Shown here: positions 1 through 64,000 of the stretch, piece by piece
How the letters are laid out: the number at the start of each line of letters is the position of its first letter
Position numbering within the stretch: the stretch's first letter is position 1
Assembly (NCBI GenBank): GCA_035549715.1
Contig: DASZQJ010000166.1
Coordinates: forward strand, 11,544 to 75,543
Source of the DNA: Burkholderiales bacterium
Lineage (GTDB): Bacteria > Pseudomonadota > Gammaproteobacteria > Burkholderiales > JACQAP01
DNA: 64,000 bases
Reading direction: 5' to 3'
The notes under the pieces: model-generated
Database searches by the model: none
What the model was told of the DNA's origin: nothing
What the model saw: the letters and a program-made list of their open reading frames with translations, nothing else
Position numbers and translations under genes: made by a program

Positions 1-1300
1 CCTCGGCGATCAGTTCGGAAACATACGGCCCGATCATGTGCACGCCGAGGATGCGGTCGGTGTTCGCGTCCGCCAGGACCTTGACGAACCCGGCGGTCTC
101 GCCGATGGCGCGCGCCCGGCCGTTGACGATGAACGGGAACTGGCCGGCCTTGTATTGCACGCCGGCGGTTTTCAAGTCCTGCTCGGTGCGGCCGACCCAG
201 GCGATCTCCGGCGAGGTGTAGATCACCCAGGGCACGGTGTCGAGGTTCACGTGGCCGGATTGGCCCGCAATCATCTCGGCCACTGCCACGCCTTCCTCCG
301 AGGATTTGTGGGCCAGCATCGGCCCGCGAACGACGTCTCCGATCGCATAGACGTTGGCCACGCTGGTGCGGCAATGCCCGTCGACTTCGACAAAACCGCG
401 GGCGTCGATCTTGAGCCCCACCGAATCGGCTGCGAGGTTGTTGCTGTTGGGAGCCCTTCCCACCGCCACGATCAGGCGGTCGAACTCCAGCTTCTGCTCC
501 GCTGCGCCATCGCTGAACTCCACCGTCACGCCCTTCCTTCCCGTCCTGACGGCGCTGATCTTCACGCCCAGCCTGATTTCCAGTCCGACCACCTTGGTGA
601 AGATGCGCAAGGCTTCCTTGGACACCTGCTCGTCGGCCGCCGAGAGGAAGGCCGGCATTGCCTCGAGGACCGTCACCTGCGATCCCAGGCGCTTCCAGAC
701 GCTGCCCATCTCGAGGCCGATCACGCCGGCGCCGATGACGCCCAGGCGCTTCGGGACTTCCGGCAGAGACAGGGCACCGGTGTTGTCAATGATGCGGTCG
801 TTGTCCACCGGGGCAAAGGGCAGCTGGCGCGGCGTTGACCCGGTGGCGATGATGACGTGCTTCGCCTCGATGGTTTCCGCCGATTCGCCATCCCTGACTT
901 CGATCTGGATGGCGGCACCCGCCGACAGGATGCGGCCGTGGCCATGCATCGAGGTCACCTTGTTCTTGCGGAACAGCAGCCCGATGCCCCCGGTGAAGGT
1001 GTCGACGATCTTGTCCTTGCGGGCCAGCATGGTCGGCACGTCCACCGCCACGTCCTTGACCGTGATGCCGTGGTCGGCGAACTTGTGCAGGGCCCGCTCG
1101 TAGTTCTCGGAGGATTCCAGCAGCGCCTTGGAGGGGATGCAGCCCACGTTGAGGCACGTGCCGCCGAGGCTGGGCTTGCCCCTGGCGTTCTTCCACTCGT
1201 CGATGCAGACGGTATTGAGGCCCAGCTGGGCTGCGCGGATCGCCGCGGTGTAACCGCCGGGTCCGGCGCCGATGACTGCGACGTCAAATGACTTTGCCAT
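1..1300 (-). CDS. lpdA: dihydrolipoyl dehydrogenase (E3 component); 3' end runs off the window
   Basis: Absent from the ORF track because the frame stays open to position 1. My reverse-complement translation from ATG 1300..1298 reads [27 protein letters not shown]...[16 protein letters not shown], showing the FAD GxGxxG motif and the redox-active CxxxxC. It lies directly downstream of sucA-sucB. Confidence 0.9.
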
Positions 1301-1449
1301 GGTTTCTCGCGAATTGACCACGATGACACAGAACCACGGAGAAACACGGCCGTTCGTCGCTCAAGGAACTCCGCGGGAACTTGACTCCCTTTCGCCGGAC
1401 GTTTCCCCAACCGGCCTTTCTCCGTGTCTCCGCGCCTCTGTGGTAAAAA

Positions 1450-2682
1450 TTAAAGTTCGAGCAGCAGCCGTGCCGGGTCTTCCAGCGCGTCCTTGATCGC
1501 CACCAGGAACAGCACGGCCTCTCGGCCGTCGATGATCCGGTGGTCGTACGACAGGGCCAGGTAGTTCATCGGGCGGATGACGATCTGGCCGTTCTCCACC
1601 ACCGCGCGCTCCTTGGTCGCATGCACGCCCAGGATCGCGCTTTGCGGCGGGTTGATGATCGGCGTGGACAGCATGGAGCCGAAAACCCCGCCGTTGGAAA
1701 TGGAGAACGTGCCGCCGGTCAGCTCCTCGATCGTGAGCTTGCCGTCCTGGGCGCGCTTGCCGAAATCGCTGATCTGCTTCTCGACGTCCGCGAAGGACAG
1801 TGTGTCCACGTTGCGAAGCACCGGCACGACCAGGCCCCGCGGGCTGCCCACGGCGATGCCGATGTCGAAGTAGCCGTGGTAGATGATGTCCGTGCCGTCG
1901 ACGGAGGCGTTCACGACGGGATACTTTTTCAGCGCGTGGACGGCGGCCTTGGCGAAAAAGGACATGAAGCCCAGCTTGACGCCATGCTCCTTCTCGAACT
2001 TGTCCTTGTAGCGGTTGCGCATGTCCATGACCGGTTGCATGTTCACTTCGTTGAACGTGGTCAGGATGGCGGCGGTCGATTGCGATTCGACGAGGCGCTC
2101 GGCCACGCGCTGGCGCAGGCGCGACATCGCGACTCGCTGCTCCGGCCGGTCGCCCAGGAGCTGCTCGACGTTCACCGGCGAGGGCACGGGAGGCAGGCTG
2201 GGGCGGGCTGCCGCGGGCGCGGAGGCGCCGGAAGCGAGCTTGGCGACCACGTCCTCCTTGGTCACGCGACCGCCGCGGCCGGTGCCAGCGATCTGCGAGG
2301 CATCCAGGTTGTTGTCGGCGGCGATCTTGCGGGCCGCGGGCATCACGGGCGCGCCGCTGCCGGCCTTCGGGGTGGCTGGCTTCTCCCCGGGCTTGGCGGC
2401 GGCCGCGGCGGGTGCGGCAGGCTTGCTCTCGGCCGAGGGCTTGCCATCGGTGTCGATGGTCGCGATGACTTCGTTGCTCACCACCGTGCCGCCATCGCCC
2501 TTGACGATCCTGGTGAGCACGCCGGATTCCGGCGCCGGAAGCTCGAGCACTACCTTGTCGGTCTCGATATCGATCAGGTTTTCGTCGCGCTTGACGAACT
2601 CACCGGCCTTCTTGTGCCAGGACAGCAGCGTGGCCTCGGCGACCGATTCGGACAAGGCCGGGACCTTCACTTCGACGAGCAT
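1450..2682 (-). CDS. sucB: dihydrolipoyllysine-residue succinyltransferase (E2 of 2-oxoglutarate dehydrogenase)
   Basis: 410-aa ORF with an N-terminal lipoyl domain ([13 protein letters not shown]), an Ala/Pro-rich linker and a C-terminal acyltransferase core carrying [13 protein letters not shown]. It sits between sucA and lpdA. Confidence 0.95.
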
Positions 2683-2725
2683 GTTCTCTCCAGTTCTTTT
2701 TCGCGCGCCCCGATGGTTTTTGTTC

Positions 2726-5548
2726 TCATACGCCGTGGGTCAGGGCCGCGTCCACGACGGCTTTCTGCCGCTGGTTATGCAGCGCAAGGTAGCCGCCCGC
2801 GGGGGACGACGATGACGAGCGCAGCGCATAAGACAGCTTCTGGTGCGGCAGCAGGTGCCGCAGCAGGTAATGCTGGATGCGGTGCCACGCGCCCTGGTTG
2901 CCGGGCTCCTCCTGGCACCACACGATCTCCTTCGCTTCCTTGTAACGCTCGATCTCCGCCTTGAACTGGTCGTGCGGGAACGGATAGAGCTGCTCCAGGC
3001 GCACGATGGCGATGTCGTCGACCCCGCGCTCGCGGCGGGCGGCCACGAGGTCGAAGTAGACCTTGCCGCTGCAGAACACGACGCGCTTGACCTTCTTCGC
3101 ATTGTCGAGGCCGGCGTCCGGGATGACCACCTGGTACTCGCCGCTGGCAAGATCTTCCAGGGACGAAACCGATTCCTTGTGGCGCAGCAGGCTCTTCGGG
3201 CTGATGATGATGAGCGGTTTGCGGAACGGACGCACCATCTGCCGCCGCAGCAGGTGGAACATTTGCGCGGGCGTGGACGGGATGCAGATCTGCATGTTGT
3301 AGTCGGCGCACAGCTGCAGGTAGCGCTCGATGCGCGCCGATGAGTGCTCGGGCCCCTGCCCCTCGTAGCCGTGCGGGAGCATCATGACCAGCCCGCAGAT
3401 GCGCCCCCATTTCACCTCACCCGAGGCAATGAACTGGTCGATCACCACCTGCGCGCCGTTGGCAAAGTCGCCGAACTGCGCTTCCCAGATCACGAGCTCG
3501 TTGGGCTCCGCTGTGGCATAGCCGTACTCGAAGCCGAGCACCGCCTCCTCGGACAGCACGGAGTCGATGACCACGAAGTCAGGTTGGCCCTCCGCGATTT
3601 TCTGCAGCGGGATGTAGGTGCCCGAATCCCAGCGCTCGCGGCTCTGGTCGTGCAATACCGCATGGCGGTGGAAGAAGGTGCCGCGGCCGCTGTCCTGCCC
3701 CGACAGGCGCACGGCGTAGCCATCCTTGAGCAGCGATGCGTAGGCAAGGTTCTCCGCCATGCCCCAGTCGAGCGGCAGCGTTCCCGCCCCCATCGCACGG
3801 CGGTCGGCAATGATCTTCTCCACGCGCGGGTGCAACTTGAATTGCTGGGGGACGGTGGTCAGCTTTTCCGCGAGTTGCTTGAGCGCCTCCATCGGCACCG
3901 CCGTGTTTGCCTTGTAGGTCCAGGGGATGTTCTTGAACGGCGCCCAGTTCACCTGGAACGGCGGCTTGTAGTTCGAGAGGACGGTCTTGTTGGTGTGGTA
4001 GCCCTGGTCCAGCGCGTCACGGTAGGTCTTGATCATCTCGTCGACCTCCTCCGCCTTGACCACCCCCTGGGCGACCAGCTTTTCGGCGTAGAGCCTGCGG
4101 GTGCCCGGATGCTGGTTGATGATCTTGTACATGAGCGGCTGCGTGACCATCGGCTCGTCCTGCTCGTTGTGCCCGAGCTTGCGGAAGCACACCAGGTCGA
4201 TCACCACGTCCTTGTGGAACTCCATGCGGAAATCCAGCGCGATCTCGGTCACGAGGGCCACGGCTTCCGGATCGTCCCCGTTCACGTGGAACACGGGCGA
4301 CTCGATCATCTTGGCCACGTCCGTGCAATAAATGGTCGAGCGGGTGTCCCGGGTGTCGGAGGTCGTGAAGCCGATCTGGTTGTTGACGATCACGTGCACG
4401 GTTCCGCCCGTGCCGTAGCCGCGCGTTTGCGACAGGTTCAGCGTCTCCATCACCACGCCCTGGCCAATGAACGCGGCATCGCCGTGCAGCAGCACCGGCA
4501 GGACCTGGCTGCCGTCGCGATCCTTGCGCCGGTGCTGGCGGGCCCGGACCGAGCCTTCCACGACCGGATTCACGATCTCCAGGTGGGAGGGATTGAAGGC
4601 GAGCGTCAGGTGCTGGGGTCCGCCCGGCGTCATGATGTCCGACGAGAAGCCCTGGTGGTACTTCACGTCGCCCATGGGCAGCTGCTCCGCCTGCTTGCCT
4701 TCGAATTCCGAGAACAGGTCCTTGGGCATCTTGCCCAGGATGTTCACCAGCACGTTCAGGCGCCCGCGGTGCGCCATGCCGATCACGGTCTCCTGGATGC
4801 CTCGGGTACCCGCACGTTGCAGCAGAACGTCCAGGAGCGGGATCAGGGAATCGCCGCCCTCGAGCGAAAACCGCTTCTGCCCGACATAGCGCGTGTGCAG
4901 GTATTTTTCCAGCGTCTCCGCGGCCGTCAGGCGCTCCAGGATGTGGCGCTTGGTGTCGGCGTCATAGCTGGGCTGGGACCGCACGCCCTCGAAGCGCTGC
5001 TGGATCCAGCGCTTCTGCTTCGTGTCGGTCATGTACATGTACTCGACGCCGATGGTCCCGCAGTACGTCTCCTTGACGGCGCGCAGGATCTCGCGCAGCG
5101 GCATCTGGTCCGGGCCGACGAGCGATCCGCTGTTGAACACGAGGTTCATGTCGGATTCGACGAGCCCGTGGTGGGCCGGGTCGAGTTCGGGAACGTCGGG
5201 CTTGTCGAAACGCTTCAGCGGGTCGACGTTGGCATGGCGCACGCCGAGGAAACGGTACGCGTTGATGAGCTGGAGGACGGAAACCTGCTTCTTCTCCACA
5301 GTCGCCACGGCCTGGGTCGGCGCGTGCGCGGCATGCCCGTTGCCCTTCTTCGCCAGCTTGATGAAGGATTCGATGACCGGGGCGTGGGCAACGTCGCGCG
5401 CACCGGGCAGCTTCTGCATCTGGTCGAAGTAGCCGCGCCACTCGGCCGAAACGGACTCGGGGTTCTCCAGGTAAGCCTCGTAAAGGGCCTCGATGAAGGG
5501 GGCATTGCCGCCGAACAGGTACGAGTTGCCGAGGAATTCCTTCATCAT
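2726..5548 (-). CDS. sucA: 2-oxoglutarate dehydrogenase E1 component
   Basis: 940-aa ORF of typical SucA length with SucA-like sequence throughout (e.g. [30 protein letters not shown]). Context is gltA-sucA-sucB-lpdA. Confidence 0.95.
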
Positions 5549-5588
5549 GGCGGTCTGCCTCCGTGTCTGGTTCCGTCGTCGCGCCCGC

Positions 5589-6887
5589 TCAGCGCTTGTC
5601 CATGGGCGGGACGTCGCGCCGCGCAGGGCCGGTGTAGAGCTGGCGCGGCCGGCCGATCTTCTGCTCGGGGTCGCTGATCATCTCGTTCCACTGGGCAATC
5701 CAGCCCACCGTCCGGGCCAGCGCGAAAATGCAGGTGAACATGGACACCGGGATGCCCAGGGCGCGCTGGACGATGCCGGAATAGAAGTCCACGTTCGGGT
5801 ACAGCTTGCGGCTGACGAAGTAGTCGTCTTCCAGGGCGACCTTCTCCAGGGCCATCGCCAGCTTGAACAGCCGGTCGTTCTCCAGTCCCAGCTCGCCCAG
5901 CACTTCGTAGCACGTCTCGCGCATCAGCTTGGCCCGCGGATCGTAGTTCTTGTAGACGCGGTGGCCAAACCCCATGAGCTTCACGCCGGAGTTCTTGTCC
6001 TTGGCCTTCTTGACGAATTCGCCGATCTTGGAGACGTCGCCGATCTCCTCGAGCATGTTGAGCGCGGCCTCGTTGGCGCCGCCGTGCGCCGGACCCCACA
6101 GGCAGGCGATGCCGGCCGCGACGCAGGCGAACGGGTTTGCGCCCGAGGAGCCGGCCAGACGCACCGTGGACGTGGAGGCGTTCTGCTCATGGTCCGCATG
6201 CAGGATGAAGATGCGGTCCAGCGCGCGCACCAGCACTTCGTTGACCTTGTATTCCTCGGCGGGCACCGCGAACATCATGCGCATGAAGTTCCCGGTGTAG
6301 GAGAGCGAATTCAGCGGATAGACGAAGGGCTGGCCGATCGAATACTTGTAGGCCATCGCCGTGATCGTCGGCATCTTGGCGATCAGCCGGAACGCCGAAA
6401 TCTGCCTGTGCGCCGGATTATTCAGGTCGAGGGAGTCGTGGTAGAAGGCCGACAGCGCGCCCACCGTGCCGACCATCACCGCCATGGGATGCGCATCGCG
6501 GCGGAAGCCGCGGAAAAAGTTGTTGAGCTGGTCGTGGACCATCGTGTGCCGGGTCACGATGTTCACGAATTCCGCCCTCTGGGATGCGTTCGGCAGCTCG
6601 CCGTTGATCAGCAGGTAGCAGACTTCCAGGAAGTCGCAGTGCCGGGCGAGCTGCTCGATAGGATAGCCGCGGTACAGCAGCACGCCTTCGTCGCCGTCGA
6701 TGTAGGTGATGGCGGACCGGCAGCTGGCGGTGGAGAGGAAGCCGGGGTCGTAGGTGAACTTGCCGGTCTTGCCGAGCAGGGTGCGGATGTCGACCACGTC
6801 GGGGCCGATGGTGCCCCCGAGGACGGGAAATTCGACGGGAGCGGTGCTGTCGCCGAAGGAGATTGTTGCGCTGCGCTTATCGGTCAT
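5589..6887 (-). CDS. gltA: citrate synthase (type II)
   Basis: 432-aa ORF with citrate synthase signatures ([28 protein letters not shown]). Confidence 0.95.
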
Positions 6888-6976
6888 GTTCTCGCTCGCT
6901 CCAGTTGCACATGAAGGGCTTAAGTCTATCAGCTTGTTATGAATATGAGGACCGGAAGTGGCGCTGCAATACCCTC

Positions 6977-7204
6977 CTAATCGAATAATTTGATTAAATT
7001 CTGGATTCGGGGCTCTTGCGCAGACACCTTTCCACTCAGCAAGTCCCAGAGGTCGTTGTCAGGTAGGTCCAGGAGCGCTTTGAAAACAGCCTTTTGCTCC
7101 AGATCCAGTCCGCCGTAGTGTTTATCCAGAAATTTTGACAAAACGATATCCAGCTCCAGCATCCCCCGCCGGCAATGCCAACGGACGCGATCCTCGTCGC
7201 GCAT
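6977..7204 (-). CDS. sdhE: FAD assembly factor SdhE (succinate dehydrogenase assembly factor 2)
   Basis: 75-aa ORF with the RGxxE motif (CRRGMLELD) and DLWDLL, placed immediately after sdhB. Confidence 0.8.
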
Positions 7205-7211
7205 GGGCCGG

Positions 7212-7907
7212 CTAGACGGCGCGCTTGACCATCAGGTCCTTGATCTTGCCGATGGCGCGCGTGGGATTGAGGCCCTTGGGGCAGACATCCACGCAATTCA
7301 TGATCGAGTGGCAGCGGAACAGGCGGTACGGGTCCTCCAGGTTGTCGAGCCGTTCCGAGGTGGCCTGGTCGCGGGTATCGGCAAGAAACCGGTAGGCCTG
7401 AAGCAGGCCGGCCGGGCCGACGAACTTGTCCGGGTTCCACCAGAACGAGGGGCAGGCCGTCGAGCAACAGGCGCAAAGGATGCACTCGTACAGGCCGTCG
7501 AGCTCGGCGCGCTCGGCGGGGGTTTGCAGCCTTTCCTTTTCCGGAACCGGTTCGTTGTTGACGAGGTACGGCTTCACCGAATGGTATTGCTTGAAGAACT
7601 GGGTCATGTCCACGATCAGGTCGCGGATCACCGGCAGGCCGGGCAGCGGGCGCAGCGTAACCGGTTCCTTCAGGCCGGCCAGGGGGGTGACGCAGGCCAG
7701 TCCGTTCTTGCCGTTGATGTTCATCGCATCCGAGCCGCATACCCCTTCCCGGCAGGAGCGGCGCAGCGAAAGCGAATCGTCCGCCGCCTTGATGCGCACC
7801 AGGGCATCGAGCAGCATCCGGTCCGAGGGCTGCAGCTCGATGTCATAGTCCTGCATGCGCGGCTGGCTGTCCTTTTCCGGATCGTAGCGGTAGATGCTGA
7901 ATTTCAT
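7212..7907 (-). CDS. sdhB: succinate dehydrogenase iron-sulfur subunit
   Basis: 231-aa ORF with three Cys clusters (CREGVCGSDAMNING, CILCACCSTACP, CHSIMNCVDVCPKGL). Confidence 0.95.
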   Translation of the reverse strand: MKFSIYRYDPEKDSQPRMQDYDIELQPSDRMLLDALVRIKAADDSLSLRRSCREGVCGSDAMNINGKNGLACVTPLAGLKEPVTLRPLPGLPVIRDLIVDMTQFFKQYHSVKPYLVNNEPVPEKERLQTPAERAELDGLYECILCACCSTACPSFWWNPDKFVGPAGLLQAYRFLADTRDQATSERLDNLEDPYRLFRCHSIMNCVDVCPKGLNPTRAIGKIKDLMVKRAV

Positions 7908-7918
7908 CGGGGGCCCGT

Positions 7919-9703
7919 TCAGTAGGTTCGTTTCTTGGGTTCGAAGGATTCGGCCGTCAGGGGCTTCAGGTGCACGGGCTTGTAGTCCAGCCGGCTGTCC
8001 TGCCTGTACCAGAGCGTGTGCTTGAGCCAGTCCTGGTCGTTGCGCCCGTTGGGATGCTGGGGGGTGTCGCCAAAGTCGGCCCGGTCGTGCGCGCCCCGGC
8101 TTTCCTTGCGTGCCTCGGCGGAGACGAGGGTCGCCACGGCGACCTCGATCAGGTTCTCCAGCTCCAGGGCCTCGACGCGCGCCGTATTGAACACCTTGCT
8201 CTTGTCCTGGATCATCGTGCGCTTCACGCGCTCGGCGGTCTCCTTGATCTTCTTCACGCCCTCCACCAGCATGTCCGGGAAGCGGAACACGCCGCAGTGC
8301 GCCTGCATGATCCGGCGCATCTCGGCGCCGGTCTCGTACACGCTTTCCCCGTTTGTCTGGCTGTCCAGGCGCGCCAGGCGCGCGAGCGTCATGTCAGCGG
8401 CATCCCTGGGCAGGTCCTTGTGGCCGGGGTTTTCCCTGAGGAAACGGATGGTCGTATCGCCCGACGCCTTGCCGAACACGAGCAGGTCGGTAAGCGAATT
8501 GGTGCCGAGGCGGTTGGCCCCGTGCACGGAAGCGCACGCGCATTCGCCGGCAGCGTAAAAGCCCGGCACGACCGACTCCGGGTTGCCGTCCTTGGGCACC
8601 ACCACCTCGCCGCGGTAGTTCGTGGGAATGCCGCCCATCTGGTAATGGCAGGTCGGCACCACCGGGATCGGATCCTTCACCGGGTCGACGTTCGCGAATT
8701 TCCTGGCGATCTCGCGGATGCCGGGGAGGCGCTTTTCGACCACTTCCACGCCCAGGTGGTCAAGCTTGAGCAGGATGTAGTCGCCGTCGGGACCGGCGCC
8801 GCGGCCTTCCTTGATCTCTGTGGCCATGGCCCGTGACACCACGTCGCGGGATGCCAGGTCCTTCATGGTCGGCGCATAGCGTTCCATGAACCGCTCGCCG
8901 TTCTTGTTGAGCAGGTAGCCCCCCTCCCCTCGCACGCCCTCGGTGATGAGCACGCCCGCGCCGGCCACGCCGGTGGGGTGGAACTGCCAGAACTCCATGT
9001 CCTCGAGCGGGATGCCGGCGCGCGCGGCCATGCCCAGGCCGTCGCCGGTGTTGATGAAGGCGTTGGTGCTCGCCGAGAATATGCGCCCCGCACCGCCCGT
9101 GGCGAACAGCACGGCCCGCGCGTGCAGGATCGAAACCTCGCCGGTCTCCATTTCCATCGCGGTCACGCCCAGCACCTGGCCGGAAGCGTCGCGGACCAGG
9201 TCGAGGGCCATCCATTCCACGAAGAACTGGGTGTTGGCCCGGACGTTGCGCTGGTAGAGCGTGTGCAGCATCGCATGCCCGGTCCGGTCGGCCGCGCAGC
9301 AGCTGCGCTGCACCGGGCGCTCGCCGAAGTTCTGCGAATGGCCCCCGAACGGCCGCTGGTAGACGGTGCCGTTGTCGTTGCGGTCAAAGGGCATGCCGTA
9401 ATGCTCCAGCTCGAGCACGACCTTGGGCGCCTCGCGGCACAGGAACTCGATCGCATCCTGGTCGCCAAGGTAATCGGAGCCCTTGACCGTGTCGTACATG
9501 TGCCAGAGCCAGCTGTCCTCGCCCATGTTGCCGAGCGCGGCGCCGATGCCGCCCTGCGCCGCCACCGTGTGGGATCGCGTCGGGAACACCTTGGAAAGCA
9601 CCGCCACCCTGAATCCGGCCTCGGCCAGTTGCAACGAGGCGCGCATGCCCGCACCGCCGGCGCCCACGATCACTGCATCGAATTTTCTTACGGGGATGGC
9701 CAT
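7919..9703 (-). CDS. sdhA: succinate dehydrogenase flavoprotein subunit
   Basis: The ORF-track frame is 7919..9745. I placed the start at the internal ATG 9703 ([22 protein letters not shown]), which sits just before the FAD dinucleotide-binding motif. The rest is typical SdhA ([15 protein letters not shown]). Confidence 0.95.
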
Positions 9704-9707
9704 CGGG

Positions 9708-10055
9708 TCAGAGGCTCCAGAGGATCTGAATGGCCCAGCCGGCATAGGCGATCAGGACCAAGATTGCGAGGCATTCGAGCGCGAGCCGCAAGGCGGCTGG
9801 CTTGGCGTAGTCCATGAGGATGTCGCGCACGCCGATCCAGGCATGCCAGAACAGGCTCACGAAAAAGGCGAAGGTGGCAATGCGCATGAACTGGTTCTGG
9901 AACAGCGCGCGCCAGTCACCGTAGTGTTGCGGTGGACAGGCGACGAGCATCACGGCAAAGCCGACGAGGTAGGCCGCCATGACCACGGCGGTGATGCGCT
10001 GCGCGAGCCAGTCCTTCAGTCCGTAGTGGGCGCCGACGACGATGCGCTTCACCAT
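9708..10055 (-). CDS. sdhD: succinate dehydrogenase membrane anchor subunit
   Basis: The last 115 aa of ORF 9708..10598 read [30 protein letters not shown]... and contain three hydrophobic helices. ATG at 10055..10053 overlaps the sdhC stop. Confidence 0.85.
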
Positions 10056-10426
10056 AGCAGGGCTCCCAGCGCGGCGGTCAGCATCAGGCTCGCGGCCAGG
10101 ACGGCCCAGCTGGTCGCCCGGGCCTGCCTCAAGTCGCCGAAGACGTGGATATCCAGCAGGAGGAAGCGAATGCCGGCGAGAAAGTGGTGAAGCAATGCCC
10201 AGAGCATGCCGATCAGGAAGAGCTTCATCCACCAGGCGTCCGCCAGGTCGCGAAAGCGCACGTAGCTCTCCGGGGATTGCAGGCTGGCCTGGAACAGGTA
10301 GAGCAGCACGCCGGCAAAAAGGAACAGCGCGGCGCCGCTGATGCGATGGAGGATGGATACGACGGCCGGCACGGGCTGGCGGATCCGGAGGAGATCGAGG
10401 TACTTGAGGCGTCGTCTGTCGGTCAT
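10049..10426 (-). CDS. sdhC: succinate dehydrogenase cytochrome b556 subunit
   Basis: ORF 10049..10519. The internal start MTDRRRLKYLDLLRIRQPVPAVVSILHRISG (ATG 10426) matches usual SdhC N-termini. Three TM helices are present. Confidence 0.85.
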   Translation of the reverse strand: MTDRRRLKYLDLLRIRQPVPAVVSILHRISGAALFLFAGVLLYLFQASLQSPESYVRFRDLADAWWMKLFLIGMLWALLHHFLAGIRFLLLDIHVFGDLRQARATSWAVLAASLMLTAALGALLW

Positions 10427-10476
10427 CGGCAGTTCCTGGGATCTGGCTGTCTTGTTCTGTTCGGGTCCGGAACGCG

Positions 10477-11211
10477 TCACACGATGCGGTTTCGGTAGTG
10501 ATGGTCCCGCGTATGGCACTGGCTGCGGCGCAGCTCGACCGGCTTTTCGGCGTAAGTATAGGCCACCCGGTCGATGACCAATAACGGCTCACCGGCACGG
10601 ACCTGCAGGTGCCTGGTCACCGCCCCTTCCGCGGCCACGGCCTTGATCTGCTCGTCGACGTGGAGGATGCGCTGGTCGAACTCGGACTCGTACATGCTGT
10701 AGAGCATGCAATGGTGGCGCTCGATGGTGTCCAGGGTCAGCCCCCGGAAGGGCACCGCCGGCAGCCGGATTTCCTCGTAGATGACCTTGTCGCCGCCGAT
10801 GGAAAGGGTGCGCAGGATCAGGAAGCCGCCCGACCCGGTGGACAGGCCCAGCTTGCGGGCGGAGGCCGCGTCGAGCTTGACCTTGCGGCATTCGAGCAGG
10901 TGGGCCGTGAGGGATTCCACCTGGGTGCGGTCCGGCCGGATGCTCAGGTAGGGAAACTGGCTGCGCTCCTCGGAATGCGAGGCGACGAAGGTTCCCTTGC
11001 CCTGCTGGCGCACGAGCAGGTTCTCACCCGCGAGTTCGCCGATCGCCTTGCGCACCGTGCCCTGGCTCACGCTGAAGCGCGTGGCGAGCTCGATCTCGCT
11101 GGGAATGAGGTCGCCGGGACGCCACTCGCCCGACACCAGGCTCTGCGTGATGAGCGTCTTGATCTGCCGGTAAAGCGGCTGGAAGGCGGGTGCGTTGGCG
11201 GAGGATTTCAT
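10477..11211 (-). CDS. GntR-family (HutC-like) transcriptional regulator
   Basis: 244-aa ORF with an N-terminal winged HTH (IPSEIELATRFSVSQGTVRKAIGELAGENLLVRQQGKGTFV) and a C-terminal UTRA-like effector domain. It sits upstream of sdhC on the same strand. Confidence 0.85.
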   Translation of the reverse strand: MKSSANAPAFQPLYRQIKTLITQSLVSGEWRPGDLIPSEIELATRFSVSQGTVRKAIGELAGENLLVRQQGKGTFVASHSEERSQFPYLSIRPDRTQVESLTAHLLECRKVKLDAASARKLGLSTGSGGFLILRTLSIGGDKVIYEEIRLPAVPFRGLTLDTIERHHCMLYSMYESEFDQRILHVDEQIKAVAAEGAVTRHLQVRAGEPLLVIDRVAYTYAEKPVELRRSQCHTRDHHYRNRIV

Positions 11212-11293
11212 GGCGTGTCGCGGCGGTTTTTTAGCACGGATCGACCGGTTCCGTCCATGGTAACAGATGTCTTTTATAAGATATAAGAGTTGT

Positions 11294-11323
11294 TTGACAC
11301 CTGCAAACGCGCTTCGCTATGAT
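11294..11323 (+). promoter_or_regulatory. candidate sigma-70 promoter for mdh (TTGACA-N18-TATGAT)
   Basis: TTGACA lies at 11294-11299 and TATGAT at 11318-11323, in the gntR/mdh divergent region. A small palindrome, TTATA-N3-TATAA, sits at 11274-11286 just upstream. Confidence 0.35.
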
Positions 11324-11442
11324 GCGGGGCAAAATCCGTCCCGCCGGCGCCACTGGTGGCGACTCCGCCGGCCCGATCCGGTCGGTCATACCCGATTGAT
11401 TCAAAACCAAGAAGACGTCATCGCACGCAGGAGATCCCGCCC

Positions 11443-12429
11443 ATGAAGACCCCCGTTCGAGTCGCAGTCACCGGCGCCGCCGGTCAGATCGGCTACAGCC
11501 TGCTGTTCCGGATCGCCAGCGGCGAAATGCTGGGCAAGGACCAGCCGGTCATCCTGCAGATGCTGGAGATCCCCGACGAGAAGGCGCAGGCCGCGCTCAA
11601 GGGCGTGATGATGGAACTGGAAGACTGCGCCTTCCCGCTGCTTGCCGGGATGATTGCGGCCTCCGATCCCAAGATCGCCTTCAAGGACGCCGACTACGCG
11701 CTGCTCGTCGGCGCCCGTCCCCGCTCCAAGGGCATGGAACGCAAGGACCTGCTGGAAGCCAACGGCGCGATCTTCACCGGCCAGGGCAGGGCGCTCAACG
11801 ACGTCGCCAGTCGAGGGGTCAGGGTGCTGGTGGTCGGCAACCCGGCAAATACCAACGCCTACATCGCCATGAAAAGCGCGCCGGACCTGCCGCGCGAGAA
11901 CTTCACTGCGATGCTGCGGCTGGACCACAACCGCGCCCTTTCGCAACTGGCGGCCAAGAGCGGCAAGCCCGTGGATTCGATCGAGAAGCTGATCGTCTGG
12001 GGCAACCACTCCCCGACGATGTATCCCGACTATCGCTTCACCACCATCGCCGGCCAGCCCGCGCCCAAAGTCATCAATGACGAGGCCTGGTATCGCGACA
12101 ACTTCATTCCCACGGTGGGCAAGCGCGGCGCCGCGATCATCGAGGCGCGCGGCCTGTCCTCGGCCGCCTCGGCGGCGAACGCCGCCATCGACCACGTGCG
12201 TGACTGGGCGCTCGGCAGCAATGGCAAATGGGTCACGATGGGCATCCCGTCGGACGGCGCCTACGGCATCCCGGATGGCGTGATGTACGGCTTCCCGGTC
12301 ACCACGGCGGGGGGCAAGTACCAGATGGTCAAGGGCCTGGAGATCGACGCCTTCAGCCGCGGCAAGATGGACGCCACCCTGAAGGAGCTCGAGGAAGAGC
12401 GCGCCGCGGTCGCCCACCTGCTCAAATAG
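11443..12429 (+). CDS. mdh: malate dehydrogenase
   Basis: ORF 11356..12429. I used ATG 11443 ([31 protein letters not shown]) because it gives the canonical N-terminal Rossmann motif and has GGAG upstream. Confidence 0.95.
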
Positions 12430-12446
12430 CCGCCCCGCCAGCGCCG

Positions 12447-13439
12447 ATGAGCCATCCGGAGGACGTGCTGTTCCAGGGGGAGCGGGCATTGCCCGCCCTG
12501 CCCGCCTGCGAGCACTTCGCCGGCAACGAGAAATTCATCCGCAAGGCCTTCGCGCTGCAAGCCGAGCTCGGACCGGTCTTCGACGTCACCTGCGATTGCG
12601 AGGATGGCGCGCCGGCCGGCCAGGAGCGCGAGCACGCGACCCTGGTCGCCAGGCTCGTCAATTCCGGGGACAACCCTTTCCAGCGCGCGGGCGCCCGCAT
12701 CCACGATCCGGCGCATCCGGCCTTCCGGCAGGACGTCGACATCCTGGTGGGCGAGGCCGGCGCGCGGCTCGCCTACGTGACCATCGCCAAGCCGGTTTCC
12801 TATGACCAGGCCGCGTCCGCCTGCGACTACGTGCGCGATCGCGCGGCGAAGTCCGGACTGGCGAGCTGTCCGCCGCTGCACATCCTGGTCGAAACCCAGG
12901 CCGCGCTGCGCGACGTGGCCCGCATTGCCGCCCTGCCCGGGCTCGAGGCGCTGGACTTCGGGCTGCTCGATTTCGTGTCCGACCACCGCGGCGCGGTGCC
13001 TGCCAGCGCGATGCGCTCCCCCGGCCAGTTCGACCATCGCCTGGTCGGGCGCGCCAAGGTCGAAGTCGTCGCGGCTGCGCTGGCCAACGGCGTGGTGCCG
13101 ACCCACAATCCCTGTTTCGACCTCGAAAACCCCGAGGCACCGGGCGCGGACGCGGGACGGGCCCGCAATGAATTCGGCTTCCTGCGCATGTACAGCATCC
13201 ATCCGGCGCACATCCGCCCGATCGTCACGGCGATGTGCCCGTCGGATGCCGACGTGCGTCGTGCCGCCGAGATCCTGGTCGCGGCCGCCAGGGCCGGCTG
13301 GGGGCCGGTGCGCCACGAAGGCGAAATGCACGATCGCGCCAGCTACCGGTACTTCTGGGACCTGCTCAAGCGCGCCCGCACCACCGGCGTTGCGTTGCCC
13401 GACGACGCCGAACAGACGTTCTTTGCAAAGGCGGCGTGA
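12447..13439 (+). CDS. HpcH/HpaI aldolase / citrate-lyase beta-subunit (CitE)-like protein
   Basis: ATG 12447 ([30 protein letters not shown]...) lies within ORF 12228..13439, 17 nt after the mdh stop. The translation resembles CitE-like proteins ([27 protein letters not shown]). The exact substrate cannot be called. Confidence 0.75.
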
Positions 13440-13462
13440 CCCGCCGTCCACGGAGATCCGCA

Positions 13463-14347
13463 ATGCCAGAATCCGCAGGCAAGAAATTCAGGGCCGCCCT
13501 CGCCACCGAGAAGCCGCTGCAGGTCATCGGCGCCATCAATGCCTACCATGCCCGCATGGCGGAGCGCGTCGGCTACAAGGCGATCTACCTCTCCGGCGGG
13601 GGCGTCGCGGCCGGCTCGCTGGGCCTGCCCGACCTGGGCATCTCGACGCTCGACGACGTGCTGACCGACATCCGGCGCATCACGGACGTGTGCGGCCTGC
13701 CGTTGCTGGTCGACGTGGATACCGGCTTCGGCGGCGCCTTCAACATCGCGCGCACCGTGAAGTCGCTGATCAAGTTCGGCGCGGGCGCCATGCACATCGA
13801 GGACCAGGTTCAGGCCAAGCGCTGCGGCCACCGTCCGAACAAGGAGATCGTCAGCAAGGACGAGATGGTCGACCGCATCAAGGCGGCGGTGGACGCGCGA
13901 ACCGACCCGGACTTCGTGATCATGGCGCGAACCGACGCCCTGGCCGTGGAAGGCCTCGACAAGGCGATCGAGCGCGCGCGGGCCTGCGTCGAAGCCGGGG
14001 CCGACATGATCTTCCCCGAGGCGATGACCGAACTTTCGATGTACAGGAAGTTCGCGGACGCGGTGCAGGTTCCGGTGCTGGCGAACATCACGGAGTTCGG
14101 CGCCACGCCGCTGTTCACGGTGGACGAGTTGCGCGGCGCCAACGTCAGCATCGTGCTCTACCCGCTGTCCGCCTTCCGCGCCATGAACGCGGCGGCGCTG
14201 AACGTCTACCAGGCGGTGCGCAGGGACGGCACGCAGAAGAACGTGGTGTCGACAATGCAGACGCGCAACGATCTCTACGAATACCTCGACTACCATTCGT
14301 TCGAGCAGAAGCTCGACCAACTGTTCGCAAAGGAAAAAGGCCAATGA
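13463..14347 (+). CDS. prpB: 2-methylisocitrate lyase
   Basis: ATG 13463 ([30 protein letters not shown]...). PEP-mutase/isocitrate-lyase superfamily motifs are present ([22 protein letters not shown]). Confidence 0.9.
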
Positions 14348-15498
14348 GCGAAGCCATCCCGACCACGCCCAAGCCCAAGAAATCCGTCGCGCTGTCCGGC
14401 GTCACCGCCGGCAACACCGCGCTGTGCACGGTGGGCCGCACCGGGAACGACCTGCACTACCGCGGGTACGACATCCTGGATTTCGCCGAAGCCGCGGAGT
14501 TCGAGGAGATCGCCTACCTGCTGGTGCACGAGAAGCTGCCCACGAAGGCCGAGCTCGCGAGCTACAAGAGGAAGCTGAAGGCCCTGCGCGGGCTGCCGAC
14601 GGCGGTCAAGGCCGCGCTCGAATGGATCCCGGCCTCCGCCCACCCGATGGACGTGCTGCGCACCGGTTGTTCCGCCCTGGGCACGGTGCTGCCCGAGAAG
14701 GACGACCACAACGTTCCCGGCGCGCGCGACATCGCCGACCGCCTGATGGCCTCCTTCGGCTCCATGCTGCTCTACTGGTACCACTGGAGTCACAACGGCC
14801 GCCGCATCGAGACCGAGACCGACGACGACTCCATCGGCGCCCACTTCCTGCACCTGCTGCACGGCAGGGAACCCTCCGCGCTCTGGGAGCGCGCGATGCA
14901 CACCTCCCTGATCCTGTACGCCGAGCACGAGTTCAATGCCTCCACATTCACCGCGCGCGTCATCGCGGGCACGGGCTCGGACATGTATTCCGCGATTGCC
15001 GGCGGCATCGGGGCGCTGCGCGGCCCCAAGCATGGCGGCGCCAACGAAGTCGCCTACGAGATCCAGCAGCGCTACCACTCCGCCGACCAGGCGGAGGCGG
15101 ACATCAAGAAGCGCATCGCCGAAAAGCAGATCGTGATCGGCTTCGGTCACCCGGTGTACACCACCGGCGACCCGCGCAACAAGGTGATCAAGGCTGTCGC
15201 CGACCGCCTGTGCAAGGACACGGGCAATTCGGCGCTGTTCGACATCGCCGAGCGCATCGAGACCGTCATGTGGAACGAGAAGAAGATGTTCCCCAACCTG
15301 GACTGGTTCTCCGCGGTGAGCTACAGCCAGATGGGCATCCCCACCGCGATGTTCACCCCGATCTTCGTCATCAGTCGCACCTCGGGCTGGTCGGCGCACG
15401 TGATCGAGCAGCGCATCGACGGCAAGATCATCCGCCCGAGCGCGAACTACACCGGTCCCGAGAACCAGAAGTGGGTCTCGATCGACAAGAGAAAATGA
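14344..15498 (+). CDS. prpC: 2-methylcitrate synthase
   Basis: ATG 14344 overlaps the prpB stop (ATGA). The citrate-synthase family core is present ([21 protein letters not shown]). It lies inside the artificially long ORF 12802..15498. Confidence 0.9.
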
Positions 15499-15503
15499 AA
15501 ACC

Positions 15504-15565
15504 GTGAGGCGTTAGGCGAGAGGCGGAGAGTCCGCACCCCTCACGCCTTACGCCTGGCGCCTCAC
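15504..15565 (+). repeat. long imperfect hairpin built from AGGCGnn heptads (prpC-prpD intergenic)
   Basis: Left arm GTGAGGCGTTAGGCGAGAGGCG (15504-15525) pairs with right arm CGCCTTACGCCTGGCGCCTCAC (15544-15565). Pairing is about 20 of 22 positions when G-U wobbles are counted. No T-tract follows. Confidence 0.5.
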
Positions 15566-15626
15566 CTGCCACGGAATTCGCCGACAATCCCGTCTCCGAG
15601 AAACTCGATCAACAGGTCATCCATCC

Positions 15627-17078
15627 ATGTCCGCCCATATTTCCAACGTCCGCCCCAAGCCCGACAAGGTGCTGGTCGACATCGTCGACTACGTCACGAA
15701 ATACAAGATCGCCAGCAAGGAGGCCTACGACACCGCGCGCTACTGCCTGATGGATACGCTGGGCTGCGGCTTCGAGGCCCTCGAGTATCCCGCCTGCACC
15801 AAGCTGCTCGGGCCCATCGTGCCCGGTACCGTGGTGCCGAACGGCGCCAAGGTGCCCGGCACGCCATTCCAGCTCGACCCCGTGCAAGCCGCGTTCAACA
15901 TCGGCGCGATGATCCGCTGGCTGGATTTCAACGACACCTGGCTCGCCGCCGAGTGGGGCCATCCGTCGGACAACCTCGGTGGCATCCTTGCCGTGGCGGA
16001 TTGGCTGTCCCGCAATGCGGTCGCCGCGGGCAAGAAGCCGCTCACGGTGAACGACGTGCTCACCGGCATGATCAAGGCCCACGAGATCCAGGGCTGCATC
16101 GCGCTGGAGAACAGCTTCAACAAGGTGGGCCTCGACCACGTGGTGCTGGTCAAGGTCGCCTCGACCGCCGTGGTGGCCGAGATGCTCGGCCTGTCGCGCG
16201 AGGAGATCATCAACGCCGTGTCGCTTGCATGGGTGGATGGCCAGAGCCTGCGCACTTACCGCCACGCCCCCAACACCGGCTCGCGCAAGAGCTGGGCCGC
16301 CGGGGACGCGACCAGCCGTGCGGTACGCCTCGCCTTGATCGCGAAGACGGGCGAAATGGGCTATCCCTCGGTGCTCAGCGCCAGGACCTGGGGCTTTTAC
16401 GACGTGCTGTTCAAGGGCAACGAGTTCAAGTTCCAGCGCCCCTACGGCAGCTACGTGATGGAGAACGTGCTGTTCAAGATCTCCTTCCCCGCCGAGTTCC
16501 ACTCGCAGACCGCGGTGGAAGCGGCGATGACCATCCACAAGGAGCTGCAGAAGCTGGGCAAGGGCGCGGAGGACATCAGGAAGATCACCATCCGCACCCA
16601 CGAAGCCTGCATCCGCATCATCGACAAGAAGGGCCCGCTCAACAACCCGGCCGACCGCGACCACTGCATCCAGTACATGGTCGCCGTGCCGATCCTGTTC
16701 GGGCGCCTCACTGCGGGCGACTACGAGGACGCGATCGCCTCCGATCCGCGCATCGACAAGCTGCGTGACAAGATCGTCTGCGTCGAGGACAAGCAGTTCA
16801 CCAGGGACTACCACGACCCCGAGAAACGCTCCATCGCCAACGCCCTGACGGTCGAGTTCAGCGACGGCAGGAAACTCAAGGAGATCGTGGTCGAATACCC
16901 GATCGGCCACAAACGCCGCCGCAAGGAAGGCATGCCGGTCCTGGTCGAGAAGTTCAAGACCAACCTCGCGCGCCGCTTCCCGGCCAAGCAGCAGAAGGCG
17001 ATCCTCGACCTGTGCCTGGACGCGAAAAGGCTGGGCGCCACGCCGGTCAACGAGTTCGTGGACCTGATGGTGATCTGA
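15627..17078 (+). CDS. prpD: 2-methylcitrate dehydratase
   Basis: 483-aa ORF with MmgE/PrpD family sequence throughout, in the context prpB-prpC-prpD. Confidence 0.9.
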
Positions 17079-17093
17079 GGCAGCCCGCGACCC

Positions 17094-17531
17094 ATGCCCG
17101 TTACATGCCCGATCCGCACGGCACTGCTCTTGCTGGCAACCCTCGGCATGACGGCGGCCCATGCCGATGGGAATCCCATGCAGCCCGGGACCTGGGAGTT
17201 CACCCGCTCTGGCGGCATGGCGGCCAACCTCATTGGCCGGTTCTGCATCACGGCGCGGGACATCGCGGACCCGCTTTCCCCCGTCAACGGATTCCTGTCC
17301 AGTGAGGAAAAGTCCGGCTGCCGTGACTGGAAAGTGGAATGGAAGGGCGAGCGGGCCCTGTACTCGGGCACGTGCCGCCTCGGCGGGAAGGCCGCCGAGG
17401 TCAGCGGGCGCATCGTCGCCAATGCCGGCAACTATTCGGATACGCAGAGCGTCAAGAAGGAAGGCGAGGCTGCGTCGTCCCCGATCCTCGACATCATCAA
17501 CGGCCTGCGGCTCGGGCCTTGCGAAAACTGA
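17094..17531 (+). CDS. exported Cys-containing hypothetical protein (DUF3617-like, from memory)
   Basis: 145-aa ORF with a signal peptide ([24 protein letters not shown]), a PGTWEF motif and four spaced Cys. It is wedged between prpD and acnA. Confidence 0.55.
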
Positions 17532-17554
17532 CCGGTTCACCTCCTGGAGGCCCC

Positions 17555-20260
<2,706 letters not shown>

Positions 20261-20377
20261 CCGGGCGCGCCGTCCTGCGCAAACCGGCCGGGGCCGCGAG
20301 GCCCGGGCCGGAGGCGCCGAAATCGACGCGTGCGCGCCTTGCGCAACGCGCGCGCAAACTCAAGCCCGAGGCAGCGG

Positions 20378-20415
20378 CCCCCGCCCCTCCCCCGCCCCGC
20401 CCCCCGGCCGTCCCC
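20378..20415. repeat. C-run tract (G-quadruplex / i-motif forming potential)
   Basis: Six runs of 4-6 C are separated by single nucleotides except before the last run: 20378-82, 20384-87, 20389-93, 20395-98, 20400-05 and 20412-15. The complementary strand reads GGGG..GGGGGG.GGGG.GGGGG.GGGG.GGGGG. Confidence 0.6.
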
Positions 20416-20439
20416 GCGTCCGTCCATGACGACGGCCGG

Positions 20440-21144
20440 GTGCGCGTCTCCAAGCTGATGTCCGAGCGCGGCCTGTGCTCAAGGCGCGAGGCTGACGAGT
20501 ACATTGAGAAAGGCTGGGTCTTCGTCGACGGCGTTCGCGTCGTCGAACTCGGCACCCGCGTATTGCCTTCGCAGGCGATCACGCTCGACAAGCGCGCCGC
20601 CTCGGTGTCGCGGGTCACGGTGCTCCTGCACAAGCCCCTGGGCTATGTCTCGGGACAGGCGGAGGATGGCTACCAGCCCGCGATCACGCTCATCAAGCCT
20701 GAAGCGCAGGCCGGCGAAGGCCGCTTTTCCCGGGAGCACCTCAAGGGCCTGGCGCCGGCGGGACGCCTGGACATCGATTCCACGGGCCTGCTCGTGCTCA
20801 CGCAGGACGGGCGCGTCGCGAAGCTGCTGATCGGCGACGATTCGCCGGTCGACAAGGAGTACCTCGTGAAGGTGGAGGGCCGCCTGGACGACGCGGGTTT
20901 GAAGTCGCTCAACCACGGGCTGAGCCTGGATGGCGTGGCGCTGCGCCCCGCGCGGGTGGAATGGGCGGGCCGCGGACAGCTGCGCTTCGTGCTGCGCGAG
21001 GGCCGCAAGCGCCAGATTCGCCGCATGTGCGAGCTGGTGGGCCTGAAGGTGACCGCACTCAAGCGCATCCGCATCGGCAAGGTTCTGCTGGGTGACCTGC
21101 CGCCCGGCCGCTGGCGCTACCTCCGGGACGGCGAGGCGTTCTGA
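20440..21144 (+). CDS. RsuA/RluF-family pseudouridine synthase with S4 domain
   Basis: The tail of ORF 18040..21144 reads (V)RVSKLMSERGLCSRREADEYIEKGWVFVDG (S4 domain) and carries the catalytic GRLDIDSTGLLVLTQDG. The start is uncertain: GTG 20440 is preferred, with ATG 20458 or TTG 20257 (a Pro/Arg-rich extension) as alternatives. Confidence 0.8.
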   Translation: MRVSKLMSERGLCSRREADEYIEKGWVFVDGVRVVELGTRVLPSQAITLDKRAASVSRVTVLLHKPLGYVSGQAEDGYQPAITLIKPEAQAGEGRFSREHLKGLAPAGRLDIDSTGLLVLTQDGRVAKLLIGDDSPVDKEYLVKVEGRLDDAGLKSLNHGLSLDGVALRPARVEWAGRGQLRFVLREGRKRQIRRMCELVGLKVTALKRIRIGKVLLGDLPPGRWRYLRDGEAF

Positions 21145-21569
21145 TGCGGGTGGTGCTGGACACCAACGTCTGGCTCGACTGGCTGGTTTTCGACGGCAAC
21201 GAGGTGGCCGCGCTGCGCGCCGCCTGCGCGGCGAAATCCCTGCAACCCGTGATCGACGCCGCCTGCATGGACGAACTGGCGCGCGTTCTGGCATACCCGG
21301 CATTCGCGCTCGGCCCGGAAGGCATCCGGCATCGGCTGGGCCGGGCGCGGCGGCTGAGCTTGCCGCACGAGGCTGGCGCAACGCCCGTGGATCCCGCCCT
21401 GCCCCGCTGCCGCGATCGCGACGACCAGAAATTCCTGGCGCTGGCGCATGCCGCCGGGGCGGGGGCCCTGGTCACCCGCGACAAGGCGCTGCTGTGCCTC
21501 GCGGGACGGGCCCGGCGGCGCTTCGGCTTCGACATCGTCGAGCCCCGCGGCTGGCCGCCTCAACCGTAG
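21144..21569 (+). CDS. PIN-domain protein (putative ribonuclease / toxin-like)
   Basis: 141-aa ORF starting MRVVLDTNVWLDWL, with further conserved acidic positions (CMDELARV, RDRDDQKFLALA, VTRDKAL). Its ATG shares a base with the TGA of the pseudouridine synthase gene (TGATG at 21142-21146). Confidence 0.7.
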   Translation: MRVVLDTNVWLDWLVFDGNEVAALRAACAAKSLQPVIDAACMDELARVLAYPAFALGPEGIRHRLGRARRLSLPHEAGATPVDPALPRCRDRDDQKFLALAHAAGAGALVTRDKALLCLAGRARRRFGFDIVEPRGWPPQP

Positions 21570-22222
21570 CGGATCACCGAGTCGGCCACCGCGGCGCGGG
21601 CCGTGCGATAGGCGTTGATCGGATGGTCCGCATCCGCGTAGCCAAACGCAATTCCACAGACCATCTTGCGATGTGCCGGCAGATTGAAGTGTCCGCGGAT
21701 GAAATCCGGGTAGGACGCGAGGGCAGCCTGGGCAATGGTGTCGACCCCCAGGTTGCCCGCGGCCAGCATGAAGTTGGCGACGTACAGGCCGCAATCCACG
21801 GCCCCGTAGACCCCAAGGTCGGCCTCGGTGGTGATCAGCGCCAGGTGCGGTGCGCCGAAGAAGCGGAAGTTTTCCAGCGACTGCTCCGCGGCAGCCGCCT
21901 TGTCCTCGCGTCCAATGCCGAGCGCCTGGTAGAGCTGGACGCCGCAGACCTTGCGCCGGTCACGATAAATCCCCTCGTAGCGGATCGGGAACGCGAAATC
22001 GGGGTTGATGGGATCGCCCTTGCTCGCGTGGGCGTACATGGCGGCGCGGAACGCCTCCAGCGGTTGCCCTCCCAGCAGGATCACCTGCCACGGCTGGGTA
22101 TTGCACCAGGAAGGGGTCTTGCTGGCGAGGTCGAGGATGGCCTCGATGTCCGCCGGGGACACCCGCTTCGCGAGGTATCTGCGGCAGCTGTAACGGCGGA
22201 CGACGATGTCTTCCAGCTCCAT
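21560..22222 (-). CDS. nitroreductase-family protein
   Basis: 220-aa ORF starting MELEDIVVRRYSCRRYL, with SWCNTQPW and the overall nitroreductase pattern. Confidence 0.85.
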   Translation of the reverse strand: MELEDIVVRRYSCRRYLAKRVSPADIEAILDLASKTPSWCNTQPWQVILLGGQPLEAFRAAMYAHASKGDPINPDFAFPIRYEGIYRDRRKVCGVQLYQALGIGREDKAAAAEQSLENFRFFGAPHLALITTEADLGVYGAVDCGLYVANFMLAAGNLGVDTIAQAALASYPDFIRGHFNLPAHRKMVCGIAFGYADADHPINAYRTARAAVADSVIRYG

Positions 22223-22232
22223 GGCCGCCGTC

Positions 22233-22703
22233 CTATTGTCTGCCCTTCTTCTTCCCGGCCGCCTTCTTTCCAGCCTTCGGCGGCGACCAGGGCTTGTCCC
22301 TGTGTTGCGGGCGGAAGCGCTCGTCGGGTTCCACCTGCAGCCCCATGGTCAGGCGGTTGCCGGCATTGGCCAGCGCGACGATCTCGTTGAACTCGGCAAG
22401 CATGGCATCGTCCAGGCCGTGGCGGCGCGCGGCGAACGTGTGCGACGTGACGCAGTACTCGCAATTGTTGTTGACGCTCACGGCAAGGTAGATGAGCTCC
22501 TTGGTAAGCGGGTCCAGCCGGGAAGGCTTGACCATCACCTCCTTCATCTGGCCCCAGAAGCGCTTGAGCAGGGGCGGATGCGCCGCCAGCGCCCGCCAGA
22601 TGTTGTTGATGTAGTCGGTCTTGCGCGTTCTCATGATGTCATCGAAAACAGCCCGGACTTCCGGGGTCGCGTCCTCGTAATTCACCAGCTTGACCTGGGC
22701 CAT
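22233..22703 (-). CDS. carboxymuconolactone decarboxylase (AhpD-like) family protein
   Basis: 156-aa ORF with a CxxC in the typical context (VSVNNNCEYCVTSH) and a Lys-rich C-terminal tail. It lies 10 nt upstream of the nitroreductase gene. Confidence 0.75.
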   Translation of the reverse strand: MAQVKLVNYEDATPEVRAVFDDIMRTRKTDYINNIWRALAAHPPLLKRFWGQMKEVMVKPSRLDPLTKELIYLAVSVNNNCEYCVTSHTFAARRHGLDDAMLAEFNEIVALANAGNRLTMGLQVEPDERFRPQHRDKPWSPPKAGKKAAGKKKGRQ

Positions 22704-22824
22704 GCCAATAACCTCCTGAAAATCGGTGCGTTTGCAACCAGCGGCATCTTAGCACCAGCCTGCGCGAGGTCCGCTGCCAGGCCGGGCGTGGCATAATGGC
22801 CCGATTATCCGGGCGTTGCGTACC

Positions 22825-23364
22825 ATGAAGTTCCTGTTCGACATCTTTCCTGTCCTGCTGTTTTTCGCCGCCTTCAAGGTCTGGGGCATCTACGTGGCGA
22901 CGGCCGTGGCCATCGTGGCCACCTTCGCCCAGGTGGCGTGGTCCTGGCTGCGGCATCGCAAGGTCGACACCATGCTGTGGGTCAGCCTGGCGATCATCGG
23001 GGTCTTCGGCGGCGCCACGCTGTGGCTGCATGACGAGACCTTCATCAAATGGAAGCCCACGGTGCTCTACTGGTTCTTCGCCCTGGTCCTGCTCGGTTCC
23101 GTGCTGCTGTTCCGCAAGAACCTGATCCGGGCCATGATGGAAAAGCAGCTCACGCTCCCCGATCCGGTCTGGCAAAGGCTCAACCTGAGCTGGGCCGGCT
23201 TCTTCGTGGTGATGGGCGCCGCGAACCTCTACGTCGCCTTCCATTTCCCGACCGAGCTGTGGGTCAACTTCAAGCTGTTCGGCGGCATCGGCCTGATGGT
23301 GGCCTTCGTCATCGCGCAGGGGCTGATGCTCAGCCGCTACATCGAGCAGGAGGAGAAGAAATAG
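22825..23364 (+). CDS. yciB: intracellular septation protein A
   Basis: ATG 22825 ([23 protein letters not shown]...) followed by five hydrophobic helices. Conserved context is yciB-yciI-bolA. Confidence 0.85.
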
Positions 23365-23666
23365 TGCTGTACGCGATCATCGGCGAGGACGTCCCCAACA
23401 GCCTGGACAAGCGCATGGCCGCGCGTCCCGCCCACTTGAAGCGCGTGGACGAGCTCATCGCCAACGGCAGGCTGGTGCTGGGCGGCGCATTCCCGGCGAT
23501 CGATGCCATGGACCCGGGACCGGCGGGCATGACCGGCAGCCTCATCGTCGCCGAGTTCGATTCGCTCGAGCAGGCCCGGGCATGGATCGACGCCGACCCT
23601 TACGTCACGGAGGGCGTCTTCGCCCGGGTGACGGTGAAGCCCTATCGCAAGGTCTTCCCGAAGTGA
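23364..23666 (+). CDS. YciI-like protein
   Basis: GTG 23364 overlaps the yciB stop by 1 nt. The translation reads (V)LYAIIGEDVPNSLDKRMAARPAHLKRVDEL...PYVTEGVF, about 100 aa. Confidence 0.7.
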   Translation: MLYAIIGEDVPNSLDKRMAARPAHLKRVDELIANGRLVLGGAFPAIDAMDPGPAGMTGSLIVAEFDSLEQARAWIDADPYVTEGVFARVTVKPYRKVFPK

Positions 23667-23686
23667 CCATCGTGGCCGCCGCCGAC

Positions 23687-23962
23687 ATGGTGGACACGAT
23701 CCGCAGCCGCCTCATGGCGCTGTCGCCCGAATCCCTGGAGGTTTACGACGACAGCCATGAGCATGCCGGCCACGCCGGCGCCCGGGATGGCGGCGGGCAC
23801 TTCCAGCTCGTCATCGTCTCGAAGCAATTCCACGGCAAGCCGGCCGTGGTCCGCCACCGCCTCGTCTACCAGGCGTTGTCGGACCTCATGCCGGCACGCA
23901 TCCACGCGCTGGCGATCCGCGCGTACACGCCGGAAGAAATGGGCTCTTCAGCCGAGGGTTGA
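23687..23962 (+). CDS. BolA-family protein
   Basis: MVDTIRSRLMALSPESLEVYDDSHEHAGHAG...FHGKPAVVRHRLVYQAL...IHALAIRAYTPEE is the typical BolA pattern. An alternative start is GTG 23663, which overlaps the stop of the YciI-like gene. Confidence 0.8.
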   Translation: MVDTIRSRLMALSPESLEVYDDSHEHAGHAGARDGGGHFQLVIVSKQFHGKPAVVRHRLVYQALSDLMPARIHALAIRAYTPEEMGSSAEG

Positions 23963-24043
23963 ACGCTGAACAGGGACGGCCGCGCGCCGTCCGCCCGCAG
24001 GTGCAGCACCGAAGTTCGACCCGCCACAGAAAAAGGAACTGCA

Positions 24044-24898
24044 ATGCAATCGGTCAAATCCGCCATCCTGCTTGCCTGCATCACCGGCGCGGCGCTGCTG
24101 AGCGCGGCCGGCCATGCCGAGGACAAGCAGAAGAACGCCGCCATCGTGAACGGCGTCCCCATTCCCGAGGCGCGCGTCGAATTCGTGGCCAAGGGCCAGA
24201 TCGCCCAAAGCCAGGGCCAGCAGGAGGACACGCCGGAGTTTCGCGACAACGTGCGCGAGATCCTGATCACGCGCGAGGTGCTCTACCAGGAAGCCATCAA
24301 GCGCAAGCTGGACAAGAATCCCGACTACGTCACCCAGCTCGACCTCGCCAAGCAGCAGATCATCCTCGGCCTGCTCATCGACGACCTCGGCCGCACCCTC
24401 AAGCCGAGCGACGCGGACCTGCGCAAGGAGTACGATCGCGTGAAGGCACAGACCGGCGGCGATGCCGGCAAGCAGTACAAGGCGCGCCACATCCTGGTCA
24501 AGGACGAAGCCGAGGCAAAGCAGGTCATCGCCGACCTTGCCAAGGGCGGGGACTTTGCCAAGCTCGCCCAGGAAAAGACCCAGGATCCAGGCTCCAAGGA
24601 CACGGGCGGGGAACTGGAGTGGAGCGAAGCCGAAGTCTACGTCGAACCCTTCGCCAATGCGCTCAAGTCGCTCAAGAAGGGCGAGACCACCCCGGAGCCG
24701 GTGCAGACGCCGTATGGTTACCACGTCATCCGCCTGGACGACGTGCGCACCAAGGCCTTTCCGGAATTCGACGCCGTCAAGAACCAGATCGCCCAGAGCC
24801 TCGCGGGCAAGGTGCGCGACGACTACATCGCGGATCTGCGGGCCAAGGCGAAGATCACCAAGGTCGACGCCAAGGAATCCACCGAGACCAAGAAGTAG
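24044..24898 (+). CDS. periplasmic parvulin-type peptidyl-prolyl cis-trans isomerase
   Basis: 284-aa ORF with a signal peptide and a PpiC/rotamase domain (YKARHILVKDEAEAKQVI..., TPYGYHVIRLDD). Confidence 0.85.
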   Translation: MQSVKSAILLACITGAALLSAAGHAEDKQKNAAIVNGVPIPEARVEFVAKGQIAQSQGQQEDTPEFRDNVREILITREVLYQEAIKRKLDKNPDYVTQLDLAKQQIILGLLIDDLGRTLKPSDADLRKEYDRVKAQTGGDAGKQYKARHILVKDEAEAKQVIADLAKGGDFAKLAQEKTQDPGSKDTGGELEWSEAEVYVEPFANALKSLKKGETTPEPVQTPYGYHVIRLDDVRTKAFPEFDAVKNQIAQSLAGKVRDDYIADLRAKAKITKVDAKESTETKK

Positions 24899-24918
24899 TC
24901 CGGGCGGCGCAGGACGAC

Positions 24919-24949
24919 GAAAGGGCACCGGAAGGTGCCCTTTTTCTTT
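24919..24949. terminator. bidirectional intrinsic terminator between ppiC-type gene and purL
   Basis: Stem AAGGGCACC (24921-29), loop GGAA, stem GGTGCCCTT (24934-42), followed by TTTTTCTTT. It lies between convergent genes. Confidence 0.65.
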
Positions 24950-24956
24950 ACGGGTG

Positions 24957-27900
24957 TCAGCCGGCCCAGCGGCGCGCGTTGCGAAACATGCGCATCCAGG
25001 GGCTGTCCTCGCCCCATTGCCGCGGATGCCAGGAATTCTGCACGGTACGGAATGCCCGCTCGGGATGCGGCATCAGCACGGTGAACCGGCCGTCCGCCGT
25101 GGTCAGCCCGGTGATGCCTTCCGGCGATCCGTTCGGGTTCAGCGGATAGGTTTCGGTGCGCCCGCCCCGGTTGTCGACAAAGCGCACCGCCACCAGCTTG
25201 CGGGCACCGGCAAGCTGCGCCGGGGAGGAAAATTCGGCATAGCCCTCGCCGTGGGCCACGGCGATCGGCATGCGGCTGCCTTCCATGCCCGCGAAGAACA
25301 GCGACGGACTCTTTTGCACTTCCACCATCGCCACCCGCGCCTCGAACTGCTCGGAGCGGTTGCGCACGAAATGCGGCCAGTGCGCGGTGCCGGGGATGAT
25401 CTCGTGCAGGTTGCTCATCATCTGGCAGCCGTTGCACACGCCCAGCGCGAAGGAATCTCCGCGCTGGAAGAAGGCCTCGAATTCATCGCGAGCCCGGGCG
25501 TTGAAGAGGATGGACTTGGCCCAGCCCTCGCCTGCGCCCAGCACGTCGCCATAGGAGAAGCCGCCGCAAGCCACGAAGCCTCGAAATGCCTCCAACGTGA
25601 TGCGTCCGCAGATGACGTCGCTCATGTGCACGTCGATTGCATCGAAGCCTGCGCGATCGAAAGCGGCCGCCATCTCCACCTGGCCGTTGACGCCCTGCTC
25701 GCGCAGGATTGCGACTTTCGGACGCACCCCGCTGGCGATGAAAGGCGCCGCGACGTCCTCGGCCGGATCGAAGCCGAGTTTCGCGTGCAGACCGGGATCG
25801 GCGGCATCGAGGAGGCGGTCGTACTCCTGCTGCGCGCACGCCGGGTTGTCGCGCAGCTTCTGCATCTGGTAGGTGGTCTCCGACCAGGCACGCTGCAGCG
25901 CGATGCCCGAAGCCGCGTAAAGCGTCTTGCCGCCGGTCTTCACGATGAGCCGGCCGTCGCGGTTGACGCTCCCCAGGTCGTGGCATTCGGCGCCCAGCCC
26001 GGCGTCGGTGAACGCGCGGCGGACCTCGCGCAGGTCCGCCGCGCGCACCTGCAGGACCGCGCCCAGTTCCTCGTTGAAAAGCACGCCCAGGACGTCGCCG
26101 GGACTGCCGATGTCCACGGTTACGCCGACGTGGCCGGCGAACATCATCTCGGCCAGCGTCACGAACAGGCCGCCATCGGACCGGTCGTGGTAGGCCAGGA
26201 TCCTGCCGTCCTCATTGAGCCGTTGCACCGTCTCGAACAAGGCCTTGAGCTTCGCGGCCGAGTCGACGTCCGGGGCCTCGTTGCCGCTCTGTCCGTAGAC
26301 CTGCGCCAGCACCGAGCCGCCGAGGCGGTTGCGCCCCGATCCCAGGTCGATGAGGACCAGCCGGGTCGCCACGTCCGCCGCCAGTTGCGGCGTGAGCGTC
26401 TTGCGCACGTCCGGGCAGGGGGCGAAGGCCGAGACGATCAGGGACAGGGGGGCGACGACCTCCTTCTTGCGGCCTCCCTCCTCCCACCCGGTGCGCATCG
26501 ACATGGAGTCCTTGCCCACCGGGATGCTGATGCCCAGCGCCGGGCAAAGCTCCATTGCGACCGCCCGGACGGTGTCGAACAGGATCGCGTCCTCGCCCGG
26601 GTAGCCGGCGGGCGCCATCCAGTTCGCGGAAAGCTTGATGTCGCCGATCCTCCCGATGCGCGCGGCCGCCATGTTGGTTATCGCCTCCCCCACGGCCATG
26701 CGGCCCGAGGCCGGTCCGTTGATGACCGCTAGCGGCGTGCGCTCGCCCATGGAGAACGCCTCCCCACGGTCGCTGCGGAAGCCCATCAGCGTCACCGCCA
26801 CGTCCGCCACCGGCACCTGCCACGGCCCGACGAACGGATCGCGGGAGCACAGGCCGCCGACGGTGCGGTCGCCGATCGAAATCAGGAAGGTCTTGTTCGC
26901 CACGGCGGGAAACCGAAGCACCCGCATGGCGGCCTCCTCGAGGGTCGCACGCCCGAGGTCGAGCGCCGGGAGCCGGCGTGCCCGGTGCTTCACGTCCCGC
27001 GTCATCTTCGGGGGCTTGCCGAGCAGCACGCCCAGGTCCATGTCCACCGGCGCATTGCCGAACAGCGGGTCCTCGACCTTGAGCCAGGCCTCTTCCGTCG
27101 CCACGCCGACCACCGCGAAGGGGCAGCGCTCGCGCTCGCACAGCGCCTTGAACGCCTCGAAGCGGTCCGCCGCGACTGCCATGACGTAGCGCTCCTGGGA
27201 TTCATTGCACCAGATCTGCGCCGGGGTCATCCCGGATTCCTCGGACGGGATGGCGCGCAGGTCGATGCGGCCGCCGCGTTCCGCGCCGTGCACCAGTTCC
27301 GGCAGCGCGTTGGACAGCCCGCCCGCACCCACGTCATGGATGGAAAGGATCGGGTTGCGTCCGCCCAGCGCCCAGCAGCGATCGATGACCTCCTGCGCCC
27401 GGCGCTGGATCTCCGCGTTGCCGCGCTGGACGGAATCGAAATCGAGGTCGGCCAGGTTCGAGCCGGTGTTCATGCTCGACGCTGCGCCCCCGCCCATGCC
27501 GATCAGCATGCCGGGACCGCCCAGTTGGACCAGGAGCGAACCCGCCGGCACCGCCTGCTTGAACGACTGGCCGGCCGCGATGGCGCCCACGCCGCCCGCC
27601 AGCATGATGGGCTTGTGGTAGCCGCGCATCTCGCCGTCGACCTGCTGCTCGTAGGTGCGGAAGTAGCCGAACAGGTTGGGCCGGCCGAACTCGTTGTTGA
27701 ACGACGCGCCGCCAATCGGGCCTTCCAGCATGATCGACAGTGCCGAGGCGATCCGTTCGGGCTTGCCGATGCCGCCCCGTTCCCAGGGCTGCTCGAAACC
27801 AGGGATGCGCAGGTGGGAAACCGAGAAGCCGGTGAGGCCCGCCTTGGGCTTGGCGCCGCGGCCCGTCGCGCCTTCGTCGCGAATCTCCCCGCCGGAGCCC

Positions 27901-28844
27901 GTCGCCGCGCCCGGGAACGGCGAGATCGCCGTAGGGTGGTTGTGGGTCTCCACCTTCATCAGGGTGTGCGTCAGTTCCTCGCTGTAACGATAGCGCCCGT
28001 CGGCATCGGGATAGAAGCGGTCGACCGTCGCGCCCTCCATGATGGCCGCATTGTCGGAATACGCCACGACCGTGCCCTGCGGATGGGACGCATGGGTATG
28101 GCGCACCATGCCGAACAGGGACTTGTCCTGGCGCCGGCCATCGATGATCCAGTCGGCGTTGAAGATCTTGTGCCGGCAATGCTCGGAATTCGCCTGCGCG
28201 AACATCGTGAGCTCGACGTCGGTCGGATTGCGCCCCATGCGGCCGAAGTTTTCCACCAGGTAGTCGATCTCGTCCTCGGACAGGGCCAGCCCCAGGTCGC
28301 GGTTGGCCCGTTCCAGCGCCGCGCGCCCCCCGCCCAGCACGTCGATGCTGGACAACGGGCCCGGCTCGACGTGGTGGAACAACTGTCCCGCCGCCTCCAG
28401 CGAATCGAGCACGGCCTCCGTCATGCGATCGTGGATGAGGGGCAGCAGCGCCGCGCGGTCCCGGGACGCCAGCGCCTTCGTGCCCTTGCGCGGCACGACG
28501 TGGTACGCGACGCCGCGCTCGATGCGCTCGACGGCATCCAGCCCGCAGGAGTGCGCGATGTCGGTCGCCTTCGACGACCACGGGGAGATGGTCCCGATGC
28601 GGGGAACGACCAGGAGGAGCTCGCCGCCTTCCTCCACGGGCCGGGACGCCGGGCCGTAGACGAGCAGTTTCTCGAGGACGCCGCGTTCCTGCCCGGAGAG
28701 CGGCCGGCGCAGCGCGATGAAATGCCAGTAATCCGCGGATATGGCGGCGACGGCGGGCGTGGTCTCGTGGAGGGTTTGGGACAGCTTCCGGAGCCGGAAG
28801 TCGGACAGGGCGTTGCGGCCGCGCAGCGTCAGGAGGTCGGGCAT
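24957..28844 (-). CDS. purL: phosphoribosylformylglycinamidine synthase (single-chain)
   Basis: 1295-aa ORF with an N-terminal PurS-like part, AIR-synthase-like repeats and a C-terminal glutamine amidotransferase ([12 protein letters not shown]). Confidence 0.97.
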
Positions 28845-28941
28845 TTCGCCGGGTTTGCAGGTTTCGAAGCGAAATTATAACCGACCCCGCCGGACGCCTG
28901 GCAGGCCGGTTCCGGCTCGGGAAAGCTGGCACTTGTTGATT

Positions 28942-28965
28942 CGTTATATCCAGTTGTATATTTCG
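28942..28965. promoter_or_regulatory. ModE-type operator (Mo-box) A
   Basis: CGTTATAT-ccagttgt-ATATTTCG matches 15/16 positions of CGnTATAT-N8-ATATAnCG. It overlaps a promoter-like TTGTTG(28933)/TATATT(28957) pair upstream of the TonB-dependent receptor gene. Confidence 0.6.
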
Positions 28966-28971
28966 ATATGT

Positions 28972-28995
28972 CGTTATGCATATCACGATACAACG
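28972..28995. promoter_or_regulatory. ModE-type operator (Mo-box) B, degenerate
   Basis: CGTTATGC-atatcacg-ATACAACG matches 13/16 positions. It lies 26 nt upstream of ATG 29021. Its right arm is identical to that of the box in front of modB. Confidence 0.4.
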
Positions 28996-29020
28996 AAGTT
29001 TCCAAGGGGGACCATTACAA

Positions 29021-31042
29021 ATGATTACCAGAACCCTGGCCTGTCTGGCCCTGGCAGCCGCAACCGGAACCGGCACGGCTGCCGCCGATTCCAACGTGTT
29101 CACCCTCGGCGACATCGAGGTCACGGCCAAGCGCATCAAGGAGGAAGGCACCGGCGTCCAGACCGTCACGCAGGAGAACATCGAGGACCACAATCGGGAA
29201 ACGGTCAGCCGCGCCCTCACCATGGAGTCCGGGGTAACCATCGCCAACGTCGGCCCGCGCAACGAATCCACCGTCTACGTGCGTGGCTACGACCTGAGGC
29301 AGGTCCCCGTCTACGTCGACGGCATCCCGATCTACGTCCCCTACGATGGTTATGTGGACCTCGGTCGATTCAATACCTTCGACCTGTCTCAGATCGAGAT
29401 CTCCAAGGGCTTTACCTCCGTACTGAACGGGCCCAACGCTTTCGGCGGCGCAATCAACCTCCTCTCCCGCCGGCCCTCGAAAGCCTTCGAAGGCGACGTC
29501 GGCGCGGGCGTCTTCATGAACGATGACTTCGGAGACAACGGCTACCGGGCGTATGCCAACCTGGGCACCAACCAGGGTGGCTGGTATGCCCAGATCGGTG
29601 CCTCCTACCTCGACAAGCGCCAGTATTCGCTCTCCGACGAGTTCGAAGGTGCGTCCTTCATTCCCGGCGGCGCGGGTCGCGCCGCCCAACCGCCGGGCGA
29701 ACGCCTCAACAGCTATAACTCGGACCAAAAGGTCAATGTCAAGCTCGGCCTCACGCCGAATGCCACGGACGAATACGCGCTCAACCTGATCGCCCAGCGG
29801 GGAGAGAAGGGCGTTCCCTCCTATGCCGGCAACTTCAATGCCTCGGGGCCGACAGGGCCGCGCTATTGGCAGTGGCCCTATTGGGACAAGACCAGCGCCT
29901 ATTTCCTGTCCCAGACGGCGATCGGTGACGTGTCCTACGTCAAGACCCGGGTCTACTACGACCAGTTTGAAAACTCCCTCAACCAGTACACCGACGCCAC
30001 TTATGCCACGTTGCGTACCGGCGGCAGCAGGCCCAGTTTCTACGACGACTACACGTACGGGGCGAGCATCGAAGCAGGGACCCGGTTCATCCCCACGAAC
30101 GAGTTCAAGGTCGCGGCGCATTACAAGGACGACGTGCATCGTGAGCACTTGGAGAACGGTCCGACCCAGAATTTCGAGGACCAGATCTACTCGATCGGCA
30201 TCGAGGACAGCCAGCGCTTCGGCGAGCGCCTCACAATCGTGGCCGGGGCGAGCTACGACGCCTCGGAAACCAGGGAGGCCCAGAACCTCGTTGGCGGCAA
30301 TCTGGTGCCCTTTGAGATGGGCAGCTCCGATGCCTTCAATCCCCAGATCGGGGCGTTCTACAAAACCGGTGATACAGGCATCGCACGCGTCACGGTCAGC
30401 CGGAAATCGCGCTTCCCCACCATCAAGGATCGCTACTCCTACCGCCTGGGAACGGCGTTGCCGAATCCGGACCTGGAACCCGAACGCGTCACCCATTACG
30501 AAGTGGGCTACGCCGATTCCGGGCGCGAGCACGCGAGCTACAACGTGTCGGCATTCCATGACGAGATCCGTGACCTGATCCAGCTCGTGGACAATGCGAT
30601 TTCCCCGGGAGTCGGCCAGAACCGCAACATCGGCAAGGCCCGATATCGCGGTTTCGAGCTGGGCGGGGCAGTCTATCCAACGAGCAACGTCGAGCTTGGC
30701 GGCAGCTACACCTACCTCGACCGCGACAACATTTCGACGCCGAACATCCGGCTCACTGATGTGCCCATGCACAAGGTGTTCGCCTATGCGCAGTGGCGTT
30801 TCCTCGAGAAGTTCCGCTTCATCGGGTCCGGGGAGTACAACTCCGACCGCTACAGCTCGACCAACGGCCAGCGCATCGCCAGCGAGTTTGGCGTGTTCAA
30901 TGCCAAGCTCGCCTGGGATGTCGAGGCGGCGTTCACGGTCGAGTTCGGCGTGAACAACCTGCTCGACCGCAACTACGAGTACATCGAGGGCTTTCCCGAG
31001 GAAGGCCGCAATTACTTCGCCAACATGCTTTACAAGTTCTAG
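29021..31042 (+). CDS. TonB-dependent outer-membrane receptor
   Basis: ORF 28976..31042. I prefer ATG 29021 (MITRTLACLALAAATGTGTAAA signal peptide, GGGGGA RBS). Plug-domain sequences are present (VTAKR...TVSRAL...VYVRGYDLRQVPVYVDGIPIY), along with a long beta-barrel and a C-terminal ...NMLYKF. Confidence 0.9.
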   Translation: MITRTLACLALAAATGTGTAAADSNVFTLGDIEVTAKRIKEEGTGVQTVTQENIEDHNRETVSRALTMESGVTIANVGPRNESTVYVRGYDLRQVPVYVDGIPIYVPYDGYVDLGRFNTFDLSQIEISKGFTSVLNGPNAFGGAINLLSRRPSKAFEGDVGAGVFMNDDFGDNGYRAYANLGTNQGGWYAQIGASYLDKRQYSLSDEFEGASFIPGGAGRAAQPPGERLNSYNSDQKVNVKLGLTPNATDEYALNLIAQRGEKGVPSYAGNFNASGPTGPRYWQWPYWDKTSAYFLSQTAIGDVSYVKTRVYYDQFENSLNQYTDATYATLRTGGSRPSFYDDYTYGASIEAGTRFIPTNEFKVAAHYKDDVHREHLENGPTQNFEDQIYSIGIEDSQRFGERLTIVAGASYDASETREAQNLVGGNLVPFEMGSSDAFNPQIGAFYKTGDTGIARVTVSRKSRFPTIKDRYSYRLGTALPNPDLEPERVTHYEVGYADSGREHASYNVSAFHDEIRDLIQLVDNAISPGVGQNRNIGKARYRGFELGGAVYPTSNVELGGSYTYLDRDNISTPNIRLTDVPMHKVFAYAQWRFLEKFRFIGSGEYNSDRYSSTNGQRIASEFGVFNAKLAWDVEAAFTVEFGVNNLLDRNYEYIEGFPEEGRNYFANMLYKF

Positions 31043-31051
31043 GAGTCTCCC

Positions 31052-32362
31052 ATGCGCGTTGCCGGACACCTGAAGGCGCTGCTCGCCCTGCTGCTGGCCG
31101 GCGCCGCATCGGCCGGGATGGCGGAGGGCAGGGTCGTCGTCCTCACGAGCTACCCGCAGGAAACCATCTCCCTGTTCGAGGCAGCCTTCGAAAAGGCCAA
31201 TCCCGGCACGCGCCTGGAGATCGTCTGGCGCATGCCTCGGGATGCCATGCCCTATCTGCTCGACGCGGGCAGCCACGGCGTGGATGTCTACTGGTCCGCC
31301 TCGGCCAGGAACTACGCGGAGCTCGCCGCGAAGGACCTGCTCGCCCCGCTTGCCGCCGATCCCGCATTGCCCGAGCGCATCGGCCGCTTCCCGATCTCCG
31401 ATCCGGGGCTGCGCTACCGCGCCTCCGAAATCGCCAGCTACGGCTTCGCCTGCAACGAGTCGAAGCTGCGCGCCGACCGCCTCACCTGCCCGGCGACCTG
31501 GGCCGACCTGGCCAAGCCGGGCTACGCGGGTCGCATCCTGCTCCCGGTGCCTTCCAAGGTGGGCTTTGCCCCGCTGATGTACGAAATCCTGCTGCAGAAG
31601 CTGGGCTGGGAAGCCGGATGGAAGGTCATCGCCGAGGCGGCCGCCAATTCGGTGCTGTTCGTCCCGGGCGGGGCCTTCATCACCGACCGCATCGGCGCCG
31701 GCGAGGAGGATGTGGGCGTGACCATCGACTTTTTCGCCAAGTCGGCCATTGCCAACGGCGCGCCCATGACGTTCGTCTATCCCGACGTAATCGGGTTCTC
31801 GCCGGCGCACGTCGCCATCCTCGCGAGCGCGCCCCATCCCGACGAGGCCCACAGGTACGTCGAGTTCCTGCTGTCCGAGGAAGGCCAGCGCATCCTGGCC
31901 CATCCCGACATCCGCAAGCTGCCGGTCCGGCCGTCCGCTTATGCCGCCGTCGACGCCGGCGGGCTCAATCCCTTCGATCCCGCCCGCAGCGCCGCCTTCG
32001 ACTACGACATGGCCGCGGCCCAGAAGCGCCAGGCGCTGGTCAATGCGCTGTTCGACGCGATGGTGAGCGACAGGCACGCCGGGCTGCGTGAGCTGTCGCA
32101 GGCGATCCAGCAGGCCGAGGCACTGGCACAGCAGCGCGGCGACGCGAACCTGGCGTCCGCCGCGGGCAGGGCGCGATCCGCCATGAGCTGGGTGCCGGTA
32201 TCCGCCATGGAATCCATCGCTCCTGACCTGCAAAAGAACGCGGGCGAACGGGCCGTCGCCTGGGGCCGCGAGATCGATGCCCGACGCGAGGGCGCGCTCG
32301 CGGAACTGCGCCCATTGCTTTCCCGCACCGATCCGCCGGCGCTCGCTCAAGCTCGGCGATGA
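31052..32362 (+). CDS. orphan periplasmic solute-binding protein (Fe3+/thiamine-type PBP fold) with helical C-terminal extension
   Basis: 436-aa ORF with a signal peptide. The N-terminal 320 aa or so resemble AfuA/FbpA-type binding proteins (VVVLTSYPQETISLFEAAFEKANPGTRLEIV...VDVYWSAS). The last 110 aa or so are Ala/Arg-rich and helical. The gene starts 9 nt after the receptor stop with an AGGAG RBS. No permease or ATPase genes are nearby. Confidence 0.75.
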   Translation: MRVAGHLKALLALLLAGAASAGMAEGRVVVLTSYPQETISLFEAAFEKANPGTRLEIVWRMPRDAMPYLLDAGSHGVDVYWSASARNYAELAAKDLLAPLAADPALPERIGRFPISDPGLRYRASEIASYGFACNESKLRADRLTCPATWADLAKPGYAGRILLPVPSKVGFAPLMYEILLQKLGWEAGWKVIAEAAANSVLFVPGGAFITDRIGAGEEDVGVTIDFFAKSAIANGAPMTFVYPDVIGFSPAHVAILASAPHPDEAHRYVEFLLSEEGQRILAHPDIRKLPVRPSAYAAVDAGGLNPFDPARSAAFDYDMAAAQKRQALVNALFDAMVSDRHAGLRELSQAIQQAEALAQQRGDANLASAAGRARSAMSWVPVSAMESIAPDLQKNAGERAVAWGREIDARREGALAELRPLLSRTDPPALAQARR

Positions 32363-33723
32363 CATCCCGGGCGCGTGTCGCCCTCGCGGCCCTGTGCGCC
32401 GGCTGGGCCCTGGGGGCGATGGCAGAAGCACCTTCGGCCGCCGGCGGCAGTTCAACCATCCCCGATGCAACCCGCGAAGCTTTCGCCCAACCTTCGCCGG
32501 CCCTGCCGCGGCAACTGCGCGAATCCTTTTTCCTGGGCCGCAGCCTGTTCCGCCAGGTTTGGGTGGTCGCCCCCGCGATGGATCGCGACGTCTCCGGCCT
32601 CGGTCCGATCTTCAACCGGCCTTCCTGCGCGGCGTGCCACCTCAAGAACGGTCGCGGCCGGGCGCCTGACCATCCGGCAGAAAAAATGTCGACCATGCTC
32701 GTGCGCCTGAGCATACCCGGCATCGATGCACACGGCGGTCCGCTCCCCCATCCTGCCTACGGCGACCAGCTCAACGATTCCGCCAATCCCGGCATTGCCG
32801 CGGAAGGCCAGGCCCGGATCACATGGCAGGAACACTTGGAGACCTTGCCCGACGGCGAGCGGGTGTCCTTGCGCCGCCCGCTAGTGCGCTTCAGTGAGCT
32901 CGCCTATGGTCCGCTAGGCGAGGATGTCCTCGTGTCCCCCCGCATCGCGCCACCCGTCTTCGGGCTGGGACTGCTCGAAGCGGTACCGGAGTCGACCCTG
33001 CAAGAACTCGCTGCGCACAGTCAGGCGCTGGGCCTGGGGGGACGCCTCAATCGGGTCTGGGATCCTTCGCGCCGGGCGATGGTCGTCGGGCGATTCGGCT
33101 GGAAGGCGAACAGCGCCAGCCTGTTGACGCAAACTGCTGCGGCATTCCTGGGCGACCTAGGCATTACCTCGTCCCTGTTCCCGGACGAAAACTGCACGAT
33201 GGTGCAAGCCGCCTGCTCGGCGGCACCGTCCGCCGGAGCGCCCGAACTTTCGGATGCCCGGCTTGCCGTGACCATTCTGTACCAGCAATCGATCGCGGTG
33301 CCTGCGCGTCGCGACAGCGGTAACCCAAAGGTGGCGCGCGGAGAAAGGGCGTTCGCATCCGCCGGCTGCGTTGGCTGCCACGTGCCCGAACTGCTTACCG
33401 GCGGGCATCCCCTGCCGTTCCTGTCCGGCCAGCACATCCATCCCTACACCGACCTGCTGCTGCACGACATGGGCGAAGGCCTGGCCGACCATCGACCCGA
33501 TTTCCTCGCGAGCGGACGCGATTGGCGCACGCCGCCGCTGTGGGGCATCGGCCTGGGCGAGCACATCAACGGGCATCGCGCCTTCCTGCACGACGGCCGC
33601 GCCCGCACGTACGCGGAAGCCATCCTCTGGCATGACGGCGATGCCGGGCCTTCGCGCGAGGCCTTTCGTGCGATGGGCAAGGCCGACCGGGACGCGCTGC
33701 TGGAGTTCCTCGATTCGCTCTGA
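32359..33723 (+). CDS. di-haem cytochrome c-type oxidoreductase (DUF1111 family)
   Basis: 454-aa ORF with a signal peptide and two CxxCH haem motifs (CAACH, CVGCH), consistent in size and layout with DUF1111. Its ATG overlaps the stop of the binding-protein gene (ATGA). Confidence 0.75.
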   Translation: MTSRARVALAALCAGWALGAMAEAPSAAGGSSTIPDATREAFAQPSPALPRQLRESFFLGRSLFRQVWVVAPAMDRDVSGLGPIFNRPSCAACHLKNGRGRAPDHPAEKMSTMLVRLSIPGIDAHGGPLPHPAYGDQLNDSANPGIAAEGQARITWQEHLETLPDGERVSLRRPLVRFSELAYGPLGEDVLVSPRIAPPVFGLGLLEAVPESTLQELAAHSQALGLGGRLNRVWDPSRRAMVVGRFGWKANSASLLTQTAAAFLGDLGITSSLFPDENCTMVQAACSAAPSAGAPELSDARLAVTILYQQSIAVPARRDSGNPKVARGERAFASAGCVGCHVPELLTGGHPLPFLSGQHIHPYTDLLLHDMGEGLADHRPDFLASGRDWRTPPLWGIGLGEHINGHRAFLHDGRARTYAEAILWHDGDAGPSREAFRAMGKADRDALLEFLDSL

Positions 33724-33758
33724 AGTCCGGCTTTCCGGCTGGAGTAAACTTCCAGCCC

Positions 33759-35243
33759 ATGATGTCCCCCGCCATTCCCGTCTACACGTCGGACGAGATC
33801 CGCGCGATCGAACGCCAGGTCGCTGCATCGGCCACGCCGCCGCTCATGGAGCGCGCCGGGCTGGCCGTGGCCCGCCTTGCGCAGGAGCTCATCGCCGAAA
33901 AGCAGAAGCGCATCCTGGTCGTTGCAGGCCCGGGCAACAACGGCGGCGACGCCTTCGTCGCCGCCCGCCACCTCAAGCAGTGGTGGTACGACGTGAAGGT
34001 CATCTCCGCCGGCGATGCTGGCGCGCTGCCGGCCGACGCGAAGGCCGCATTCGAGGCATGGCGCCAATCCGGGGGGGAGTCCCTGCAGGACTGGCCCGGA
34101 CACTGGCAGGCCGATCTCGTCCTGGACGGCCTGTTCGGCATGGGATTGCGCCGGCCGCTGGAAGGCACGTACGCCGACCTGGTCGCGAAGATCAATGCTT
34201 CGGGGGCGACGGTGCTCGCCATCGACGTGCCGAGCGGGTTGCACGCCGATACCGGCGCGATCCTCGGGGCCGCGGTCCGGGCGCATCGCACCCTGACGTT
34301 CATCGGCCTCAAGCCCGGCCTGCTCACGCTCGACGGGCCCGATTGCGCCGGCGACGTGCACCTCGATGACCTCGACCTCGATTTTCCGGTGCGCCCCGCG
34401 CCGGGCGGCTGGGTCATCCCCGATACGATCGTCGGTGACGCGCTTGCGCCGCGACGACGCAACAGCCACAAGGGCAGCTTCGGCGCGGTCGGCATCCTGG
34501 GTGGCACCAGGGGCATGGCGGGCGCAGGGCTGCTGGCCGGCCGCGCGGCGCTCAAGCTCGGCGCAGGCAAGGTCTACGTGGGCCTGCTGGCCGACGAACC
34601 TCTCCTCGACACGGTCCAGCCGGAGCTCATGCTGCGCCCCGCGGAGGACATCCTCGCCATGAAGGACCTCGCCTGCGTGGCGTGCGGCCCGGGCCTGGGC
34701 CAGCGGCATTCGGCAAGCCACCTGCTGTCGCGGCTCCTGGGCCATCCCGCGCCCCTGGTGCTCGACGCGGACGCGCTCAACCTGCTCGCCGCCAGCGTCG
34801 AGCTCCAGGACCGGCTGCGCAACCGGGGCATTCCCGTGCTGCTGACGCCGCATCCCGCCGAGGCGGCGCGGCTGCTGGGACGCACCACCTCGGACATCCA
34901 GGCGGATCGCATCGCCGCCGCCCTCGAGGTCGCGGCCCGCTTCCACGCCGCCGTGGTCCTCAAGGGCAACGGCAGCGTCTGCGCATTCGCCGACGGCGAC
35001 TGGTTCATCAATACGAGCGGCAATCCCGGGATGGCCTCCGCGGGCATGGGGGACGTGCTCACCGGGATGCTGGCCGCGCTCGTGGCACAGGGCGCGGCAC
35101 CGAACGTGGCGCTCCTGGCCGGCGTCCACCTGCACGGGGCCGCCGCCGATCGGCTCGTGCAAGCAGGCGTCGGGCCCGTCGGCATGACCGCCTCCGAAGT
35201 GATCGACGCGGCGCGAGCCTGCCTCAACGACGCAACGCGCTGA
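33759..35243 (+). CDS. nnr: bifunctional NAD(P)H-hydrate epimerase / ADP-dependent dehydratase
   Basis: 494-aa ORF. The YjeF_N part carries VVAGPGNNGGDAFVAARHL and the C-terminal kinase-like part carries HKGSFGAVGILGG and GNPGMASAGMGDVLTG. Confidence 0.9.
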   Translation: MMSPAIPVYTSDEIRAIERQVAASATPPLMERAGLAVARLAQELIAEKQKRILVVAGPGNNGGDAFVAARHLKQWWYDVKVISAGDAGALPADAKAAFEAWRQSGGESLQDWPGHWQADLVLDGLFGMGLRRPLEGTYADLVAKINASGATVLAIDVPSGLHADTGAILGAAVRAHRTLTFIGLKPGLLTLDGPDCAGDVHLDDLDLDFPVRPAPGGWVIPDTIVGDALAPRRRNSHKGSFGAVGILGGTRGMAGAGLLAGRAALKLGAGKVYVGLLADEPLLDTVQPELMLRPAEDILAMKDLACVACGPGLGQRHSASHLLSRLLGHPAPLVLDADALNLLAASVELQDRLRNRGIPVLLTPHPAEAARLLGRTTSDIQADRIAAALEVAARFHAAVVLKGNGSVCAFADGDWFINTSGNPGMASAGMGDVLTGMLAALVAQGAAPNVALLAGVHLHGAAADRLVQAGVGPVGMTASEVIDAARACLNDATR

Positions 35244-35247
35244 AGCG

Positions 35248-35631
35248 CTAGCCCGACAGGGCGCGAACCGCCTGGATGCCCGCGACGGTCAGCAGCAGGG
35301 AGCCGGCGAGATGGGTGCTCATGAGCAGCACCGCCCAACCGTATTCCGCCCGCAGCAGCAGGCCCACCGATTCGGCGGAGAACGTGGAGAAGGTGGTCAG
35401 GCCCCCGAGGAAGCCCGTGATGACCAGCAGCCGAAATTCCGGCGGCAGGCCCGTGTGCTGGGAAAAGTACTCGACCGCGGCCCCGACCAGGAAGCCGCCC
35501 AGCAGGTTGGCCGCCAGCGTGCCCAGGGGGAGGTTGGGCACGGTGGCGTTCAGCGCCAACCCCAGCGCCCAGCGCAGCCACGCGCCAAGCGCTGATCCGA
35601 TGCCTACCGCAGCGAACGCGTAAGCGCCCAT
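35248..35631 (-). CDS. crcB: fluoride ion channel CrcB/FluC
   Basis: ORF 35248..35643. ATG 35631 is preceded by GGAG. The translation reads MGAYAFAAVGIGSALGAWLRW...GFLGGLTTFSTFS, the CrcB signature, with four TM helices. Confidence 0.85.
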   Translation of the reverse strand: MGAYAFAAVGIGSALGAWLRWALGLALNATVPNLPLGTLAANLLGGFLVGAAVEYFSQHTGLPPEFRLLVITGFLGGLTTFSTFSAESVGLLLRAEYGWAVLLMSTHLAGSLLLTVAGIQAVRALSG

Positions 35632-35676
35632 GTCCGGCTCCACGAAGTCATGAAGCCGGACATGGTAGCCGAAGGC

Positions 35677-36039
35677 TCAGTTGTCGGGGTATTCGTACTT
35701 GCTTTCCGACGCGCGCGTCAGCGTCGAGGCGAGCATGGCCTGCTGGCGCGCGCCGATCAGCGCGTCGGCTTCGCCGGCGGGGAAATCGCCGGCCTCCACG
35801 CTGCGGGCGAGTTCGGTCGCGAACGCGAAGTGCCCGACGCTGTCGGGGTCGCGTCCGAACAGGCCGTAGAATTTGTCGCGCAGCATCTCCTGCTCCTGCA
35901 CGACGGTGATCTGGCCCGCCTCCCGCTGGCCGCGCAGGTCGGCGCGGAAGGTCTCGAATTCGCTGTCCGCTCCAGCCTGGTTCATGTGGGCGCAGGCAGT
36001 CAGCATCGATGCCAGCGCGATCAGGACGACTTTCTTCAT
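35677..36039 (-). CDS. small lipoprotein, unknown function
   Basis: The last 120 aa of ORF 35677..37290 read MKKVVLIALASMLTAC, which is a lipobox. An AGGAGA RBS precedes ATG 36039. The gene lies between the RND pump gene and crcB. Confidence 0.6.
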   Translation of the reverse strand: MKKVVLIALASMLTACAHMNQAGADSEFETFRADLRGQREAGQITVVQEQEMLRDKFYGLFGRDPDSVGHFAFATELARSVEAGDFPAGEADALIGARQQAMLASTLTRASESKYEYPDN

Positions 36040-36077
36040 GGGGCTCTCCTCGTTGGGTCTATCCGGGCTCGGCTCGT

Positions 36078-39000
36078 TCAGTGCCGCGACGCGTCCGCAG
36101 CCAGAATGGCCGCGTCGCCGGCGAACTTGGGTTGGGGAACGCCGTGGCGGCGCAGGAGGCTGAACACCACGGGGACGAACAGCAGGGTCGCCACGGTCGC
36201 CAGGATCAGGCCGCCGATCACCGCGCGACCCAGCGGGGCGTTCTGCTCGCCGCCCTCGCCCAGGCCGCTGGCCATCGGCGCCATCCCGATGATCATCGCC
36301 GCGGCGGTCATCAGGACCGGACGCAGGCGCGTGGCGCCCGCTTCGAGCGCGGCTTCGATCGGGTCCCTGCCCTCGCGCAGCATCTCGTTGGCGAACGACA
36401 CCATCAGGATGCTGTTCGCCGTGGCCACGCCCACGCTCATGATCGCGCCCATCAGCGAGGGCACGCTGAAGCTCGTCCCGGTGAGGAAGAGCATCCAGAT
36501 GATGCCGCAGAAGGCGCCCGGCCGCGCCGTGATGATGATGAACGGGTCGGTCCAGGACTGGAAGTTGATCACCATGATGAAGTAGACGAGCAGCACCGCG
36601 GCGATCAGGCCGATGCCCATGCGGGTGAACGCGTCGTACATGCTCTCCGCCTGGCCGGAAATCTCGATCCGGGTGTTGTTCTTCTGTTCCTTCGCCCTGG
36701 GGATGAACTCGTCGACCACCTTGCGCACGTCCGCGGCGACCGCCCCGAGGTCCCTGCCCTGGACGTTCGCGTACACGTCGAACGCCAGCTCGGTGTTGAC
36801 GTGGTTGACGATGGCGGGCAGCTCCACGTGCTTGACCGTGGCGACGTTGCCCAGGGTCTGCGTCGGCGACTGGCCCTTGCCGGGCAGCGGGATGTTCAGG
36901 ATCGATTCCACGGAGTTGAGCGCGGTCTCGTGCGGCTGCACGACGACCACCTGGTACGGGCGACCCGTCTTCGGGTCGTTCCAGTAGTTGGGGGTGACCA
37001 CCACGCTCGAGGAGGAGGCGATGAGGAAGTTCTCGGCGATCTCGCGCTGCGTGAATCCGAACTGGGCGGCGCGCGTGCGATCGACTTCGACGCGCAACGC
37101 CGGGTGGTTCATCACCTGGTGCACGTGCACGTCCACGGCGCCCGGGATGCGCTTCATGCGCGCCTCGATCTCCTTGGCGAGGTGGAAGTTCCTGTAATCG
37201 CCGCCGATGATCTTGACGTCGATCGGCGCCGGCAACCCGAAGTTCAGGATCTGGTTCATCATGTCCCCGGGCTGGAAGTAGAAGCCGCATTCGGGAAATT
37301 TCTCGGGCAGGACCTGGCGCAGCTGGCGGATGTATTCCCGGGTCGCGACCTTGTGGTCCGGCTTCAAGGCCACCAGGATCTCCCCGTCGCCGGACGACAG
37401 CGTCACGTTGTCGCTGTATGCAAGGTTCGTGGAGGGGGGAATGCCGATGTTGTCGATGACCACGTCCAGGTCCTCCGCGGCGATGGTCCGGCGGATCTCG
37501 TCCTGCACGCGGGAGAAGATGCGCCCCGTGTCCTCGATGCGCGTACCCACCGGCGCGTTGACATGCAGCCGGATCTGGCCGGCATCGACCACGGGGAAGA
37601 ATTCCCAGCCGATGAAGAGCACGGCGCCCGCCGAGCCCAGGACCATGATGCCGAACAGCGCGAACACGACGACCCGGTGGGTCAGCGACCAGCGCAGCGC
37701 GCCGAGGTAGTTGCCGCGCAGGCGCTCGAAGTTGCGCTCCACGGCCGCATGGATGCGGGCGCCGACGCCCCGGCGCGCGCCCTCTTCCTCATGCTCGAGG
37801 AGCAGGTAGCGGGACATCACCGGCACCAGGGTGCGCGAGATCCCGTAGGACGCGAGGATCGAGAACACGACGGCCAGCGCCATCGGCGTGAAAAGGTACT
37901 TTGCCGCGCCCGTCAGGAGCAGCACGGGCAGGAACACGACGCAGATGCAAAGCATCGACACCAGCGCGGGCACGACGATCTGCTGCGAGCCGTCGAGGAT
38001 CGCGCGCGTCAGGCCCTTGCCCATCGACATGTGCCGGTGGATGTTCTCGATCGTCACCGTCGCGTCGTCGACCAGGATGCCGACGGCCAGCGCCAGGCCC
38101 CCGAGGGTCATGAGGTTCAGCGAGTAGCCCATGGCCGACAGCATGATGATCGAGAACAGGATGGCGAGCGGGATGGAGGTCACCACCACCAGCGTCGAGC
38201 GCCAGCTGCCCAGGAACAGCAGGATGAGCAGGCCGGTGAGCGCCGCCGCCATCAGGCCTTCGACCACCACGGCGTGCATGGCGTTGGCCACGAACACCGA
38301 CTGGTCGAACAGGAACGAGAGCTTCAGGCCCTCCGGGAGGGCAACGTTGGACAGCCGCTCGCGCACCGCGCGGATGATGTCCAGCGTCGAGGCGCCGCCG
38401 CTCTTGAGCACCGTGATCAGCGCCGATTTGCGGCCGTCATGGCGCACCAGGCTGGTCTGCTCGTTGTAGCCATCGCGCACGTCGGCCACGTCGTTGACGT
38501 AGACCATCGTGCCGTTGACGTTCTTGACGGGGAGCAGCCCCAGCTCGGCGATTTTCTCCGGGCTGTTGTTGATGCTCAGGATGTAGTCGCGCTCGCCGAT
38601 CTGCGTGAGGCCGGTCGGCAGGTTGACGTTCTGCCGGTTGAGCGCGTCGTTGATGTCCTTGACCGTGATCCCCTTGGCGTGCATGCGCACCGGGTCGGCG
38701 TCGATCATCACCAGGCGCGGGCGGCCGCCGTAGGGCAGCGGCACCGTCGCCCCGGGAACCGGCACCACTTCGTTTCGCACCAGCCACAGCCCCTGGTCGT
38801 AGAGCTGCTGCTCGCTCAGCGTGTCGCTGCCCAGCGCGATCTGCAGGATCGGCACGCTGGAAGCGTCGTACTGGACGATCTGCGGCGGCTGCTGCCCCGG
38901 CGGCATGCGCCGGATGATGGTCTGCGAGGTCGCGGTGATCTGGCTGACCGCCTGGTCGATCCGGACGTTGGGCTGGAAATAGATCCGGATGACGTTCTTG

Positions 39001-39263
39001 CTGTTGATCGTGTGGGATTCGATGCGGCGGATGTTGCTGACGGTCGTGCTGATCTGCTGCTCCGAGAAGATCGTGATCTGCTTCTCGAACGCGTCGGCGG
39101 GGATGCCCTGGTACTGCCAGATGAGCGTGACTATCGGCTCGGCGATCTCGGGGAAGATGTCCTTGGGCATGCGCAGGATCGACACGATGCCAAGCAGCAC
39201 CACGAGTAGCGCCACGACCACGAAGGTATAGGGCCGGCTCAGCGCCAGCCTGACGATCCACAA
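36078..39263 (-). CDS. RND efflux transporter permease (AcrB/HAE-type)
   Basis: 1061-aa ORF starting MWIVRLALSRPYTFVV. It has 12-TM RND topology with two large periplasmic loops and GILVDDATVTIENI in TM4. Confidence 0.9.
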   Translation of the reverse strand: MWIVRLALSRPYTFVVVALLVVLLGIVSILRMPKDIFPEIAEPIVTLIWQYQGIPADAFEKQITIFSEQQISTTVSNIRRIESHTINSKNVIRIYFQPNVRIDQAVSQITATSQTIIRRMPPGQQPPQIVQYDASSVPILQIALGSDTLSEQQLYDQGLWLVRNEVVPVPGATVPLPYGGRPRLVMIDADPVRMHAKGITVKDINDALNRQNVNLPTGLTQIGERDYILSINNSPEKIAELGLLPVKNVNGTMVYVNDVADVRDGYNEQTSLVRHDGRKSALITVLKSGGASTLDIIRAVRERLSNVALPEGLKLSFLFDQSVFVANAMHAVVVEGLMAAALTGLLILLFLGSWRSTLVVVTSIPLAILFSIIMLSAMGYSLNLMTLGGLALAVGILVDDATVTIENIHRHMSMGKGLTRAILDGSQQIVVPALVSMLCICVVFLPVLLLTGAAKYLFTPMALAVVFSILASYGISRTLVPVMSRYLLLEHEEEGARRGVGARIHAAVERNFERLRGNYLGALRWSLTHRVVVFALFGIMVLGSAGAVLFIGWEFFPVVDAGQIRLHVNAPVGTRIEDTGRIFSRVQDEIRRTIAAEDLDVVIDNIGIPPSTNLAYSDNVTLSSGDGEILVALKPDHKVATREYIRQLRQVLPEKFPECGFYFQPGDMMNQILNFGLPAPIDVKIIGGDYRNFHLAKEIEARMKRIPGAVDVHVHQVMNHPALRVEVDRTRAAQFGFTQREIAENFLIASSSSVVVTPNYWNDPKTGRPYQVVVVQPHETALNSVESILNIPLPGKGQSPTQTLGNVATVKHVELPAIVNHVNTELAFDVYANVQGRDLGAVAADVRKVVDEFIPRAKEQKNNTRIEISGQAESMYDAFTRMGIGLIAAVLLVYFIMVINFQSWTDPFIIITARPGAFCGIIWMLFLTGTSFSVPSLMGAIMSVGVATANSILMVSFANEMLREGRDPIEAALEAGATRLRPVLMTAAAMIIGMAPMASGLGEGGEQNAPLGRAVIGGLILATVATLLFVPVVFSLLRRHGVPQPKFAGDAAILAADASRH

Positions 39264-39351
39264 GGCCTCTTCCCCCTTATTTGTTGCAATTACATGACTT
39301 TAATGCTACAAGGTCGGCAAAACAGAATACAACAAAAAACCATTAATAATC

Positions 39352-39393
39352 ATATATTTCACGCTGACATTGATATTTCAGAGTGAAATATAT
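39352..39393. promoter_or_regulatory. perfect 11-bp inverted repeat ATATATTTCAC-N20-GTGAAATATAT in an AT-rich divergent control region
   Basis: Arms lie at 39352-39362 and 39383-39393. A third ATATTTCA copy sits in the spacer (39373-39380). The right arm overlaps a TATATT -10-like hexamer (39389-94), 42 nt upstream of the MFP start. Confidence 0.5.
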
Positions 39394-39434
39394 TGCGTTG
39401 CGAAACACCGGGATCCGAGCTCGAGGAGACTGAG

Positions 39435-40688
39435 ATGATTGGACGTCGAAACCGCCTTTATGCACAGCGCAGCAACCCCGTGCGCATGGCGGGCCGGGTA
39501 TCGGGAACGGGACTGATCGCCGGGCTCGTGCTGGTGCTCGCAGGCCTGTTCGCCATCGGCCTCTGGCCGAAATGGCACGCGCTGAAGACGGCGCAGGCGG
39601 AGGCCGGCAAGGATGACCTGCCGGCCGTGCTCTACGTCCCGGCCAAGCGCGGCAGCGCCAAAGCCGACATGACCCTGCCGGCCACGCTGTACGCGATGCA
39701 GGAAACCACGATCTACGCGCGCACCAACGGCTACCTCAAACGCTGGCTCGTCGACATCGGCGACAGCGTGAAGGCAGGCCAGGTGCTCGCCGAGATCGAG
39801 GCCCCGGAGCTCGACCGTGAACTGGACCAGGCACATGCGAGCCGCGCCCAGGTCAAGGCAAACCTCGACCTGGCGCGCGTGACGGCCGAGCGCTACGCAG
39901 CCCTGCTCAAGGAGGAAGCCGTCTCGCCCCAGGAAGTCGACGAGAAGCAGGGTTTGTACGCCGCCCGCAACGCGGACTACGCCGCCGCCGAAGCGAACCT
40001 GCGCCGCCTGGAGCAGATGAAGTCCTTCCAGCGCGTCGTGGCCCCGTTCTCCGGCACCATCACGGCGCGCAACGTCGAAGTGGGCTCGCTCATCCAGGCG
40101 GGCAGCGCTTCCGCCTCCGGGTGGCTGTTCAAGCTGGCGCAGACGGATACCATCCGCGTCCACGCCGCCGTGCCCCAGAGCAGCATGCGCCTGGTCAAGC
40201 CGGGCATGACGGTGGACCTCGTGGTGCCCGAGCTCGGCGACCAGGCCTTTGCCGCCAAGGTCATGCGCAATGCAGGCGCCTTCGACGCGGCCACGCGCAC
40301 GATGATCGTGGAAATGCACGTCCCCAACCGGGGCGGGCCGCTGCTGCCGGGCATGTATGCGCAAGCCCGGTTGAAGCTCGTCAACCCCGAGCCCAGCATC
40401 CAGATTCCGATCAACGCCCTGATGGTCGGCGGCGAAGGCGCGCGCGTTGCCACCGTGGATCCGAATGGCGTGGTGCAGATCAAGCCCGTGAAGGTCGGGC
40501 GCGACCTGGGCAAGGAGGTCGAGATCGTCGCGGGCCTGGATGAGAACGAGCGCGTCATCAACAACCCCCGCGACAGCCTCGCCAACGGCACGAAGGTGCG
40601 GGCGACGGAAATGCAGGCGCACAACGACAAGAAAGACGCGCCGAAGCCCGCCGGCACGCCGGCGGCGACGGACAAACCCAAGTCCTGA
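39435..40688 (+). CDS. efflux RND periplasmic adaptor (membrane fusion protein)
   Basis: ATG 39435 is preceded by GAGGAG. The product has a TM anchor, a biotinyl/lipoyl-like motif (IYARTNGYLKRWLVDIGDSVKAGQVLAEIEAPE), a coiled coil and a beta-barrel. Confidence 0.9.
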   Translation: MIGRRNRLYAQRSNPVRMAGRVSGTGLIAGLVLVLAGLFAIGLWPKWHALKTAQAEAGKDDLPAVLYVPAKRGSAKADMTLPATLYAMQETTIYARTNGYLKRWLVDIGDSVKAGQVLAEIEAPELDRELDQAHASRAQVKANLDLARVTAERYAALLKEEAVSPQEVDEKQGLYAARNADYAAAEANLRRLEQMKSFQRVVAPFSGTITARNVEVGSLIQAGSASASGWLFKLAQTDTIRVHAAVPQSSMRLVKPGMTVDLVVPELGDQAFAAKVMRNAGAFDAATRTMIVEMHVPNRGGPLLPGMYAQARLKLVNPEPSIQIPINALMVGGEGARVATVDPNGVVQIKPVKVGRDLGKEVEIVAGLDENERVINNPRDSLANGTKVRATEMQAHNDKKDAPKPAGTPAATDKPKS

Positions 40689-40692
40689 TCCC

Positions 40693-42135
40693 ATGAGCGC
40701 ATTCCGCCTGCTGCCGCTGGTTGCGGCACTTGCCTGCGGCTGCATGCAGGCCGGGAAGGACTACGTCCGTCCCGCCGCCACGCCCAACGCCGCCTACGTC
40801 GAGGCTGGTCCCTGGAAGCAGGCCGCGCCGGCGGACGCCATCGCCCGCGCCAACTGGTGGGAGATATTCCAGGATCCCGTGCTGAACAAGCTGGAGGAGG
40901 ATGCGCGCAGCGCGAGCCCGCGCCTGCAAGCCGCCGCCGCCCGCGTCGACCAGGCCCGGGCGATCCTGGGCTTTGCCGGCGCCAGCCGCATGCCCACGGT
41001 GGACCTGGTGCCGGAGGCCGCCCGGTACCAGGTGTCGGGCAACCGGCCCGACCAGCCGGAAAAGGTGCCCGGCAACCACGAGTACGCGACGAGCCGGTTC
41101 CGGTTGCCGCTCTACGCCGCCTACGAGATCGACATGTGGGGCAAGCTGTCGCGCCAGATCGAGTCAGCGGATCGGCGGATGGAAGCCAGCATCGCCGCCT
41201 ATCATTCGGTGCTGCTGACCCTGCAGGCGGACGTTGCCCAGGTCTATTTCCAGTTGCGGGCTGCGGACGAGGAAGCGGCGCTGCTCGCGCGCAGCATCGA
41301 GTTACGCGAGCGGGCGCGGGACCTCGTCGCCGCACGCAAGCGCGGCGGCCTCGCCAGCGAACTCGATCTGGCCAAGGTCGAGACGGAGGTGGCCATCACG
41401 GAGGCGGAGGCGCGCGCCGCGGAACGCCGTCGCAACGAGCTGCAGCATGCCCTCGCAGTACTGGTCGGCACCCTGCCCGGACGCCTGAACCTCGAGCCTG
41501 CGTCGGCGGGCGTGCCGCCACCCGCGATCCCGGTGGGCCTGCCGGCCGACCTCCTGGAACGCCGCCCGGACGTGGCGCAAGCCGAACGCCTGCTGGCTGC
41601 TCGCAACGCGGAGCTCGGCATCGCCCAGGCCGCCTGGTTCCCTTCCATCCGCCTGACCGCGGGCCTGGGCTTCGAGAGCGCGGAACTGTCCGACCTGCTC
41701 GACCGCGACAGCCGCATCTGGGCGCTCGGCACCTCGCTCGTGCAGCCCATTTTCGACGGGGGCCGCATCCGCGCCAACGAAGATCGCGCCCGCGCGCTGT
41801 ATGCCGAGAGCCTGGCGGACTACCGCGAGCGCCTGCTCGTGGCCTTCAAGGAGGTCGAGACTTCGCTCGCCGCGCTGCGGATCCTGGACCGCCAGCACGA
41901 AAGCCAGTTGCGCGCGGTGACTTCGGCGGAGCGCGCCGAGCAGCTCGCGACGTCGCGCTACAAGACGGGACTCACCAACGTGCTGGAGCTCGTCGATGCG
42001 CAGCGCACCCGCCTGCAGGTCGAACGCGTGCGCCTCCAGGTGCGCCAGCAGCAGATGCTGGCGAGCGTCACGCTGATCCGGGCGCTCGGCGGCGGCTGGG
42101 CCGAACGGGGCGAACCCGTGGCGGCCCTGCGCTAG
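40693..42135 (+). CDS. NodT-family outer-membrane efflux lipoprotein
   Basis: ATG 40693 (MSAFRLLPLVAALACGC lipobox). Typical OMF repeats are present (WWEIFQDPVLNKL, RPDVAQAERLLAA, LGGGW). Confidence 0.9.
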   Translation: MSAFRLLPLVAALACGCMQAGKDYVRPAATPNAAYVEAGPWKQAAPADAIARANWWEIFQDPVLNKLEEDARSASPRLQAAAARVDQARAILGFAGASRMPTVDLVPEAARYQVSGNRPDQPEKVPGNHEYATSRFRLPLYAAYEIDMWGKLSRQIESADRRMEASIAAYHSVLLTLQADVAQVYFQLRAADEEAALLARSIELRERARDLVAARKRGGLASELDLAKVETEVAITEAEARAAERRRNELQHALAVLVGTLPGRLNLEPASAGVPPPAIPVGLPADLLERRPDVAQAERLLAARNAELGIAQAAWFPSIRLTAGLGFESAELSDLLDRDSRIWALGTSLVQPIFDGGRIRANEDRARALYAESLADYRERLLVAFKEVETSLAALRILDRQHESQLRAVTSAERAEQLATSRYKTGLTNVLELVDAQRTRLQVERVRLQVRQQQMLASVTLIRALGGGWAERGEPVAALR

Positions 42136-42139
42136 TCAC

Positions 42140-42157
42140 CCGGGCAACGAAGCCCGG
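42140..42157. terminator. short hairpin between convergent OMF and modA genes
   Basis: CCGGGC-aacgaa-GCCCGG forms a 6-bp stem with no T-tract. It is the only structure in the 30-nt convergent gap. Confidence 0.3.
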
Positions 42158-42165
42158 AACGCCGC

Positions 42166-42921
42166 TCACGGCTTGAGGAAGCCGTACTTCTGCAGGATCT
42201 GCGACCCCGCCGTCGCACGCACGAATGCCACGAAGGCCGCGGCGGCCGCCGCCTGGCTGCTGTCCTGGATGACCGCGATCGGGTACAGCACGGGGCTGGC
42301 CGTGGGGACCTCGAGGGCCACCTTCACCTTTTCCGGCATCAGGGCGGCGTCCGTGCGATAGACAAACGCGGCGTCGACTTCACCGCGCGCAACGTAGTCC
42401 AGGCTCTGCCGGACGTTCTGCGTGTTGATGACCTTGTCCTTCACGGGCTCCCACAAACCCTGCTCCATGAGCACCGATCTGCTGTAGCGCCCGACCGGCA
42501 CGCTGTCCGGATTGCCGATGGCCACCCTGCGGAACCTGTCCCCGGTGAGCTCGGCCAGGCTCCCGATCCCGGGACTCTCGCCGCCCGGGATGACGAGCAC
42601 GAGTACATTGCGAGCGAAATCGGCCCGGGAACCGGGTCGCAGCAGGCCCTGCTGCTGCGCGCGGTCCATCGTTTCCTGGTCGGCGGCAGCGAACACGTCC
42701 ACCGGTGCGCCCCTGGCGATCTGCTGCAGGAGCTGCCCCGAGCCGCCAAAGTTGAATGCCACTTTCGTGCCGGGATGGGCGCGCTCGAATTCACGTCCGA
42801 TGTCGGTGAATGCGTTGGTCAGGCTGGCCGCGGCGGAAACCACCAGATCCGCCGCCGCGGCGCCGGCCCACGCCTGCATGGCCACGACCAGGAAGACCCA
42901 CCTTGTCACTGCATTGCGCAT
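42166..42921 (-). CDS. modA: molybdate ABC transporter substrate-binding protein
   Basis: 251-aa ORF with a signal peptide and the ModA pattern (LVVSAAASLTNAF, FNFGGSGQLLQQI, VPVGRY). Confidence 0.9.
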   Translation of the reverse strand: MRNAVTRWVFLVVAMQAWAGAAAADLVVSAAASLTNAFTDIGREFERAHPGTKVAFNFGGSGQLLQQIARGAPVDVFAAADQETMDRAQQQGLLRPGSRADFARNVLVLVIPGGESPGIGSLAELTGDRFRRVAIGNPDSVPVGRYSRSVLMEQGLWEPVKDKVINTQNVRQSLDYVARGEVDAAFVYRTDAALMPEKVKVALEVPTASPVLYPIAVIQDSSQAAAAAAFVAFVRATAGSQILQKYGFLKP

Positions 42922-42963
42922 TGCCGTGCTCCTTGTCTCGGGTCCGGACGCATGGCCGGCACG

Positions 42964-44676
42964 TCAGAACCGGAAGCGGAAACCGGTACCCGCCGTGAAG
43001 ATGTCGTGGATGTAGACCGCCGTCGGCGTGGAGTCGAATGCCGGCCCCTTGTAGTGCGTGAAGATCAGCCCGCCGTACAGGGTGGTCCCCTTGTACAGCC
43101 GGTACGTGGCGAGGCCGGACCAGCCATCGATGGACCCACCCTTGTATCGGGTGGGATAAACCCCGCCCACCGGCGTGCCGGAGCCGTAGGACGGCAATCC
43201 GACGTAGACATAGCCCACGCTCAGGTTGGTCTTCTCCGTTAGGTCGTAGTCGAAGCCCAGGTGCCCGGTGTACAGCTCGGTATCTTCGCCGACGTACGCC
43301 GTGGACTTGTTCACGTCCTCGCCGTAAAGGTTGTTGATGAAGGGAATGTTGGGATCCGGCGTCGGCTCGCTCAGCACGGCGTACTGGCCGCCGAACTGGG
43401 TATGCAGCGCGTCGGTCAGCTTGTACTTGAACACCAGCAGCGCGGCCCGCTGGTCGTAGGCGACCAGGTTGATGACGTTGTTCACCGCGGCATCGGTGCC
43501 CGTCTTCAGCAGGTCGGAAAACTCCTCGTAGACCGCCTGCACGCCGAAGCGATCGGTCTCGTAGCCGATGTTGGCCGCAAAGCCCTGGGCCCCCTTCTTC
43601 AGGCCCCCGGTGCCGCCGAATCCGTACAGCAAGCCGAAATTGACGTTGCCGACCTTGTGCCTGTACTTGATGCTGCTGTCGACGCGGGCATTCTCCGACA
43701 GCGACCCGCCGCCACCGTATACGCCGTTGCCATAGGGCGAGAACAATCCTGATTTCTGGTTCGGCGCGTAGCCGTTGAGCACGTCGAGGATGAAGTTGGT
43801 GTTGCGGCCGAACGAGATCCGGCCCCAGTCGTCGCCGGAGAAGCCGCCGATGGCTTCCTTGGCGAATAGCTGGCCGTTGAGCGAACTCGTCGCATAGGCC
43901 GTGGTCGGGTACCTGGAGTTCACGGCCTGGTTGTGCGACTGGTCGGTGAGCTGGCCGGTGGCCGGGTTGAAGGCCGAATCGAGCAGCGCGAACACCTTCA
44001 GGCCGCCCGCCCCGATGTCCCGGCTGGCCCGGATGCCCCAGGACGAGGTCGACAGCGCGCTGTTGAACATTCCCGTCTGGCTCGACATGTTGGACGCGGG
44101 ATAGGGCACCTGGCTGCCCCCGGGGCCGGTCGGCGTGGTGCGCGGGTATCGCACGCCTCCGGAAATCCAGGGGCCGATGGACGTGGGCATCTCGCCGCTC
44201 TGGACCAGGGAATGGCTGGTATAGCCCACCGCGAGATCGATGGTGCCGAACAGTTCGACCTTGGTCCGGTCGGTGCTGATGATGGCCACGCCGTCCTCCT
44301 GCTTTCCGGCGGCCGCACCGGCGGGCGCCCCAGGGGACGCCGCGGACGCTTCCGGCGAGGGGTTCGAAGCCTTCGCCGCCGCAGCCGGCGCCTGTGCCGG
44401 TTCGGGGCCGGACGGCGCCACGGGTGCGGCAACCGGCGCCGGGCCTGCTGTGGCGCCCGGCGATTGCTTCGCTTCTGCGGCATCCGTCGTTGCCGACATG
44501 AACTCGTCGTACTCCTCCTGGGTGATGATGCCCTTCTTCAGCTGCAGGTCCAGCAGGCGCTTGATGGCATCCTCGGCCGTTCCCGCAAACGTCGTCGTGC
44601 AGGCCACGCCGAGCGCCGCCGCCATCGCAAGCTTCCCGAGTCTGCCTCCCCAGCCTTTCGTTGCAGCTGCATTCAT
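42964..44676 (-). CDS. Gram-negative porin with SHOCT-like N-terminal segment and Ala/Pro-rich linker
   Basis: ORF 42964..44721; ATG 44676 has an AAGGGA RBS. After the signal peptide comes AEDAIKRLLDLQLKKGIITQEEYDEFM, then about 90 aa of A/P/S-rich linker. The barrel then starts typically (VELFGTIDLAVGYTSH) and ends ...TAGTGFRFRF. Confidence 0.8.
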   Translation of the reverse strand: MNAAATKGWGGRLGKLAMAAALGVACTTTFAGTAEDAIKRLLDLQLKKGIITQEEYDEFMSATTDAAEAKQSPGATAGPAPVAAPVAPSGPEPAQAPAAAAKASNPSPEASAASPGAPAGAAAGKQEDGVAIISTDRTKVELFGTIDLAVGYTSHSLVQSGEMPTSIGPWISGGVRYPRTTPTGPGGSQVPYPASNMSSQTGMFNSALSTSSWGIRASRDIGAGGLKVFALLDSAFNPATGQLTDQSHNQAVNSRYPTTAYATSSLNGQLFAKEAIGGFSGDDWGRISFGRNTNFILDVLNGYAPNQKSGLFSPYGNGVYGGGGSLSENARVDSSIKYRHKVGNVNFGLLYGFGGTGGLKKGAQGFAANIGYETDRFGVQAVYEEFSDLLKTGTDAAVNNVINLVAYDQRAALLVFKYKLTDALHTQFGGQYAVLSEPTPDPNIPFINNLYGEDVNKSTAYVGEDTELYTGHLGFDYDLTEKTNLSVGYVYVGLPSYGSGTPVGGVYPTRYKGGSIDGWSGLATYRLYKGTTLYGGLIFTHYKGPAFDSTPTAVYIHDIFTAGTGFRFRF

Positions 44677-44689
44677 GGTCAAGTCCCTT

Positions 44690-44713
44690 CGTGATGTTCT
44701 TGTAGATACAACG
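44690..44713. promoter_or_regulatory. degenerate ModE-type box C (modC-porin intergenic)
   Basis: CGTGATGT-tcttgtag-ATACAACG matches 13/16 positions. Its right arm is identical to those of boxes B and D. Confidence 0.3.
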
Positions 44714-44728
44714 ACGCGCAAAAAAATG

Positions 44729-45538
44729 TCACTTCACCAGCTGCATGGGCGCCCGCGCGCGCGCCGCGCCAATCTCCCGGTGGGCGTCCGTGAGCAGGCC
44801 GCGGATCGCCTCCTGGCGCGCCCGCCCCTGCTCGTCGCGATACGGCAGCCCCTTCAGGTCCGTGACGCGCTCCACCCTGCCGTGCTCCAGGATCACCAAT
44901 GTCTGGGCGAGCGCCGAGACGTCCTCGGGATCATGGGTGATCACCAGCATGGGTACCTTGAAGGCTTCGCGCGTGCGCAGCAGCTCGTCGCGCATCCGGT
45001 CCCTGAGCAGGGGATCGAGCGCGGCGAAAGGCTCGTCGAGCAGCAGCACTGCCGGCCGGCGGATCAGCGCGCGCGCCAGCGCCACCCGCTGCTTCTGCCC
45101 CCCCGAGAGCTGCCAGGGCCGCGCCCCGCCCAACCCGCGCAGCTCGAACACTTCCATGAGCTCGTCGACGCGCCGCAGGAGTTCGGCGGAATGCCTTCGC
45201 TGCCACCAGTGGCGCACTCCGAAGCCGATGTTCTGCGCCACGGTGAGGTGGGGGAACAGCGCATAGTCCTGGAACAGGTAGGCGACCCCGCGCTCGCGCG
45301 CCGGGACGTCGACGCCGGTCGAGGAGTCGAACAGCACCCGCCCCGCCACGGCGATGCGACCGCGCTCGGGCGTCTCCAGTCCGGCAATGGCCTTCAGGGT
45401 GACGCTCTTGCCGGCGCCGGAGGGGCCGAAGATCACGCCGCGTTCGTCGTCGCACGTGAACCTCACGTCGAGCGGGAACTCGCGCCCGCTCGAGCGCAGC
45501 GTCTTGTGGATGTCGACCTCGATGTGCACCGGGTTCAT
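44729..45538 (-). CDS. modC: molybdate ABC transporter ATP-binding protein (short form, no TOBE domain)
   Basis: The last 269 aa of ORF 44729..46279 start at ATG 45538. Walker A (GPSGAGKS), the signature (LSGGQKQR) and Walker B (LLLDEP) are present. The ATG overlaps the modB stop. The C-terminal 45 aa or so are too short for a TOBE/Mop domain. Confidence 0.85.
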   Translation of the reverse strand: MNPVHIEVDIHKTLRSSGREFPLDVRFTCDDERGVIFGPSGAGKSVTLKAIAGLETPERGRIAVAGRVLFDSSTGVDVPARERGVAYLFQDYALFPHLTVAQNIGFGVRHWWQRRHSAELLRRVDELMEVFELRGLGGARPWQLSGGQKQRVALARALIRRPAVLLLDEPFAALDPLLRDRMRDELLRTREAFKVPMLVITHDPEDVSALAQTLVILEHGRVERVTDLKGLPYRDEQGRARQEAIRGLLTDAHREIGAARARAPMQLVK

Positions 45539-46209
45539 CCTTGTGCGGCCGGCCGCAACAGCCGTCCCGAAGCGAGCAGCACTGCGATGCAGACGGCGGA
45601 GGTCACGATGACCAGGAAATTGGCGACATCGTCCCGCCCCGCCTGGACGGCCTCGTAGACGGCGATGGACAGCGTCTGTGTCTTTCCCGGCAGGCTTCCC
45701 GCCACCATGAGGGTCGCGCCGAATTCGCCCATTGCGCGCGCGAAGGCGAGCATCATGCCCGCCAGGATGCCGCGCCAGGCAAGCGGCAGCGTCACCTGGA
45801 GGAACACGGCGGTTTCCGATTTGCCCAGGATGCGGGCGGCCTGCTCGTACTGCCGCTCCACGCCTTCGAACGCCGCGCGCGCCGCTTTGTAGACGAGGGG
45901 AAAAGCCACGACGGCCGCGGCGATGGCCGCGCCCTGCCAGGTAAACACGAGCGAGATGCCGAAGGTCGACTCCAGCCAGGCGCCGATCGGGCCCCGCCGG
46001 CCGACCAGGACCAGAAGGTAGTAGCCCAGCACGGTGGGGGGCATCACCATTGGCAGGGTCATCATGGCGTCCAGGACTTCCCGGCCGGGAAAACGCAGGC
46101 GCGCCAGGGCGAAGGCCACCAGCACGCCCGCCACGGTGGCGCCGAAGGTGGCCCAGCCCGCGACTTTCAGGGTGAGCAGGAGGGGAACGAGGACTTCCTG
46201 GGACGACAC
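45535..46209 (-). CDS. modB: molybdate ABC transporter permease
   Basis: ORF 45535..46263. I prefer GTG 46209 because the ORF-track ATG 46263 would place the ModE box at 46223-46246 inside the gene. The EAA-type loop is ARILGKSETAVFLQVTLPLA. Confidence 0.85.
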   Translation of the reverse strand: MSSQEVLVPLLLTLKVAGWATFGATVAGVLVAFALARLRFPGREVLDAMMTLPMVMPPTVLGYYLLVLVGRRGPIGAWLESTFGISLVFTWQGAAIAAAVVAFPLVYKAARAAFEGVERQYEQAARILGKSETAVFLQVTLPLAWRGILAGMMLAFARAMGEFGATLMVAGSLPGKTQTLSIAVYEAVQAGRDDVANFLVIVTSAVCIAVLLASGRLLRPAAQG

Positions 46210-46222
46210 GGCCGCAACCCAT

Positions 46223-46246
46223 CGATGTATACGAATTGATACAACG
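46223..46246. promoter_or_regulatory. ModE-type operator (Mo-box) D in front of modB
   Basis: CGATGTAT-acgaattg-ATACAACG matches 14/16 positions, and both mismatches are the symmetric TAYAT variant. It lies just downstream of a minus-strand TTGACG-N17-TAGCCT promoter-like pair and 14 nt upstream of GTG 46209. Confidence 0.6.
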
Positions 46247-46372
46247 CGGAAGGCTATCGGCAATACCGGCCTGCGTCAAGAAATCAACCGCCTGGCCCGG
46301 GAGCGGTCCGGGAAGATGTCCCCGAGGGGGCGTGAACCCGTTGGGTTCGCGGAGTCGTCGCCCGATAAAGCG

Positions 46373-47041
46373 TCAGGCGGGGAAAACCGCCGCCACCGGC
46401 CGGACCGGCTCCGGCATCCCCCTGCCCTCGCGGAGTTCGGCTTCGCGCCGGACCTGGGCCCGCTTGAGCGCCAGCAGGTTCTTGCAGATGCGCACGTTGC
46501 CCTCGATCAGGCCACGGGAGGGATCGATGCGGGTCATTCCGTACTTCTGCGGCCCCTGCCCGCGCTGCGCCCACTTGCCCGAGCGGCGCCAGGCTTGCAC
46601 CCACTGCGACAGGGTCAGCGACCAGGCGATGTCCTTGCGCTTGGCATTGGTCCGGTGCTGCAGATAGACCCGACGCTCCTCGTCGGTCGCTTCCCGGAAT
46701 TCGAGCAGCGTGCAGCCATAGACGCGCTCCCAAGCCGGCTTGACCTTGCGGGGACGGCCCGCCGACTGCCGGCGCACCGCCAGCCCGGCATTGGTCTTGT
46801 CCAGGCCATAGCGGCGGGCGATCTTGCGCACCCCTTCCACGCTGAGGCTCAGCGATTCGCCGATTGAAGTCAGCGTTTCGCCGGAGAGGTATCGGCTGCA
46901 GATGGCGGCGTCTCGCGACCCCGCCTCCGGCAGCCCGGCGGCGACCGGAGTCGCCGGGGCGAACCGCCCCCGGCCACCCTGGGCCGTCTCGAAAGCCGGC
47001 ATTGCGTCCGGCGGCAATTCCGCCGCCCGGTCGCTCCTCAT
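46373..47041 (-). CDS. hypothetical protein with HTH segment and degenerate HNH-like C-terminal region
   Basis: 222-aa ORF whose ATG overlaps the stop of the upstream beta-propeller gene (ATGA). The HTH-like stretch is ICSRYLSGETLTSIGESLSLSVEGVRKIARRYGL. The C-terminal YGMTRIDPSRGLIEGNVRIC resembles the DRID..GY..GNV motif of His-Me finger proteins but lacks the Cys/His ligands. Confidence 0.55.
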   Translation of the reverse strand: MRSDRAAELPPDAMPAFETAQGGRGRFAPATPVAAGLPEAGSRDAAICSRYLSGETLTSIGESLSLSVEGVRKIARRYGLDKTNAGLAVRRQSAGRPRKVKPAWERVYGCTLLEFREATDEERRVYLQHRTNAKRKDIAWSLTLSQWVQAWRRSGKWAQRGQGPQKYGMTRIDPSRGLIEGNVRICKNLLALKRAQVRREAELREGRGMPEPVRPVAAVFPA

Positions 47042-48213
47042 GGCTTGTCGAAGCCCTTCGGCAGGTGCACCACCGTGACGGTGTTGTCCTTGTAGTTGGG
47101 CGACGTGGCCGCCAGCTCGGGGATCACCAGCAGGTAACTGCCGTCACCTTGCTTGCGCACCGCAACGTCGGCCGGGCCGGCCAGCTTGATGTCCTGGTCG
47201 TACGTCAGCGTGTAGGCCTTGCCGGCGGCCGTGGTCACGATCACCGAATTGGTGTTCTTGATCTCGGTATCGATGCGCACATTGCCCGCGAAGTCCAGGC
47301 CGTCGAGCGCGCCGAAGCCCTTGCCGAACGGCGCCGGCAACTTGCCGTTTTCGATGTCCGCCTTCGTGACCTTGTACTGGCCGCCTTCCGCCGGGTCCTT
47401 CATGCCGGCCGCCACGCCCACGGTGTTGAAGTGGATCATGCCGTCCGGGCCGACTTCGATGCCGTCCGGGCCGCCATCCGGCACGGCCAGGTACGAGACT
47501 CTGGCATCCTTGCCTTCGGCGAGGTCGTCGATCGCGTTCTTCGGGAACAGGTAGATGCCGCCGCCCTTGGTGGCGATCGGTGGATCGAACGTGCCGCCGG
47601 CAACACCCGTGTCGGCGAGGTACAAATTACCCGCCTTGTCGAAGGCCAGCGCGTTGGAAAGCGTCGCGGGCACGCCAGCGGCCTTGTAGGCGGCGGAACC
47701 TTCGCCCAGCTTGATCTCGCCCAGCACGTAGCCATCCTCGTTGAAGGCCAGGATCTTAGGATCGTGGTCGGCCTTGTCCTTGACCGGGGCGCCGTCGGGG
47801 TTGGCGCCCGGGGCGTCGGCCAGCGCGACAAAGATCGTGCCCTTGGGGAAGCGCTTGGTCGCCGTGTGGCTCACGGCCATGCCCAAAGGGCCGGTGAGAC
47901 CGATGACCAGCTTCTCGTTGACCATCTTCAGCGTGCCGTCGGATTGCACTTCGAGCTTGCTGATGTAGCCCGACTTGTGGGTCCAGTTGAAGCCGATGTT
48001 GGGGTTCCCCAGCTCGGCGGAATTGGTGATGAAGACGTGCTTGCCGTCGGCGCTGAAGATCGCGCCTTCCGGATTGTCGAAAACGCTGAGTCGCTGGATG
48101 ACTTGTCCCTTGACCGGGTAGTCTGGGCTTTGGGCCATGGCAGTGGTCACCCCGGCTGCCATCAGCAGCGCGCCGAGCAAGGTCAGTGCCGGGACGCGGG
48201 AAGTTCTGGTCAT
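47038..48213 (-). CDS. secreted beta-propeller protein (SMP-30/gluconolactonase/NHL-like)
   Basis: 391-aa ORF with a signal peptide (MTRTSRVPALTLLGALLMAAGVTTAMA). Blade-like motifs repeat (AIFSADGKHVFITN, GMAVSH, ALAFDKAGNLYLADTG, PDGIEVGPDGMIHF). A GAGGAG RBS is present and a perfect ModE box lies 48 nt upstream. Confidence 0.75.
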   Translation of the reverse strand: MTRTSRVPALTLLGALLMAAGVTTAMAQSPDYPVKGQVIQRLSVFDNPEGAIFSADGKHVFITNSAELGNPNIGFNWTHKSGYISKLEVQSDGTLKMVNEKLVIGLTGPLGMAVSHTATKRFPKGTIFVALADAPGANPDGAPVKDKADHDPKILAFNEDGYVLGEIKLGEGSAAYKAAGVPATLSNALAFDKAGNLYLADTGVAGGTFDPPIATKGGGIYLFPKNAIDDLAEGKDARVSYLAVPDGGPDGIEVGPDGMIHFNTVGVAAGMKDPAEGGQYKVTKADIENGKLPAPFGKGFGALDGLDFAGNVRIDTEIKNTNSVIVTTAAGKAYTLTYDQDIKLAGPADVAVRKQGDGSYLLVIPELAATSPNYKDNTVTVVHLPKGFDKP

Positions 48214-48260
48214 TTCGTTGGTCTCCTCGTTGTTTTTTGCTTTGGGGGATGCGATCGATT

Positions 48261-48284
48261 CGTTATATTTCTATGGATATAACG
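48261..48284. promoter_or_regulatory. ModE-type operator (Mo-box) E, perfect
   Basis: CGTTATAT-ttctatgg-ATATAACG matches 16/16 positions and is a perfect palindrome. It lies upstream of the beta-propeller gene. Confidence 0.75.
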
Positions 48285-48347
48285 AAACACGTCCAGTTTG
48301 AAATACGGTCAGCTTCCATTCCGTGGCCTGGCCTGTGATTCGGGGGG

Positions 48348-48377
48348 AAAAATGAGCGGTGCCCGCGAAGGCACCGC
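48348..48377 (-). terminator. intrinsic terminator (minus strand)
   Basis: On the minus strand the sequence reads GCGGUGCC-UUCGCG-GGCACCGC (8-bp GC stem, 48377..48356) followed by UCAUUUUU (48355..48348). Confidence 0.55.
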
Positions 48378-48443
48378 CCCAAGCTCGAAAGGAGGATCGC
48401 GTCGCGGGCTGGGCTCGTTACACCGGTGCTCGCGGCATTCTCC

Positions 48444-48477
48444 GCCGTCGCTATATTCTCTTGGATATAGCGACGGC
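48444..48477. promoter_or_regulatory. ModE-type operator (Mo-box) F, perfect with extended 13-bp arms
   Basis: GCCGTCGCTATAT-tctcttgg-ATATAGCGACGGC. The core CGCTATAT-N8-ATATAGCG matches 16/16 positions. It lies 85 nt downstream of the modE stop and is overlapped by a minus-strand TTGACG (48482..48477). Confidence 0.75.
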
Positions 48478-48561
48478 GTCAAGCATCCAATCTCGAGCCC
48501 TCGAGGTCATCCGGGCTTTCGTTGCTCTTACAAGAACTTGGACCGGTACCGGCCGGTGAGG

Positions 48562-48936
48562 CTAGCGGGGCTCGACCATCAGGTCAGCGAAATCCTCGAG
48601 TTCGCGCGCCACGCTGGCGGTGGCCTTGGCTTCCATGCGCTGGTAACGCGCCAGGATTTCCTTGCCGAACTCGGTCACCCGAGCCCCGCCCCCGCGGCTG
48701 CCGCCGGTGGCGGTCTCGACCAGGGGCGTGCGGAAACACTGGTTCATGGTGTCGACGAGCAGCCAGGCCCGCCGGTACGACATGTCCATCTGGCGGGCCG
48801 CGGCGGAGATGGAGCCGGTCGATTCGATGGCTTTGAGGAGGTCGGCCTTGCCCGGCCCCATGGCGATGGCCTTGCGAAACATGATCCGGATCTGCGGCCG
48901 CGGGCGTGACGAGGATTTTGGCTTCGCCGCCGCCAT
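48562..48936 (-). CDS. modE: ModE-family regulator, DNA-binding domain only (no Mop/TOBE domains)
   Basis: ATG 48936 lies 2 nt after the moaE stop and gives 124 aa. GKADLLKAIESTGSISAAARQMDMSYRRAWLLVDTMNQCFRTPLVETATGGSRGGGARVTEFGKEIL aligns closely with my recollection of the E. coli ModE N-domain (SLLKHIALSGSISQGAKDAGISYKSAWDAINEMNQ...ATGGKGGGGAVLTRYG). Confidence 0.8.
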   Translation of the reverse strand: MAAAKPKSSSRPRPQIRIMFRKAIAMGPGKADLLKAIESTGSISAAARQMDMSYRRAWLLVDTMNQCFRTPLVETATGGSRGGGARVTEFGKEILARYQRMEAKATASVARELEDFADLMVEPR

Positions 48937-48938
48937 GG

Positions 48939-49388
48939 TCAGTTCCAGCGTTCCGCGGCCGCATCGTCGGCCGCCCGCGCCTCCACCCAGCGCCCGCCCT
49001 GCCCGGTCTGCTCCTTTTTCCAGAACGGGGCGCGGGTCTTCAGGTAGTCCATGAGAAACTCGCAAGCCTGGAAGGCTTCGCTGCGGTGCGCGCTCGTCAC
49101 CACCACCAGCACGATCTGGTCGGTCGGCTGGAGCCGCCCGACGCGATGGACCACGAGGGCATCGTAGATGTCCCAGCGCGACCTCGCTTCGGCGACGATC
49201 TTTTCCAGCGCGCGCTCGGTCATGCCCGGATAGTGCTCGAGCGTCATCTCGCGCACCCGGTCGCCCTCGTTCAGGTCGCGCACCACGCCGATGAAGCTGG
49301 CGACCGCGCCGACCCGCGCATCGCCCTTGCGCAACGCGGCCATTTCCGCGCCGGCATCGAAGTCCTGCGTCTGGATGCGCACGGCCAT
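48939..49388 (-). CDS. moaE: molybdopterin synthase catalytic subunit
   Basis: 149-aa ORF with the MoaE pattern (GAVASFIGVVRD, LEHYPGM, APFWKKE). Confidence 0.9.
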   Translation of the reverse strand: MAVRIQTQDFDAGAEMAALRKGDARVGAVASFIGVVRDLNEGDRVREMTLEHYPGMTERALEKIVAEARSRWDIYDALVVHRVGRLQPTDQIVLVVVTSAHRSEAFQACEFLMDYLKTRAPFWKKEQTGQGGRWVEARAADDAAAERWN

Positions 49389-49389
49389 T

Positions 49390-49671
49390 TCAGCCCCCCG
49401 TCACCGGCGGGAAGAACGCCACCTCGTCCCCGCTGCGGACCGGGGTCGACGGCTCTGCCATGTCCTGGTTCACGGCGACGCGCACCGGTCGGCCGGGCGC
49501 CAGCTCACGCTCCCAGGGCTCGCCCCGCCGGCGCAGCCAGGCGACGAGTCCGGCAACGTCACGGACCTCGTCGGGCAACGCCAGGCGCTCACCGTCGCTG
49601 CCGAAGGCTTCACGCAGCCGCGCGAAATACCGGACCTGGAGGATGCCGAGGCGGGAATCGTCGGGTTTCAT
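49390..49671 (-). CDS. moaD: molybdopterin synthase sulfur carrier subunit
   Basis: 93-aa ORF with VRYFARLREAFG and a C-terminal ...FFPPVTGG. There is a 1-nt gap to moaE. Confidence 0.8.
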   Translation of the reverse strand: MKPDDSRLGILQVRYFARLREAFGSDGERLALPDEVRDVAGLVAWLRRRGEPWERELAPGRPVRVAVNQDMAEPSTPVRSGDEVAFFPPVTGG

Positions 49672-49709
49672 GGGGTGGATTATCGCCGGTTTGACGGGGA
49701 CTTGCAGCC

Positions 49710-50210
49710 TCAGGCCGGGACGAAATCCGGCTGTGCCAGCAGGAACTGCGCGAGCAGGCCGGGGTCGTCCAGCGGGAACACGGGGATGGGGGCTTCCAGC
49801 GGTACGTCCGAGGCGATGGCCACGACGTGGGGGTCGCCGGGATACAACAGCGCCGCCCCGGTCGCCCGGCGGTGGACTTCCACCCGCGGGACCGGCTCGC
49901 GCTTGAAGCCTTCGATCAGCACCACGTCGCAGGGCGACAGCCGGGCAAGCAGCGCCTTCAGGGGAAGCTCCGGTTCGCCCCTGAGCTCGTGCATGAGGGC
50001 CCAGCGTGTGCCCGAGCTCACCAGCACCTCGCAGGCGCCGGCCTGCCGGTGGCGGAACGAATCCTTCCCCGGCTGGTCCAGGTCAAATCCGTGGTGCGCA
50101 TGCTTGATCACGGACACGCGCAGGCCGTGACCGACGAGCAGCGGGATCAGGCGTTCCAGCAGGGTGGTCTTGCCGCTGCCGGAAGAGGCAGCGAATCCGA
50201 ATACCTTCAT
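49710..50210 (-). CDS. mobB: molybdopterin-guanine dinucleotide biosynthesis adapter protein
   Basis: ORF 49710..50291; ATG 50210 gives MKVFGFAASSGSGKTTLLERLIP, which is a Walker A motif. Confidence 0.85.
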   Translation of the reverse strand: MKVFGFAASSGSGKTTLLERLIPLLVGHGLRVSVIKHAHHGFDLDQPGKDSFRHRQAGACEVLVSSGTRWALMHELRGEPELPLKALLARLSPCDVVLIEGFKREPVPRVEVHRRATGAALLYPGDPHVVAIASDVPLEAPIPVFPLDDPGLLAQFLLAQPDFVPA

Positions 50211-50289
50211 CCGGGCGAAAGGCGCGAACCGGGGAATCGAATTATAGTGGACCCCTTCATCGCCCCGCCGCCCCCCCAGGAGACCCCCC

Positions 50290-50640
50290 ATGAAACGACT
50301 CGTTGCAATCGTCGCCGGCGCCGCCGCGCTGTGCGCCCTCCCGGCTGCCGCCCACCACGGCTGGAGCAGCTACGAGAACGACAAGCCGCTCACCGTGACC
50401 GGCACCATCGTGCAGTCCGAGTACAGCTACCCGCACGCGACGATCCGGCTCGAGGCCGATGGCAAGACCTGGCTGGCGGTGCTGGCACCTCCCTCGCGCA
50501 TGTCCGCCCGCGGGCTCTCCAGCGCCGATCTCAAGGCCGGCGTCCAGGCGACGGTCGAAGGCTACCCGAGCCGCAACGACGCGGCTGAACTGCGCGCGGA
50601 GCGGATCATCATCGGCGGAAAACCCACCGAGCTGCGCTGA
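50290..50640 (+). CDS. small exported protein with predicted mature N-terminus His-His (DUF6152-like, from memory)
   Basis: 116-aa ORF. After the signal peptide MKRLVAIVAGAAALCALPAAA comes HHGWSSYENDKPLTVTGTIVQSEYSYPHATIRL. Confidence 0.55.
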   Translation: MKRLVAIVAGAAALCALPAAAHHGWSSYENDKPLTVTGTIVQSEYSYPHATIRLEADGKTWLAVLAPPSRMSARGLSSADLKAGVQATVEGYPSRNDAAELRAERIIIGGKPTELR

Positions 50641-51143
50641 TGTCCCCCGCCGGCACCCCTCCCGGCGGCCAGCTGCTGCAGGCACTGGAGCACGGCGGCA
50701 TCGGCGAGGCGATGCGCAATTCCATCTGGCTCTACCCGGCGGTGGAGACCCTGCACATCGTCGGTTTCATCCTGCTGGTGGGCGCAGTGCTCATGTTCGA
50801 CCTGCGGGTGCTGGGCCTGTCTCGGCGCGTACCGGTGCGCATGCTCGCCGGGCACCTGCTGCCCTGGGGAGCGGCGGCGCTGGTGCTGATCGTGCCGGCG
50901 GGGCTGCTGCTGTTCGCGGCCGATGCCACCGCGATGGTCGGGAACCGGGCGTTCGTCCTCAAGATGATCCTGCTCATGGCCGCGGCCACCAACGCCGCAG
51001 CCTTCCACCTCGGGCCATTCCGCTCGGTCACCGCCTGGGATCAGGGCATCACCGCCCCGCTCTCGGCCCGACTGCATGCCGGCGCCTCGCTGGTGCTCTG
51101 GCTGGCGATCATCGCTTGCGGTCGCATGATCGCCTACGCCTGA
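50640..51143 (+). CDS. four-helix integral membrane protein, unknown function
   Basis: 167-aa ORF whose ATG overlaps the stop of the preceding gene. Four hydrophobic helices are present (e.g. HIVGFILLVGAVLMF, AAALVLIVPAGLLLF). Confidence 0.55.
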   Translation: MSPAGTPPGGQLLQALEHGGIGEAMRNSIWLYPAVETLHIVGFILLVGAVLMFDLRVLGLSRRVPVRMLAGHLLPWGAAALVLIVPAGLLLFAADATAMVGNRAFVLKMILLMAAATNAAAFHLGPFRSVTAWDQGITAPLSARLHAGASLVLWLAIIACGRMIAYA

Positions 51144-51288
51144 CCCGCCTGGCCTTGTATAACCCCTTGCCGAGAATGCCTTTTCCGGCTCCCCCGCGCT
51201 ATTCTCATTGAAATATAATGGGCTTGCGCCAGCGGCGGCGCGAGACCCATCAAAACAACGAGCCGCAAGCTCGAAAACCAAGGACACG

Positions 51289-52338
51289 ATGACCACGCAA
51301 CCTGTTGCGAAGCCATGGGCGCCCCCGGCCACGCCCGCGCTGCTGGATACGCGCGGTCGGGCGCTGCGCGACCTCCGGATCTCGGTCACGGACCGCTGCA
51401 ACTTTCGCTGCACGTACTGCATGCCCAAGGAAGTGTACGGTCGTGATTTCCAGTTCCTGGAGCGTTCGCAGCTGCTGTCCTTCGACGAGATCCACCGCCT
51501 GGTGCGCATCTTTCGGGGCCACGGCATCGAGAAGGTCCGCCTCACGGGCGGCGAGCCCCTGGTGCGGCGCCAGCTGGAGAAGCTCATCGAGCTGCTCGCG
51601 CGCGAGCCCGGCCTCGACCTGACGCTCACGACCAATGGCTCCCTGCTCAGGCAGAAGGCACAGGCCCTGAAGGATGCCGGCCTGCAGCGCGTCACGGTGA
51701 GCCTGGATTCCCTGGACGACGCGGTGTTCCGCGCCATGAACGACGTCGATTTTCCGGTCGACAAGGTGCTCGAAGGCATCGACGAAGCGGATCGCGTCGG
51801 CCTCGCGCCGATCAAGGTGAACATGGTGGTCAAGCGCGGCACCAACGACCAGGACGTCGTCGCGATGGCGCGCCGCTTCAAGGGCAGCCGCCATATCCTG
51901 CGCTTCATCGAATTCATGGACGTGGGCCACACCAACGGCTGGAAGATGCAGCACGTGGTGCCCTCGCGCGAGCTGGTGGCGCGAATCAACGACGCATTCC
52001 CCATCGAGCCGGCAGACCCGAATTACGTGGGGGAAGTCGCCGAACGCTGGCGCTACAGGGACGGCTCCGGGGAGATCGGCTTCATCTCCTCCGTGACCCA
52101 GGCGTTTTGCCGCGACTGCACGCGCCTGCGGCTGTCCGCCGAAGGCTCGATCTATACCTGCCTGTTCGCCACGGAAGGCACCGACCTGCGCGGGCTGCTG
52201 CGCACCGGCGCGACCGACGAGGAGATCTCCGGCGCGATCGGCGCCGTGTGGCGTGCGCGCGGGGATCGCTATTCCGAGCTCCGGACCGAAGAGACCAGCA
52301 GGCTGCGCAAGGTCGAGATGTCCTACATCGGCGGCTGA
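51289..52338 (+). CDS. moaA: GTP 3',8-cyclase (radical SAM)
   Basis: ORF 51208..52338; ATG 51289 has an AAGGA RBS. The radical SAM motif [10 protein letters not shown], a C-terminal Cys cluster ([18 protein letters not shown]) and a terminal ...SYIGG are present. Confidence 0.9.
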
Positions 52339-52340
52339 CG

Positions 52341-52610
52341 ATGAAGCGCACGGAACTGGCCAAGTACCAGGGCAAGAAGCTCGACAACCGCCTGTCGCAG
52401 GAATCCACGCCCGGTCGCTTCGGCAGCCAATCGGCGCTGCCGGACCGCCGCGAGCAGCGCCGCCGCGACCAGGCGCTTGGCCTGGTACCGCTCGCAGTCA
52501 AGGTCGACGGCGGACTGCTAAAAGCGCTGCACGCGCTCGCCGCGGAACGCGGCGCCAGCCTCAACGACGTCGTCAGCGAAATCCTCACCCGGGGCCTGAA
52601 GGCCAAGTAA
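52341..52610 (+). CDS. small ribbon-helix-helix (CopG-like) protein
   Basis: ATG 52341 lies 2 nt after the moaA stop and gives 89 aa. A basic N-terminal half is followed by LVPLAVKVDGGLLKALHALAAERGASLNDVVSEILTRGL, a beta-strand/helix/helix pattern. The gene is in frame within ORF 52107..52610. Confidence 0.55.
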   Translation: MKRTELAKYQGKKLDNRLSQESTPGRFGSQSALPDRREQRRRDQALGLVPLAVKVDGGLLKALHALAAERGASLNDVVSEILTRGLKAK

Positions 52611-52646
52611 GCTTCGCCCTTCGGCGCATCCCCCGCAACCGGATCC

Positions 52647-53918
52647 ATGAACGCCCCCAAGACCCTGCAGGACCTGTCGGCCGCCTCCGACTACGACCCG
52701 AATTCCATGCCGGTGGACAAGGCACGCGAGCACATCCGCGCCTTCCTGTCGCCGGTCACGGCCGTCGAGCGCCTGGGCATCCGCGCGGCCCTGGGCCGCG
52801 TGCTCGCCGAGGACATCGTCTCGCCGCTCGACGTGCCCCAGCACGACAATTCCGCCATGGACGGTTACGCGGTGCGTTTCGCGGACTTGCGCGCGGACGG
52901 CGAAACCACGCTCACCGTCGTCGGCAGCTCGTTCGCCGGCAAGCCCCACGCCGGCACGCTCGCCGCCGGGCAGGCCGTGCGCATCATGACCGGCGCGGTC
53001 GTTCCGGAGGGCGCCGACACCGTCGTGCAGCAGGAAAAGGCCAGGGTCGACGGCAAGCAGGTGGCCCTCGCGGCGGTCGGTGCCGCGGGCACGAACGTGC
53101 GCCGTGCCGGGGAAGACCTGCGCAAGGGCGCGCCGGCCTTGTGCAAGGGGCAGGTCCTGCGGGCCGCGGAAATCGGCGTGCTGGCCTCGCTCGGGATCGG
53201 CGAGGTGCCCGTTTACCGCCGGCTGCGCGTCGCGTTTTTCTCCACCGGCGACGAGCTGGTGCCGATCGGGCAGGCGCTCGGCGCCGGGCAGATCCACGAC
53301 AGCAACCGGTACACGCTCTACGGCATGCTCACCCGCCTGGGCTGCGAAGTCCTCGACATGGGCGTCATCCGCGACAACCCCGATGACGTCGAAAAGGCCT
53401 TCCGCGAGGCGGCCGGGGCGGCCGACGTCGTGATGACGAGCGGCGGGGTTTCGGTCGGCGAAGCCGATTACGTCAAGCCCATCCTCGACAAGCTCGGCCA
53501 GGTGCTGTTCTGGAAGATCGCCATGAAGCCCGGCCGGCCGCTCGCCTACGGCAAGATCGGCAAGGCGCATTTCTTCGGCCTGCCCGGCAATCCCGTCGCG
53601 GTGATGGTGACCTTCTACCAGTTCGTGCGCGACGCCCTGCTCCACCTGCAGGGCCAGACCCGGGTGACGCCGCTGCCCACGCTCAGGATCGTGTGCACCA
53701 CCCCGATCAGGAAGGCGCCGGGCCGCACGGAGTTCCAGCGCGGCGTCCTGGCGCGCGACGGGGATGGCCAATGGACCGTGCGAACCACCGGCGACCAGGG
53801 CTCGGGCATCCTGTCCTCGATGAGCCAGGCCGACTGTTTCATCATCCTGCCCACCGAGACCGGCAACGTCGCCGCCGGCGCCCTGGTCGACGTCCAGCTG
53901 CTCGAAGGCCTGATCTAG
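52647..53918 (+). CDS. moeA: molybdopterin molybdotransferase
   Basis: 423-aa ORF with the MoeA pattern (NSAMDGYAV, RIMTGAVVPEGADTVV, SGGVSVGEADY, KPGRP). Confidence 0.9.
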   Translation: MNAPKTLQDLSAASDYDPNSMPVDKAREHIRAFLSPVTAVERLGIRAALGRVLAEDIVSPLDVPQHDNSAMDGYAVRFADLRADGETTLTVVGSSFAGKPHAGTLAAGQAVRIMTGAVVPEGADTVVQQEKARVDGKQVALAAVGAAGTNVRRAGEDLRKGAPALCKGQVLRAAEIGVLASLGIGEVPVYRRLRVAFFSTGDELVPIGQALGAGQIHDSNRYTLYGMLTRLGCEVLDMGVIRDNPDDVEKAFREAAGAADVVMTSGGVSVGEADYVKPILDKLGQVLFWKIAMKPGRPLAYGKIGKAHFFGLPGNPVAVMVTFYQFVRDALLHLQGQTRVTPLPTLRIVCTTPIRKAPGRTEFQRGVLARDGDGQWTVRTTGDQGSGILSSMSQADCFIILPTETGNVAAGALVDVQLLEGLI

Positions 53919-54655
53919 GCGCGGGCGCCCCGCGCCTTGCGGCAAACGAGCAGCACCGTGTCGACGCCGGTCGTGTCGATCATTCCGGCCCGCAGTTCGA
54001 GCTTCTTCTGGAACCGGATGCCCAGGGGCATGAGCACGCGGTTGTAGAGCCACATCGCCTGCCGGCGCTTGTGCGTCAATCCCCACATCCCGAACTCGAG
54101 CAGCCACGAGGATTGCGGCTGCATGCCGTGCACCGCGCTGCGCTCCACCCCAAAGCCGTACGCGTCGAGAAGCTCGATGAGGCGCTGCGGCTCATAGCGG
54201 CGCCGGTGGCCGACGAATTCGTCGAATGCAGTCCATTGCTCCGGATGCAGCGGCACGGACAACAGGAGCGTCCCGTCCGGCGCGCAAACCCTCGAGAGCT
54301 CGTGAAAGGTGGCCGCCTCGTCGTCCACGTGCTCGACCACGTCGAAGGCGCACACCAGGTCGAACTCCGCGTCGGCAAATGGCAGCGCCGTGATGGAATC
54401 CCTGCGCGCGCTGGCCGCCCGCGCGCGCAGCTGGCGCAACGCCGGCTCGCTGATGTCCACGAAGTGGGTGCCCTCGACGGGCAAACGCGGGCGCAACCCC
54501 GGGGCAACCTCGAGCCGGCGGGTGGAACGCGCCACCAGATCGCACACGATGGGCCAGGTGTTGAAACGCTGCGGCTCCACCAGGCGGGCGCCGGTCCAGA
54601 GCCCGTCGTAGAAATGGCGGTTGACCTCGAGGTCGGAAGGCCTCGCGGAACTCAT
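53915..54655 (-). CDS. class I SAM-dependent methyltransferase
   Basis: ORF 53915..54847; ATG 54655 gives MSSARPSDLEVNRHFYD.... Motifs include DLVCAFDVVEHVDD and PDGTLLLSVP. The 3' end overlaps the moeA stop by 4 nt in convergent orientation. Confidence 0.75.
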   Translation of the reverse strand: MSSARPSDLEVNRHFYDGLWTGARLVEPQRFNTWPIVCDLVARSTRRLEVAPGLRPRLPVEGTHFVDISEPALRQLRARAASARRDSITALPFADAEFDLVCAFDVVEHVDDEAATFHELSRVCAPDGTLLLSVPLHPEQWTAFDEFVGHRRRYEPQRLIELLDAYGFGVERSAVHGMQPQSSWLLEFGMWGLTHKRRQAMWLYNRVLMPLGIRFQKKLELRAGMIDTTGVDTVLLVCRKARGARA

Positions 54656-54674
54656 CCGGGGAGCCGGGGCGCGC

Positions 54675-55310
54675 TCATTTCCTGCGTGGTTTCCTCTTGC
54701 TCTTCGGGTCCTTGTCGTCCTTGTCCCTGGGCCCGTCGATCGACACCACGGCAGCTTCCGTGTAGCTGGCAAACACCCGGTCGCCGGGCTTGAGCGAAGC
54801 CAGCAGCTTTTCGTCGCGCACGTAGAGGTCGTAAAACCTGCCTTCATCGTCCTTGAGCACCAGGGTCTTCTCCCGTACGCCCGCGGATTCGACGCTGGCG
54901 ATGACGCTCAGGCGCACGGGGCCCGCGGCCGCATTCCCGGGCGCTTCGTCCTGCATCACGATTTCCTTCGCGGGCAGGCTCTCCCCCTCCTCCGCCTTGC
55001 GCACCTCCAGCCCGACCGACTCGTGGAAGCGCACTGTCACCTCGTCGCCCACGGCGATGTCCGCAAGGTTGCGGACGCGGGCCTCCACCCGCATGGTGAC
55101 GGGGCGCCCCCGCGGCCCCTTGATGGTGACGTGGCGGGACGCAACATCCATGGCCTCCACCACCGCCTTGACCTTGGCGGAACGCCCGTACATGACCGGG
55201 CTCGCGTCCTTGAGCACCGTGATGGGCGCGGGCTTCGGATCCTGCGCCGGCGCGGCGCTGGCGGCGGCCACCAGGATCGTGGCGCCAAGCAGCCGGATCG
55301 ATGTCAACAT
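54675..55310 (-). CDS. secreted protein with internal duplication and polybasic tail
   Basis: 211-aa ORF with a signal peptide. It contains two similar segments of about 55 aa (KAVVEAMDVASRHVTIKGPRGRPVT...GDEVTVRF and SVIASVESAGVREKTLVLKDDEGRF...GDRVFASY). The C-terminus is KDDKDPKSKRKPRRK. Confidence 0.55.
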   Translation of the reverse strand: MLTSIRLLGATILVAAASAAPAQDPKPAPITVLKDASPVMYGRSAKVKAVVEAMDVASRHVTIKGPRGRPVTMRVEARVRNLADIAVGDEVTVRFHESVGLEVRKAEEGESLPAKEIVMQDEAPGNAAAGPVRLSVIASVESAGVREKTLVLKDDEGRFYDLYVRDEKLLASLKPGDRVFASYTEAAVVSIDGPRDKDDKDPKSKRKPRRK

Positions 55311-55353
55311 TGCATCGGGTCCTTGCTATCCGTGACTTGGGGCGGCAGCGCCC

Positions 55354-56013
55354 TCAGGCCCTGCGCCCGGGTCCGAGATGGGTCAGCGCGCCGATGTAGG
55401 CGTCCTCCAGGTCGGATGGCTGCTGCATCGACATGGCCAGGTCGCGAACCAGACCGTCGTGCACTCCGTATACCCAGCCGTGGACCGTGAGGTCCTGCCC
55501 GCGCGCCCAGGCATCCTGCACCACCGTGGTCTGGGCAACGTTGACCACCTGCTCGATGACATTGAGCTCGCACAGGCGGTTCAGCCGCTCGGGACGTTCT
55601 GCGACGTCGGACAGGAAGTCGCGATGCTTTTGCGCCACGTCCTGGACATGCCGCAGCCAGTTGTCGATCAGGCCGAGCTTCAGGTTGTCCATCGCCGCCA
55701 TCACCCCGCCGCAGCCATAGTGGCCGCAAACGATGACGTGCTTGACCTTGAGGACCTCCACCGCGTACTGCAGTACCGACAGGCAGTTGAGGTCGGCGTG
55801 CACCACGACGTTGGCGACGTTGCGGTGGACGAACACCTCCCCCGGGGCGAGGTTGGTGATCTGGTTGGCGGGAACGCGGCTGTCCGAGCAGCCGATCCAG
55901 AGGAATTCGGGCGCCTGCTGGTGCTTGAGTTTTTCGAAGAATCCGGGATCCCGCTGCCGCACGCCTTCGGCCCACGCGCGGTTGTTGGCGATCAGCTTCT
56001 CGAGTCGCTTCAT
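55354..56013 (-). CDS. can: beta-class carbonic anhydrase
   Basis: ORF 55354..56031, which starts at a TTG; ATG 56013 gives MKRLEKLIANNRAWAEG. Zinc ligand motifs are CSDSRVP and HYGCGGV. Confidence 0.9.
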   Translation of the reverse strand: MKRLEKLIANNRAWAEGVRQRDPGFFEKLKHQQAPEFLWIGCSDSRVPANQITNLAPGEVFVHRNVANVVVHADLNCLSVLQYAVEVLKVKHVIVCGHYGCGGVMAAMDNLKLGLIDNWLRHVQDVAQKHRDFLSDVAERPERLNRLCELNVIEQVVNVAQTTVVQDAWARGQDLTVHGWVYGVHDGLVRDLAMSMQQPSDLEDAYIGALTHLGPGRRA

Positions 56014-56046
56014 GTCGCTATGATTCCACAACTCGGCGGCGCCTGC

Positions 56047-56361
56047 TCACGGCCCCTCGCCCGCGACCGGATCGATCGCGCAGACATGGGGATGGCGGGG
56101 CAGGTAACGCACCCGGATGCGCTCGCCGGGCTCGAATCTGCGTCCGGGCGGGGATTCGCCGCGGCCAACGATGGGCTGCGGCCAGCCAGGCGCCGCGAAG
56201 CGGTACTCGAGGCGCCGCCCGTGCACCGCCACGACCTCGGCGCTTGTCACCGTCCCCCTGCGCAGGACGCTCTCGCGGGCCTCGCGCCGCGCCCGCACGA
56301 ACTGTCCCGCGATCCACACGGTGATGGCCGCGGGGACCAGCACCGCCGCCAGCCACCACAT
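56047..56361 (-). CDS. small membrane-anchored hypothetical protein
   Basis: 104-aa ORF with an N-terminal TM helix (MWWLAAVLVPAAITVWIAG). It starts 3 nt after the SDR stop. Confidence 0.45.
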   Translation of the reverse strand: MWWLAAVLVPAAITVWIAGQFVRARREARESVLRRGTVTSAEVVAVHGRRLEYRFAAPGWPQPIVGRGESPPGRRFEPGERIRVRYLPRHPHVCAIDPVAGEGP

Positions 56362-56364
56362 GCC

Positions 56365-57114
56365 CTAGCGCCCCCCGGCCACGTCGAGGAAGGCTCCGGT
56401 GACGAAGGAGGCCTGGTCCGACAGCAGCCACAGGATCGCATGCGCGACTTCGTCGGCGTGGCCGCCGCGCTTCATGGGCACGAAGGCCTTGACCCGGTCC
56501 ACGCGGCCGGGTTCGCCGCCGCTGGCGTGCATCCCGGTGTAGATGAAACCCGGACGCACCGCATTGACCCGGATGCCTTCTTCCGCGACTTCCTTCGACA
56601 AGCCGATGGTGAGGGCATCGACCGCCGCCTTGGATGCCGCGTAGTCGATGTATTCGCCCGGGGAGCCCAGCACCGCCGCGCGCGAAGACACGTTGACGAC
56701 GGCCCCACCGGCACCGCCCTTGCTGGTGGACATGCGCTTCACGGCCTCGCGGGCGCAGAGGAAGCTGCCGGTGACGTTGGTGGCGAAAACGCGCGACAGG
56801 CGCTCGGCGGTCGCAGTGTCTTCCAGCCGTCCCTGCCGCTCGAGGATCCCGGCATTGTTGACCAGCGCCGTCACGCGCCCCAGTTCGCGGTCGACGGTGC
56901 CGAACAGGCGCAGGACATCCTCCTCCCGGGAGACATCGGCCGCGACCGTGATGGCTCGCCCCCCCGCCTTCCTCACGTCCGCAGCGACCTGCTCCGCCGC
57001 TTCGCGATCGTTGCGGAAGTTGACGCACACCGCATAGCCCTGCGCCCCGGCAAGCCGTGCCGTGGCAGCGCCTATGCCCCGGCTGGCGCCGGTGATGACG
57101 GCAATCTTGTCGAT
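56365..57114 (-). CDS. short-chain dehydrogenase/reductase (non-canonical or damaged start codon)
   Basis: The ORF-track start (GTG 57030) lies after the Rossmann motif. Extending the frame upstream gives (I)DKIAVITGASRGIGAATARLAGAQGYAVCVNF, and NNAG and YAASKAAV follow. The only start-like codons are ATC 57114, ATT 57105 and ATC 57096. Confidence 0.75.
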   Translation of the reverse strand: MDKIAVITGASRGIGAATARLAGAQGYAVCVNFRNDREAAEQVAADVRKAGGRAITVAADVSREEDVLRLFGTVDRELGRVTALVNNAGILERQGRLEDTATAERLSRVFATNVTGSFLCAREAVKRMSTSKGGAGGAVVNVSSRAAVLGSPGEYIDYAASKAAVDALTIGLSKEVAEEGIRVNAVRPGFIYTGMHASGGEPGRVDRVKAFVPMKRGGHADEVAHAILWLLSDQASFVTGAFLDVAGGR

Positions 57115-57127
57115 GTCCCGGTGCCCC

Positions 57128-58756
57128 TCACGAAAACAGCTTGGCCGCCTTGGTCAGCGTGATCCAGATGCCCCAGGCAAGCGGGATGCCCACCGCGAGC
57201 CAGGCGAGGAACACCAGGCCGCGCTGGCCTCCCGAGAAATCGGTGCCGCCGGCGCCATTGGCGGAAGCGGAGGCGGAGGCCGTTTCGTGCGCCAGCCGGC
57301 GCTCCTCCGCCAGTTCGGCATCCGTCATGTAAAAACGCTCCGCCACGGGCCGCACCAGCAGATTGCACAGCAGTCCGCCCAGCAGCATCGCCGCCAGGAT
57401 GTACATGGTGATGTTGTAGGCCTGGAACGCCGGGACGCCGTGCGAGATCTGGTACTCCCGGATGTAATTGACCACCACCGGACCCAGGATCCCGGCGGCT
57501 GACCATGCGGTCAGCAGGCGGCCGTGGATCGCCCCCACGTGCTGCGTGCCGAACATGTCGGCCAGGTAGGCCGGGATGGTCGCGAACCCGCCGCCGTACA
57601 TCGTCAGGATGATGCAAAAAATGCCGACGAACAGGGCGACGCCGCCAATGCTGCCGGCCCAGGGCGCGGAAGCATACAGCGCAATGCCGAGCAGGAAGAA
57701 CGTGTAGTACGTGGCCTTGCGGCCAATGTAGTCGGAGAATGACGCCCAGAAGATCCGTCCCAGGATGTTGAACAGCGACAGCAACCCGGCGAACGCGGCG
57801 GCGATGGTCGCCACCTGGGCGCGCTGGTCCTTCGCCAGGTCGACAAGCTGCGCGTCGACGCCGATCAGCCTTCCGCCGAACACTTCCTGCAACATGGGCG
57901 AGGCCATGCCGATGACGCCGATGCCGGCGCTGACATTCAGGCAAAGCACGCCCCAGAGCAGCCAGAACTGCGGTGTCCGGTGCGCCTTGTTCACGTGCAC
58001 GTGGCGGGCCGTGATCATGCTGTTGGCCTTCGGCGGCGGCGGCGTCCAGCCCGCCGGCTTCCAGCCGGTGGGCGGCACCCGGTAGCCGAATGCCCCGAGC
58101 ATCATCGCGACGAAGTAGATCACGCCCATGGTCACGAACGTCTCCCACACGCCCACCGAGGCCTCGGTTGCGTAAAGATTCATCAGCCGGTCCGCGAGTG
58201 GCGCGCCGATCATGGCGCCGCCGCCGAAGCCCATGATCGCCATGCCGGTGGCCATCCCGCGGCGGTCGGGAAACCACTTGATGAGGGTCGAGACCGGGGA
58301 GATGTAACCCAGTCCCAGGCCCACGCCCCCGATGACCCCGGAGCCGAGCCACAAGAGCCAGATCTGGTGGGTGAATACGCCGACGGCCGAGATCATCAGC
58401 CCGCCCGCCCAGCATACGGCGGCCACCACGCCCGCCTTGCGCGGACCCGCGGTCTCCAGCCAGTGCCCGAACAGCGCCGCAGCCGAGCCGAGGAACACGA
58501 AGAACAGCGTGAACATCCATCCCAGCATCGAAATCTGCCAGTCGCACGTGGTGGCAAACACCCGGTCGAGGAAGGCCATGTCCTCCGGGCATGCGAGCGG
58601 CTGCTTGATGCCCACGGCGCGCGACAGCGGCAACCAGAAGACGCTGAAGCCGTAGGCCATGCCGATGGACAGGTGGATCGCCAGTGCGGCAGGCGGAACC
58701 AGCCAGCGGTTGAAGCCAGGCGCGGCGATCGTGCGCTCCTTCGACAGGAATTCCAT
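57128..58756 (-). CDS. MFS transporter, oxalate/formate antiporter (OFA)-like, with an extra C-terminal helix
   Basis: ORF 57128..58798. ATG 58756 (MEFLSKERTIAAPGFNRW) has a GGAGG 9 nt upstream. There are 12 TM helices, then a linker and a 13th hydrophobic helix. Confidence 0.85.
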   Translation of the reverse strand: MEFLSKERTIAAPGFNRWLVPPAALAIHLSIGMAYGFSVFWLPLSRAVGIKQPLACPEDMAFLDRVFATTCDWQISMLGWMFTLFFVFLGSAAALFGHWLETAGPRKAGVVAAVCWAGGLMISAVGVFTHQIWLLWLGSGVIGGVGLGLGYISPVSTLIKWFPDRRGMATGMAIMGFGGGAMIGAPLADRLMNLYATEASVGVWETFVTMGVIYFVAMMLGAFGYRVPPTGWKPAGWTPPPPKANSMITARHVHVNKAHRTPQFWLLWGVLCLNVSAGIGVIGMASPMLQEVFGGRLIGVDAQLVDLAKDQRAQVATIAAAFAGLLSLFNILGRIFWASFSDYIGRKATYYTFFLLGIALYASAPWAGSIGGVALFVGIFCIILTMYGGGFATIPAYLADMFGTQHVGAIHGRLLTAWSAAGILGPVVVNYIREYQISHGVPAFQAYNITMYILAAMLLGGLLCNLLVRPVAERFYMTDAELAEERRLAHETASASASANGAGGTDFSGGQRGLVFLAWLAVGIPLAWGIWITLTKAAKLFS

Positions 58757-58947
58757 TTGCGACATCCTCCCCCGGGGCTCGTTGTGTGCGCTGTTCATTC
58801 CAGCGTCGATACGGCGCGAGGATTATACCGCCTGCCCCCGCCTTGCCACCCCATCAACGCGCGCCATCGCAAAAGGTAAACTCTTGAGTTCTCGACGTTA
58901 AACCTCGGCACTTTGGTTCATATTACGGACCCTTGCTCCTGCCTCCC

Positions 58948-59550
58948 ATGACGATCGCAACGGGAATCATCCTCGCCGGCGGCCAGGCACGGCGCATGGG
59001 GGGCGCCGACAAGGGACTGCAACCCCTGCACGGCCGTCCGCTCGCCGCCTGGGTGCTGGACCGCCTTGCCCCCCAGGTCGACGAAGTCCTGATCAACGCC
59101 AACCGCCATCCCGACCGCTATGCGGCGCTTGGCGCGCGGGTGGTCGCAGATGCGACGACCGGCCATGCCGGCCCCCTGGCCGGGGTGCAGCGCGGGCTCA
59201 TGGAAGCCCGCCATGCCCTGGTCCTGGTCGTGCCTTGCGACGCACCCCGCCTGCCGCTCGACCTGGCGTCCCGCCTTGCGCAGCCGCTGTGCGACCCGAA
59301 CCTGGACGCCTCCGTGGCGCGGGCGGGCGGCCGCCTCCAACCGGTGTTCTGCATGGCGAGGCGCGCCCTGTTGCCGCACCTGACGGCGTTCCTGGAGGGC
59401 GGCGGGCGCAAGGTCGACGCATGGCTCGCCACCCTGCGCACGGCGACGGTGGATTTCGAGGACGCGGCGGCCTTCGCCAACGTCAATTCGATCGATGACC
59501 TGCGGGCGCTCGAGGCGGCCGGTCAGGCGCCGCCCGCCTCGCGCAGGTAG
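58948..59550 (+). CDS. mobA: molybdenum cofactor guanylyltransferase
   Basis: ATG 58948 gives MTIATGIILAGGQARRMGGADKGLQPLHGRPL, and VVPCDAP is also present. Confidence 0.85.
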   Translation: MTIATGIILAGGQARRMGGADKGLQPLHGRPLAAWVLDRLAPQVDEVLINANRHPDRYAALGARVVADATTGHAGPLAGVQRGLMEARHALVLVVPCDAPRLPLDLASRLAQPLCDPNLDASVARAGGRLQPVFCMARRALLPHLTAFLEGGGRKVDAWLATLRTATVDFEDAAAFANVNSIDDLRALEAAGQAPPASRR

Positions 59551-60989
59551 CGCATGTAAAAGCGCACGAACTCGGCATAGTTGTCGACGGCCAATCGCTC
59601 GTCGATGCCGTGGTAGCGCTTGAGGTCCTCGCGCGCGAGCCGCGCGGGCAGGAAGCGGAACAGGTTGTCGGCAATGCCGATGAAGTGCCGGGTGTCCGTC
59701 GCCCCCGCCACCAGGGACGGCGCCACGATCGCATCGGGGAAAGTCGCGGCGATCGCGCGGTGCAGGCGCTGGAAGGCGGCGCCATTCGTGTCGGCGACCG
59801 GCGAGGGCTCGCTGCGCGAGCTTCCCGTCGGGCTCACCTTGACCCTGGCGTCGTTGATCACGGCCCGCACCCGCGCCAGCACGTCCTCGTTCCTCGTTCC
59901 CGGCAGCACGCGCAAGTTCACCACCGCCCGGGCCCGCATCGGCAGGACGTTCTCCTTGATGCTGCCCTCGAGCATTGTCGGCGCGATGGTGGTGCGCAGC
60001 ATGGCCGCGGTAGGTGGCGCCTTTTCCATCTGCGCGCGTACCAGCGGCGCGAACAGCCACAGGTTGGAAAATACGATGCGCCGCGCCAGCCCCTGTTCGG
60101 GCCCCAGGTAGTCGAACTGCCGGCGCACCGGCTCCGGCAGTCGGGCCGGAAACGGGGAGGCTTCCAGGCGCGCGATGGCGGCGGCGAGAATGCCGACCGG
60201 GGTGTGCCGGGGCGGCATCGACGAATGCCCGCCTTCGGATTCGACCAGCAATTCCAGGCTGAGGTAGCCCTTCTCCGCGATGCCGACCAGGGCCACCGGC
60301 CGGTCGAAGCCCGGCACGATCCCCGTCGTGACGACCTGCCCTTCGTCGAGCACCGATTCGAGGCGCACGCCGCGGCTTGCCAGACGCTCGGCGATTTTCT
60401 CCGCGCCCTGGCGGCCGCCGACCTCCTCGTCGTGGCCGAATGCGAAATACACCGTGCGGGCGGGCCGGAATCCCTGCGCGAGCAGCGCTTCGACCGCTTC
60501 GTGCAGGGCAACCAGGCTGCCCTTGTCGTCGATCGTGCCCCGGCCCCAGACGAAGCCTTCGGCGATGTCTCCGGAGAACGGCGACCGGCTCCATTTGTCC
60601 AGGCTGGCGGGGTCGACCGGCACCACGTCCTGGTGCGCCATCAGCAGGATCGGCTTCAGCGACGGATCGCCGCCTTTCCACTCGTAGAGCAGGCTGTGGC
60701 CGTTGACCTTTTCCCTGGCAAGGCCGGCGCGCACGCGTGGATAGGCGCGTTCCAGGAAGGCATGCAGGCGGTCGAACTCCATGCCCGGGAACCGGGCGGG
60801 ATCCTGGTGGGAGATCGTTTGCAGGCGCACCACCTCCGCAAGCCGGCGCGCGGCGGCCGTCCCATCCGGAGCCTGCTCGGAACCCGCCGGCACGACGATC
60901 TGCCGGCTGCCGAAACGCAGCGTATTGGCCGCGATCGCGATTGCCATCGCCACCACGACGGCCACCAGGACCAGCGACAGCTTCTTCAT
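59523..60989 (-). CDS. M20-family metallopeptidase (membrane-anchored/exported)
   Basis: 488-aa ORF with an N-terminal hydrophobic anchor (MKKLSLVLVAVVVAMAIAIA). M20 motifs are present (LLMAHQDVVP, FGHDEEVGG, GGHSS). Confidence 0.85.
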   Translation of the reverse strand: MKKLSLVLVAVVVAMAIAIAANTLRFGSRQIVVPAGSEQAPDGTAAARRLAEVVRLQTISHQDPARFPGMEFDRLHAFLERAYPRVRAGLAREKVNGHSLLYEWKGGDPSLKPILLMAHQDVVPVDPASLDKWSRSPFSGDIAEGFVWGRGTIDDKGSLVALHEAVEALLAQGFRPARTVYFAFGHDEEVGGRQGAEKIAERLASRGVRLESVLDEGQVVTTGIVPGFDRPVALVGIAEKGYLSLELLVESEGGHSSMPPRHTPVGILAAAIARLEASPFPARLPEPVRRQFDYLGPEQGLARRIVFSNLWLFAPLVRAQMEKAPPTAAMLRTTIAPTMLEGSIKENVLPMRARAVVNLRVLPGTRNEDVLARVRAVINDARVKVSPTGSSRSEPSPVADTNGAAFQRLHRAIAATFPDAIVAPSLVAGATDTRHFIGIADNLFRFLPARLAREDLKRYHGIDERLAVDNYAEFVRFYMRYLREAGGA

Positions 60990-61042
60990 GGGGAGTGGGC
61001 GCGGAAGCGGCCGGGGCGGGCGGGCCTCATCGCGTCGCGCGC

Positions 61043-61348
61043 TCAGCGCCCGGCGGGATAGGCCGTGGGCGCCTGCGCCGGCTGGAGGAGCTGGAAGAAC
61101 ACCTCGTCCTGCCTGACCATGCCCAGTTCGGCGCGCGCGCGTTCCTCGATGGCGTCGTAGCCCTGCTTGAGGTCCTTGACCTCGGCGTCCAGCGCCGCGT
61201 TGCGCGCCGCGAGCTTCACGTTGGCCTCGCGCTGGGCCTCGATCTGGCCATTGAGGTCCCAGACGCGCAGCCAGCCGCCCTTGCCGAACCAGAGCGGGCT
61301 CTGGATCGCGGCGATCATCAGCACCAGGGCCAGGGCGAGCAGGCGCAT
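61043..61348 (-). CDS. ftsB: cell division protein FtsB
   Basis: The last 101 aa of ORF 61043..61546 start at ATG 61348 ([26 protein letters not shown]) and are followed by a coiled coil. The gene lies downstream of eno, as is typical. Confidence 0.85.
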
Positions 61349-61364
61349 GCCGGTCAGTCCTGTC

Positions 61365-62702
<1,338 letters not shown>

Positions 62703-63560
62703 TCAGGCCGGCCCGGCCCTGCCCATCAATGCGGTTTCCGCAAATTCCTGCTTCTTCACCAGTTCGTCCAGCGCCTTGAGCGTGGCGAGCAGCGGCTTCA
62801 TCATCGCCAGGGGCCACGCGTTGGGGCCGTCCGACAGGGCTTTCTCCGGATTCGGGTGGGTTTCCATGAACACGCCCGAGATGCCGGTGGCGATCGCCGC
62901 CCGTGCAAGGACGGGGACGAACTCGCGTTGCCCGCCGCTTCTCGTGCCCTGCCCCCCCGGCAGCTGCACCGAATGCGTCGCATCGAACACGACGGGACAT
63001 TGGGTCTCGCGCATGATCGCCAGGGAACGCATGTCCGAGACCAGGTTGTTGTAGCCGAAGGACACACCCCTCTCGCAGACCATGACGTTGTCCTGGCCGC
63101 TCGCCTCGCGCGCCTTTTCCACCACGTTCTTCATGTCGCCGGGGGCGAGGAACTGGCCCTTCTTGATGTTCACCGGGCGGCCGCTCGCCGCGACGGCATG
63201 GATGAAGTCCGTCTGGCGGCAAAGGAAGGCGGGCGTCTGCAGCACGTCGACGACCGCGGCCACGGCCGCGATCTCGTCCTCCGCGTGGACGTCCGTCAGC
63301 ACCGGCACGCCGATCCGCTTCTTCACGTCCGCCAGGATCTCGAGGCCCTTGTCCATGCCCAGGCCCCGGAAGGACTTGCCGGAGCTGCGGTTGGCCTTGT
63401 CGTAGGAGGACTTGTAGATGAACGGGATGCCGAGGGCGGCGGTGATTTCCCTCAGCTCGCCGGCGGTGTCCATCGCCATCTCGCGCGACTCCACCACGCA
63501 GGGGCCTGCTATGAGGAAAAACGGCCGCCTGAGCCCGACCTCGAACCCGCAGAGTTTCAC
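62703..63560 (-). CDS. kdsA: 3-deoxy-8-phosphooctulonate synthase
   Basis: 285-aa ORF with [23 protein letters not shown] and [12 protein letters not shown]. Confidence 0.95.
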
Positions 63561-63564
63561 GGGC

Positions 63565-64000
63565 CTACCTCACGATGCTCGTGATCTTCGCCGCTTCGCG
63601 GGTCGCATTGCCCTGCGCCCGGGCCTGGCGGTGCGCCACGGCGGCGCGGATGAAGGCGGTGAACAGCGGATGCCCGTCGCGCGGCGTGGAGGTGAATTCC
63701 GGGTGGAACTGGCAACCGATGAACCAGGGATGGCCGGGCAGTTCCATCATTTCCGGCAGGTTCTCGCTGGGCGTGCGGGCCGACACCTTGTAACCCTTCG
63801 CCTCCAGCTGCGGCACATAGGCGTTGTTTACCTCGTACCGGTGGCGGTGGCGCTCGTTCACCTGCGCACCGTAGATTTTCGACGCCAGGGTGCCCGCCTC
63901 GACCGGGCAGGACTGGGCCCCCAGCCGCATCGTGCCGCCGAGGTCGGAGTCACCGCTGCGGCGCTCCACGCGTCCGGTGCGATCCAGCCATTCGGTGATC
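63565..64000 (-). CDS. pyrG: CTP synthase, C-terminal part (5' end beyond the window)
   Basis: The frame is open to the window edge. The C-terminal glutamine amidotransferase sequence is present ([29 protein letters not shown]). Confidence 0.9.

Follow-up and report, generated by a model that had tools for sequence, protein, structure and literature searches.

Metal-specific TonB-dependent receptors (TBDRs) are expressed upon starvation for a non-iron metal under the control of that metal's own regulator, and to our knowledge this type of uptake has no characterised molybdenum or tungsten example. Porins have hitherto been credited with the passage of molybdate and tungstate through the outer membrane at the nanomolar concentrations found in fresh water and soil, and we know of no receptor for metallophore-bound molybdenum. 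Methanobactin-type copper acquisition combines a TBDR, a periplasmic binding protein, and a di-haem peroxidase-like enzyme together with a metal-binding partner.

The nearest published hint of TonB-dependent molybdenum acquisition comes from Azotobacter (Avin_30860, Avin_39890, Avin_47130 and Achr_39320-39290), where the receptors are described as VnfA1-activated and provided with ABC-transporter partners, and either show induction solely in the absence of Mo and V or lie beside modG/modE/modABC (PMC9542535, PMC4465626). In A. vinelandii, TonB-dependent receptors were induced only when Mo and V were both absent (PMC9542535). DUF1111 proteins encoded in imelysin/EfeO operons have been linked to iron uptake, and a redox step before capture has been proposed for the imelysin/EfeO-DUF1111-DUF1513 operon (bioRxiv 10.1101/072470).

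Here we describe a cassette of three genes, encoding a TBDR, a periplasmic binding protein (PBP) and a di-haem DUF1111/DHOR protein (DHOR), within the window, i.e. the whole 64-kb stretch of DNA that was analysed. As it stands behind binding sites for the molybdenum sensor ModE here and in dozens of other bacterial species, it is a strong candidate for a route, not described so far, that would carry scarce molybdenum across the outer membrane. Our literature search found no paper on the cassette and hints from Azotobacter only; its copy in A. vinelandii, Avin_52120 and the two neighbours (Avin_52120-52140), is not named in PMC9542535 or PMC4465626. The idea of TonB-dependent molybdenum uptake is not entirely new. 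The locus has the following features.

28933-28962, plus strand: promoter-like pair of TTGTTG, an 18-nt spacer and TATATT; read from the sequence, weak and tentative
28942-28965, no strand: ModE-type operator 1, CGTTATATccagttgtATATTTCG; one mismatch to CGnTATAT-N8-ATATAnCG, 22.2 bits
28964-28987, no strand: overlapping third register; two mismatches to CGnTATAT-N8-ATATAnCG
28972-28995, no strand: ModE-type operator 2, CGTTATGCatatcacgATACAACG; three mismatches, 18.1 bits
29004-29011, plus strand: ribosome-binding site AAGGGGGA, 9 nt ahead of the ATG; read from the sequence
29021-31042, plus strand: TBDR, 673 aa; Plug PF07715 (5.5e-21) and barrel PF00593 (4.5e-35)
31052-32362, plus strand: PBP, 436 aa; Pfam SBP_bac_6/1/11
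32359-33723, plus strand: DHOR, 454 aa; PF06537 (6.2e-89), with CAACH and CVGCH motifs

The segment 28940-28999 reads ttCGTTATATccagttgtATATTTCGatatgtCGTTATGCatatcacgATACAACG and holds two tandem operators with centres 30 nt apart. Both had been recognised before with scores of 15/16 and 13/16, which correspond to one and three mismatches once the two N positions count as matches. Phylogenetic footprinting revealed that operators 1 and 2 are kept in the two closest relatives (L001 and L004) while the flanks diverge, with a 1-mismatch box at the position aligned to operator 2. The overlapping register at 28964, also proposed earlier, does match the pattern with two mismatches, but is conserved in neither relative and is probably incidental. 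A pattern search of the window yielded eight matches with at most three mismatches, compared to 0.14 expected, and none of 100 dinucleotide shuffles of the window gave eight, in agreement with the earlier view that the palindrome is no isolated AT-rich accident. The same eight sites are the sole positions of at least 10 bits in the 64 kb, as scored with a weight matrix from orthologous sites that had themselves been picked with the CGnTATAT-N8-ATATAnCG pattern.

Operator 1 overlaps the putative -10 element. The TTGTTG/TATATT pair can indeed be read in the sequence, as the preliminary description had it, but a standard sigma-70 scan gave no promoter at threshold upstream of the cassette, because the -35 element matches just 3/6 positions. 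The repressor geometry considered below is therefore based on the distance to the start codon. The reported lack of a Fur-box-like 19-mer was confirmed, the best match in the window having 8 mismatches of 19, and over 69 promoters the distribution of Fur-box matches was the same as in shuffles, with no enrichment. A search for a Moco riboswitch in the window and five box-less loci gave no Rfam match at gathering thresholds.

The HMM searches proposed earlier for family placement have now been run, and they assign the three proteins, as expected, to the Plug/barrel receptors, SBP_bac_6/1/11 and PF06537. The tight coupling of the genes is likewise borne out: the TBDR and PBP genes are separated by 9 nt (GAGTCTCCC), and the PBP and DHOR genes are translationally coupled through an ATGA overlap. 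As read from the sequence, the TBDR begins with a signal peptide, MITRTLACLALAAATGTGTAAA..., followed by a TonB-box-like LGDIEVTA, and ends in ...YKF with a terminal Phe. No NCBIfam model matched it at its cut-off, and against the PDB it shows weak similarity to BtuB and CirA only.

The PBP adopts a predicted two-lobe fold (AlphaFold2, pLDDT 91, and Foldseek): behind the class-II PBP core, the C-terminus forms a confidently predicted helical bundle of ~115 aa, close in length to the tail of ~110 aa noted before. Structural similarity search using Foldseek gave a probability of 1.0 to 8x1a, 6wce and 4r72, with target-normalised TM-scores of 0.65-0.79; G6P-, PLP- and sugar-phosphate-binding proteins ranked best and ferric-binding proteins next. 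The ligands in these nearest structures are anionic, namely sugar phosphates, PLP, Fe3+ with a synergistic anion, and metal-citrate. The tail-bearing binding-protein family comprises ~500 clusters at E <=1e-30. ModA was considered as an identity for the PBP and rejected, as the protein has no modA equivalog match and hits phnS2-like models only, below their cut-offs. As first described, no permease or ATPase gene adjoins the cassette in the window, and none lies beside the stand-alone cassettes of Pandoraea, Pseudomonas and Azotobacter.

The two CxxCH motifs of DHOR, C90/C93/H94 and C337/C340/H341, are invariant in 30 homologues. The sequence has no match in the PDB, and Foldseek with the predicted model (pLDDT 79) gave remote matches to cytochrome c peroxidases, with TM-scores of 0.2-0.39 and probabilities of 0.94-1.0. 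The ATGA overlap, together with one PBP-DHOR fusion protein, suggests that PBP and DHOR act together.

We compared 80 species-level genomes or loci that keep the PBP-DHOR pair, with box counts on 68 loci. The receptor gene stands upstream of PBP-DHOR in 76 of the 80 loci, and DHOR is present in all 78 loci with room downstream of the PBP. The carriers, more than 80 species, include Azotobacter vinelandii, Pseudomonas, Pandoraea, methylotrophs, methanotrophs and iron oxidisers. The box accompanies the cassette across many genera, as seen in the scan of orthologous loci that had been proposed as a check: within -300..+10 of the receptor start, a box with at most three mismatches occurs in 50/68 loci, compared to a mean of 7.9 and a maximum of 13 in shuffles, and a box with at most one mismatch in 17/68, compared to 0.58. 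The site density is 3.3 per kb upstream and 0.077 per kb in the rest of the same loci; a weight matrix built from sites of the same pattern finds a site of at least 12 bits in 54/68 loci. Half of the sites have their centres between -75 and -26 relative to the ATG, often in tandem, which would be a repressor-like geometry.

Boxed loci include Pandoraea, Methylobacillus, Zoogloea, Gallionellaceae, methanotrophs and Pseudomonas. Stand-alone cassettes follow perfect or near-perfect boxes in Pandoraea and Pseudomonas qingdaonensis, and two loci (L003 and L049) carry perfect boxes directly ahead of PBP-DHOR. About 10-14 of the 68 cassettes have no recognisable box, several of them within long operons with FecCD-type ABC importers and TonB-ExbBD that resemble siderophore systems, and the A. 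vinelandii cassette retains only the core TATAT-N8-ATATA, without the CG flanks. Beside some cassettes lies a second module, TBDR2 with FecCD.

In several lineages the cassette is also physically linked to molybdate transport genes. In Sideroxydans, modE-modA-modB-modC is divergent from the cassette, and in Zoogloea the same four genes lie directly downstream of it; these genes were identified by NCBIfam mod models, with modA, modB and the Sideroxydans modC above the cut-offs. Full-length ModE genes adjoin the cassette in four loci (L009, L025, L040 and L048). The window itself contains a molybdenum region with the following features.

42166-42921, minus strand: modA, downstream of the porin-like gene; TIGR01256 at 196 bits, cut-off 62.5
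42964-44676, minus strand: porin-like secreted protein, 570 aa, with a signal peptide and an ...FRFRF end
44690-44713, no strand: ModE-type box, three mismatches, 17.9 bits, ahead of the operon of the porin-like gene and modA
44729-46209, minus strand: modB and modC; modB matches TIGR02141 at 235 bits, above the cut-off
46223-46246, no strand: ModE-type box, two mismatches, 14 nt upstream of modB
47038-48213, minus strand: gene of a 391-aa secreted protein, beyond the perfect box at 48261
48261-48284, no strand: perfect ModE-type box, 28.9 bits, upstream of the gene of the 391-aa protein
48449-48472, no strand: second perfect ModE-type box, 27.0 bits, in the same intergenic region
48562-48936, minus strand: short ModE, 124 aa; TIGR00637 (2.5e-26), covering only model positions 14-93 of full-length ModE
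51197-51220, no strand: weak ModE-type box at the moaA start, three mismatches, 14.5 bits

These five further boxes of the window mark modE, modB, the porin-like gene with modA, and moaA, the last identified by its MoaA domains. The palindrome had been described as perfect at both modE and modB; two perfect copies do lie beside modE, between it and the gene of the 391-aa protein, but the copy at modB (likely start GTG at 46209) has two mismatches. The modC-like protein scores 195 bits, below the equivalog cut-off, and has no TOBE domain. The window ModE consists of the DNA-binding domain only and lacks the molybdate-binding Mop/TOBE domains, so molybdate would have to be sensed by a partner protein or by another ModE encoded outside the window. 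The 570-aa protein has no match in domain and family searches; its signal peptide and ...FRFRF end point to a porin-like protein. Since this ModE-boxed gene adjoins modA, the genome probably offers free molybdate a porin route alongside the cassette.

Altogether, the earlier interpretation is partly supported, each of its parts that is accessible in silico having come out in its favour. Membership of the cassette in the ModE regulon is well supported by sequence comparison, and we strongly infer that it would serve Mo/W acquisition. We propose, with a probability of roughly 0.6, that it is one operon with two tandem ModE-type operators for starvation-induced, TonB-driven Mo/W uptake, with a redox step by DHOR and hand-over to ModABC. 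The two operators, overlapping the promoter region, would control the three genes; ample molybdate (or tungstate) probably keeps these repressed, and Mo/W starvation would turn them on. The TBDR, using energy from the inner membrane, would bring a molybdenum (or tungsten) species through the outer membrane. As the regulon already has a porin-like gene beside modA for free molybdate, this species is most likely complexed or diffuses poorly for another reason. The tail-bearing PBP would take up this cargo in the periplasm, and the di-haem DHOR would act by redox chemistry on one of two targets, the cargo, from which molybdate would be released, or the PBP itself; molybdate would eventually enter the cell via ModA-ModBC. 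The sequences themselves show the operators, what the genes are, that they are conserved together and that they are linked to mod genes; we infer that ModE represses the operon, that the substrate is Mo/W, what the haem enzyme does, and that the cargo is passed on to ModABC. That the chain from a ModE-repressed TBDR through a new, tail-bearing PBP class and a DUF1111 redox step to ModABC represents the first dedicated energy-driven outer-membrane Mo/W importer is a tentative claim, of somewhat under even odds.

An ordinary iron-siderophore or iron-uptake cassette, with palindromes that are chance AT-rich sequence, would account for the Fe3+-type annotation of the PBP, the tie of DUF1111 to iron uptake elsewhere (bioRxiv 10.1101/072470) and the presence of some orthologues in operons with FecCD and TonB. 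It is very improbable in view of the eight window sites, the box at 50 of 68 orthologous promoters, the absence of Fur-box enrichment and the linkage of the cassette to modEABC. The repeated adjacency to modEABC and the lack of a Fur box also weigh against a molybdenum-regulated cassette that imports a substitute instead, be it tungstate, vanadate, or iron for Mo-independent isoenzymes. ModE regulons do include genes for Mo-independent alternatives, and A. vinelandii TonB-dependent receptors respond only to the joint absence of Mo and V (both PMC9542535). ModE control of alternative nitrogenase regulators in Azotobacter and Rhodobacter provides an analogy, the relatives of PBP and DHOR are iron-linked, and methylotroph carriers may, from general knowledge, use W- or Mo-containing formate dehydrogenases. 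However, we saw no Mo-independent isoenzyme encoded beside the cassette, and the tungsten variant still falls inside the Mo/W reading, as the present comparisons do not distinguish W from Mo; we consider substitute import unlikely.

ModE is known to activate some E. coli promoters, so it might activate the operon when molybdenum is plentiful; alternatively, the PBP might be a PgtC-like sensor and DHOR a peroxidase, serving signalling or oxidative-stress protection. Many family members carry the JGI name 'PgtC', one relative carries a fused TorS-type sensor domain, and the predicted fold of DHOR shows a remote similarity to cytochrome c peroxidases. These readings are nevertheless decidedly unlikely: the boxes at -75 to -26, often in tandem, are repressor-like, no kinase or response regulator is kept beside the cassette in the annotated loci, and a Plug and barrel receptor, with a dedicated TonB-ExbBD in some operons (in Rhodoferax, tonB-exbB-exbD stands behind the boxes and ahead of the receptor), fits transport. 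Salvage of molybdopterin, Moco, cPMP or another organophosphate at scarce molybdenum, resembling BtuB and cobalamin, draws on the G6P, PLP and sugar-phosphate ligands of the PBP's closest structural relatives, on cofactor import being common among TBDRs, and on a Rhodoferax gene for a cytochrome c/Oxidored_molyb-like fusion between receptor and PBP. It is improbable, as the PBP is only ~20% identical to its organophosphate-binding relatives, the conserved core includes no transporter to take such a molecule through the inner membrane, Moco is highly unstable once outside a protein, and the Rhodoferax insertion is a single case.

If starvation-induced Mo/W uptake by the cassette is correct, it would explain what the large tail-bearing binding-protein family and one subgroup of the DUF1111 di-haem proteins do, and DUF1111 would for the first time have a defined chemical role. 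It would also bear on environmental molybdenum limitation of nitrate reduction, formate oxidation, nitrite oxidation and nitrogen fixation. As the cassette occurs in the tractable Azotobacter vinelandii, Pseudomonas putida group, Pandoraea and Methylobacillus, the question is directly testable.

Comparison with known systems revealed partial similarities. The imelysin/EfeO-DUF1111-DUF1513 operon and EfeUOB, which stand for iron uptake assisted by a periplasmic haem enzyme, like the cassette pair a PF06537 di-haem protein with a periplasmic metal-handling protein, whereas the cassette has a TBDR and a PBP in place of imelysin/EfeO and DUF1513 (partner genes found neither in the window nor in the annotated loci) and shows no iron-regulation signal. 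Compared by description, the Azotobacter Mo/V-starvation receptors resemble the TBDR2 and FecCD module beside some cassettes. The methanobactin systems (MbnT, MbnE and MbnP/MbnH; CorA-CorB; MopE and its di-haem partner), as known in general, have parts like those of the cassette, but MbnE is of the oligopeptide type and MbnH is a MauG-like CCP, whereas the di-haem protein of the cassette belongs to PF06537; the cassette also lacks an MbnP homologue and chalkophore genes and has another regulator. The ModE-controlled modABC systems of E. coli, Rhodobacter capsulatus and Azotobacter vinelandii share the operator palindrome, close to the start codon and often in tandem, with the cassette; they differ in that the window ModE has no Mop domains, and the TBDR, the non-ModA binding protein and the di-haem protein all lie outside the classical mod regulon. 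The logic of the cassette is like that of ZnuD/Zur, OprC or NosA (copper), FrpB4/NikR, CntO (pseudopaline) and LutH (lanthanides), whereas its receptor is only weakly similar to any solved TBDR and is always accompanied by a PBP and a di-haem enzyme.

The cassette consists of three tightly coupled genes that encode a TonB-dependent receptor (TBDR), a periplasmic binding protein (PBP) and a di-haem DUF1111 protein (DHOR), and it is preceded by an AT-rich island in a window whose overall G+C content is 66.7%. The region is organised as follows, with boxes denoting sites of the type bound by the molybdenum regulator ModE.

24957-28844, minus strand: purL, divergent from the cassette
28933-29000: AT-rich island (ttCGTTATATccagttgtATATTTCGatatgtCGTTATGCatatcacgATACAACG) in the 176-nt gap between purL and the first cassette gene
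28942 (one mismatch), 28964 (two) and 28972 (three): cassette boxes found by pattern search
29021-31042: TBDR gene; Plug and barrel domains, signal peptide, terminal Phe
31052-32362: PBP gene, 9 nt after the TBDR gene; SBP_bac_6/1/11
32359-33723: DHOR gene; PF06537 (E = 6e-89), CAACH and CVGCH motifs

The PBP and DHOR genes are joined via an ATGA overlap. Pattern search, domain matches and gene junctions confirmed, with small corrections, the ModE-type sites and the three-gene operon layout reported in the preliminary description. Alignment of the intergenic region with those of the two closest relatives (L001 and L004) revealed that the boxes at 28942 and 28972 are kept, 29-30 nt apart, and that the flanks and the overlapping register at 28964 diverge. 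A sigma-70 promoter scan of the cassette region gave nothing at threshold, and a terminator scan found none between DHOR and the next gene nnr, whose position 3' of the cassette is shared by the closest relatives alone. The possibility that the boxes serve the divergent purL was rejected, since purL is a neighbour only in L001 and L004 and the boxes track the cassette.

A search of the 64-kb window for CGNTATAT-N8-ATATANCG with at most three mismatches yielded eight matches against 0.14 expected, a number reached in none of 100 dinucleotide-preserving shuffles of the window. Besides those of the cassette, the matches lie at 44690, 46223, 48261, 48449 and 51197. Using a weight matrix made from orthologous sites, only these eight sites reach at least 10 bits in the whole 64 kb. 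The five further boxes and the genes around them are listed here.

36078-42135: RND efflux genes; AcrB-type pump on the minus strand, membrane-fusion protein and outer-membrane factor on the plus strand
42166-42921, minus strand: modA (TIGR01256, 196 bits against a cut-off of 62.5), directly after the porin-like gene
42964-44676, minus strand: porin-like gene; 570 aa, secreted, ending in ...FRFRF
44690-44713: box with three mismatches, 5' of the porin-like gene
44729-45538, minus strand: modC, without TOBE domain
46223: box with two mismatches, 14 nt 5' of the likely GTG start of modB, which is followed by modC
46373-47041, minus strand: 222-aa gene inside the mod cluster, flanked by modB and the gene of the 391-aa secreted protein
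47038-48213, minus strand: gene of a 391-aa secreted protein with no family assignment, behind two perfect boxes
48261 and 48449: perfect boxes between the short modE and the 391-aa protein gene
48562-48936, minus strand: short modE; 124 aa, DNA-binding domain only, no Mop/TOBE domains
50290-51143, plus strand: DUF6152 and DUF6644 genes between mobB and moaA, just 5' of the box at 51197
51197: weak box at the moaA start

Because the other boxes of the window mark genuine Mo genes, the motif is, on sequence evidence, the Mo-regulon operator of this organism. The 391-aa secreted protein is accordingly placed by its boxes as a predicted Mo-regulon member; it is probably a β-propeller, and a PDB sequence search returned nothing useful for it. 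The 570-aa protein, which has neither a family match nor a PDB match, is a candidate molybdenum-regulated porin; together with ModABC it would probably give free molybdate a separate, Mo-regulated route. Several side observations concern the same region. The 222-aa protein contains a weak sigma-70 region 4 or terminase-small-subunit-like HTH, the genes moaE, mobB and moeA lie nearby, and the RND efflux genes, with no associated ModE box, separate the cassette from the mod cluster. A homologue of the 391-aa protein (70% identity) is encoded at 12566-13639 of the orthologous locus L025, with perfect or near-perfect boxes a few kb away at 10953, 11018 and 14869. L020 and L015 likewise carry a boxed porin gene, there of the Alginate_exp (11244-12917) and the Porin_4 (10947-12071) family, respectively.

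Scanning a single genome for each species yielded 80 cassette loci. By tblastn, DHOR is immediately 3' of PBP in every one of the 78 loci whose contig extends beyond PBP, and the receptor is immediately 5' of PBP in 76 of 80; in the others there is no receptor on the same strand (L003), a divergent receptor (L049), an upstream ORF with only a Plug-domain match (L036) or a contig end (L079). Boxes were counted from -300 to +10 of the receptor start wherever 300 nt or more of upstream sequence was available, which was the case for 68 loci. A box with at most three mismatches is present in 50 of the 68, compared to 7.9 on average and never more than 13 in shuffles of the same regions, which bears out that the box travels with the cassette. 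For at most one mismatch, the numbers are 17 of 68 against 0.58. Upstream of the receptor, sites occur at 3.3 per kb, compared to 0.077 per kb over the other 1.06 Mb of these loci. With the weight matrix, 54 of 68 loci reach 12 bits at one or more sites, often at two or three, and half of all sites are centred 26-75 nt 5' of the start codon. Carriers include Pandoraea (among them stand-alone cassettes with a perfect box), Methylobacillus, Methylovorus, Methylophilaceae, Zoogloea, Oxalicibacterium, Leptothrix, Methylobacter and Methylicorpusculum, in addition to Gallionella, Sideroxydans and Sideroxyarcus with the box variant CGTTATGTAC...TACATAACC. The two boxes of the Pseudomonas qingdaonensis cassette score 22.9 and 24.4 bits.

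Moreover, the cassette is physically linked to mod genes. In Sideroxydans (L009), the cassette and a modE-modA-modB-modC cluster diverge from one shared, boxed intergenic region, and in Zoogloea (L040) the same four genes lie directly 3' of DHOR. With the NCBIfam mod models, modA, modB and the Sideroxydans modC are above cut-offs, and the modE matches fall below the full-length cut-off; L025 and L048 also have full-length ModE genes beside the cassette. In Azonexus and Dechloromonas the boxes are further upstream, the operon begins with a 132-aa gene, and DUF2478 is inserted between receptor and PBP; in Rhodoferax the boxes are followed by tonB-exbB-exbD and then the receptor. A Rhodoferax genome also has a gene fusing cytochrome c to an Oxidored_molyb-like (molybdopterin-binding-type) domain between the receptor and PBP genes (L050, 7001-7918).

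A second module, often beside the cassette, comprises a second receptor (TBDR2), Peripla_BP_2, a FecCD permease, an ABC ATPase and TonB-ExbBD, and also holds a globin-like protein and a luciferase-like monooxygenase. It adjoins the cassette at these positions.

L082: 2893-7958
L083: 163-8000
L061: 10662-17092
L066: 620-5264
L059: 2-5727

In L066 and L073, one boxed intergenic region is common to the module and the cassette, and the module looks like a Mo-regulated chelate importer. Other recurrent neighbours are a stand-alone NifD/K-like Oxidored_nitro protein, DUF2478, the 132-aa familyless protein and DUF2325, located as follows.

L082: 13977-15389 and 12661-13585
L083: 17237-18643
L061: 4610-5044 and 7340-7879
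L003: 2928-3995
L025: 11054-12385

The 132-aa gene and DUF2325 directly adjoin boxes in several loci; the link of the NifD/K-like and DUF2478 genes to boxes is weaker.

A recognisable box is absent at 10-14 loci. In L024/L083, L027, L055, L059 and L080 the cassette lies 3' of the TBDR2 gene. It forms the tail of a long operon in L083, after Peripla_BP_2, globin-like, FecCD, ABC ATPase, TonB, ExbB, ExbD and TBDR2 genes, the promoter of which lies outside the DNA examined for boxes. The weight matrix found no box in L008, L035 and L054, and the best site in L077 has 11 bits. A Moco riboswitch is absent from the window and from the box-less L008, L035, L054, L077 and L083. The Azotobacter vinelandii cassette, which adjoins the atp operon, has only the core TATAT-N8-ATATA without the CG flanks, 13 nt 5' of the called start. 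Its receptor is listed as Avin_52120 in the supplements of PMC9542535, which give only Co-IP spectral counts for it, uninformative on expression.

Control by Fur was also considered and rejected, as Fur boxes are not enriched at 69 promoters and none occurs in box-less loci, in agreement with the absence of a Fur box noted from the window. Plain iron uptake is essentially excluded.

The receptor carries a TonB-box-like segment (GDIEVTA), reaches no cut-off of the curated NCBIfam models and is weakly similar to the solved receptors BtuB and CirA (E about 1e-15). The PBP is identical to a protein from a Burkholderiales metagenome-assembled genome and belongs to a large family of members of about 430 aa, with 503 clusters (50% identity) at E of 1e-30 or better in a full profile search. 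Its model (pLDDT 91, pTM 0.86) has a class-II binding-protein core and a four-helix tail (residues 320-424) absent from solved relatives. The best structural matches are VcA0625 (glucose-6-phosphate), P5PA (PLP) and AfuA (sugar phosphate), followed by ferric-binding proteins and the metal-citrate-binding MctA, all at about 20% identity. Because the nearest structures bind such ligands, the modelled pocket is of the type accepting anionic ligands. The PBP does not match the modA equivalog; a role as ModA substitute for ModBC was rejected given the genuine modA at 42166-42921, and is also contradicted by the canonical modA beside the cassette in Sideroxydans and Zoogloea. For DHOR, a PDB sequence search found no solved homologue, and the model (pLDDT 79) has only remote matches to di-haem cytochrome c peroxidases and the hydrazine synthase gamma subunit. 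Its haem motifs and many further residues are invariant in 30 of 30 homologues. Two database proteins are fusions: P0322 (795 aa) joins PBP to a TorS-type periplasmic sensor domain, and P0253 (844 aa) joins PBP to DHOR, the latter carrying little weight because a frameshift error at the ATGA overlap might have produced it.

Altogether, the cassette is very probably an operon under a ModE operator, most likely repressed by Mo or W. We put the probability that it functions in Mo/W acquisition at roughly 0.6. The regulatory part of the uptake reading proposed earlier is well supported by the boxes at orthologues and the linkage to mod genes, and the reading as a whole has the support that computation can give. 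With lower confidence in the individual steps, we propose that the TonB-energised receptor would take up a Mo (or W) species, the PBP would capture this cargo in the periplasm, and a haem-dependent redox step would precede entry through ModABC. DHOR might modify its PBP partner, as MbnH modifies its binding partner MbnP. Alternatively, it might oxidise or strip the cargo; a redox role in iron uptake has been proposed for EfeB and DUF1111 (bioRxiv 10.1101/072470). Less probable than acquisition of Mo or W are uptake of a substitute metal, salvage of a cofactor, and readings in which ModE acts as an activator or the cassette as a sensor.

Searches of openly readable full-text papers turned up neither a ModE-controlled TonB-dependent receptor nor this cassette; RegPrecise and subscription literature lay outside this scope, and an earlier mention in a regulon table is possible. 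Three A. vinelandii operons with TonB-dependent receptors respond to activation by VnfA1 only when neither Mo nor V is present, and the last gene of one of these operons is NifD-like (PMC9542535). By description, these operons resemble the second module with its TBDR2, FecCD and NifD-like Oxidored_nitro genes, and the module may be the counterpart of the Azotobacter operons (PMC4465626, PMC9542535). The cassette system itself, with its new combination of genes, is probably a variant of TonB-dependent uptake under the control of a metal sensor and, if it indeed serves Mo or W, would add a new metal to those taken up by TonB-dependent transport.

Follow-up and report, generated by a model that had tools for sequence, protein, structure and literature searches.

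We identified, in a 64,000-nt stretch of DNA from a Burkholderiales bacterium (hereafter the window), a predicted porin gene that lies between modC and modA of a molybdate importer and has a ModE-type operator directly on its 5′ side. The explanation that we regard as probable is that modBC and porin-modA are two ModE-controlled units, and that the porin is induced by molybdenum starvation and feeds ModA. The identities of the genes are given below together with the conservation of their arrangement and of both operators, which recur across independent genome and metagenome loci (Table 1).

Organization of the molybdate gene cluster

The coordinates, the distances and the minus-strand order modB-modC-porin-modA were re-read from the sequence and agreed with the original prediction. 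The start of modB was most likely GTG 46209 (MSSQEVL...), chosen by aligning the N-termini of homologues; the open reading frame reaches further upstream, to TTG 46263. The modC ATG at 45538 overlaps the modB TGA (ATGA), the modC-porin spacer is 52 nt long and contains box 2, and the 42-nt porin-modA spacer holds an AAGGAG ribosome-binding site for modA; terminator-like sites were found in neither spacer. ModB and ModA, the latter with an ordinary signal peptide, exceeded the NCBIfam equivalog cut-offs (TIGR02141 and TIGR01256, respectively). ModC scored 194.6 bits against the TIGR02142 cut-off of 285, with a match confined to model positions 7–218 of 353, and the partial, sub-cut-off match indicates that this 269-aa protein has no TOBE domain, as had been proposed. 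Assignment of the ATPase as a short ModC is supported by its ATGA coupling to modB and by the precedent of a solved ModC of 240 aa that is likewise without TOBE (2onk_A).

Table 1. Features of the molybdate cluster and of neighbouring genes and ModE-type boxes in the window.
Feature	Position	Strand	Evidence or remark
Promoter-like pair P1	46251-46279	-	TTGACG (46279-46274), 17-nt spacer, TAGCCT (46256-46251)
ModE-type operator box 1, CGTTGTATCAATTCGTATACATCG	46223-46246	-	24-nt inverted repeat; modB start 14 nt downstream
modB, molybdate ABC transporter permease, 224 aa	45535-46209	-	TIGR02141, 235.4 bits (cut-off 182.6)
modC, ATPase subunit, 269 aa	44729-45538	-	Nucleotide-binding domain and ~40-aa tail; PF00005 E=4.5e-30
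Candidate internal promoter P2	44691-44721	-	TTGCGC (44721-44716), 17-nt spacer, -10 within right half of box 2
ModE-type operator box 2, CGTTGTATCTACAAGAACATCACG	44690-44713	-	Porin ATG 13 nt downstream; abuts porin ribosome-binding site
Porin gene, 570 aa	42964-44676	-	ATG 44676; ribosome-binding site AAGGGA
Porin signal peptide, residues 1-33	44578-44676	-	Sequence and homologue alignment
Porin SHOCT-like helical module, residues 34-62, AEDAIKRLLDLQLKKGIITQEEYDEFMSA	44491-44577	-	Predicted periplasmic
Porin Ala/Pro-rich low-complexity linker, residues 63-127	44296-44490	-	pLDDT <50
Porin barrel domain, residues 128-570 and stop	42964-44295	-	16 strands; C-terminal FRFRF
modA, periplasmic molybdate-binding protein, 251 aa	42166-42921	-	TIGR01256, 196 bits (cut-off 62.5); PF13531 E=1.7e-60
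modE-like regulator, HTH N-domain only, 124 aa	48562-48936	-	TIGR00637 (ModE repressor domain), 90 bits; PF00126 match
Strongest ModE-type box in the window	48261-48284	-	36.0 bits; 48 nt before 391-aa beta-propeller gene
Beta-propeller gene, 391 aa	47038-48213	-	Downstream of the box at 48261-48284
Second, weaker ModE-type box	48449-48472	-	23.1 bits

Conservation of the arrangement

The usual order of a molybdate operon is modABC. A survey of synteny, in which all relatives came from uncultured organisms, found the modB-modC-porin-modA order in six genome loci (L001–L006) and, in 15 of the 17 metagenome loci, modC immediately ahead of the porin; all seven metagenome loci with downstream sequence had modA after it. 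The unusual order is therefore real and not specific to one strain. The most stable unit was porin-modA, an adjacency kept by 16 of the 19 informative loci and across four different layouts. In L008, modE is divergent from porin-modA-mop-modB-modC, and in L011 from porin-modA, while L009 carries modBC as a physically separate unit on the opposite strand, ~4 kb from porin-modA. L008 and L011 encode ModA proteins that share only 28% identity with that of the window, yet pass the TIGR01256 cut-off, and represent a second ModA lineage. Furthermore, a Holophagaceae genome (L049) encodes a porin homologue of 29% identity, which is without the N-terminal module described below; its gene and modE-modABC are divergent and flank a 29.7-bit box. 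Three subfamily loci do not adjoin mod genes, namely L007 and L012 (Oxalobacteraceae) and L010, and most homologues at ~30% identity have no molybdenum-related context. In the syntenic loci, the porin was paired with neither metallophore biosynthesis genes nor other binding-protein genes. This gene neighbourhood supports the assignment of the porin to the molybdate importer.

ModE-type operators and candidate promoters

Box 1 fits the frame of the Escherichia coli ModE consensus, ATCGnTATATA-N6-TATATAnCGAT as quoted in PMC545781, and both boxes are inverted repeats in the CGnTATATA-N6-TATATAnCG frame at or near a promoter-like pair. A matrix trained on 12 sites, all from other loci, gave scores of 30.8 bits for box 2 and 26.4 bits for box 1; when the window was simulated 200 times under a Markov-1 model, chance matches of at least 15 bits averaged 0.02 per window and none occurred at 20 bits, and 500 kb of unrelated porin loci contained one match of at least 20 bits. 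More than 20 loci have conserved ModE-type boxes. Each of the 17 independent metagenome loci, none of which contributed to matrix training, and each of the six syntenic genome loci has a box immediately 5′ of the porin, with porin-proximal boxes scoring 23–33 bits in loci outside the training set; box 1 is also conserved in related loci. The box in the modC-porin spacer is thus present where the original prediction had placed it, but the description of it as degenerate was wrong, given its score and its conservation in every related locus. Regulation of the porin through its box is well supported, and ModE would presumably bind the boxes and mediate repression.

The pair TTGACG-N17-TAGCCT and the ModE-type box ahead of modB were both read from the sequence as had been reported, box 1 beginning 4 nt past the -10 element of P1. 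A generic sigma-70 scan returned no promoter at its thresholds, below which P1 falls; the pair is credible because TTGACG-N17-TA[GC][CG]CT sits 4–10 nt ahead of box 1 in 16 loci, not because of its consensus score. At box 2 a second promoter-like pair lies in fixed register to the operator, with the -35 element starting 8 nt ahead of the box, a spacer of 17 nt, the -10 element inside the right half of the box and an A/T tract upstream. In related loci this register carries 8–9 of 12 consensus matches (for example TTGCCT-N17-TATATT and TTGCCA-N17-TATATC, after an A6-T4 tract), and in the window it is weak, with 5–6 of 12. We infer that P2 is an internal promoter. Because box 2 is directly 5′ of the porin ribosome-binding site and is accompanied by this fixed-register pair, porin-modA is probably driven from its own ModE-controlled promoter; the weakness of P2 in the window also leaves room for read-through from P1. 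The single operon with a porin co-expressed with the importer, as originally proposed, is accordingly upheld in part: the adjacency to modA and the ModE-type operator place the porin with the importer, but box 2 and P2 make one simple operon improbable.

The modE-like gene starts 2 nt past the moaE stop, and its HTH-only product likely binds the boxes. This local ModE is without the molybdate-binding Mop/TOBE sensor domains, and the window as a whole yielded no TOBE domain, which counts against the explanation that we favour. Boxes at positions matching the two additional boxes near the beta-propeller gene (Table 1) were also present in L003, L006 and L074. Elsewhere in the window, a TonB-dependent receptor operon lies behind ModE-type boxes (28942-28995), so the regulon may already have another outer-membrane route, possibly for chelated molybdenum.

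Predicted structure of the porin

The porin protein had no porin-family match in Pfam, even at E up to 10, and none in NCBIfam; the general-porin models Porin_4 (PF13609) and Porin_1 (PF00267) did not recognize it, and precomputed PF13609 matches were present for the subfamily members P0004, P0049 and P0050 and for the ~30%-identical relatives P0061–P0063. The label of porin rests on structure prediction and on a weak profile match to Omp32 (E=0.0026), the only sequence-level match in the PDB. The AlphaFold2 monomer model contains 16 long strands, with pLDDT 84–96 over most of the barrel, and a Foldseek search of the PDB returned BpsOmp38 (8jto, 1.1e-18) and Omp32 (1e54, 3.1e-17), followed by PorB, OmpT and OmpF; TM-scores normalised to the target were 0.71–0.79 for Omp38, Omp32 and PorB. 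The prediction agrees with the general-porin architecture, a 16-strand barrel with eight loops and an internal L3, together with an N-terminal signal peptide and a C-terminal aromatic residue (...GFRFRF). The 570-aa porin of the original prediction is in this way borne out by its modelled fold, which places it in the general-porin superfamily, although the family models do not reveal it.

The N-terminal region is conserved unevenly. Cleavage of the signal peptide is predicted after FAG (AxA in homologues), and this segment is poorly conserved (37% majority identity). The module that follows has 88% majority identity across 58 subfamily members and is modelled as helices (pLDDT 82–87); its matches to Pfam SHOCT (PF09851 and PF20612) are weak (E=0.059 and 0.21), both under the gathering score. 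A search with the 40-residue module also found the true SHOCT repeat proteins P0072 and P0074, as well as P0065, which carries a precomputed PF09851 match, and the same module is present on two OprO/P-family (PF07396) porins, P0064 and P0089; unrelated proteins also widely contain the SHOCT-like motif as a repeat. The ~65-residue linker has 38% majority identity and varies in length between homologues. In the barrel domain, loops L1–L3 are long (55, 36 and 37 residues), rich in Ser/Thr/Asn/Gly and 85–90% conserved, exceeding the 72–83% of the barrel strands, which argues for a constrained, specialised pore; general porins usually show the reverse. The lowest confidence of the model is also in loops, with pLDDT <50 at residues 159–172, 244–268 and 316–328.

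Charge and selectivity of the pore

An oxyanion-selective channel had been proposed, with Arg/Lys ladders of the OprP/OprO type as the feature to look for. A crude strand-parity count gave about 14 Lys/Arg and 12 Asp/Glu residues facing the lumen, and the barrel is about neutral (32 Lys+Arg versus 35 Asp+Glu); by this sequence-based count neither lumen nor barrel shows an anion bias, and no Arg/Lys ladder is evident. The barrel prediction likewise did not bear out a likeness to OprP/OprO, as its fold is that of a general porin, its structural neighbours in Foldseek are general porins and PF07396 gave no match. In the arginine cluster of Omp32, R75 aligns with K273 of the porin (Lys/Arg in the family), R133 with the invariant R331, and R38 with Ser. 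ModA binds molybdate by hydrogen bonds rather than charges, so a molybdate site in the porin would be compatible with the missing charge bias. Molybdate is also small enough to cross general porins, and a dedicated channel is therefore not strictly required. Molybdate transport through the pore is what we infer.

Comparison with known systems

The porin would be the molybdenum-regulon counterpart of PhoE of E. coli, or of OprP of Pseudomonas, in the phosphate regulon. It shares with PhoE, a homologue of OmpF-family structures that are themselves among the Foldseek matches, a 16-strand general-porin fold (as modelled) and a gene in the regulon of one anionic nutrient; induction of PhoE is coordinated with that of the corresponding periplasmic binding protein and ABC importer, as would presumably be the case for the window porin. 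In contrast to PhoE, which is unlinked to the pst genes, the window porin has its gene between modC and modA, preceded by an operator of its own, has a barrel that is ~110 residues larger and bears long conserved loops, carries the SHOCT-like module and linker, and has no Pfam porin match. The analogy to OprP/OprO of Pseudomonas aeruginosa (phosphate- and pyrophosphate-specific, PF07396) is one of concept, a starvation-induced oxyanion channel working with a high-affinity binding-protein importer, and extends to the N-terminal module found on two PF07396 porins, whereas family and fold class differ. The closest solved structures, Omp32 of Delftia (Comamonas) acidovorans and BpsOmp38 of Burkholderia pseudomallei, are betaproteobacterial general porins; Omp32 is anion-selective, and two of its three Arg-cluster positions (R75 and R133) are basic in the window porin. 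Both are only 15–18% identical to the window porin and, unlike it, are constitutive major porins of ~330 residues with no N-terminal extension and no linkage to mod genes.

Relative to modABC and ModE of E. coli, the window encodes orthologues of ModA, ModB and ModC, with a ModE-type operator just past a promoter -10 element, but modBC is followed by porin-modA with a second operator. E. coli ModC has a TOBE domain that gives trans-inhibition and E. coli ModE has Mop/TOBE sensor domains, both of which are missing from the window proteins. In Desulfovibrio, modA and modBC are known as distinct units that each have a ModE site (PMC545781). No comparable molybdate-regulated porin was found in the searchable literature, where the only outer-membrane molybdate step that we found is linked to a T6SS and, as cited in PMC11734730 and PMC8602904, involves a secreted binding protein that docks on an outer-membrane protein; this is a wholly different mechanism, as here there are no T6SS genes, and ModA has an ordinary signal peptide.

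Alternative explanations and implications

The modelled fold, which resembles OmpF, Omp38 and PorB, the lumen without charge bias, the three subfamily members without mod neighbours and the lack of linkage to molybdenum genes in most of the distant relatives would all suit a diffusion porin of general purpose whose gene just happens to lie beside mod genes in one lineage; it would have no particular molybdate role, and the box would serve modA. We consider this unlikely: adjacency to modA holds over four layouts and two ModA lineages and recurs in Acidobacteria, the operator lies 5′ of the porin rather than between porin and modA, conservation is higher in the surface loops than in the strands, and a housekeeping porin under a molybdenum repressor makes little sense. 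It is highly improbable that, when molybdenum is limiting, the porin instead carries another substrate, such as vanadate, sulfate or a small metallophore complex, or serves export, with molybdate entering elsewhere. The boxed TonB-dependent receptor operon, as another outer-membrane route of the regulon, speaks for this reading, but the invariant partner of the porin, ModA, is identified by TIGR01256 as a molybdate/tungstate binding protein, and the syntenic loci pair the porin with neither metallophore biosynthesis genes nor other binding proteins.

Tentatively, the porin could go beyond a regulated general pore and form a dedicated molybdate/tungstate channel, with an oxyanion site in L1–L3, as OprP has for phosphate, and with the SHOCT-like module as a tether that recruits ModA beneath the pore for direct relay, or that anchors the trimer. 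The length and conservation of L1–L3, the 88% conserved module common to two OprO/P-family anion porins and the strict pairing with modA agree with this possibility, and, given the hydrogen-bond chemistry of ModA, the missing charge bias is compatible with it; however, the putative site would lie in the loops of lowest model confidence, the SHOCT-like motif is widespread in unrelated proteins, and the molybdenum-linked homologue of L049 is without the module. If true, this would be the first described relay of molybdenum from the outer membrane to an ABC importer and, with the TonB-dependent receptor operon, would give two molybdenum-regulated outer-membrane routes, one for the free anion and one for chelated molybdenum.

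Under the explanation that we favour, of ModE-controlled modBC and porin-modA units, scarcity of molybdate would cause the HTH-only ModE-type repressor, encoded just upstream, to leave its operators. P1 would then drive modBC, and the porin and modA would be expressed from the internal promoter overlapped by box 2 or by read-through from P1. The 16-strand porin would insert in the outer membrane and increase the amount of molybdate, and probably of its look-alike tungstate, that enters the periplasm, where co-expressed ModA would capture the anion and pass it to ModBC. With its selectivity still putative, the porin is the first good candidate that we have found for an entry route across the outer membrane that is dedicated to molybdate.

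Layout of the mod cluster and its regulator

Re-reading of the sequence confirmed all coordinates and distances behind the original prediction, which had described the modB-modC-porin-modA cluster as one complete two-membrane molybdate uptake operon with a possibly oxyanion-selective porin. ModA and ModB scored above the equivalog cut-offs of their NCBIfam models (TIGR01256, 196 bits versus 62.5; TIGR02141, 235 bits versus 182.6). ModC matched TIGR02142 at 194.6 bits, below the cut-off of 285 and only over the nucleotide-binding part (model positions 7-218 of 353); on this basis ModC lacks a TOBE domain, as had been proposed, and there is precedent for such a short form in the solved molybdate/tungstate ModC 2onk (240 aa). 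No TOBE or Mop domain was detectable by tblastn in the 64-kb window, in which conserved E. coli-type ModE boxes coexist with a ModE that has only the HTH domain and a ModC without TOBE. This 124-aa ModE homologue (TIGR00637), which begins 2 nt past the moaE stop, is the likely regulator acting at the boxes. Among the related loci, L061 carries a TOBE-like ORF after modA, and in L008 modA and modB flank a mop gene. A generic terminator scan of 41900-46500 found no terminator in either spacer, and an Rfam search of the whole window, Moco riboswitch included, returned no match. An RND efflux system adjoins the cluster, its outer-membrane factor gene being convergent on modA.

Features of the mod cluster and its surroundings in the window
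Feature	Coordinates	Strand	Remarks
TonB-dependent receptor box	28942-28965	+	31.0 bits; weaker overlapping boxes to 28995
TonB-dependent receptor	29021-31042	+	Plug and barrel domains
Solute-binding protein	31052-32362	+	SBP_bac_6, phnS2-like
Di-haem oxidoreductase	32359-33723	+	PF06537
RND pump	36078-39263	-	
RND membrane-fusion protein	39393-40688	+	
RND outer-membrane factor	ends 42135	+	
modA	42921-42166	-	
Porin-modA spacer, 42 nt		-	AAGGAG ribosome-binding site
Porin gene, 570 aa	44676-42964	-	
Porin, SHOCT-like helical module AEDAIKRLLDLQLKKGIITQEEYDEFM	44491-44577 (residues 34-62)	-	majority identity 88% (58 members)
Porin, Ala/Pro-rich disordered linker of variable length	residues 63-127	-	majority identity 38% (58 members)
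Porin, barrel	residues 128-570	-	majority identity 57-90% by segment (58 members)
Box 2 CGTTGTATCTACAAGAACATCACG	44713-44690	-	inside the 52-nt modC-porin spacer
modC, 269 aa	45538-44729	-	ATG overlaps modB stop as ATGA
modB	46209-45535	-	likeliest start GTG 46209 (MSSQEVL as in homologues)
Box 1, 24-nt inverted repeat CGTTGTATCAATTCGTATACATCG	46246-46223	-	frame of E. coli ModE consensus
Promoter-like pair P1: TTGACG, 17 nt, TAGCCT	46279-46274 and 46256-46251	-	sequence reading
222-aa protein	46373-47041	-	after 391-aa gene
Secreted 391-aa protein	47038-48213	-	
Boxes before 391-aa gene	48261-48284; 48449-48472	-	36 bits; 23 bits
modE homologue (HTH only)	48936-48562	-	
DUF6152/DUF6644 gene pair	50290-51143	+	between mobB and moaA
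Weak ModE-like box CGCTATTCTCATTGAAATATAATG	51197-51220	+	at least 15 bits
moaA, probable start	ATG 51289		

The 570-aa protein is predicted to be a divergent general porin

The 570-aa protein matched no NCBIfam model and no porin-family model of Pfam; its sole Pfam matches up to E=10 were to SHOCT and sub-threshold. Its homologues formed 60 clusters (49-89% identity) from metagenomes or from MAGs of Burkholderiales and Betaproteobacteria, the named ones being labelled 'porin' or 'predicted porin', and three further relatives at 31-33% identity have Pfam Porin_4. The family profile had a single PDB match (E=0.0026), to Omp32, the porin of Delftia (Comamonas) acidovorans that is selective for anions. 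The AlphaFold2 model, for which 61 sequences were aligned (mean pLDDT 71.9; 84-96 over most of the barrel), contained 16 long strands, and its closest Foldseek neighbours in the PDB were BpsOmp38 (8jto; E=1.1e-18) and Omp32 (1e54; E=3.1e-17), followed by the weaker matches PorB, OmpT and OmpF; the TM-scores of the top matches, normalised to the target, were 0.71-0.79. Given these structural neighbours, the Omp32 profile match, the signal peptide and the C-terminal FRFRF, the protein belongs, on the modelled fold, to the general-porin superfamily, from whose known members it has diverged. Membership of the OprP/OprO class, to which the original prediction had looked for a pore lining, was rejected, since PF07396 did not match and the closest structures were general porins.

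The barrel is ~110 residues larger than those of classical porins, mainly through loops L1, L2 and L3 (55, 36 and 37 aa), which are the best conserved part of the porin (85-90% versus 72-83% for the strands), whereas in general porins the strands are usually better conserved than the loops. The N-terminal module, DP[IV]KRLLDLQLKKGIITQ[EQ]EYDEFM, is also N-terminal in P0064 and P0089, which are OprO/P-family (PF07396) porins, and a related motif occurs on a small OMP_b-brl protein adjoining the porin in locus L007 (9004-9858). A word-indexed search with the 40-residue module returned a single fragment; an exhaustive search assigned the motif to a widespread SHOCT-like repeat, so that, its occurrence on two OprO/P porins aside, it carries little functional information. 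It has the appearance of a periplasmic module that can be transferred between outer-membrane proteins of this lineage, and could act in oligomerisation, cell-wall anchoring or partner recruitment.

Porin and modA stay together as the surrounding layout changes

A genome scan yielded 12 loci with members of the porin subfamily, half of which (L001-L006) have the order modB-modC-porin-modA first noticed in the window, usually downstream of mobB-moaD-moaE-modE(HTH). As in the window, an RND outer-membrane factor gene converges after modA; it takes this position in L001, L004-L006, L061-L064 and L067 and lies farther downstream in L002, and the neighbourhood is therefore syntenic beyond the mod genes. 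In L009, porin-modA is separated from modBC, which lies ~4 kb off on the opposite strand. A full-length modE is divergent from porin-modA in L011 and, with an HTH and two TOBE domains, from porin-modA-mop-modB-modC in L008, whose ModC (365 aa) is long enough for a TOBE domain; the ModA proteins of these two loci are only 28% identical to that of the window, yet they passed TIGR01256. No mod neighbours were found at L007, L010 and L012 (3 of 12 genome loci). Of 17 more loci from a metagenome scan, 15 have modC immediately before the porin, and modA directly follows the porin in all seven that have downstream sequence, bringing modA after the porin to 16 of 19 informative loci overall. Since adjacency to modA outlasts these rearrangements, the stable unit, judged by gene order, is porin-modA.

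Farther afield, locus L049 of Holophagaceae (Acidobacteria) encodes a 29%-identical homologue divergent from modE-modA-modB-modC, and a box of 29.7 bits lies in the modE-porin intergenic region. Most other ~30%-identical relatives occur without molybdenum-related context, which limits the claim to the subfamily of at least 49% identity plus L049; from these contexts, the molybdenum link belongs to the porin subfamily and not to all relatives. Gallionella-type relatives, 30-33% identical and without the N-terminal module, lie near moa/mob genes of the moaA-moeB-moaCDE-mobBA type (L028, L034, L043, L046 and L060, the last being the same locus as L024). In L060 the porin is divergent from moaA-moeB-moaC-moaD-moaE-mobB-mobA, and in L024/L060, L034 and L043 it is also close to a fusion regulator made of a ModE-type HTH and a PBP_like domain (PF12727). 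At the Gallionella-type porin loci, E. coli-type ModE boxes were not found.

A conserved ModE-type box precedes the porin gene

Box 1 follows the layout of ATCGnTATATA-N6-TATATAnCGAT, the E. coli ModE consensus quoted in PMC545781, and boxes 1 and 2 are kept at matching positions in L001-L006. With a matrix trained on the 12 sites of these loci, box 2, previously regarded as degenerate, scored 30.8 bits, above box 1 (26.4 bits), and a box of 23-33 bits lay directly 5' of the porin in 17 of 17 metagenome loci, all outside the training set. By comparison, 200 Markov-1 simulations of the window gave a mean of 0.02 matches of at least 15 bits and none at 20 bits, and 500 kb around distant homologues contained one match of at least 20 bits. 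In L009 the porin and modBC are each preceded by a box; the ModE-like repeat of L008 has a spacer longer by one base and is missed by the fixed-length matrix. The window also has a weak box ~70 nt before the probable start codon of moaA, recalling ModE control of moaA in E. coli.

In 16 loci the P1 pattern TTGACG-N17-TA[GC][CG]CT precedes box 1 by 4-10 nt. In most loci, box 2 comes after the 3' end of modC and a tract of A6-T4, and the candidate internal promoter P2 keeps a fixed register to the box: its -35 element TTnnCn begins 8 nt before the box and, after a 17-nt spacer, the -10 element falls in the right half of the box. P2 matches 8-9 of 12 consensus positions in several loci and 5-6 of 12 in the window, where a generic sigma-70 scan of 41900-46500 reported no promoter at its thresholds. 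From this arrangement we infer a ModE-repressible promoter dedicated to porin-modA, or at the minimum a roadblock by ModE. An internal ModE-repressible promoter would make the 'operon' two co-regulated units. Comparative genomics gives good support to the porin being co-regulated with the molybdate importer and part of the molybdenum regulon, and the single co-expressed operon originally proposed probably needs the internal promoter added. Separate modA and modBC units, each with ModE sites, are described in Desulfovibrio, and Fur-regulated hypothetical porins are also reported (PMC545781).

Other genes with ModE-type boxes

A strong ModE-type box with weaker overlapping ones lies directly upstream of a TonB-dependent receptor gene, followed by genes for a solute-binding protein and a di-haem oxidoreductase. 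This receptor operon may add a second outer-membrane uptake route under molybdenum control, possibly one for the chelated metal. In L078 a DUF6152 gene (14252-14641), of the family also found between mobB and moaA in the window, adjoins a TonB-dependent receptor. The window's strongest box and a second one precede the gene of a secreted 391-aa protein, which had no Pfam or NCBIfam match and is modelled as a DFPase/NHL-like beta-propeller (AlphaFold2 pLDDT 90; Foldseek). The insertion of this gene with its boxes recurs in L003, L006 and L074; L078 and L079 hold homologues in unrelated contexts without boxes, so the molybdenum link of the protein is clade-specific.

Discussion

Accounts of molybdate uptake usually leave its passage across the outer membrane unaddressed and assume that general porins admit it. 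We propose that under molybdenum limitation ModE would leave its operators, allowing expression of modBC and porin-modA; the porin would raise the entry of molybdate, and presumably tungstate, into the periplasm, where ModA would bind molybdate for import by ModBC. A separate promoter could set the porin and binding protein, taken as the two abundant extracytoplasmic components, at levels different from those of the membrane and ATPase components. The same logic is seen in PhoE and OprP of the phosphate regulon. With regard to selectivity, two of the three positions of the Omp32 arginine cluster are basic in the porin (R75 aligns with K273, R133 with R331 and R38 with a Ser), and a strand-parity estimate from the sequence, made in search of an Arg/Lys ladder, placed 14 Lys/Arg versus 12 Asp/Glu facing the lumen. 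We speculate that the conserved loops, rich in Ser/Thr/Asn/Gln/Gly, could form a hydrogen-bonding oxyanion site like that of ModA.

Full-text searches of a literature collection without most subscription journals found neither a molybdate-specific porin nor a ModE regulon that includes a porin. The only specific outer-membrane molybdate step found in this searchable literature was the T6SS ModA-IcmP route of P. aeruginosa, cited in PMC11734730. On comparative sequence evidence, the protein appears to be a regulon-specific porin for molybdenum, whose subfamily is a divergent branch of the general porins and carries an N-terminal module that is unusual.

Outer-membrane entry of molybdate is of importance, since nitrogen fixation and nitrate reduction can be limited by how much molybdenum is available. 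A porin paired with modA behind its own ModE operator is a concrete, testable candidate for the missing outer-membrane step, and the protein can be synthesised and studied without culturing its host. The pairing is found in an uncultured Burkholderiales clade, with a distant mod-linked homologue in Acidobacteria, and would carry the PhoE/OprP principle, a regulon-specific porin for a scarce anion, over to a trace metal.

Follow-up and report, generated by a model that had tools for sequence, protein, structure and literature searches.

A ModE-type box heads a beta-propeller–HTH gene pair in a putative molybdenum-starvation island of an uncultured Burkholderiales bacterium

The window, by which we mean the whole stretch of 64,000 nt that was analysed, originates from an uncultured bacterium known from a metagenome-assembled genome (MAG). 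It carries a molybdenum island in which mobB-moaD-moaE-modE are followed by four tandem units, each headed by a Mo-box (Table 1). These units comprise, in this order, a small RNA, the propeller and HTH genes, modBC, and a porin gene with modA. The propeller–HTH pair is flanked by modE on one side and modBC on the other; mobB-moaDE lies further upstream and porin-modA further downstream. In the preliminary description of the two genes the pairing had appeared odd. In the context of the mod island the pair is an accessory part of the mod locus and no isolated oddity. Neither gene belongs to a characterised enzyme family.

Table 1. Positions of the genes, boxes and promoters of the molybdenum island
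Feature	Coordinates	Strand	Description
modE	48562..48936	-	N-terminal-domain-only regulator, 124 aa, last gene of mobB-moaD-moaE-modE
Mo-box 2 promoter	48455..48482	-	TTGACG (48482-48477), 16-nt spacer, GAGAAT (48460-48455)
Mo-box 2	48449..48472	.	CGCTATAT-N8-ATATAGCG, 2 mismatches, overlapped by promoter TTGACG/GAGAAT
~105-nt RNA	48345..48451	-	5' stem-loop, single-stranded linker, intrinsic terminator with U-run
P1	48268..48295	-	putative sigma-70 promoter: TGGACG (48295-48290), 16-nt spacer, TAGAAA (48273-48268)
Mo-box 1	48261..48284	.	CGTTATAT-N8-ATATAACG, upstream of propeller gene
Propeller	47038..48213	-	391 aa, HWA14548.1 'hypothetical protein', Sec-exported six-bladed beta-propeller (predicted)
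HTH protein	46373..47041	-	222 aa, HWA14547.1, cytoplasmic; start overlaps propeller stop (ATGA)
Mo-box 3	46223..46246	.	3 mismatches, 13 nt ahead of likely GTG start of modB (46209)
modB-modC	44729..46209	-	modB 46209-45535, modC 45538-44729; TIGR02141 235 bits; ABC_tran
Mo-box 4	44690..44713	.	3 mismatches, ahead of porin gene
Porin-modA	42166..44676	-	OprP-type porin 44676-42964, modA 42921-42166

The perfect palindrome reported earlier ahead of the 391-aa gene, CGTTATATTTCTATGGATATAACG (CGTTATATCCATAGAAATATAACG on the coding strand), was confirmed both in the sequence and by a pattern search, and it fits the inverted repeat CGnTATAT-N8-ATATAnCG with 0 mismatches. Its last base lies 48 nt from the A of the propeller ATG (48213), and the Shine-Dalgarno sequence of the gene is GAGGAG (48228-48223). 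When up to 3 mismatches were allowed, the pattern was found at 7 sites in the window compared with 0.01 in window shuffles; besides Mo-boxes 1 to 4, Mo-box-like sites lie at 28942-28995. Mo-boxes 3 and 4 are degenerate in the window, and at the position of Mo-box 3 the relatives carry a box that is perfect or has 1 mismatch. The modA operator of E. coli K-12 (NC_000913.3), CGTTATATTGTCGCCTACATAACG, located 19 nt ahead of modA, shares its architecture with Mo-box 1 and is almost identical to it in sequence (CGTTATAT-N8-ACATAACG in E. coli compared with ATATAACG here), differing in 1 of 16 arm positions. As far as sequence can tell, Mo-box 1 is thus an operator of textbook quality which matches the experimentally defined E. 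coli site. Its position ahead of the propeller gene is also conserved across genomes, and Mo-box 1 is very probably a ModE-type control site of the propeller promoter, as had been proposed. The putative promoter P1, recognized by eye and not reported by a strict consensus promoter scan, has its −10 element inside Mo-box 1; −10-like hexamers lie within both Mo-box 1 and Mo-box 2.

The modE gene is located ~280 nt upstream of Mo-box 1. Its 124-aa product matched TIGR00637 (E 7e-26, 90.1 bits, below the cut-off of 98.5) and PF00126 (28.5 bits, cut-off 26.6). Unlike E. coli ModE, it consists of the N-terminal DNA-binding domain only; the Mop domains, which bind molybdate, are missing, and a search of the 64-kb window found no Mop/TOBE gene. 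In other respects the arrangement resembles the E. coli mod locus, with an operator near the start of the regulated gene, an adjacent gene of the ModE family of HTH proteins and modABC homologues carrying the same box. In contrast to E. coli, four operators occur in tandem here, and they include those heading the RNA, propeller and porin units, which E. coli does not have.

Relatives were sought with an alignment of 10 sequences, since a single-protein query found none and a 30-sequence alignment was too diverse. The full layout (modE, box with RNA, box, propeller, HTH, box, modBC, box, porin-modA) is shared by six related Burkholderiales loci: it was found in L001, L002/L003 (the porin homologue of L002 matches Porin_O_P), L007, L058 and L186, and the same gene order is present on the JGI contig of P0122. 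The box precedes the propeller start by 37-62 nt in L001, L002, L007, L058 and L186. The last of these loci was not used to define any pattern, and it has all four boxes at 0-1 mismatch and the RNA at 69.9 bits. In 17 loci, plus L186, a Mo-box precedes the propeller gene by 30-330 nt. Boxes with up to 2 mismatches in this interval also precede propeller homologues without an HTH gene (L008, L009, L011-L014, L020, L026, L027, L049, L054 and L060), and in L010 and L024 boxes stand ahead of a DUF2325 gene which heads the propeller operon.

The co-occurrence of the pair with the upstream box, which had been named as a point to check, holds for the six Burkholderiales loci, while the box itself precedes the propeller gene in at least 12 further loci devoid of the HTH gene. 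The two genes had also been described as coupled. The overlap of the propeller stop with the HTH start (...AAGCC-ATGA-GGAGC) was borne out, but the pairing is specific to one lineage. Most of the propeller genes linked to a Mo-box stand without an HTH partner, so that the two genes were paired as an evolutionary add-on and not out of functional necessity. Other relatives carry a third gene, and the window no longer carries the companion gene C10.

Two types of loci can be distinguished upstream of the propeller gene. In the second type (L008, L011-L014, L026, L060 and L139), only the distal box, the RNA and its terminator are present, and no promoter was detectable in the intervening 70-100 nt. 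Read-through must thus feed the propeller gene in these loci. This speaks for a reading in which Mo-box 1 is redundant and the gene is served by read-through from the Mo-box 2 promoter, or in which the boxes activate transcription in the presence of molybdenum as at E. coli moaA and dmsA. We consider this improbable for the window, since Mo-box 1 is the best-conserved intergenic segment in window-type loci, −10-like hexamers lie inside the boxes, and the same type of box heads modBC and porin-modA. In every studied system that we know of, modBC and porin-modA are under repression by Mo-ModE. We infer that the direction of regulation at the propeller promoter would likewise be repression.

Mo-box 2 lies 165 nt upstream of Mo-box 1. 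The TTGAC of its promoter's −35 element is invariant in 12 of 12 aligned loci. The promoter is followed by a region for a predicted RNA whose 5' stem-loop is variable in sequence (loop AACGAG at 48419-48414), whereas the single-stranded linker CCUCCUUUCGAG (48395-48384) has the invariant core CnUUCGAG; the intrinsic terminator occupies 48379-48354, after which comes the U-run. The RNA was detected in 15 loci. A metagenome scan with the pattern GAATATAGCG-N38-68-CYTTCGAG returned 80 loci, mostly chance matches, of which the covariance model confirmed three. An Rfam 15 covariance search of the window at the gathering score gave no match to the RNA, and at E <= 10 there were only sub-threshold terminator-like matches and none to the Moco riboswitch, the Moco RNA motif to which the RNA has no similarity. 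Nothing relevant to a ModE-regulated propeller or a ModE-regulated sRNA was found in the literature searched. The RNA appears to be a recurrent, previously undescribed member of the molybdenum regulon. In some loci AAGGAGG followed by a start codon occurs on the opposite strand. An antisense small ORF covering the RNA region was considered and rejected because L007, L012 and L013 have no start codon at this place, and because it is the sense strand that carries the promoter and U-run.

The features of the RNA are similar to those of RyhB and PrrF under the control of Fur: a promoter overlapped by the operator of a metal repressor, a length of ~100 nt, a single-stranded C/U-rich seed, an intrinsic terminator and location in a metal-homeostasis locus. 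The differences are that the regulator is of ModE type and the metal is molybdenum, and no such sRNA was found in Rfam 15 or in the literature searched. Perfectly complementary target sites of 10-12 nt were looked for in the window and the loci, and only the antisense strand of the RNA itself was found. Instead of being an sRNA that acts in trans, the element may serve the propeller mRNA in cis, as its leader or attenuator; we give this reading somewhat less than even odds. In 14 of the 15 loci it directly precedes the propeller gene and has the same orientation, and in the second type of loci it is the sole transcription route into the gene. Moreover, the 5' base of the terminator could pair with the C-rich linker (CCCCC/GGGGG, CCUC/GAGG, CCCUU/AAGGG), which makes for a candidate antiterminator. 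This alternative pairing, however, comprises 4-5 bp compared with 11-12 bp of the terminator, and a variable stem-loop combined with an invariant linker is the pattern of an sRNA seed and not of a ligand aptamer. In addition, window-type loci have their own box and promoter after the terminator.

The propeller ORF has a third-codon-position GC of 0.88, a value typical of real genes in the window of 66.7% GC. Its product begins with a signal peptide (residues 1-27, MTRTSRVPALTLLGALLMAAGVTTAMA|QS) in which a positively charged n-region and a hydrophobic core are followed by an AXA site for cleavage; neither a lipobox Cys nor an RR motif is present in it. The protein is very probably located in the periplasm. 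The AF2 model (pLDDT 91.2, pTM 0.90; residues 1-25 with pLDDT <50) represents an NHL/SGL/DFPase-like six-bladed propeller, and the sequence itself shows six xGxAxD..G.L blade motifs. In Foldseek, the probability was 1.0 for the six-bladed DFPase, SGL lactonases, the TRIM2 NHL domain and Cj1041c, at an identity of 12-17% and a query-normalised TM-score of 0.50-0.56 to solved structures. The earlier assignment of a secreted propeller of the SMP-30/gluconolactonase/NHL type was thus upheld, as to fold class, by the signal peptide, the model and the fold search. Cj1041c of Campylobacter jejuni is described as a secreted, Ca2+-binding bacterial protein of uncharacterised function (PMC13578688).

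The likeness to DFPase, SMP-30/gluconolactonase, the RPA3624 lactonase and TRIM2 NHL is one of fold, and the blade motif xPNGxAxDxxGNLYVxD is shared with NHL domains. In contrast to the solved propeller hydrolases, the mature domain (~355 aa) is longer and contains helical insertions. Pfam and NCBIfam scans at E <= 0.01 assigned the protein to no family, with no match to PF08450 SGL, PF01731 Arylesterase or Pfam NHL, and the PHROG scan was also empty. Profile searches of the PDB matched the NHL blades of Pizza and PknD through a single blade (163-200), and hhalign of the family against an approximate SMP30 sequence aligned one blade only. No Pfam, NCBIfam or PDB sequence match assigns a function, so that homology searches do not place the propeller in a well-characterised unrelated enzyme family. 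Some homologues are labelled YncE in JGI. E. coli YncE is also a periplasmic beta-propeller in a metal-starvation-regulated context. As far as is known, however, it is seven-bladed and linked to Fur, not to ModE; its model PF21783 did not match the propeller, and the PDB match covered 35 residues in one blade (E 8e-5).

Residues E49, N187, D/N250 and D304, which directly precede inner strands, are each retained by 25 of 30 diverse family members. They are putative metal ligands assigned by blade position only: related hydrolases bind the tunnel Ca2+ through E, N, N/D and D residues on blades 1, 3, 4 and 5, and the conserved acidic and amide residues stand at such blade positions. The propeller is probably Ca2+-dependent. 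The family comprises 172 clusters at 50% identity, and its linkage to Mo-boxes distinguishes it from SGL, NHL and DFPase propellers. Its neighbours are enriched in ModE/Mop, modA, the OprP-type porin and a small Oxidored_molyb protein, and in ~20 loci the gene is embedded among modA, modBC, porin, Mop and ModE genes. The linkage is not a property of the whole family: a Mo-box is missing from about ten of the betaproteobacterial copies and from nearly all of those in Alphaproteobacteria, Entotheonella and NC10.

A direct role of the propeller in the acquisition of molybdenum or tungsten, such as the processing or binding of an extracellular Mo/W species or a metallophore proposed earlier, is conceivable, but we hold it with some reserve. 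According to another reading, the propeller would be a general periplasmic hydrolase, for instance a lactonase or esterase in the oxidation of alcohols, aldehydes or sugars, its Mo-linked copies serving a sparing or back-up response and taking no part in metal acquisition. They would be induced once molybdo- or tungsto-enzymes of the periplasm can no longer be produced. Lactonases and phosphotriesterases make up most of the fold class. A PQQ alcohol dehydrogenase gene adjoins the homologue in an operon-like arrangement in L034 (with a 2-nt gap) and L021, and a TAT-signal ferredoxin and an aldehyde:ferredoxin oxidoreductase (AOR) precede homologues in L051, L052 and L059. Mo-linked and unlinked paralogues coexist in several MAGs and interleave in the tree. 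The principle itself is familiar from the alternative nitrogenases of Rhodobacter and Azotobacter, Mo-independent isoenzymes repressed by ModE. We nevertheless consider a general hydrolase unlikely, since ~20 loci place the gene among transport and sensing genes, not catabolic ones, and no candidate Mo enzyme to be replaced is evident.

The HTH ORF has a third-codon-position GC of 0.87. The protein consists of a disordered N-terminus, a sigma-4-like HTH (~43-93), modelled as three helices, and a phage-type helical and beta-beta-alpha domain (~103-204). The match to Sigma70_r4 was weak (residues 47-77, E 0.005; PF04545 16.7 bits, cut-off 24.1), as was that to RpoD in a PDB profile search (E ~1e-3), and several homologues carry precomputed PF04545. 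The RIDPSRGLIEGNVRIC segment models as strands 167-171 and 183-186 and helix 189-204. This beta-beta-alpha topology of the RID...GNVRI segment agrees with the HNH-like resemblance noticed earlier, which is statistically weak: PHROG HNH or endonuclease families were matched at E ~0.02, and no PDB fold resembled the model significantly (PacI E 1.4). There was a BFVD match to an HNH-domain protein and no Pfam HNH match. Unlike HNH nucleases of the His-Me finger type, the protein has no catalytic His and no Cys/His metal ligands in the segment GMTRIDPSRGLIEGNVRIC. The structure model and profile matches thus agree with the first description of an HTH protein whose C-terminal domain lacks the His-Me catalytic residues.

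Most of the 46 homologue clusters of the HTH protein share contigs with propeller homologues. The genes of distant relatives immediately follow cI/cro in the early regions of phages and prophages. Homology to these phage cII-position proteins extends over the whole protein (phrog_16521; P0133, P0313, P0314), which have a sigma-4/LuxR-like N-terminal HTH, and the C-terminal domain is matched at E 5e-9 to 3e-11 (phrog_16521: 5.2e-9 for the window protein and 3.3e-11 for P0131; 9.2e-7 for P0133). Judged from these matches, the protein is of phage ancestry. In contrast to its phage relatives, the gene is chromosomal, has no phage neighbours and lies between the propeller gene and modB under a Mo-box promoter.

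The HTH gene may be a decaying or selfish phage remnant, passively co-transcribed and devoid of a host function: its relatives belong to phage early regions, there were matches to a PHROG family and to BFVD folds, it is confined to one Burkholderiales sublineage, its termini are variable, the nuclease ligands are missing, and the companion C10 was lost from the window. It also evolves ~4 times faster than the propeller (dN 0.38 compared with 0.09 in the same genome pair). However, the dN/dS values, obtained from a set that leaves out the L007 HTH gene and L058 propeller gene pairs, indicate purifying selection for the HTH gene (0.16-0.28) as well as for the propeller (0.10-0.31), so that the downstream ORF is indeed conserved. 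Although the propeller genes of at least 7 loci now share only 67-86% identity, the HTH gene has kept its place in all of them, the ORF is intact with 28 invariant columns, translational coupling is apparent in the window, and no flanking phage genes, integrase or repeats are present in the locus. A mere remnant is rather unlikely in our opinion, and the protein might well be a functional regulator, of a second tier as suggested at first, although we would not yet favour this.

The best explanation of the data, to which we assign a probability of roughly 60%, is a molybdenum-starvation island containing a ModE-repressed propeller–HTH bicistron. A ModE-type dimer would fill the boxes when molybdate is sufficient, and transcription would be blocked because each box covers either the −10 element with the spacer of its promoter or the region where transcription starts. 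Under molybdate scarcity all four units would be expressed together. The propeller and HTH genes would then form a translationally coupled bicistron. The propeller would be exported by the Sec pathway to the periplasm as an accessory to Mo/W acquisition, either releasing the oxyanion from a complexed form or binding such a form, and the HTH protein, a phage early-region DNA-binding protein recruited in one Burkholderiales sublineage, would remain in the cytoplasm.

A more elaborate version of the starvation response, which is unlikely to hold in all its parts, would combine a ModE-repressed trans-acting sRNA (seed CCUCCUUUCGAG / CCCCUUCGAG, an analogue of RyhB), a periplasmic Ca2+-propeller aiding Mo/W uptake and a phage-derived layer. 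In such a response the sRNA could down-regulate dispensable Mo-dependent or other mRNAs via its anti-Shine-Dalgarno seed. The propeller could act together with the Mo-regulated OprP-type porin and a Mo-regulated TonB-dependent receptor on complexed molybdate or tungstate sources. The domesticated phage cII-position protein would be an added transcriptional layer.

The ModE regulons usually described comprise genes for transport (modABC) and for cofactor synthesis together with a few Mo enzymes. The locus adds to the Mo-box island a widespread, uncharacterised periplasmic propeller family, a DNA-binding protein recruited from phage and a structured RNA that had not been annotated, and the propeller and the small RNA appear to be recurrent, uncharacterised members of the molybdenum regulon. 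If the propeller aids the acquisition of molybdenum or tungsten, it would represent a new step between the outer membrane and ModA. To our knowledge, no molybdenum-responsive sRNA has been known so far. If the RNA acts in trans, it would be the first, and it would provide molybdenum homeostasis with a post-transcriptional layer as is the case for iron.

Mo-box 1, a ModE-type operator with an inverted repeat and an N8 spacer, reads CGTTATAT-CCATAGAA-ATATAACG on the coding (−) strand. The exact palindrome and its distance of 48 nt from the ATG at 48213, both put forward in the preliminary description, were recovered unchanged, and a GAGGAG sequence (48228-48223) precedes this start codon. As an operator it belongs to a known type: it differs at one arm position from the experimentally known modA operator of E. 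coli K-12 (CGTTATATTGTCGCCTACATAACG, 19 nt before modA in the fetched modE-modA intergenic region). At ≤3 mismatches, the window contains seven Mo-box sites versus 0.01 in dinucleotide-preserving shuffles of it. The propeller gene and the 222-aa gene behind the box overlap by ATGA, as had been described, and their third-position GC contents (0.88 and 0.87, respectively) are as in real genes of this 66.7% GC window. The NCBI entries HWA14548.1 (propeller) and HWA14547.1 (222-aa protein) are hypothetical proteins of a Burkholderiales MAG.

The gene order on the − strand, a context absent from the preliminary description, places the pair at the centre of a molybdenum island (table), the opposite flank of which carries moaA, moeA and a DUF6152/DUF6644 pair. 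This latter pair (50290-51143, + strand) lies between mobB and moaA, a position kept in the related loci L001, L002, L003 and L058, and may be linked to molybdenum metabolism. The arrangement with the porin gene between modC and modA is kept in all window-type loci (both boxes, RNA, propeller and HTH protein), and the OprP-type porin may be molybdate-selective. The ModE homologue of the window has no Mop domains, and its gene appears to be translationally coupled to moaE. A search of the whole 64-kb window for a Mop/TOBE gene found none; in the relatives L002, L020, L024, L049 and L186, a 69-aa TOBE gene adjoins modA or the propeller gene.

Features of the molybdenum island and of the Mo-box-associated receptor/solute-binding protein gene pair in the window
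Feature	Position	Strand	Remarks
Three overlapping Mo-box-like sites	28942-28995	+	26-79 nt before the start of the TonB-dependent receptor gene
TonB-dependent receptor and solute-binding protein genes	29021-32362	+	receptor start at 29021 likely
Solute-binding protein gene	31052-32362	+	after the receptor gene
modA		−	after the porin gene; TIGR01256, E 7e-58
OprP/Porin_O_P-type porin gene	42964-44713	−	interval with the gene's own Mo-box-like site; between modC and modA
Degenerate Mo-box	44690-44713		before the OprP-type porin gene
modB, modC		−	between the degenerate boxes 46223-46246 and 44690-44713
Degenerate Mo-box	46223-46246		after the 222-aa gene, 13 nt before modB
222-aa ORF	46373-47041	−
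Propeller ORF	47038-48213	−	391 aa
Mo-box 1	48261-48284		CGTTATATTTCTATGGATATAACG; pattern search, exact palindrome
Promoter and RNA element	48345-48482	−	RNA ~105 nt, structured
Intrinsic terminator	48379-48354		strong; 75 nt after Mo-box 2
Mo-box 2	48449-48472		between the ModE regulator gene and Mo-box 1
Promoter TTGACG-16-GAGAAT	48482-48455	−	overlaps Mo-box 2
ModE regulator, N-terminal domain only	48936-48562	−	124 aa; TIGR00637, E 7e-26
mobB	50291-49710	−	heads the run mobB, moaD, moaE, ModE regulator

More than 442 propeller homologues, all unnamed or with a generic COG label, were found in a 90%-clustered collection, and the family comprises 172 cluster representatives at 50% identity. 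We compared the 58 genomic loci recovered and the loci reached via the 222-aa protein. The Mo-box and the gene pair occur together in other genomes as well: the full architecture (box with RNA, box, propeller, HTH, box, modBC, box, porin-modA) recurs in L001, L002/L003, L007, L058 and L186, with 0-1 mismatches in the boxes, and the JGI contig of the homologous protein P0122 has the same gene order as the window. L186, which contributed to no pattern, provided an independent check; although a gene other than modE lies upstream there, the RNA and the boxes (4/4) were all found. Four tandem Mo-box-headed units are kept across genomes.

Mo-boxes with ≤2 mismatches were also found 30-330 nt before propeller homologues where the locus has no 222-aa gene (L008, L009, L011-L014, L020, L026, L027, L049, L054 and L060), and L049, a Rhodospirillaceae MAG, has two perfect ones. 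In L010 and L024, the boxes front a DUF2325 gene heading an operon that includes the propeller gene. Common neighbours are ModE/Mop (69-aa TOBE), modA, the porin, a small Oxidored_molyb-domain protein and a TrmO-like protein. ModE-type control is, in our view, well supported for the propeller gene family. The second-type loci, in which a distal box, the RNA and a terminator precede the propeller gene, contain an extra Mo-box between two divergent genes (L008, 10489-11608; L012, 9241-10942; L013, 9375-10657). These encode a ~180-aa Oxidored_molyb-domain protein and a 145-aa protein without a Pfam match and are candidates for further ModE regulon members.

About ten betaproteobacterial copies of the propeller gene and nearly all those of Alphaproteobacteria, Entotheonella, NC10, Rokubacteria and Deltaproteobacteria have no box, so that the family is not linked to Mo throughout; in a neighbour-joining tree, the copies with a Mo-box are intermingled with those lacking one. 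Among the box-less copies, the homologue in L034 (5930-9077) lies 2 nt after a PQQ alcohol dehydrogenase gene, and that in L021 also adjoins such a gene. In L051, L052 and L059 (~5100-9200), the homologue directly follows genes for a TAT-signal 4Fe-4S ferredoxin and aldehyde:ferredoxin oxidoreductase, a W/Mo enzyme; these neighbours occur in NC10 and delta MAGs, outside Betaproteobacteria.

The description of the 391-aa protein as a secreted propeller of the SMP-30/NHL type was borne out. A Sec signal peptide (MTRTSRVPALTLLGALLMAAGVTTAMA/Q) was read, and the disordered residues 1-25 of the AlphaFold2 model (30-sequence alignment; pLDDT 91.2, pTM 0.90) agree with it. Using Foldseek against the PDB, the model matched six-bladed propellers with probability 1.0, query-normalised TM-scores of 0.50-0.56 and identities of 12-17%. 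These included squid DFPase, the NHL domains of TRIM2 and Brat, SMP-30/gluconolactonase-type lactonases and C. jejuni Cj1041c, which binds Ca2+ and has no assigned function (PMC13578688). Pfam and NCBIfam scans of the 391-aa protein gave no match and placed it in no well-characterised enzyme family. Only single-blade matches were obtained by PDB-sequence profile search (NHL-type 'Pizza'/PknD blades, a YVTN S-layer protein, gluconolactonases and YncE), and only one blade was aligned in a profile comparison of the family with an SMP-30 sequence. Six blade motifs are readable (NPEGAIFS, GPLGMAV, SNALAFDKAGNLY, GPDGIEV, ALDGLDF and GPADVAV). The residue before the inner strand is E49, N187, D/N250 and D304 in 25/30 diverse members; these would correspond in position and chemistry to the tunnel Ca2+ ligands of DFPase and SMP-30. 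We hypothesize a metal site in the propeller.

The second protein had been described as an HTH protein with a degenerate HNH-like part. Its only Pfam match, Sigma70_r4, is sub-threshold, the PDB sequence profile gave RpoD at ~1e-3, and the PHROG matches of the C-terminal half to HNH/endonuclease and small terminase are weak. The same half matches phrog_16521 (function not known) at 5e-9 to 3e-11. In the AF2 model (pLDDT 76), the N-terminus is disordered and is followed by a helical HTH region and then by a helical domain with a terminal beta-beta-alpha; a PDB fold search with this model found no significant neighbour, and BFVD returned uncharacterised Caudovirales proteins at ~1e-4. Instead of an unconserved ORF, we found a family of 13 homologues by single-sequence search and of 46 clusters by profile search, most of them on contigs that agree in length with contigs bearing propeller homologues. 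Its 28 invariant alignment columns span the HTH (GETLxSIGxxxxLSxEGVRKI) and W/R/G-rich motifs up to GNVRI, and pN of the orthologues is far below pS, with dN/dS 0.16-0.28 at saturated dS. Between the window and L002, dN is 0.38 for the 222-aa gene and 0.09 for the propeller gene. The genes of the remotest members (P0133, P0313 and P0314) occupy the cII position of phage early regions: genes for a cI-like repressor and a P22-Cro-like protein come directly before them, and DUF1376, helicase and primase genes come after. We read the 222-aa protein as a phage DNA-binding protein that one sublineage took up into its Mo-regulated unit and that selection has since maintained. A third conserved gene follows the HTH gene in L001 (10739-11131), L002 (10838-11128) and L186 (9732-10127); it encodes 96-131 aa with 62-82% identity between loci and no Pfam match. 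The window lacks this gene, and its HTH gene and modB lie only ~160 nt apart.

In the intergenic alignment of window-type loci, the Mo-box 2/RNA segment is better conserved than its surroundings. The same module (an invariant TTGAC −35, a Mo-box with the −10 inside, a ~105-nt RNA and a terminator with a U-run) precedes the propeller gene in L008, L011-L014, L026 and L060. The RNA has a sequence-variable 5' stem-loop followed by an invariant single-stranded CnUUCGAG (CCUCCUUUCGAG or CCCCUUCGAG). A covariance model trained on 12 copies, which themselves score 64-99 bits, found nothing beyond these in 816 kb of loci; it added copies in L139 and L113, each directly upstream of a propeller gene, a weak copy in L105 upstream of porin-modA, and the independent L186 copy (69.9 bits). 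Over the six sequences from window-type loci, 91% of the cells are paired versus 43-45% with slid partners, 11/30 pairs show double-sided changes and the covariation score is 0.52 versus 0.11-0.18; coming from six related sequences only, this covariation is supportive of the predicted structure, not conclusive. The RNA has a C-rich linker (48384-48395) that is complementary to the 5' base of the terminator with which the RNA ends (48370-48379), also in L007, L011 and L014, and the two co-vary between locus types (CCCCC/GGGGG, CCUC/GAGG and CCCUU/AAGGG), which could be a weak antiterminator or merely terminator composition.

No Rfam 15 family, the Moco riboswitch included, matched the RNA, and a literature search for a ModE-controlled sRNA found none. 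We regard the element as a candidate for an sRNA or leader under ModE control. Its predicted layout, with an anti-Shine-Dalgarno seed, is the one expected of a trans-acting sRNA; a cis-acting leader is a possible alternative, suggested by the position of the element, which in its 15 loci nearly always directly adjoins the propeller gene, and by the second-type loci, where no other promoter was found between the RNA terminator and that gene.

The TonB-dependent receptor gene of the window and the solute-binding protein gene after it have a homologous pair in L010 (1421-4722), with two perfect Mo-boxes in front. This suggests Mo-regulated TonB-dependent uptake, and since the receptor pair carries Mo-boxes both in the window and in L010, uptake of complexed Mo is plausible.

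Mo-box 1 covers a promoter-like TGGACG-16-TAGAAA and is of the same type as the box heading modBC; repression of the propeller unit would therefore be expected in Mo-replete cells. At Mo sufficiency, a ModE-type dimer would occlude each promoter, and Mo starvation would co-induce the RNA, propeller-HTH, modBC and porin-modA. In the periplasm, the propeller would then help to obtain Mo/W, probably as a hydrolase or a binding protein that depends on Ca2+. According to the main rival explanation, the Mo-linked propellers would instead belong to periplasmic alcohol, aldehyde or lactone metabolism, as an enzyme for sparing or back-up. The observations of the preliminary description were confirmed and its interpretation was supported in part. 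Overlapping genes lie behind Mo-box 1; one encodes a six-bladed propeller that is secreted, the other an HTH protein that is cytoplasmic and of phage origin. As read here, the ModE regulon has three undescribed members: the propeller family, the phage protein recruited to it and the RNA driven from a Mo-box.

What the first reader, a model, noticed from the sequence alone, without database searches (positions are those of the whole stretch)
48348..48482. Second, extended perfect ModE palindrome lies in the modE 3' region upstream of a terminator: Mo-responsive small RNA, attenuator or autoregulatory roadblock?
Seen. GCCGTCGCTATAT-N8-ATATAGCGACGGC (48444-48477) has 13-bp perfect arms and is the best site in the window. 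It lies 85 nt after the modE stop codon, not in front of any ORF of at least 60 aa. On the minus strand a TTGACG (48482-48477) followed 18 nt later by GAATAT overlaps it. About 70-100 nt further downstream is a good intrinsic terminator (GCGGUGCC-UUCGCG-GGCACCGC-UCAUUUUU, 48377-48348). The intervening RNA contains a CCUCCUUUCG stretch, which is anti-Shine-Dalgarno-like. Only after this terminator come box E and the beta-propeller gene. Inference. There are three alternatives. (a) A ModE-repressed sRNA of about 100 nt. (b) A distal promoter plus a terminator-type attenuator for the propeller operon. (c) ModE binding in its own 3' UTR acts as a roadblock or insulator.
Basis: partly seen in the sequence, partly recalled or inferred. 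Interest (0 to 1): 0.55.

Follow-up and report, generated by a model that had tools for sequence, protein, structure and literature searches.

The report
Molybdenum-regulated small RNA gene
Behind the molybdenum-regulator gene modE lies a previously uncatalogued gene for a small RNA of about 100 nt, whose promoter is covered by a perfect ModE binding site and whose conserved unpaired stretch matches the ribosome-binding sites of molybdenum-dependent hydroxylase operons; it may therefore be the first molybdenum counterpart of the iron-sparing RNA RyhB, though nothing has been tested at the bench.

Summary
The perfect 13-bp-arm ModE palindrome (48444-48477), the overlapping TTGACG promoter and the intrinsic terminator (48379-48348) are all present on the minus strand.

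The whole module (promoter, operator, about 100 nt of RNA, terminator) is present once per genome in 19 of 37 species of one uncultured soil Burkholderiales genus and on 12 metagenome contigs. It has strong base-pair covariation and matches no Rfam family.

Ten sister species lack it cleanly, with modE abutting the next promoter. The gene downstream differs between species and always has its own promoter and Mo-box. No conserved antiterminator exists. Option (b), an attenuator, is therefore not supported. Option (c), a roadblock, remains a possible side effect, because the same terminator probably also ends the modE operon.

The conserved seed CCUCCUUUCGAGCYU pairs best, out of 2640 start regions in this genome, with the first gene of a xanthine-dehydrogenase-family molybdo-hydroxylase operon. 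Two paralogous operons rank 5th and 12th. Compensatory changes occur in relatives.

My reading is a ModE-controlled RNA that shuts off dispensable molybdoenzymes when molybdenum is scarce.

An earlier report of this scan on the neighbouring propeller operon had already noted this RNA.

The parts
48477..48482 (-). -35 hexamer TTGACG of the sRNA promoter
   Evidence: Found by the promoter scan. TTGAC is invariant at a near-fixed distance (4-5 nt) from the Mo-box in all 27 homologous loci, while the sequence upstream of it is not conserved.
48444..48477 (.). ModE operator (Mo-box F): GCCGTCGCTATAT-N8-ATATAGCGACGGC. It lies between the -35 and about +1 and covers the -10.
   Evidence: 0 expected by chance. 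The core CG-TATAT-N8-ATATA-CG is present in every homologous locus. That a ModE protein binds here is inferred from the consensus only.
48455..48460 (-). -10 hexamer GAGAAT (AAGAAT in most relatives), inside the operator
   Evidence: TTGACA-16-AAGAAT, 10 of 12 matches, in G017. GAAT is conserved in the operator spacer here but not in the modB-type Mo-boxes.
48348..48449 (-). Predicted sRNA transcript, about 100 nt. The 5' end is inferred from the -10 (+/- 3 nt); the 3' end is the U-tract.
   Evidence: Covariance models R1 and R2 find one copy per genome in 17 genus genomes and 12 metagenome contigs, at 36-104 bits. No Rfam family matches.
48441..48446 (-). 5' strand of helix P1 (GGCGGA)
   Evidence: It pairs with UCCUCC at 48396-48391 in the MFE fold and in nearly all homologues. 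84% of cells are paired, with little covariation.
48400..48436 (-). Hairpin P2, with the invariant apical-loop motif AACGAG at 48419-48414
   Evidence: 8 of 8 pairs show compensatory changes and 92% of cells are paired. The loop motif is present in 25 of 27 homologues.
48380..48395 (-). Conserved seed CCUCCUUUCGAGCUUG (3' strand of P1 plus the unpaired linker)
   Evidence: Invariant columns appear. It gives the best duplex of 2640 start regions with the Mo-hydroxylase small-subunit gene C6:11853; paralogues rank 5 and 12.
48348..48379 (-). Intrinsic terminator (stem 48379-48354, then AUUUUU). It probably also serves as the terminator of mobB-moaD-moaE-modE.
   Evidence: 8 of 11 pairs covary and 95% of cells are paired. 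No other terminator lies between the modE stop and this point.

Best explanation
The segment 48482-48348 (minus strand) is an independent gene for a structured small RNA of about 100 nt. It lies in the 3' region of the mobB-moaD-moaE-modE operon.

Promoter and control. Its sigma-70-type promoter (TTGACG, about 16 nt, GAGAAT) is buried in a perfect ModE operator. The RNA should therefore be made only when the Mo-box-binding regulator is off the DNA. By analogy with ModE at modA, and with MopA/MopB in Rhodobacter, that means molybdate starvation. This step is inferred.

Structure. The RNA folds into a rod. The 5' GGYGG pairs with CCUCC (helix P1), and hairpin P2 carries an AACGAG loop. An unpaired UUUCGAGCYU follows, then a Rho-independent terminator with a U-tail. 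This is the usual layout of an Hfq-dependent sRNA, and hfq is present in the genome.

Action. The conserved stretch CCUCCUUUCGAGCYU base-pairs with the sequence GCUCGA(A/U)GGAGG, which covers the Shine-Dalgarno site of the first gene ([2Fe-2S] small subunit) of xanthine-dehydrogenase/IorAB-type molybdo-hydroxylase operons. This would block translation and so stop synthesis of dispensable molybdoenzymes when Mo is short. It would be a molybdenum-sparing response built like Fur-RyhB iron sparing.

What is shown and what is inferred. Shown in silico: the conservation of the module, its structure, the promoter-operator architecture and the complementarity with co-variation. Inferred: transcription, the direction of the Mo response, Hfq dependence and repression of the targets.
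For: Conservation of the module. One copy per genome was found in 17 of 37 genus genomes with CM R1. Two more turned up on inspection of modE loci: G006, cut by a contig end, and G009, a diverged variant. Twelve soil or rhizosphere metagenome contigs also carry it. There were no true hits in about 147 genomes of the other families of the order. The 3 weak hits are bare terminators without a Mo-box.

Promoter and operator. TTGAC plus the Mo-box plus GAAT are present in all 27 loci, although the model did not include them.

Structure. 91.6% of cells are paired, against 79.7% in shuffles and 41-48% for slid partners. 18 of 26 pairs show double changes. P2 has 8 of 8 covarying pairs and the terminator 8 of 11.

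Independence from neighbours. The downstream gene is either the propeller gene or modBC, each with its own TTGAC promoter and Mo-box. Ten sister genomes have modE directly followed by the modB promoter. No conserved antiterminator exists.

Targets in this genome. With the conserved 16-nt seed, the best of 2640 start regions in G000 is the Fer2_2 small-subunit gene on C6 (-23.4 kcal/mol; mean -12.6, sd 2.8). Its paralogues on C16 and C124 rank 5 and 12. The chance of 3 of the 4 paralogues falling in the top 12 is 3e-7. Each is followed by a MoCoBD large subunit. Among plausible 5' leaders, GCUCGAA at -20 to -23 occurs only at these three genes and one other, C47; the remaining five hits are GTG, TTG or ATG candidates at other distances that I judged, without checking them, to lie inside coding sequence.

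Targets in relatives. In 10 of 14 genomes the genome's own seed against its own C6-type start region ranks within the top 14 of the 2640-gene background. Several changes look compensatory, although some mRNA variants also occur in genomes without the sRNA (see evidence against). sRNA UUUGAGC goes with mRNA GCUCAA in G001 and G023. sRNA GAGCC goes with mRNA GGCUC. G023 CUCCCCUU goes with AAGGGGAG. The G019 loop CGAGAUCC goes with GGAUCUCG. Six orthologues outside the genus lack GCUCGA.

Other points. The operon co-occurs with the sRNA in 15 of 19 genomes that have it, against 3 of 10 that lack it (p = 0.017). An A-rich tract lies just upstream of the mRNA site. hfq is present.
Against: The local ModE is only the DNA-binding domain, and the genome has no stand-alone Mop/TOBE protein. 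Whether and in which direction molybdate controls the box is therefore unproven.

CCUCC is predicted to be paired within P1, so part of the seed is not free.

The seed contains an anti-SD, which favours any strong SD.

Gene calls for the background were crude (GC-frame filter).

Two sRNA-less relatives (G008, G022) keep the GCUCGAUGGAGG motif. The diverged sRNAs of G014, G015, G024 and G009 pair poorly with their orthologues.

The C16-type motif also occurs in a genome of another family that has no sRNA hit (G039). GCUCAA variants occur in sRNA-less genus members.

Relatives are close kin, so the counts are not independent. The seed definition was refined once after a first look.
Confidence: 0.55

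Rival explanations
1. The sRNA gene is real and ModE-box controlled, but it acts otherwise than by repressing Mo-hydroxylase translation. It could have other mRNA targets, act as a protein-binding or sponge RNA through the repeated CGAG motifs, or bind a small ligand.
For: Two near-identical invariant motifs, AACGAG in the apical loop and UUCGAGC in the linker, are not both explained by the target model. The loop gave no target signal, with ranks of about 700-2600. CCUCC is sequestered in P1. Some sRNA-bearing genomes lack the C6-type operon: G007, G023, G031 and G006, whose truncated copy was found.
Against: The seed-to-RBS match is the top hit genome-wide. It recurs at paralogues and orthologues with compensatory changes. 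No alternative partner was found.
Confidence: 0.22
2. The region is primarily the 3' end of the mobB-moaDE-modE operon. The terminator ends that transcript, and ModE bound at box F acts as an autoregulatory roadblock or insulator. The RNA conservation then reflects 3'-UTR stability elements and not a separate regulator.
For: No other terminator follows the modE stop. The module lies 100-245 nt after modE in 23 of 24 loci that extend far enough upstream.
Against: A full promoter (invariant TTGAC, conserved -10) is kept inside the 3' region. In G021 the module lies apart from modE, on a different contig with different upstream DNA. Ten relatives end the modE operon without this element. The invariant unpaired motifs and their match to distant RBSs are not needed for a terminator.
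Confidence: 0.13
3. It is a cis-acting leader or terminator-type attenuator (or riboswitch) of the downstream Mo-regulated operon, fed by a distal promoter.
For: It is always co-oriented with, and 50-300 nt upstream of, a Mo-box-controlled operon. It has a compact, conserved fold ending in a terminator.
Against: The downstream operon differs (propeller gene or modBC) and always carries its own -35, -10 and Mo-box. There is no conserved alternative pairing of the terminator's 5' arm, and the terminator adds 10-25 kcal/mol. The Moco riboswitch and every other Rfam family fail to match. Relatives without the element keep the same downstream promoter.
Confidence: 0.07
4. The region encodes a small protein.
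For: Mechanical ORFs overlap it: 57 aa on the minus strand at 48482-48309 and 66 aa on the plus strand at 48359-48559.
Against: Homologues differ in length by indels that are not multiples of three (92-112 nt). Substitutions are compensatory within helices. Short ORFs differ in frame and length between genomes.
Confidence: 0.03

Closest known systems
RyhB (E. coli) and its analogues PrrF, NrrF and FsrA: Fur-repressed iron-sparing sRNAs
   Same: The logic proposed is the same. A metal-sensing repressor's operator overlaps the sRNA promoter. The sRNA has a Rho-independent terminator and U-tail. It pairs with the translation-initiation regions of operons for non-essential enzymes that need the scarce metal.
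   Different: There is no sequence or structural relationship (no Rfam hit). The regulator is ModE-type and the metal is molybdenum. The predicted targets are XDH-family molybdo-hydroxylases. It is restricted to one uncultured genus. Nothing has been shown experimentally. I found no ModE-controlled sRNA in the held literature.
3'-UTR-embedded sRNAs with their own promoter (type I: DapZ, MicL)
   Same: The sRNA gene sits in the 3' region of a protein-coding operon (modE). It has an internal promoter and shares the operon's terminator.
   Different: Here the promoter lies after the stop codon, not inside the coding sequence. The host operon encodes the very regulator whose box controls the sRNA.
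ModE-molybdate repression at the modA operator (E. coli), and MopA/MopB at Mo-boxes (Rhodobacter capsulatus; PMC6925177)
   Same: There is a palindromic CG-TATAT-N-ATATA-CG operator overlapping the core promoter, and a neighbourhood of Mo uptake and Moco genes.
   Different: The controlled gene is non-coding. The local ModE lacks the di-Mop molybdate-binding domain.
Moco/Tuco riboswitch (Rfam RF01055)
   Same: It is an RNA element associated with molybdenum-cofactor and molybdate-transport loci, and is the only RNA-based Mo regulation I know of.
   Different: It is a cis-acting metabolite sensor in 5' leaders. The present RNA does not match RF01055 even at E = 10. It has its own promoter and a constitutive terminator, and is not a leader.

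Membership tests
ModE operator (Mo-box) | Inverted repeat with a TATAT / ATATA core flanked by CG, half-sites about 8 nt apart | tested here: met
   CGCTATAT-N8-ATATAGCG matches with 0 mismatches and the arms extend to 13 bp. 0.14 matches to the CG-flanked pattern (up to 3 mismatches) are expected in shuffles, and 0.00 for the TATAT/ATATA core.
ModE operator (Mo-box) | Overlaps the core promoter of the regulated gene | tested here: met
   It lies between the -35 TTGACG and about +1 and covers the -10. The same geometry is found in 27 loci.
ModE operator (Mo-box) | Bound by ModE in a molybdate-dependent way | not testable with these tools
   The local ModE is 124 aa and HTH only (TIGR00637 at 91.6 bits, no Mop domain). 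The only TOBE domains in the genome lie in long ORFs of 367-585 aa, taken to be ABC-transporter ATPases but not checked.
Trans-acting (Hfq-type) base-pairing sRNA | Own promoter and Rho-independent terminator, no conserved ORF, about 50-300 nt | tested here: met
Trans-acting (Hfq-type) base-pairing sRNA | Conserved, at least partly unpaired seed complementary to mRNA start regions encoded elsewhere | tested here: met
   The seed CCUCCUUUCGAGCYU ranks first of 2640 start regions against the C6 iorA-type gene. Paralogues and orthologues support it, with compensatory changes. This is in silico only.
Trans-acting (Hfq-type) base-pairing sRNA | Detected as a discrete transcript; regulates its targets; binds Hfq | not testable with these tools
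The hfq gene is present.
Moco riboswitch RF01055 / any Rfam family | Match to the family covariance model | tested here: not met
   There is no match at gathering score anywhere in the window. Within 47900-48900 nothing beats E = 0.77, and the only hit in the element is a terminator-like match to sbrA at E = 1.1.
Terminator-type attenuator / riboswitch expression platform | Conserved alternative (antiterminator) pairing that competes with the terminator | tested here: not met
   RNAs truncated before the 3' arm keep P1 and P2. The 5' arm has no conserved upstream partner in the 27 sequences.
Terminator-type attenuator / riboswitch expression platform | The downstream gene depends on the upstream promoter | tested here: not met
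   Downstream operons differ, and each has its own -35, -10 and Mo-box. Relatives without the element keep that promoter.

The most novel reading that the evidence does not exclude
This is the first riboregulator of molybdenum homeostasis. A ModE-operator-controlled sRNA, made when molybdate is scarce, silences xanthine-dehydrogenase-family molybdo-hydroxylase operons by pairing across their ribosome-binding sites. That would extend the 'metal-sparing sRNA' principle from iron to molybdenum, and would add a post-transcriptional arm to the ModE regulon.
Probability: 0.5. Interest if true: 0.75.

Novelty: new variant of a known kind. Interest (0 to 1): 0.62.

Why it matters
Iron homeostasis has a well-studied small-RNA arm. 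For molybdenum, the regulation I know of is ModE-type repression and activation of transcription plus the cis-acting Moco riboswitch. I found no ModE-controlled sRNA in Rfam 15 or in the held literature.

A Mo-box-controlled sRNA aimed at molybdoenzyme operons would show how bacteria ration a trace metal that is often limiting in soil. It would extend the ModE regulon to a non-coding gene. It would also supply a compact promoter, operator and sRNA module with a predicted target site that can be tested in E. coli reporters.

The finding also sharpens an open question. In this genus ModE is reduced to its DNA-binding domain, so how molybdate is sensed at these perfect operators is unknown.

Tried and rejected
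- **Rfam.** I searched at gathering score (whole window) and at E up to 10 (47900-48900). Only chance-level hits appeared.
- **Pattern scan of genome contigs.** Of the 119 loci, only 5 were true matches, and all belong to genus members already found. It therefore adds names (uncultured soil, glacier and other Betaproteobacteria/Burkholderiales MAGs) but gives no complete census.
- **Weak CM hits outside the genus.** G094, G164, G173, L056 and L143 scored only 26-36 bits. On inspection G094, G164 and G173 are terminators without a Mo-box. L056 and L143 scored equally low and were not inspected.
- **Apical loop as a seed.** AACGAG gave no enrichment at the hydroxylase start regions. The exception is the variant loop of G019.
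- **Antiterminator or riboswitch platform.** None is conserved.
- **Coding potential.** No conserved frame exists.
- **First target run.** Using a 22-nt G000-specific segment and allowing large loops gave a noisy list. I replaced it with the conserved 16-nt seed. This is one refinement step that a reader should bear in mind.
- **13-mer search for the exact seed complement.** It found only the sRNA gene itself at 0 mismatches.
- **Literature.** Searches for a ModE- or molybdenum-controlled sRNA found nothing relevant.

Full report
**1. The observation**

All genes in this part of the window run on the minus strand:

| Feature | Coordinates |
|---|---|
| mobB | 50291-49710 |
| moaD | 49671-49390 |
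| moaE | 49388-48939 |
| modE, 124 aa, DNA-binding domain only (TIGR00637, 91.6 bits) | 48936-48562 |
| Intergenic region, 348 nt | 48561-48214 |
| Secreted 391-aa protein gene | 48213-47038 |

- The palindrome GCCGTCGCTATAT-N8-ATATAGCGACGGC lies at 48444-48477 and has perfect arms.
- TTGACG lies at 48482-48477. The scan pairs it with GAGAAT at 48460-48455.
- The terminator stem is at 48379-48354, followed by AUUUUU to 48348.
- CCUCCUUUCG is at 48395-48386.

The core TATAT-N6-10-ATATA occurs only here and at box E (48264-48281). Shuffles of the window give 0.00. Neither Rfam search gave a meaningful match.

**2. A conserved module, not a chance arrangement**

A DNA search of relatives showed that 48484-48343 is conserved at 70-74% identity in several genomes of the same genus. 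The surrounding intergenic DNA is not conserved.

I built a covariance model from the transcribed part only, leaving out the -35 and the left operator arm. The results were:

- Exactly one copy in 17 of 37 genus genomes.
- No real hit in about 147 genomes from the other families of the order. The three weak hits are bare terminators without a Mo-box.
- A pattern scan of metagenomes added 12 soil and rhizosphere contigs.

Contig names identify the genus members as uncultured Betaproteobacteria/Burkholderiales MAGs.

All 27 loci carry the same upstream elements, although these were not part of the model: an invariant TTGAC, the Mo-box at 4-5 nt from it, and a conserved (A)AGAAT -10 inside the operator spacer. 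Sequence further upstream is unrelated between loci. In G017 the promoter scores 10 of 12.

**3. Structure**

| Helix | Support |
|---|---|
| P2 hairpin | Compensatory changes at 8 of 8 pairs |
| Terminator | Compensatory changes at 8 of 11 pairs |
| P1 (5' GGYGG with CCUCC, plus CGA with UCG) | 84-89% of cells paired; mostly conserved, little covariation |

Overall 91.6% of cells are paired. Column shuffles give 79.7% and slid partners give 41-48%. P1 appears in nearly every individual MFE fold.

The invariant elements outside these helices are the apical loop AACGAG and the linker UUUCGAGCYU just before the terminator.

RNAs truncated before the terminator's 3' arm show no conserved antiterminator. 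Length differences that are not multiples of three, together with helix-compensating substitutions, rule out a conserved ORF.

**4. Context**

In 23 of the 24 loci that extend far enough upstream, the module follows moaD-moaE-modE by 100-245 nt. In G021 it lies elsewhere, on a different contig from modE.

The next gene downstream is either the propeller gene (as here) or modBC. Each has its own -35, -10 and Mo-box.

I then inspected the modE loci of the genomes where the model had found nothing:

- One has the sRNA cut by a contig end (G006).
- One has a diverged variant (G009, similar to G019).
- Ten have modE running straight into the modB promoter.

The module is therefore a discrete unit that is either present or absent. 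That argues against a leader of the downstream operon.

No terminator lies between the modE stop and the module. The sRNA terminator therefore probably also ends the modE operon transcript, as with 3'-UTR-embedded sRNAs that keep their own promoter. A roadblock effect of ModE bound at box F on that read-through cannot be excluded.

**5. What it may regulate**

I called genes crudely in the window's own genome, using long ORFs with high GC3 and GC1 above GC2. This gave 2905 ORFs, of which 2640 have an SD-like start. I computed duplex energies between the conserved 16-nt seed CCUCCUUUCGAGCUUG and positions -40 to +10 of each start.

- The best gene of all is C6:11853-11404 (-23.4 kcal/mol; mean -12.6, sd 2.8). 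It encodes a 149-aa [2Fe-2S] protein with the Fer2_2 domain typical of xanthine dehydrogenase/aldehyde oxidase-family enzymes. A 773-aa MoCoBD large subunit follows it.
- Two of its three paralogues rank 5th (C16) and 12th (C124). Each heads an operon with a MoCoBD large subunit, and one operon also carries XdhC.
- Three of four paralogues falling in the top 12 of 2640 has a hypergeometric probability of 3e-7. The paralogues' leaders may not be fully independent of one another.
- Among plausible 5' leaders, the heptamer GCUCGAA at -20 to -23 is found only at these three genes and one other, C47. I did not verify that the remaining hits lie inside coding sequence.

The predicted duplex covers the SD. 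An A-rich tract lies just upstream on the mRNA.

**6. Comparative test of the pairing**

C6-type orthologues in the genus keep UUUCA(A/G)GCUCGAUGGAGG in front of the start codon. I compared each genome's own seed with its own orthologue and ranked the duplex against the 2640-gene background. It falls within the top 14 in 10 of 14 genomes, with z scores of about -3 to -4.

Changes on the two partners match each other:

| sRNA | mRNA | Where |
|---|---|---|
| UUUGAGC | GCUCAA | G001 (both paralogues) and G023 |
| ...GAGCC | GGCUC | Several genomes |
| ...GAGCU | AGCUC, or GGCUC with a wobble pair | Several genomes |
| CUCCCCUU | AAGGGGAG | G023, at its C16-type gene |
| CGAGAUCC (variant apical loop) | GGAUCUCG, between SD and AUG | G019 |

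Six orthologues (77-82% identical) from other families lack GCUCGA. The operon is present in 15 of 19 sRNA-bearing genomes and in 3 of 10 confirmed sRNA-less genomes (p = 0.017; the genomes are kin and not independent).

Counter-observations:

- G008 and G022 lack the sRNA but keep the motif.
- The diverged sRNAs of G014, G015, G024 and G009 pair poorly with their orthologues.
- The C16-type motif also occurs in one genome of another family (G039).
- The apical loop is unexplained by this model.

**7. Mechanism proposed**

- Shown in silico: the module, its fold, the operator-over-promoter geometry, and the seed-to-RBS complementarity with co-variation.
- Inferred from ModE/MopA/MopB biology (repression at Mo-boxes in the presence of molybdate; PMC6925177, PMC11672702): the sRNA is made when molybdate is scarce.
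- Inferred from the general behaviour of Hfq-type sRNAs (hfq is present): pairing over the SD blocks translation of the small subunit and, through coupling, of the whole hydroxylase operon. This would spare molybdenum cofactor for other enzymes. The five bis-MGD-type enzymes in the genome were not among the top predicted targets.

The largest open step is sensing. ModE here has no Mop domain and the genome has no stand-alone Mop protein. A second ModE-type HTH fused to a periplasmic-binding-protein-like domain exists next to formate-dehydrogenase genes. It could be the true molybdate sensor at these boxes.

**8. Comparison and novelty**

The design resembles Fur-RyhB-type metal sparing, and also type-I 3'-UTR sRNAs. 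It is not a member of any Rfam family and is not a Moco riboswitch. I found no report of a ModE- or molybdenum-controlled sRNA in the searched literature.

An earlier report of this scan on the adjacent propeller operon (e1-3211409) had already remarked on 'a previously undescribed small RNA just upstream'. The present work confirms that independently and adds the structure, the distribution, the presence/absence pattern and the predicted regulon.

**9. Verdict**

| Claim | Confidence |
|---|---|
| This is an independent, Mo-box-controlled sRNA gene | About 0.8 |
| It represses molybdo-hydroxylase operons | About 0.55 |

Noticed in passing
G000 contig C2:34596-35681 (locus L172:1441-2526, plus strand); outside the window: There is a second ModE-type HTH protein of 361 aa. 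Its C-terminal part looks like a periplasmic-binding-protein-type ligand domain (judged by eye, not scanned against Pfam). It is divergent from a NuoE/FdsG-like gene and lies near a formate-dehydrogenase-type molybdopterin enzyme (C2:30181-31476). It could be the real molybdate or tungstate sensor in a genome whose ModE lacks a Mop domain.
   Followed up: partly
window 48562-48936 (minus strand), and the whole genome: ModE is reduced to the DNA-binding domain in every genus member examined (about 120-124 aa). The only TOBE-domain hits in the genome lie in long ORFs of 367-585 aa, not in a stand-alone Mop protein. How molybdate would be sensed is unclear.
   Followed up: partly
L254 (G035) and L249 (G029), downstream of modE: In G035 about 250 nt with inverted-repeat ends (gatcaaggaagctctgatcaggttcc ... 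ggaacttgatcagagcttcc) splits the modB promoter between its -35 and its Mo-box. G029's contig ends inside the same kind of sequence. This looks like a small MITE-like insertion in the Mo-regulated promoter.
   Followed up: no
L030 (G019) and L257 (G009, downstream of modE): This is a variant lineage of the sRNA. The apical loop reads CYGAGAUCC in place of AACGAG, and the CCUCC strand is replaced (in G019 the polarity of the P1 strands is swapped). In G019 the loop is perfectly complementary (8 nt) to GGAUCUCG between the SD and the AUG of its Mo-hydroxylase orthologue.
   Followed up: partly
modE loci of G002, G006, G008, G025 and G029: Several MAGs have contig breaks within about 200 nt after modE. 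CM-negative results in fragmented genomes therefore under-count the sRNA; G006 carries a truncated copy.
   Followed up: yes
window 48444-48477 and homologous loci: The operator arms often extend as a palindrome beyond the CG of the Mo-box, with matching changes on both sides (CCGTCG/CGACGG, CCATCG/CGATGG, AGTCG/CGACT). The left arm lies upstream of the predicted start, so this would be a DNA-level constraint (a longer ModE footprint), not an RNA helix.
   Followed up: no
L275 (G039, another family of the order): The C16-type Mo-hydroxylase small-subunit gene carries the same leader motif, GCUCGAAGGGGGAG, in a genome where the sRNA model finds nothing. Either the motif predates the sRNA or a very diverged counterpart exists there.
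   Followed up: no
G000 C108:3840-4661 (L174:840-1661): The second-best predicted target is a 273-aa protein with no Pfam match. Its SD region, CCUCGAGGGGAGGA, can form 13 consecutive pairs with the seed. Its function and conservation were not examined.
   Followed up: no
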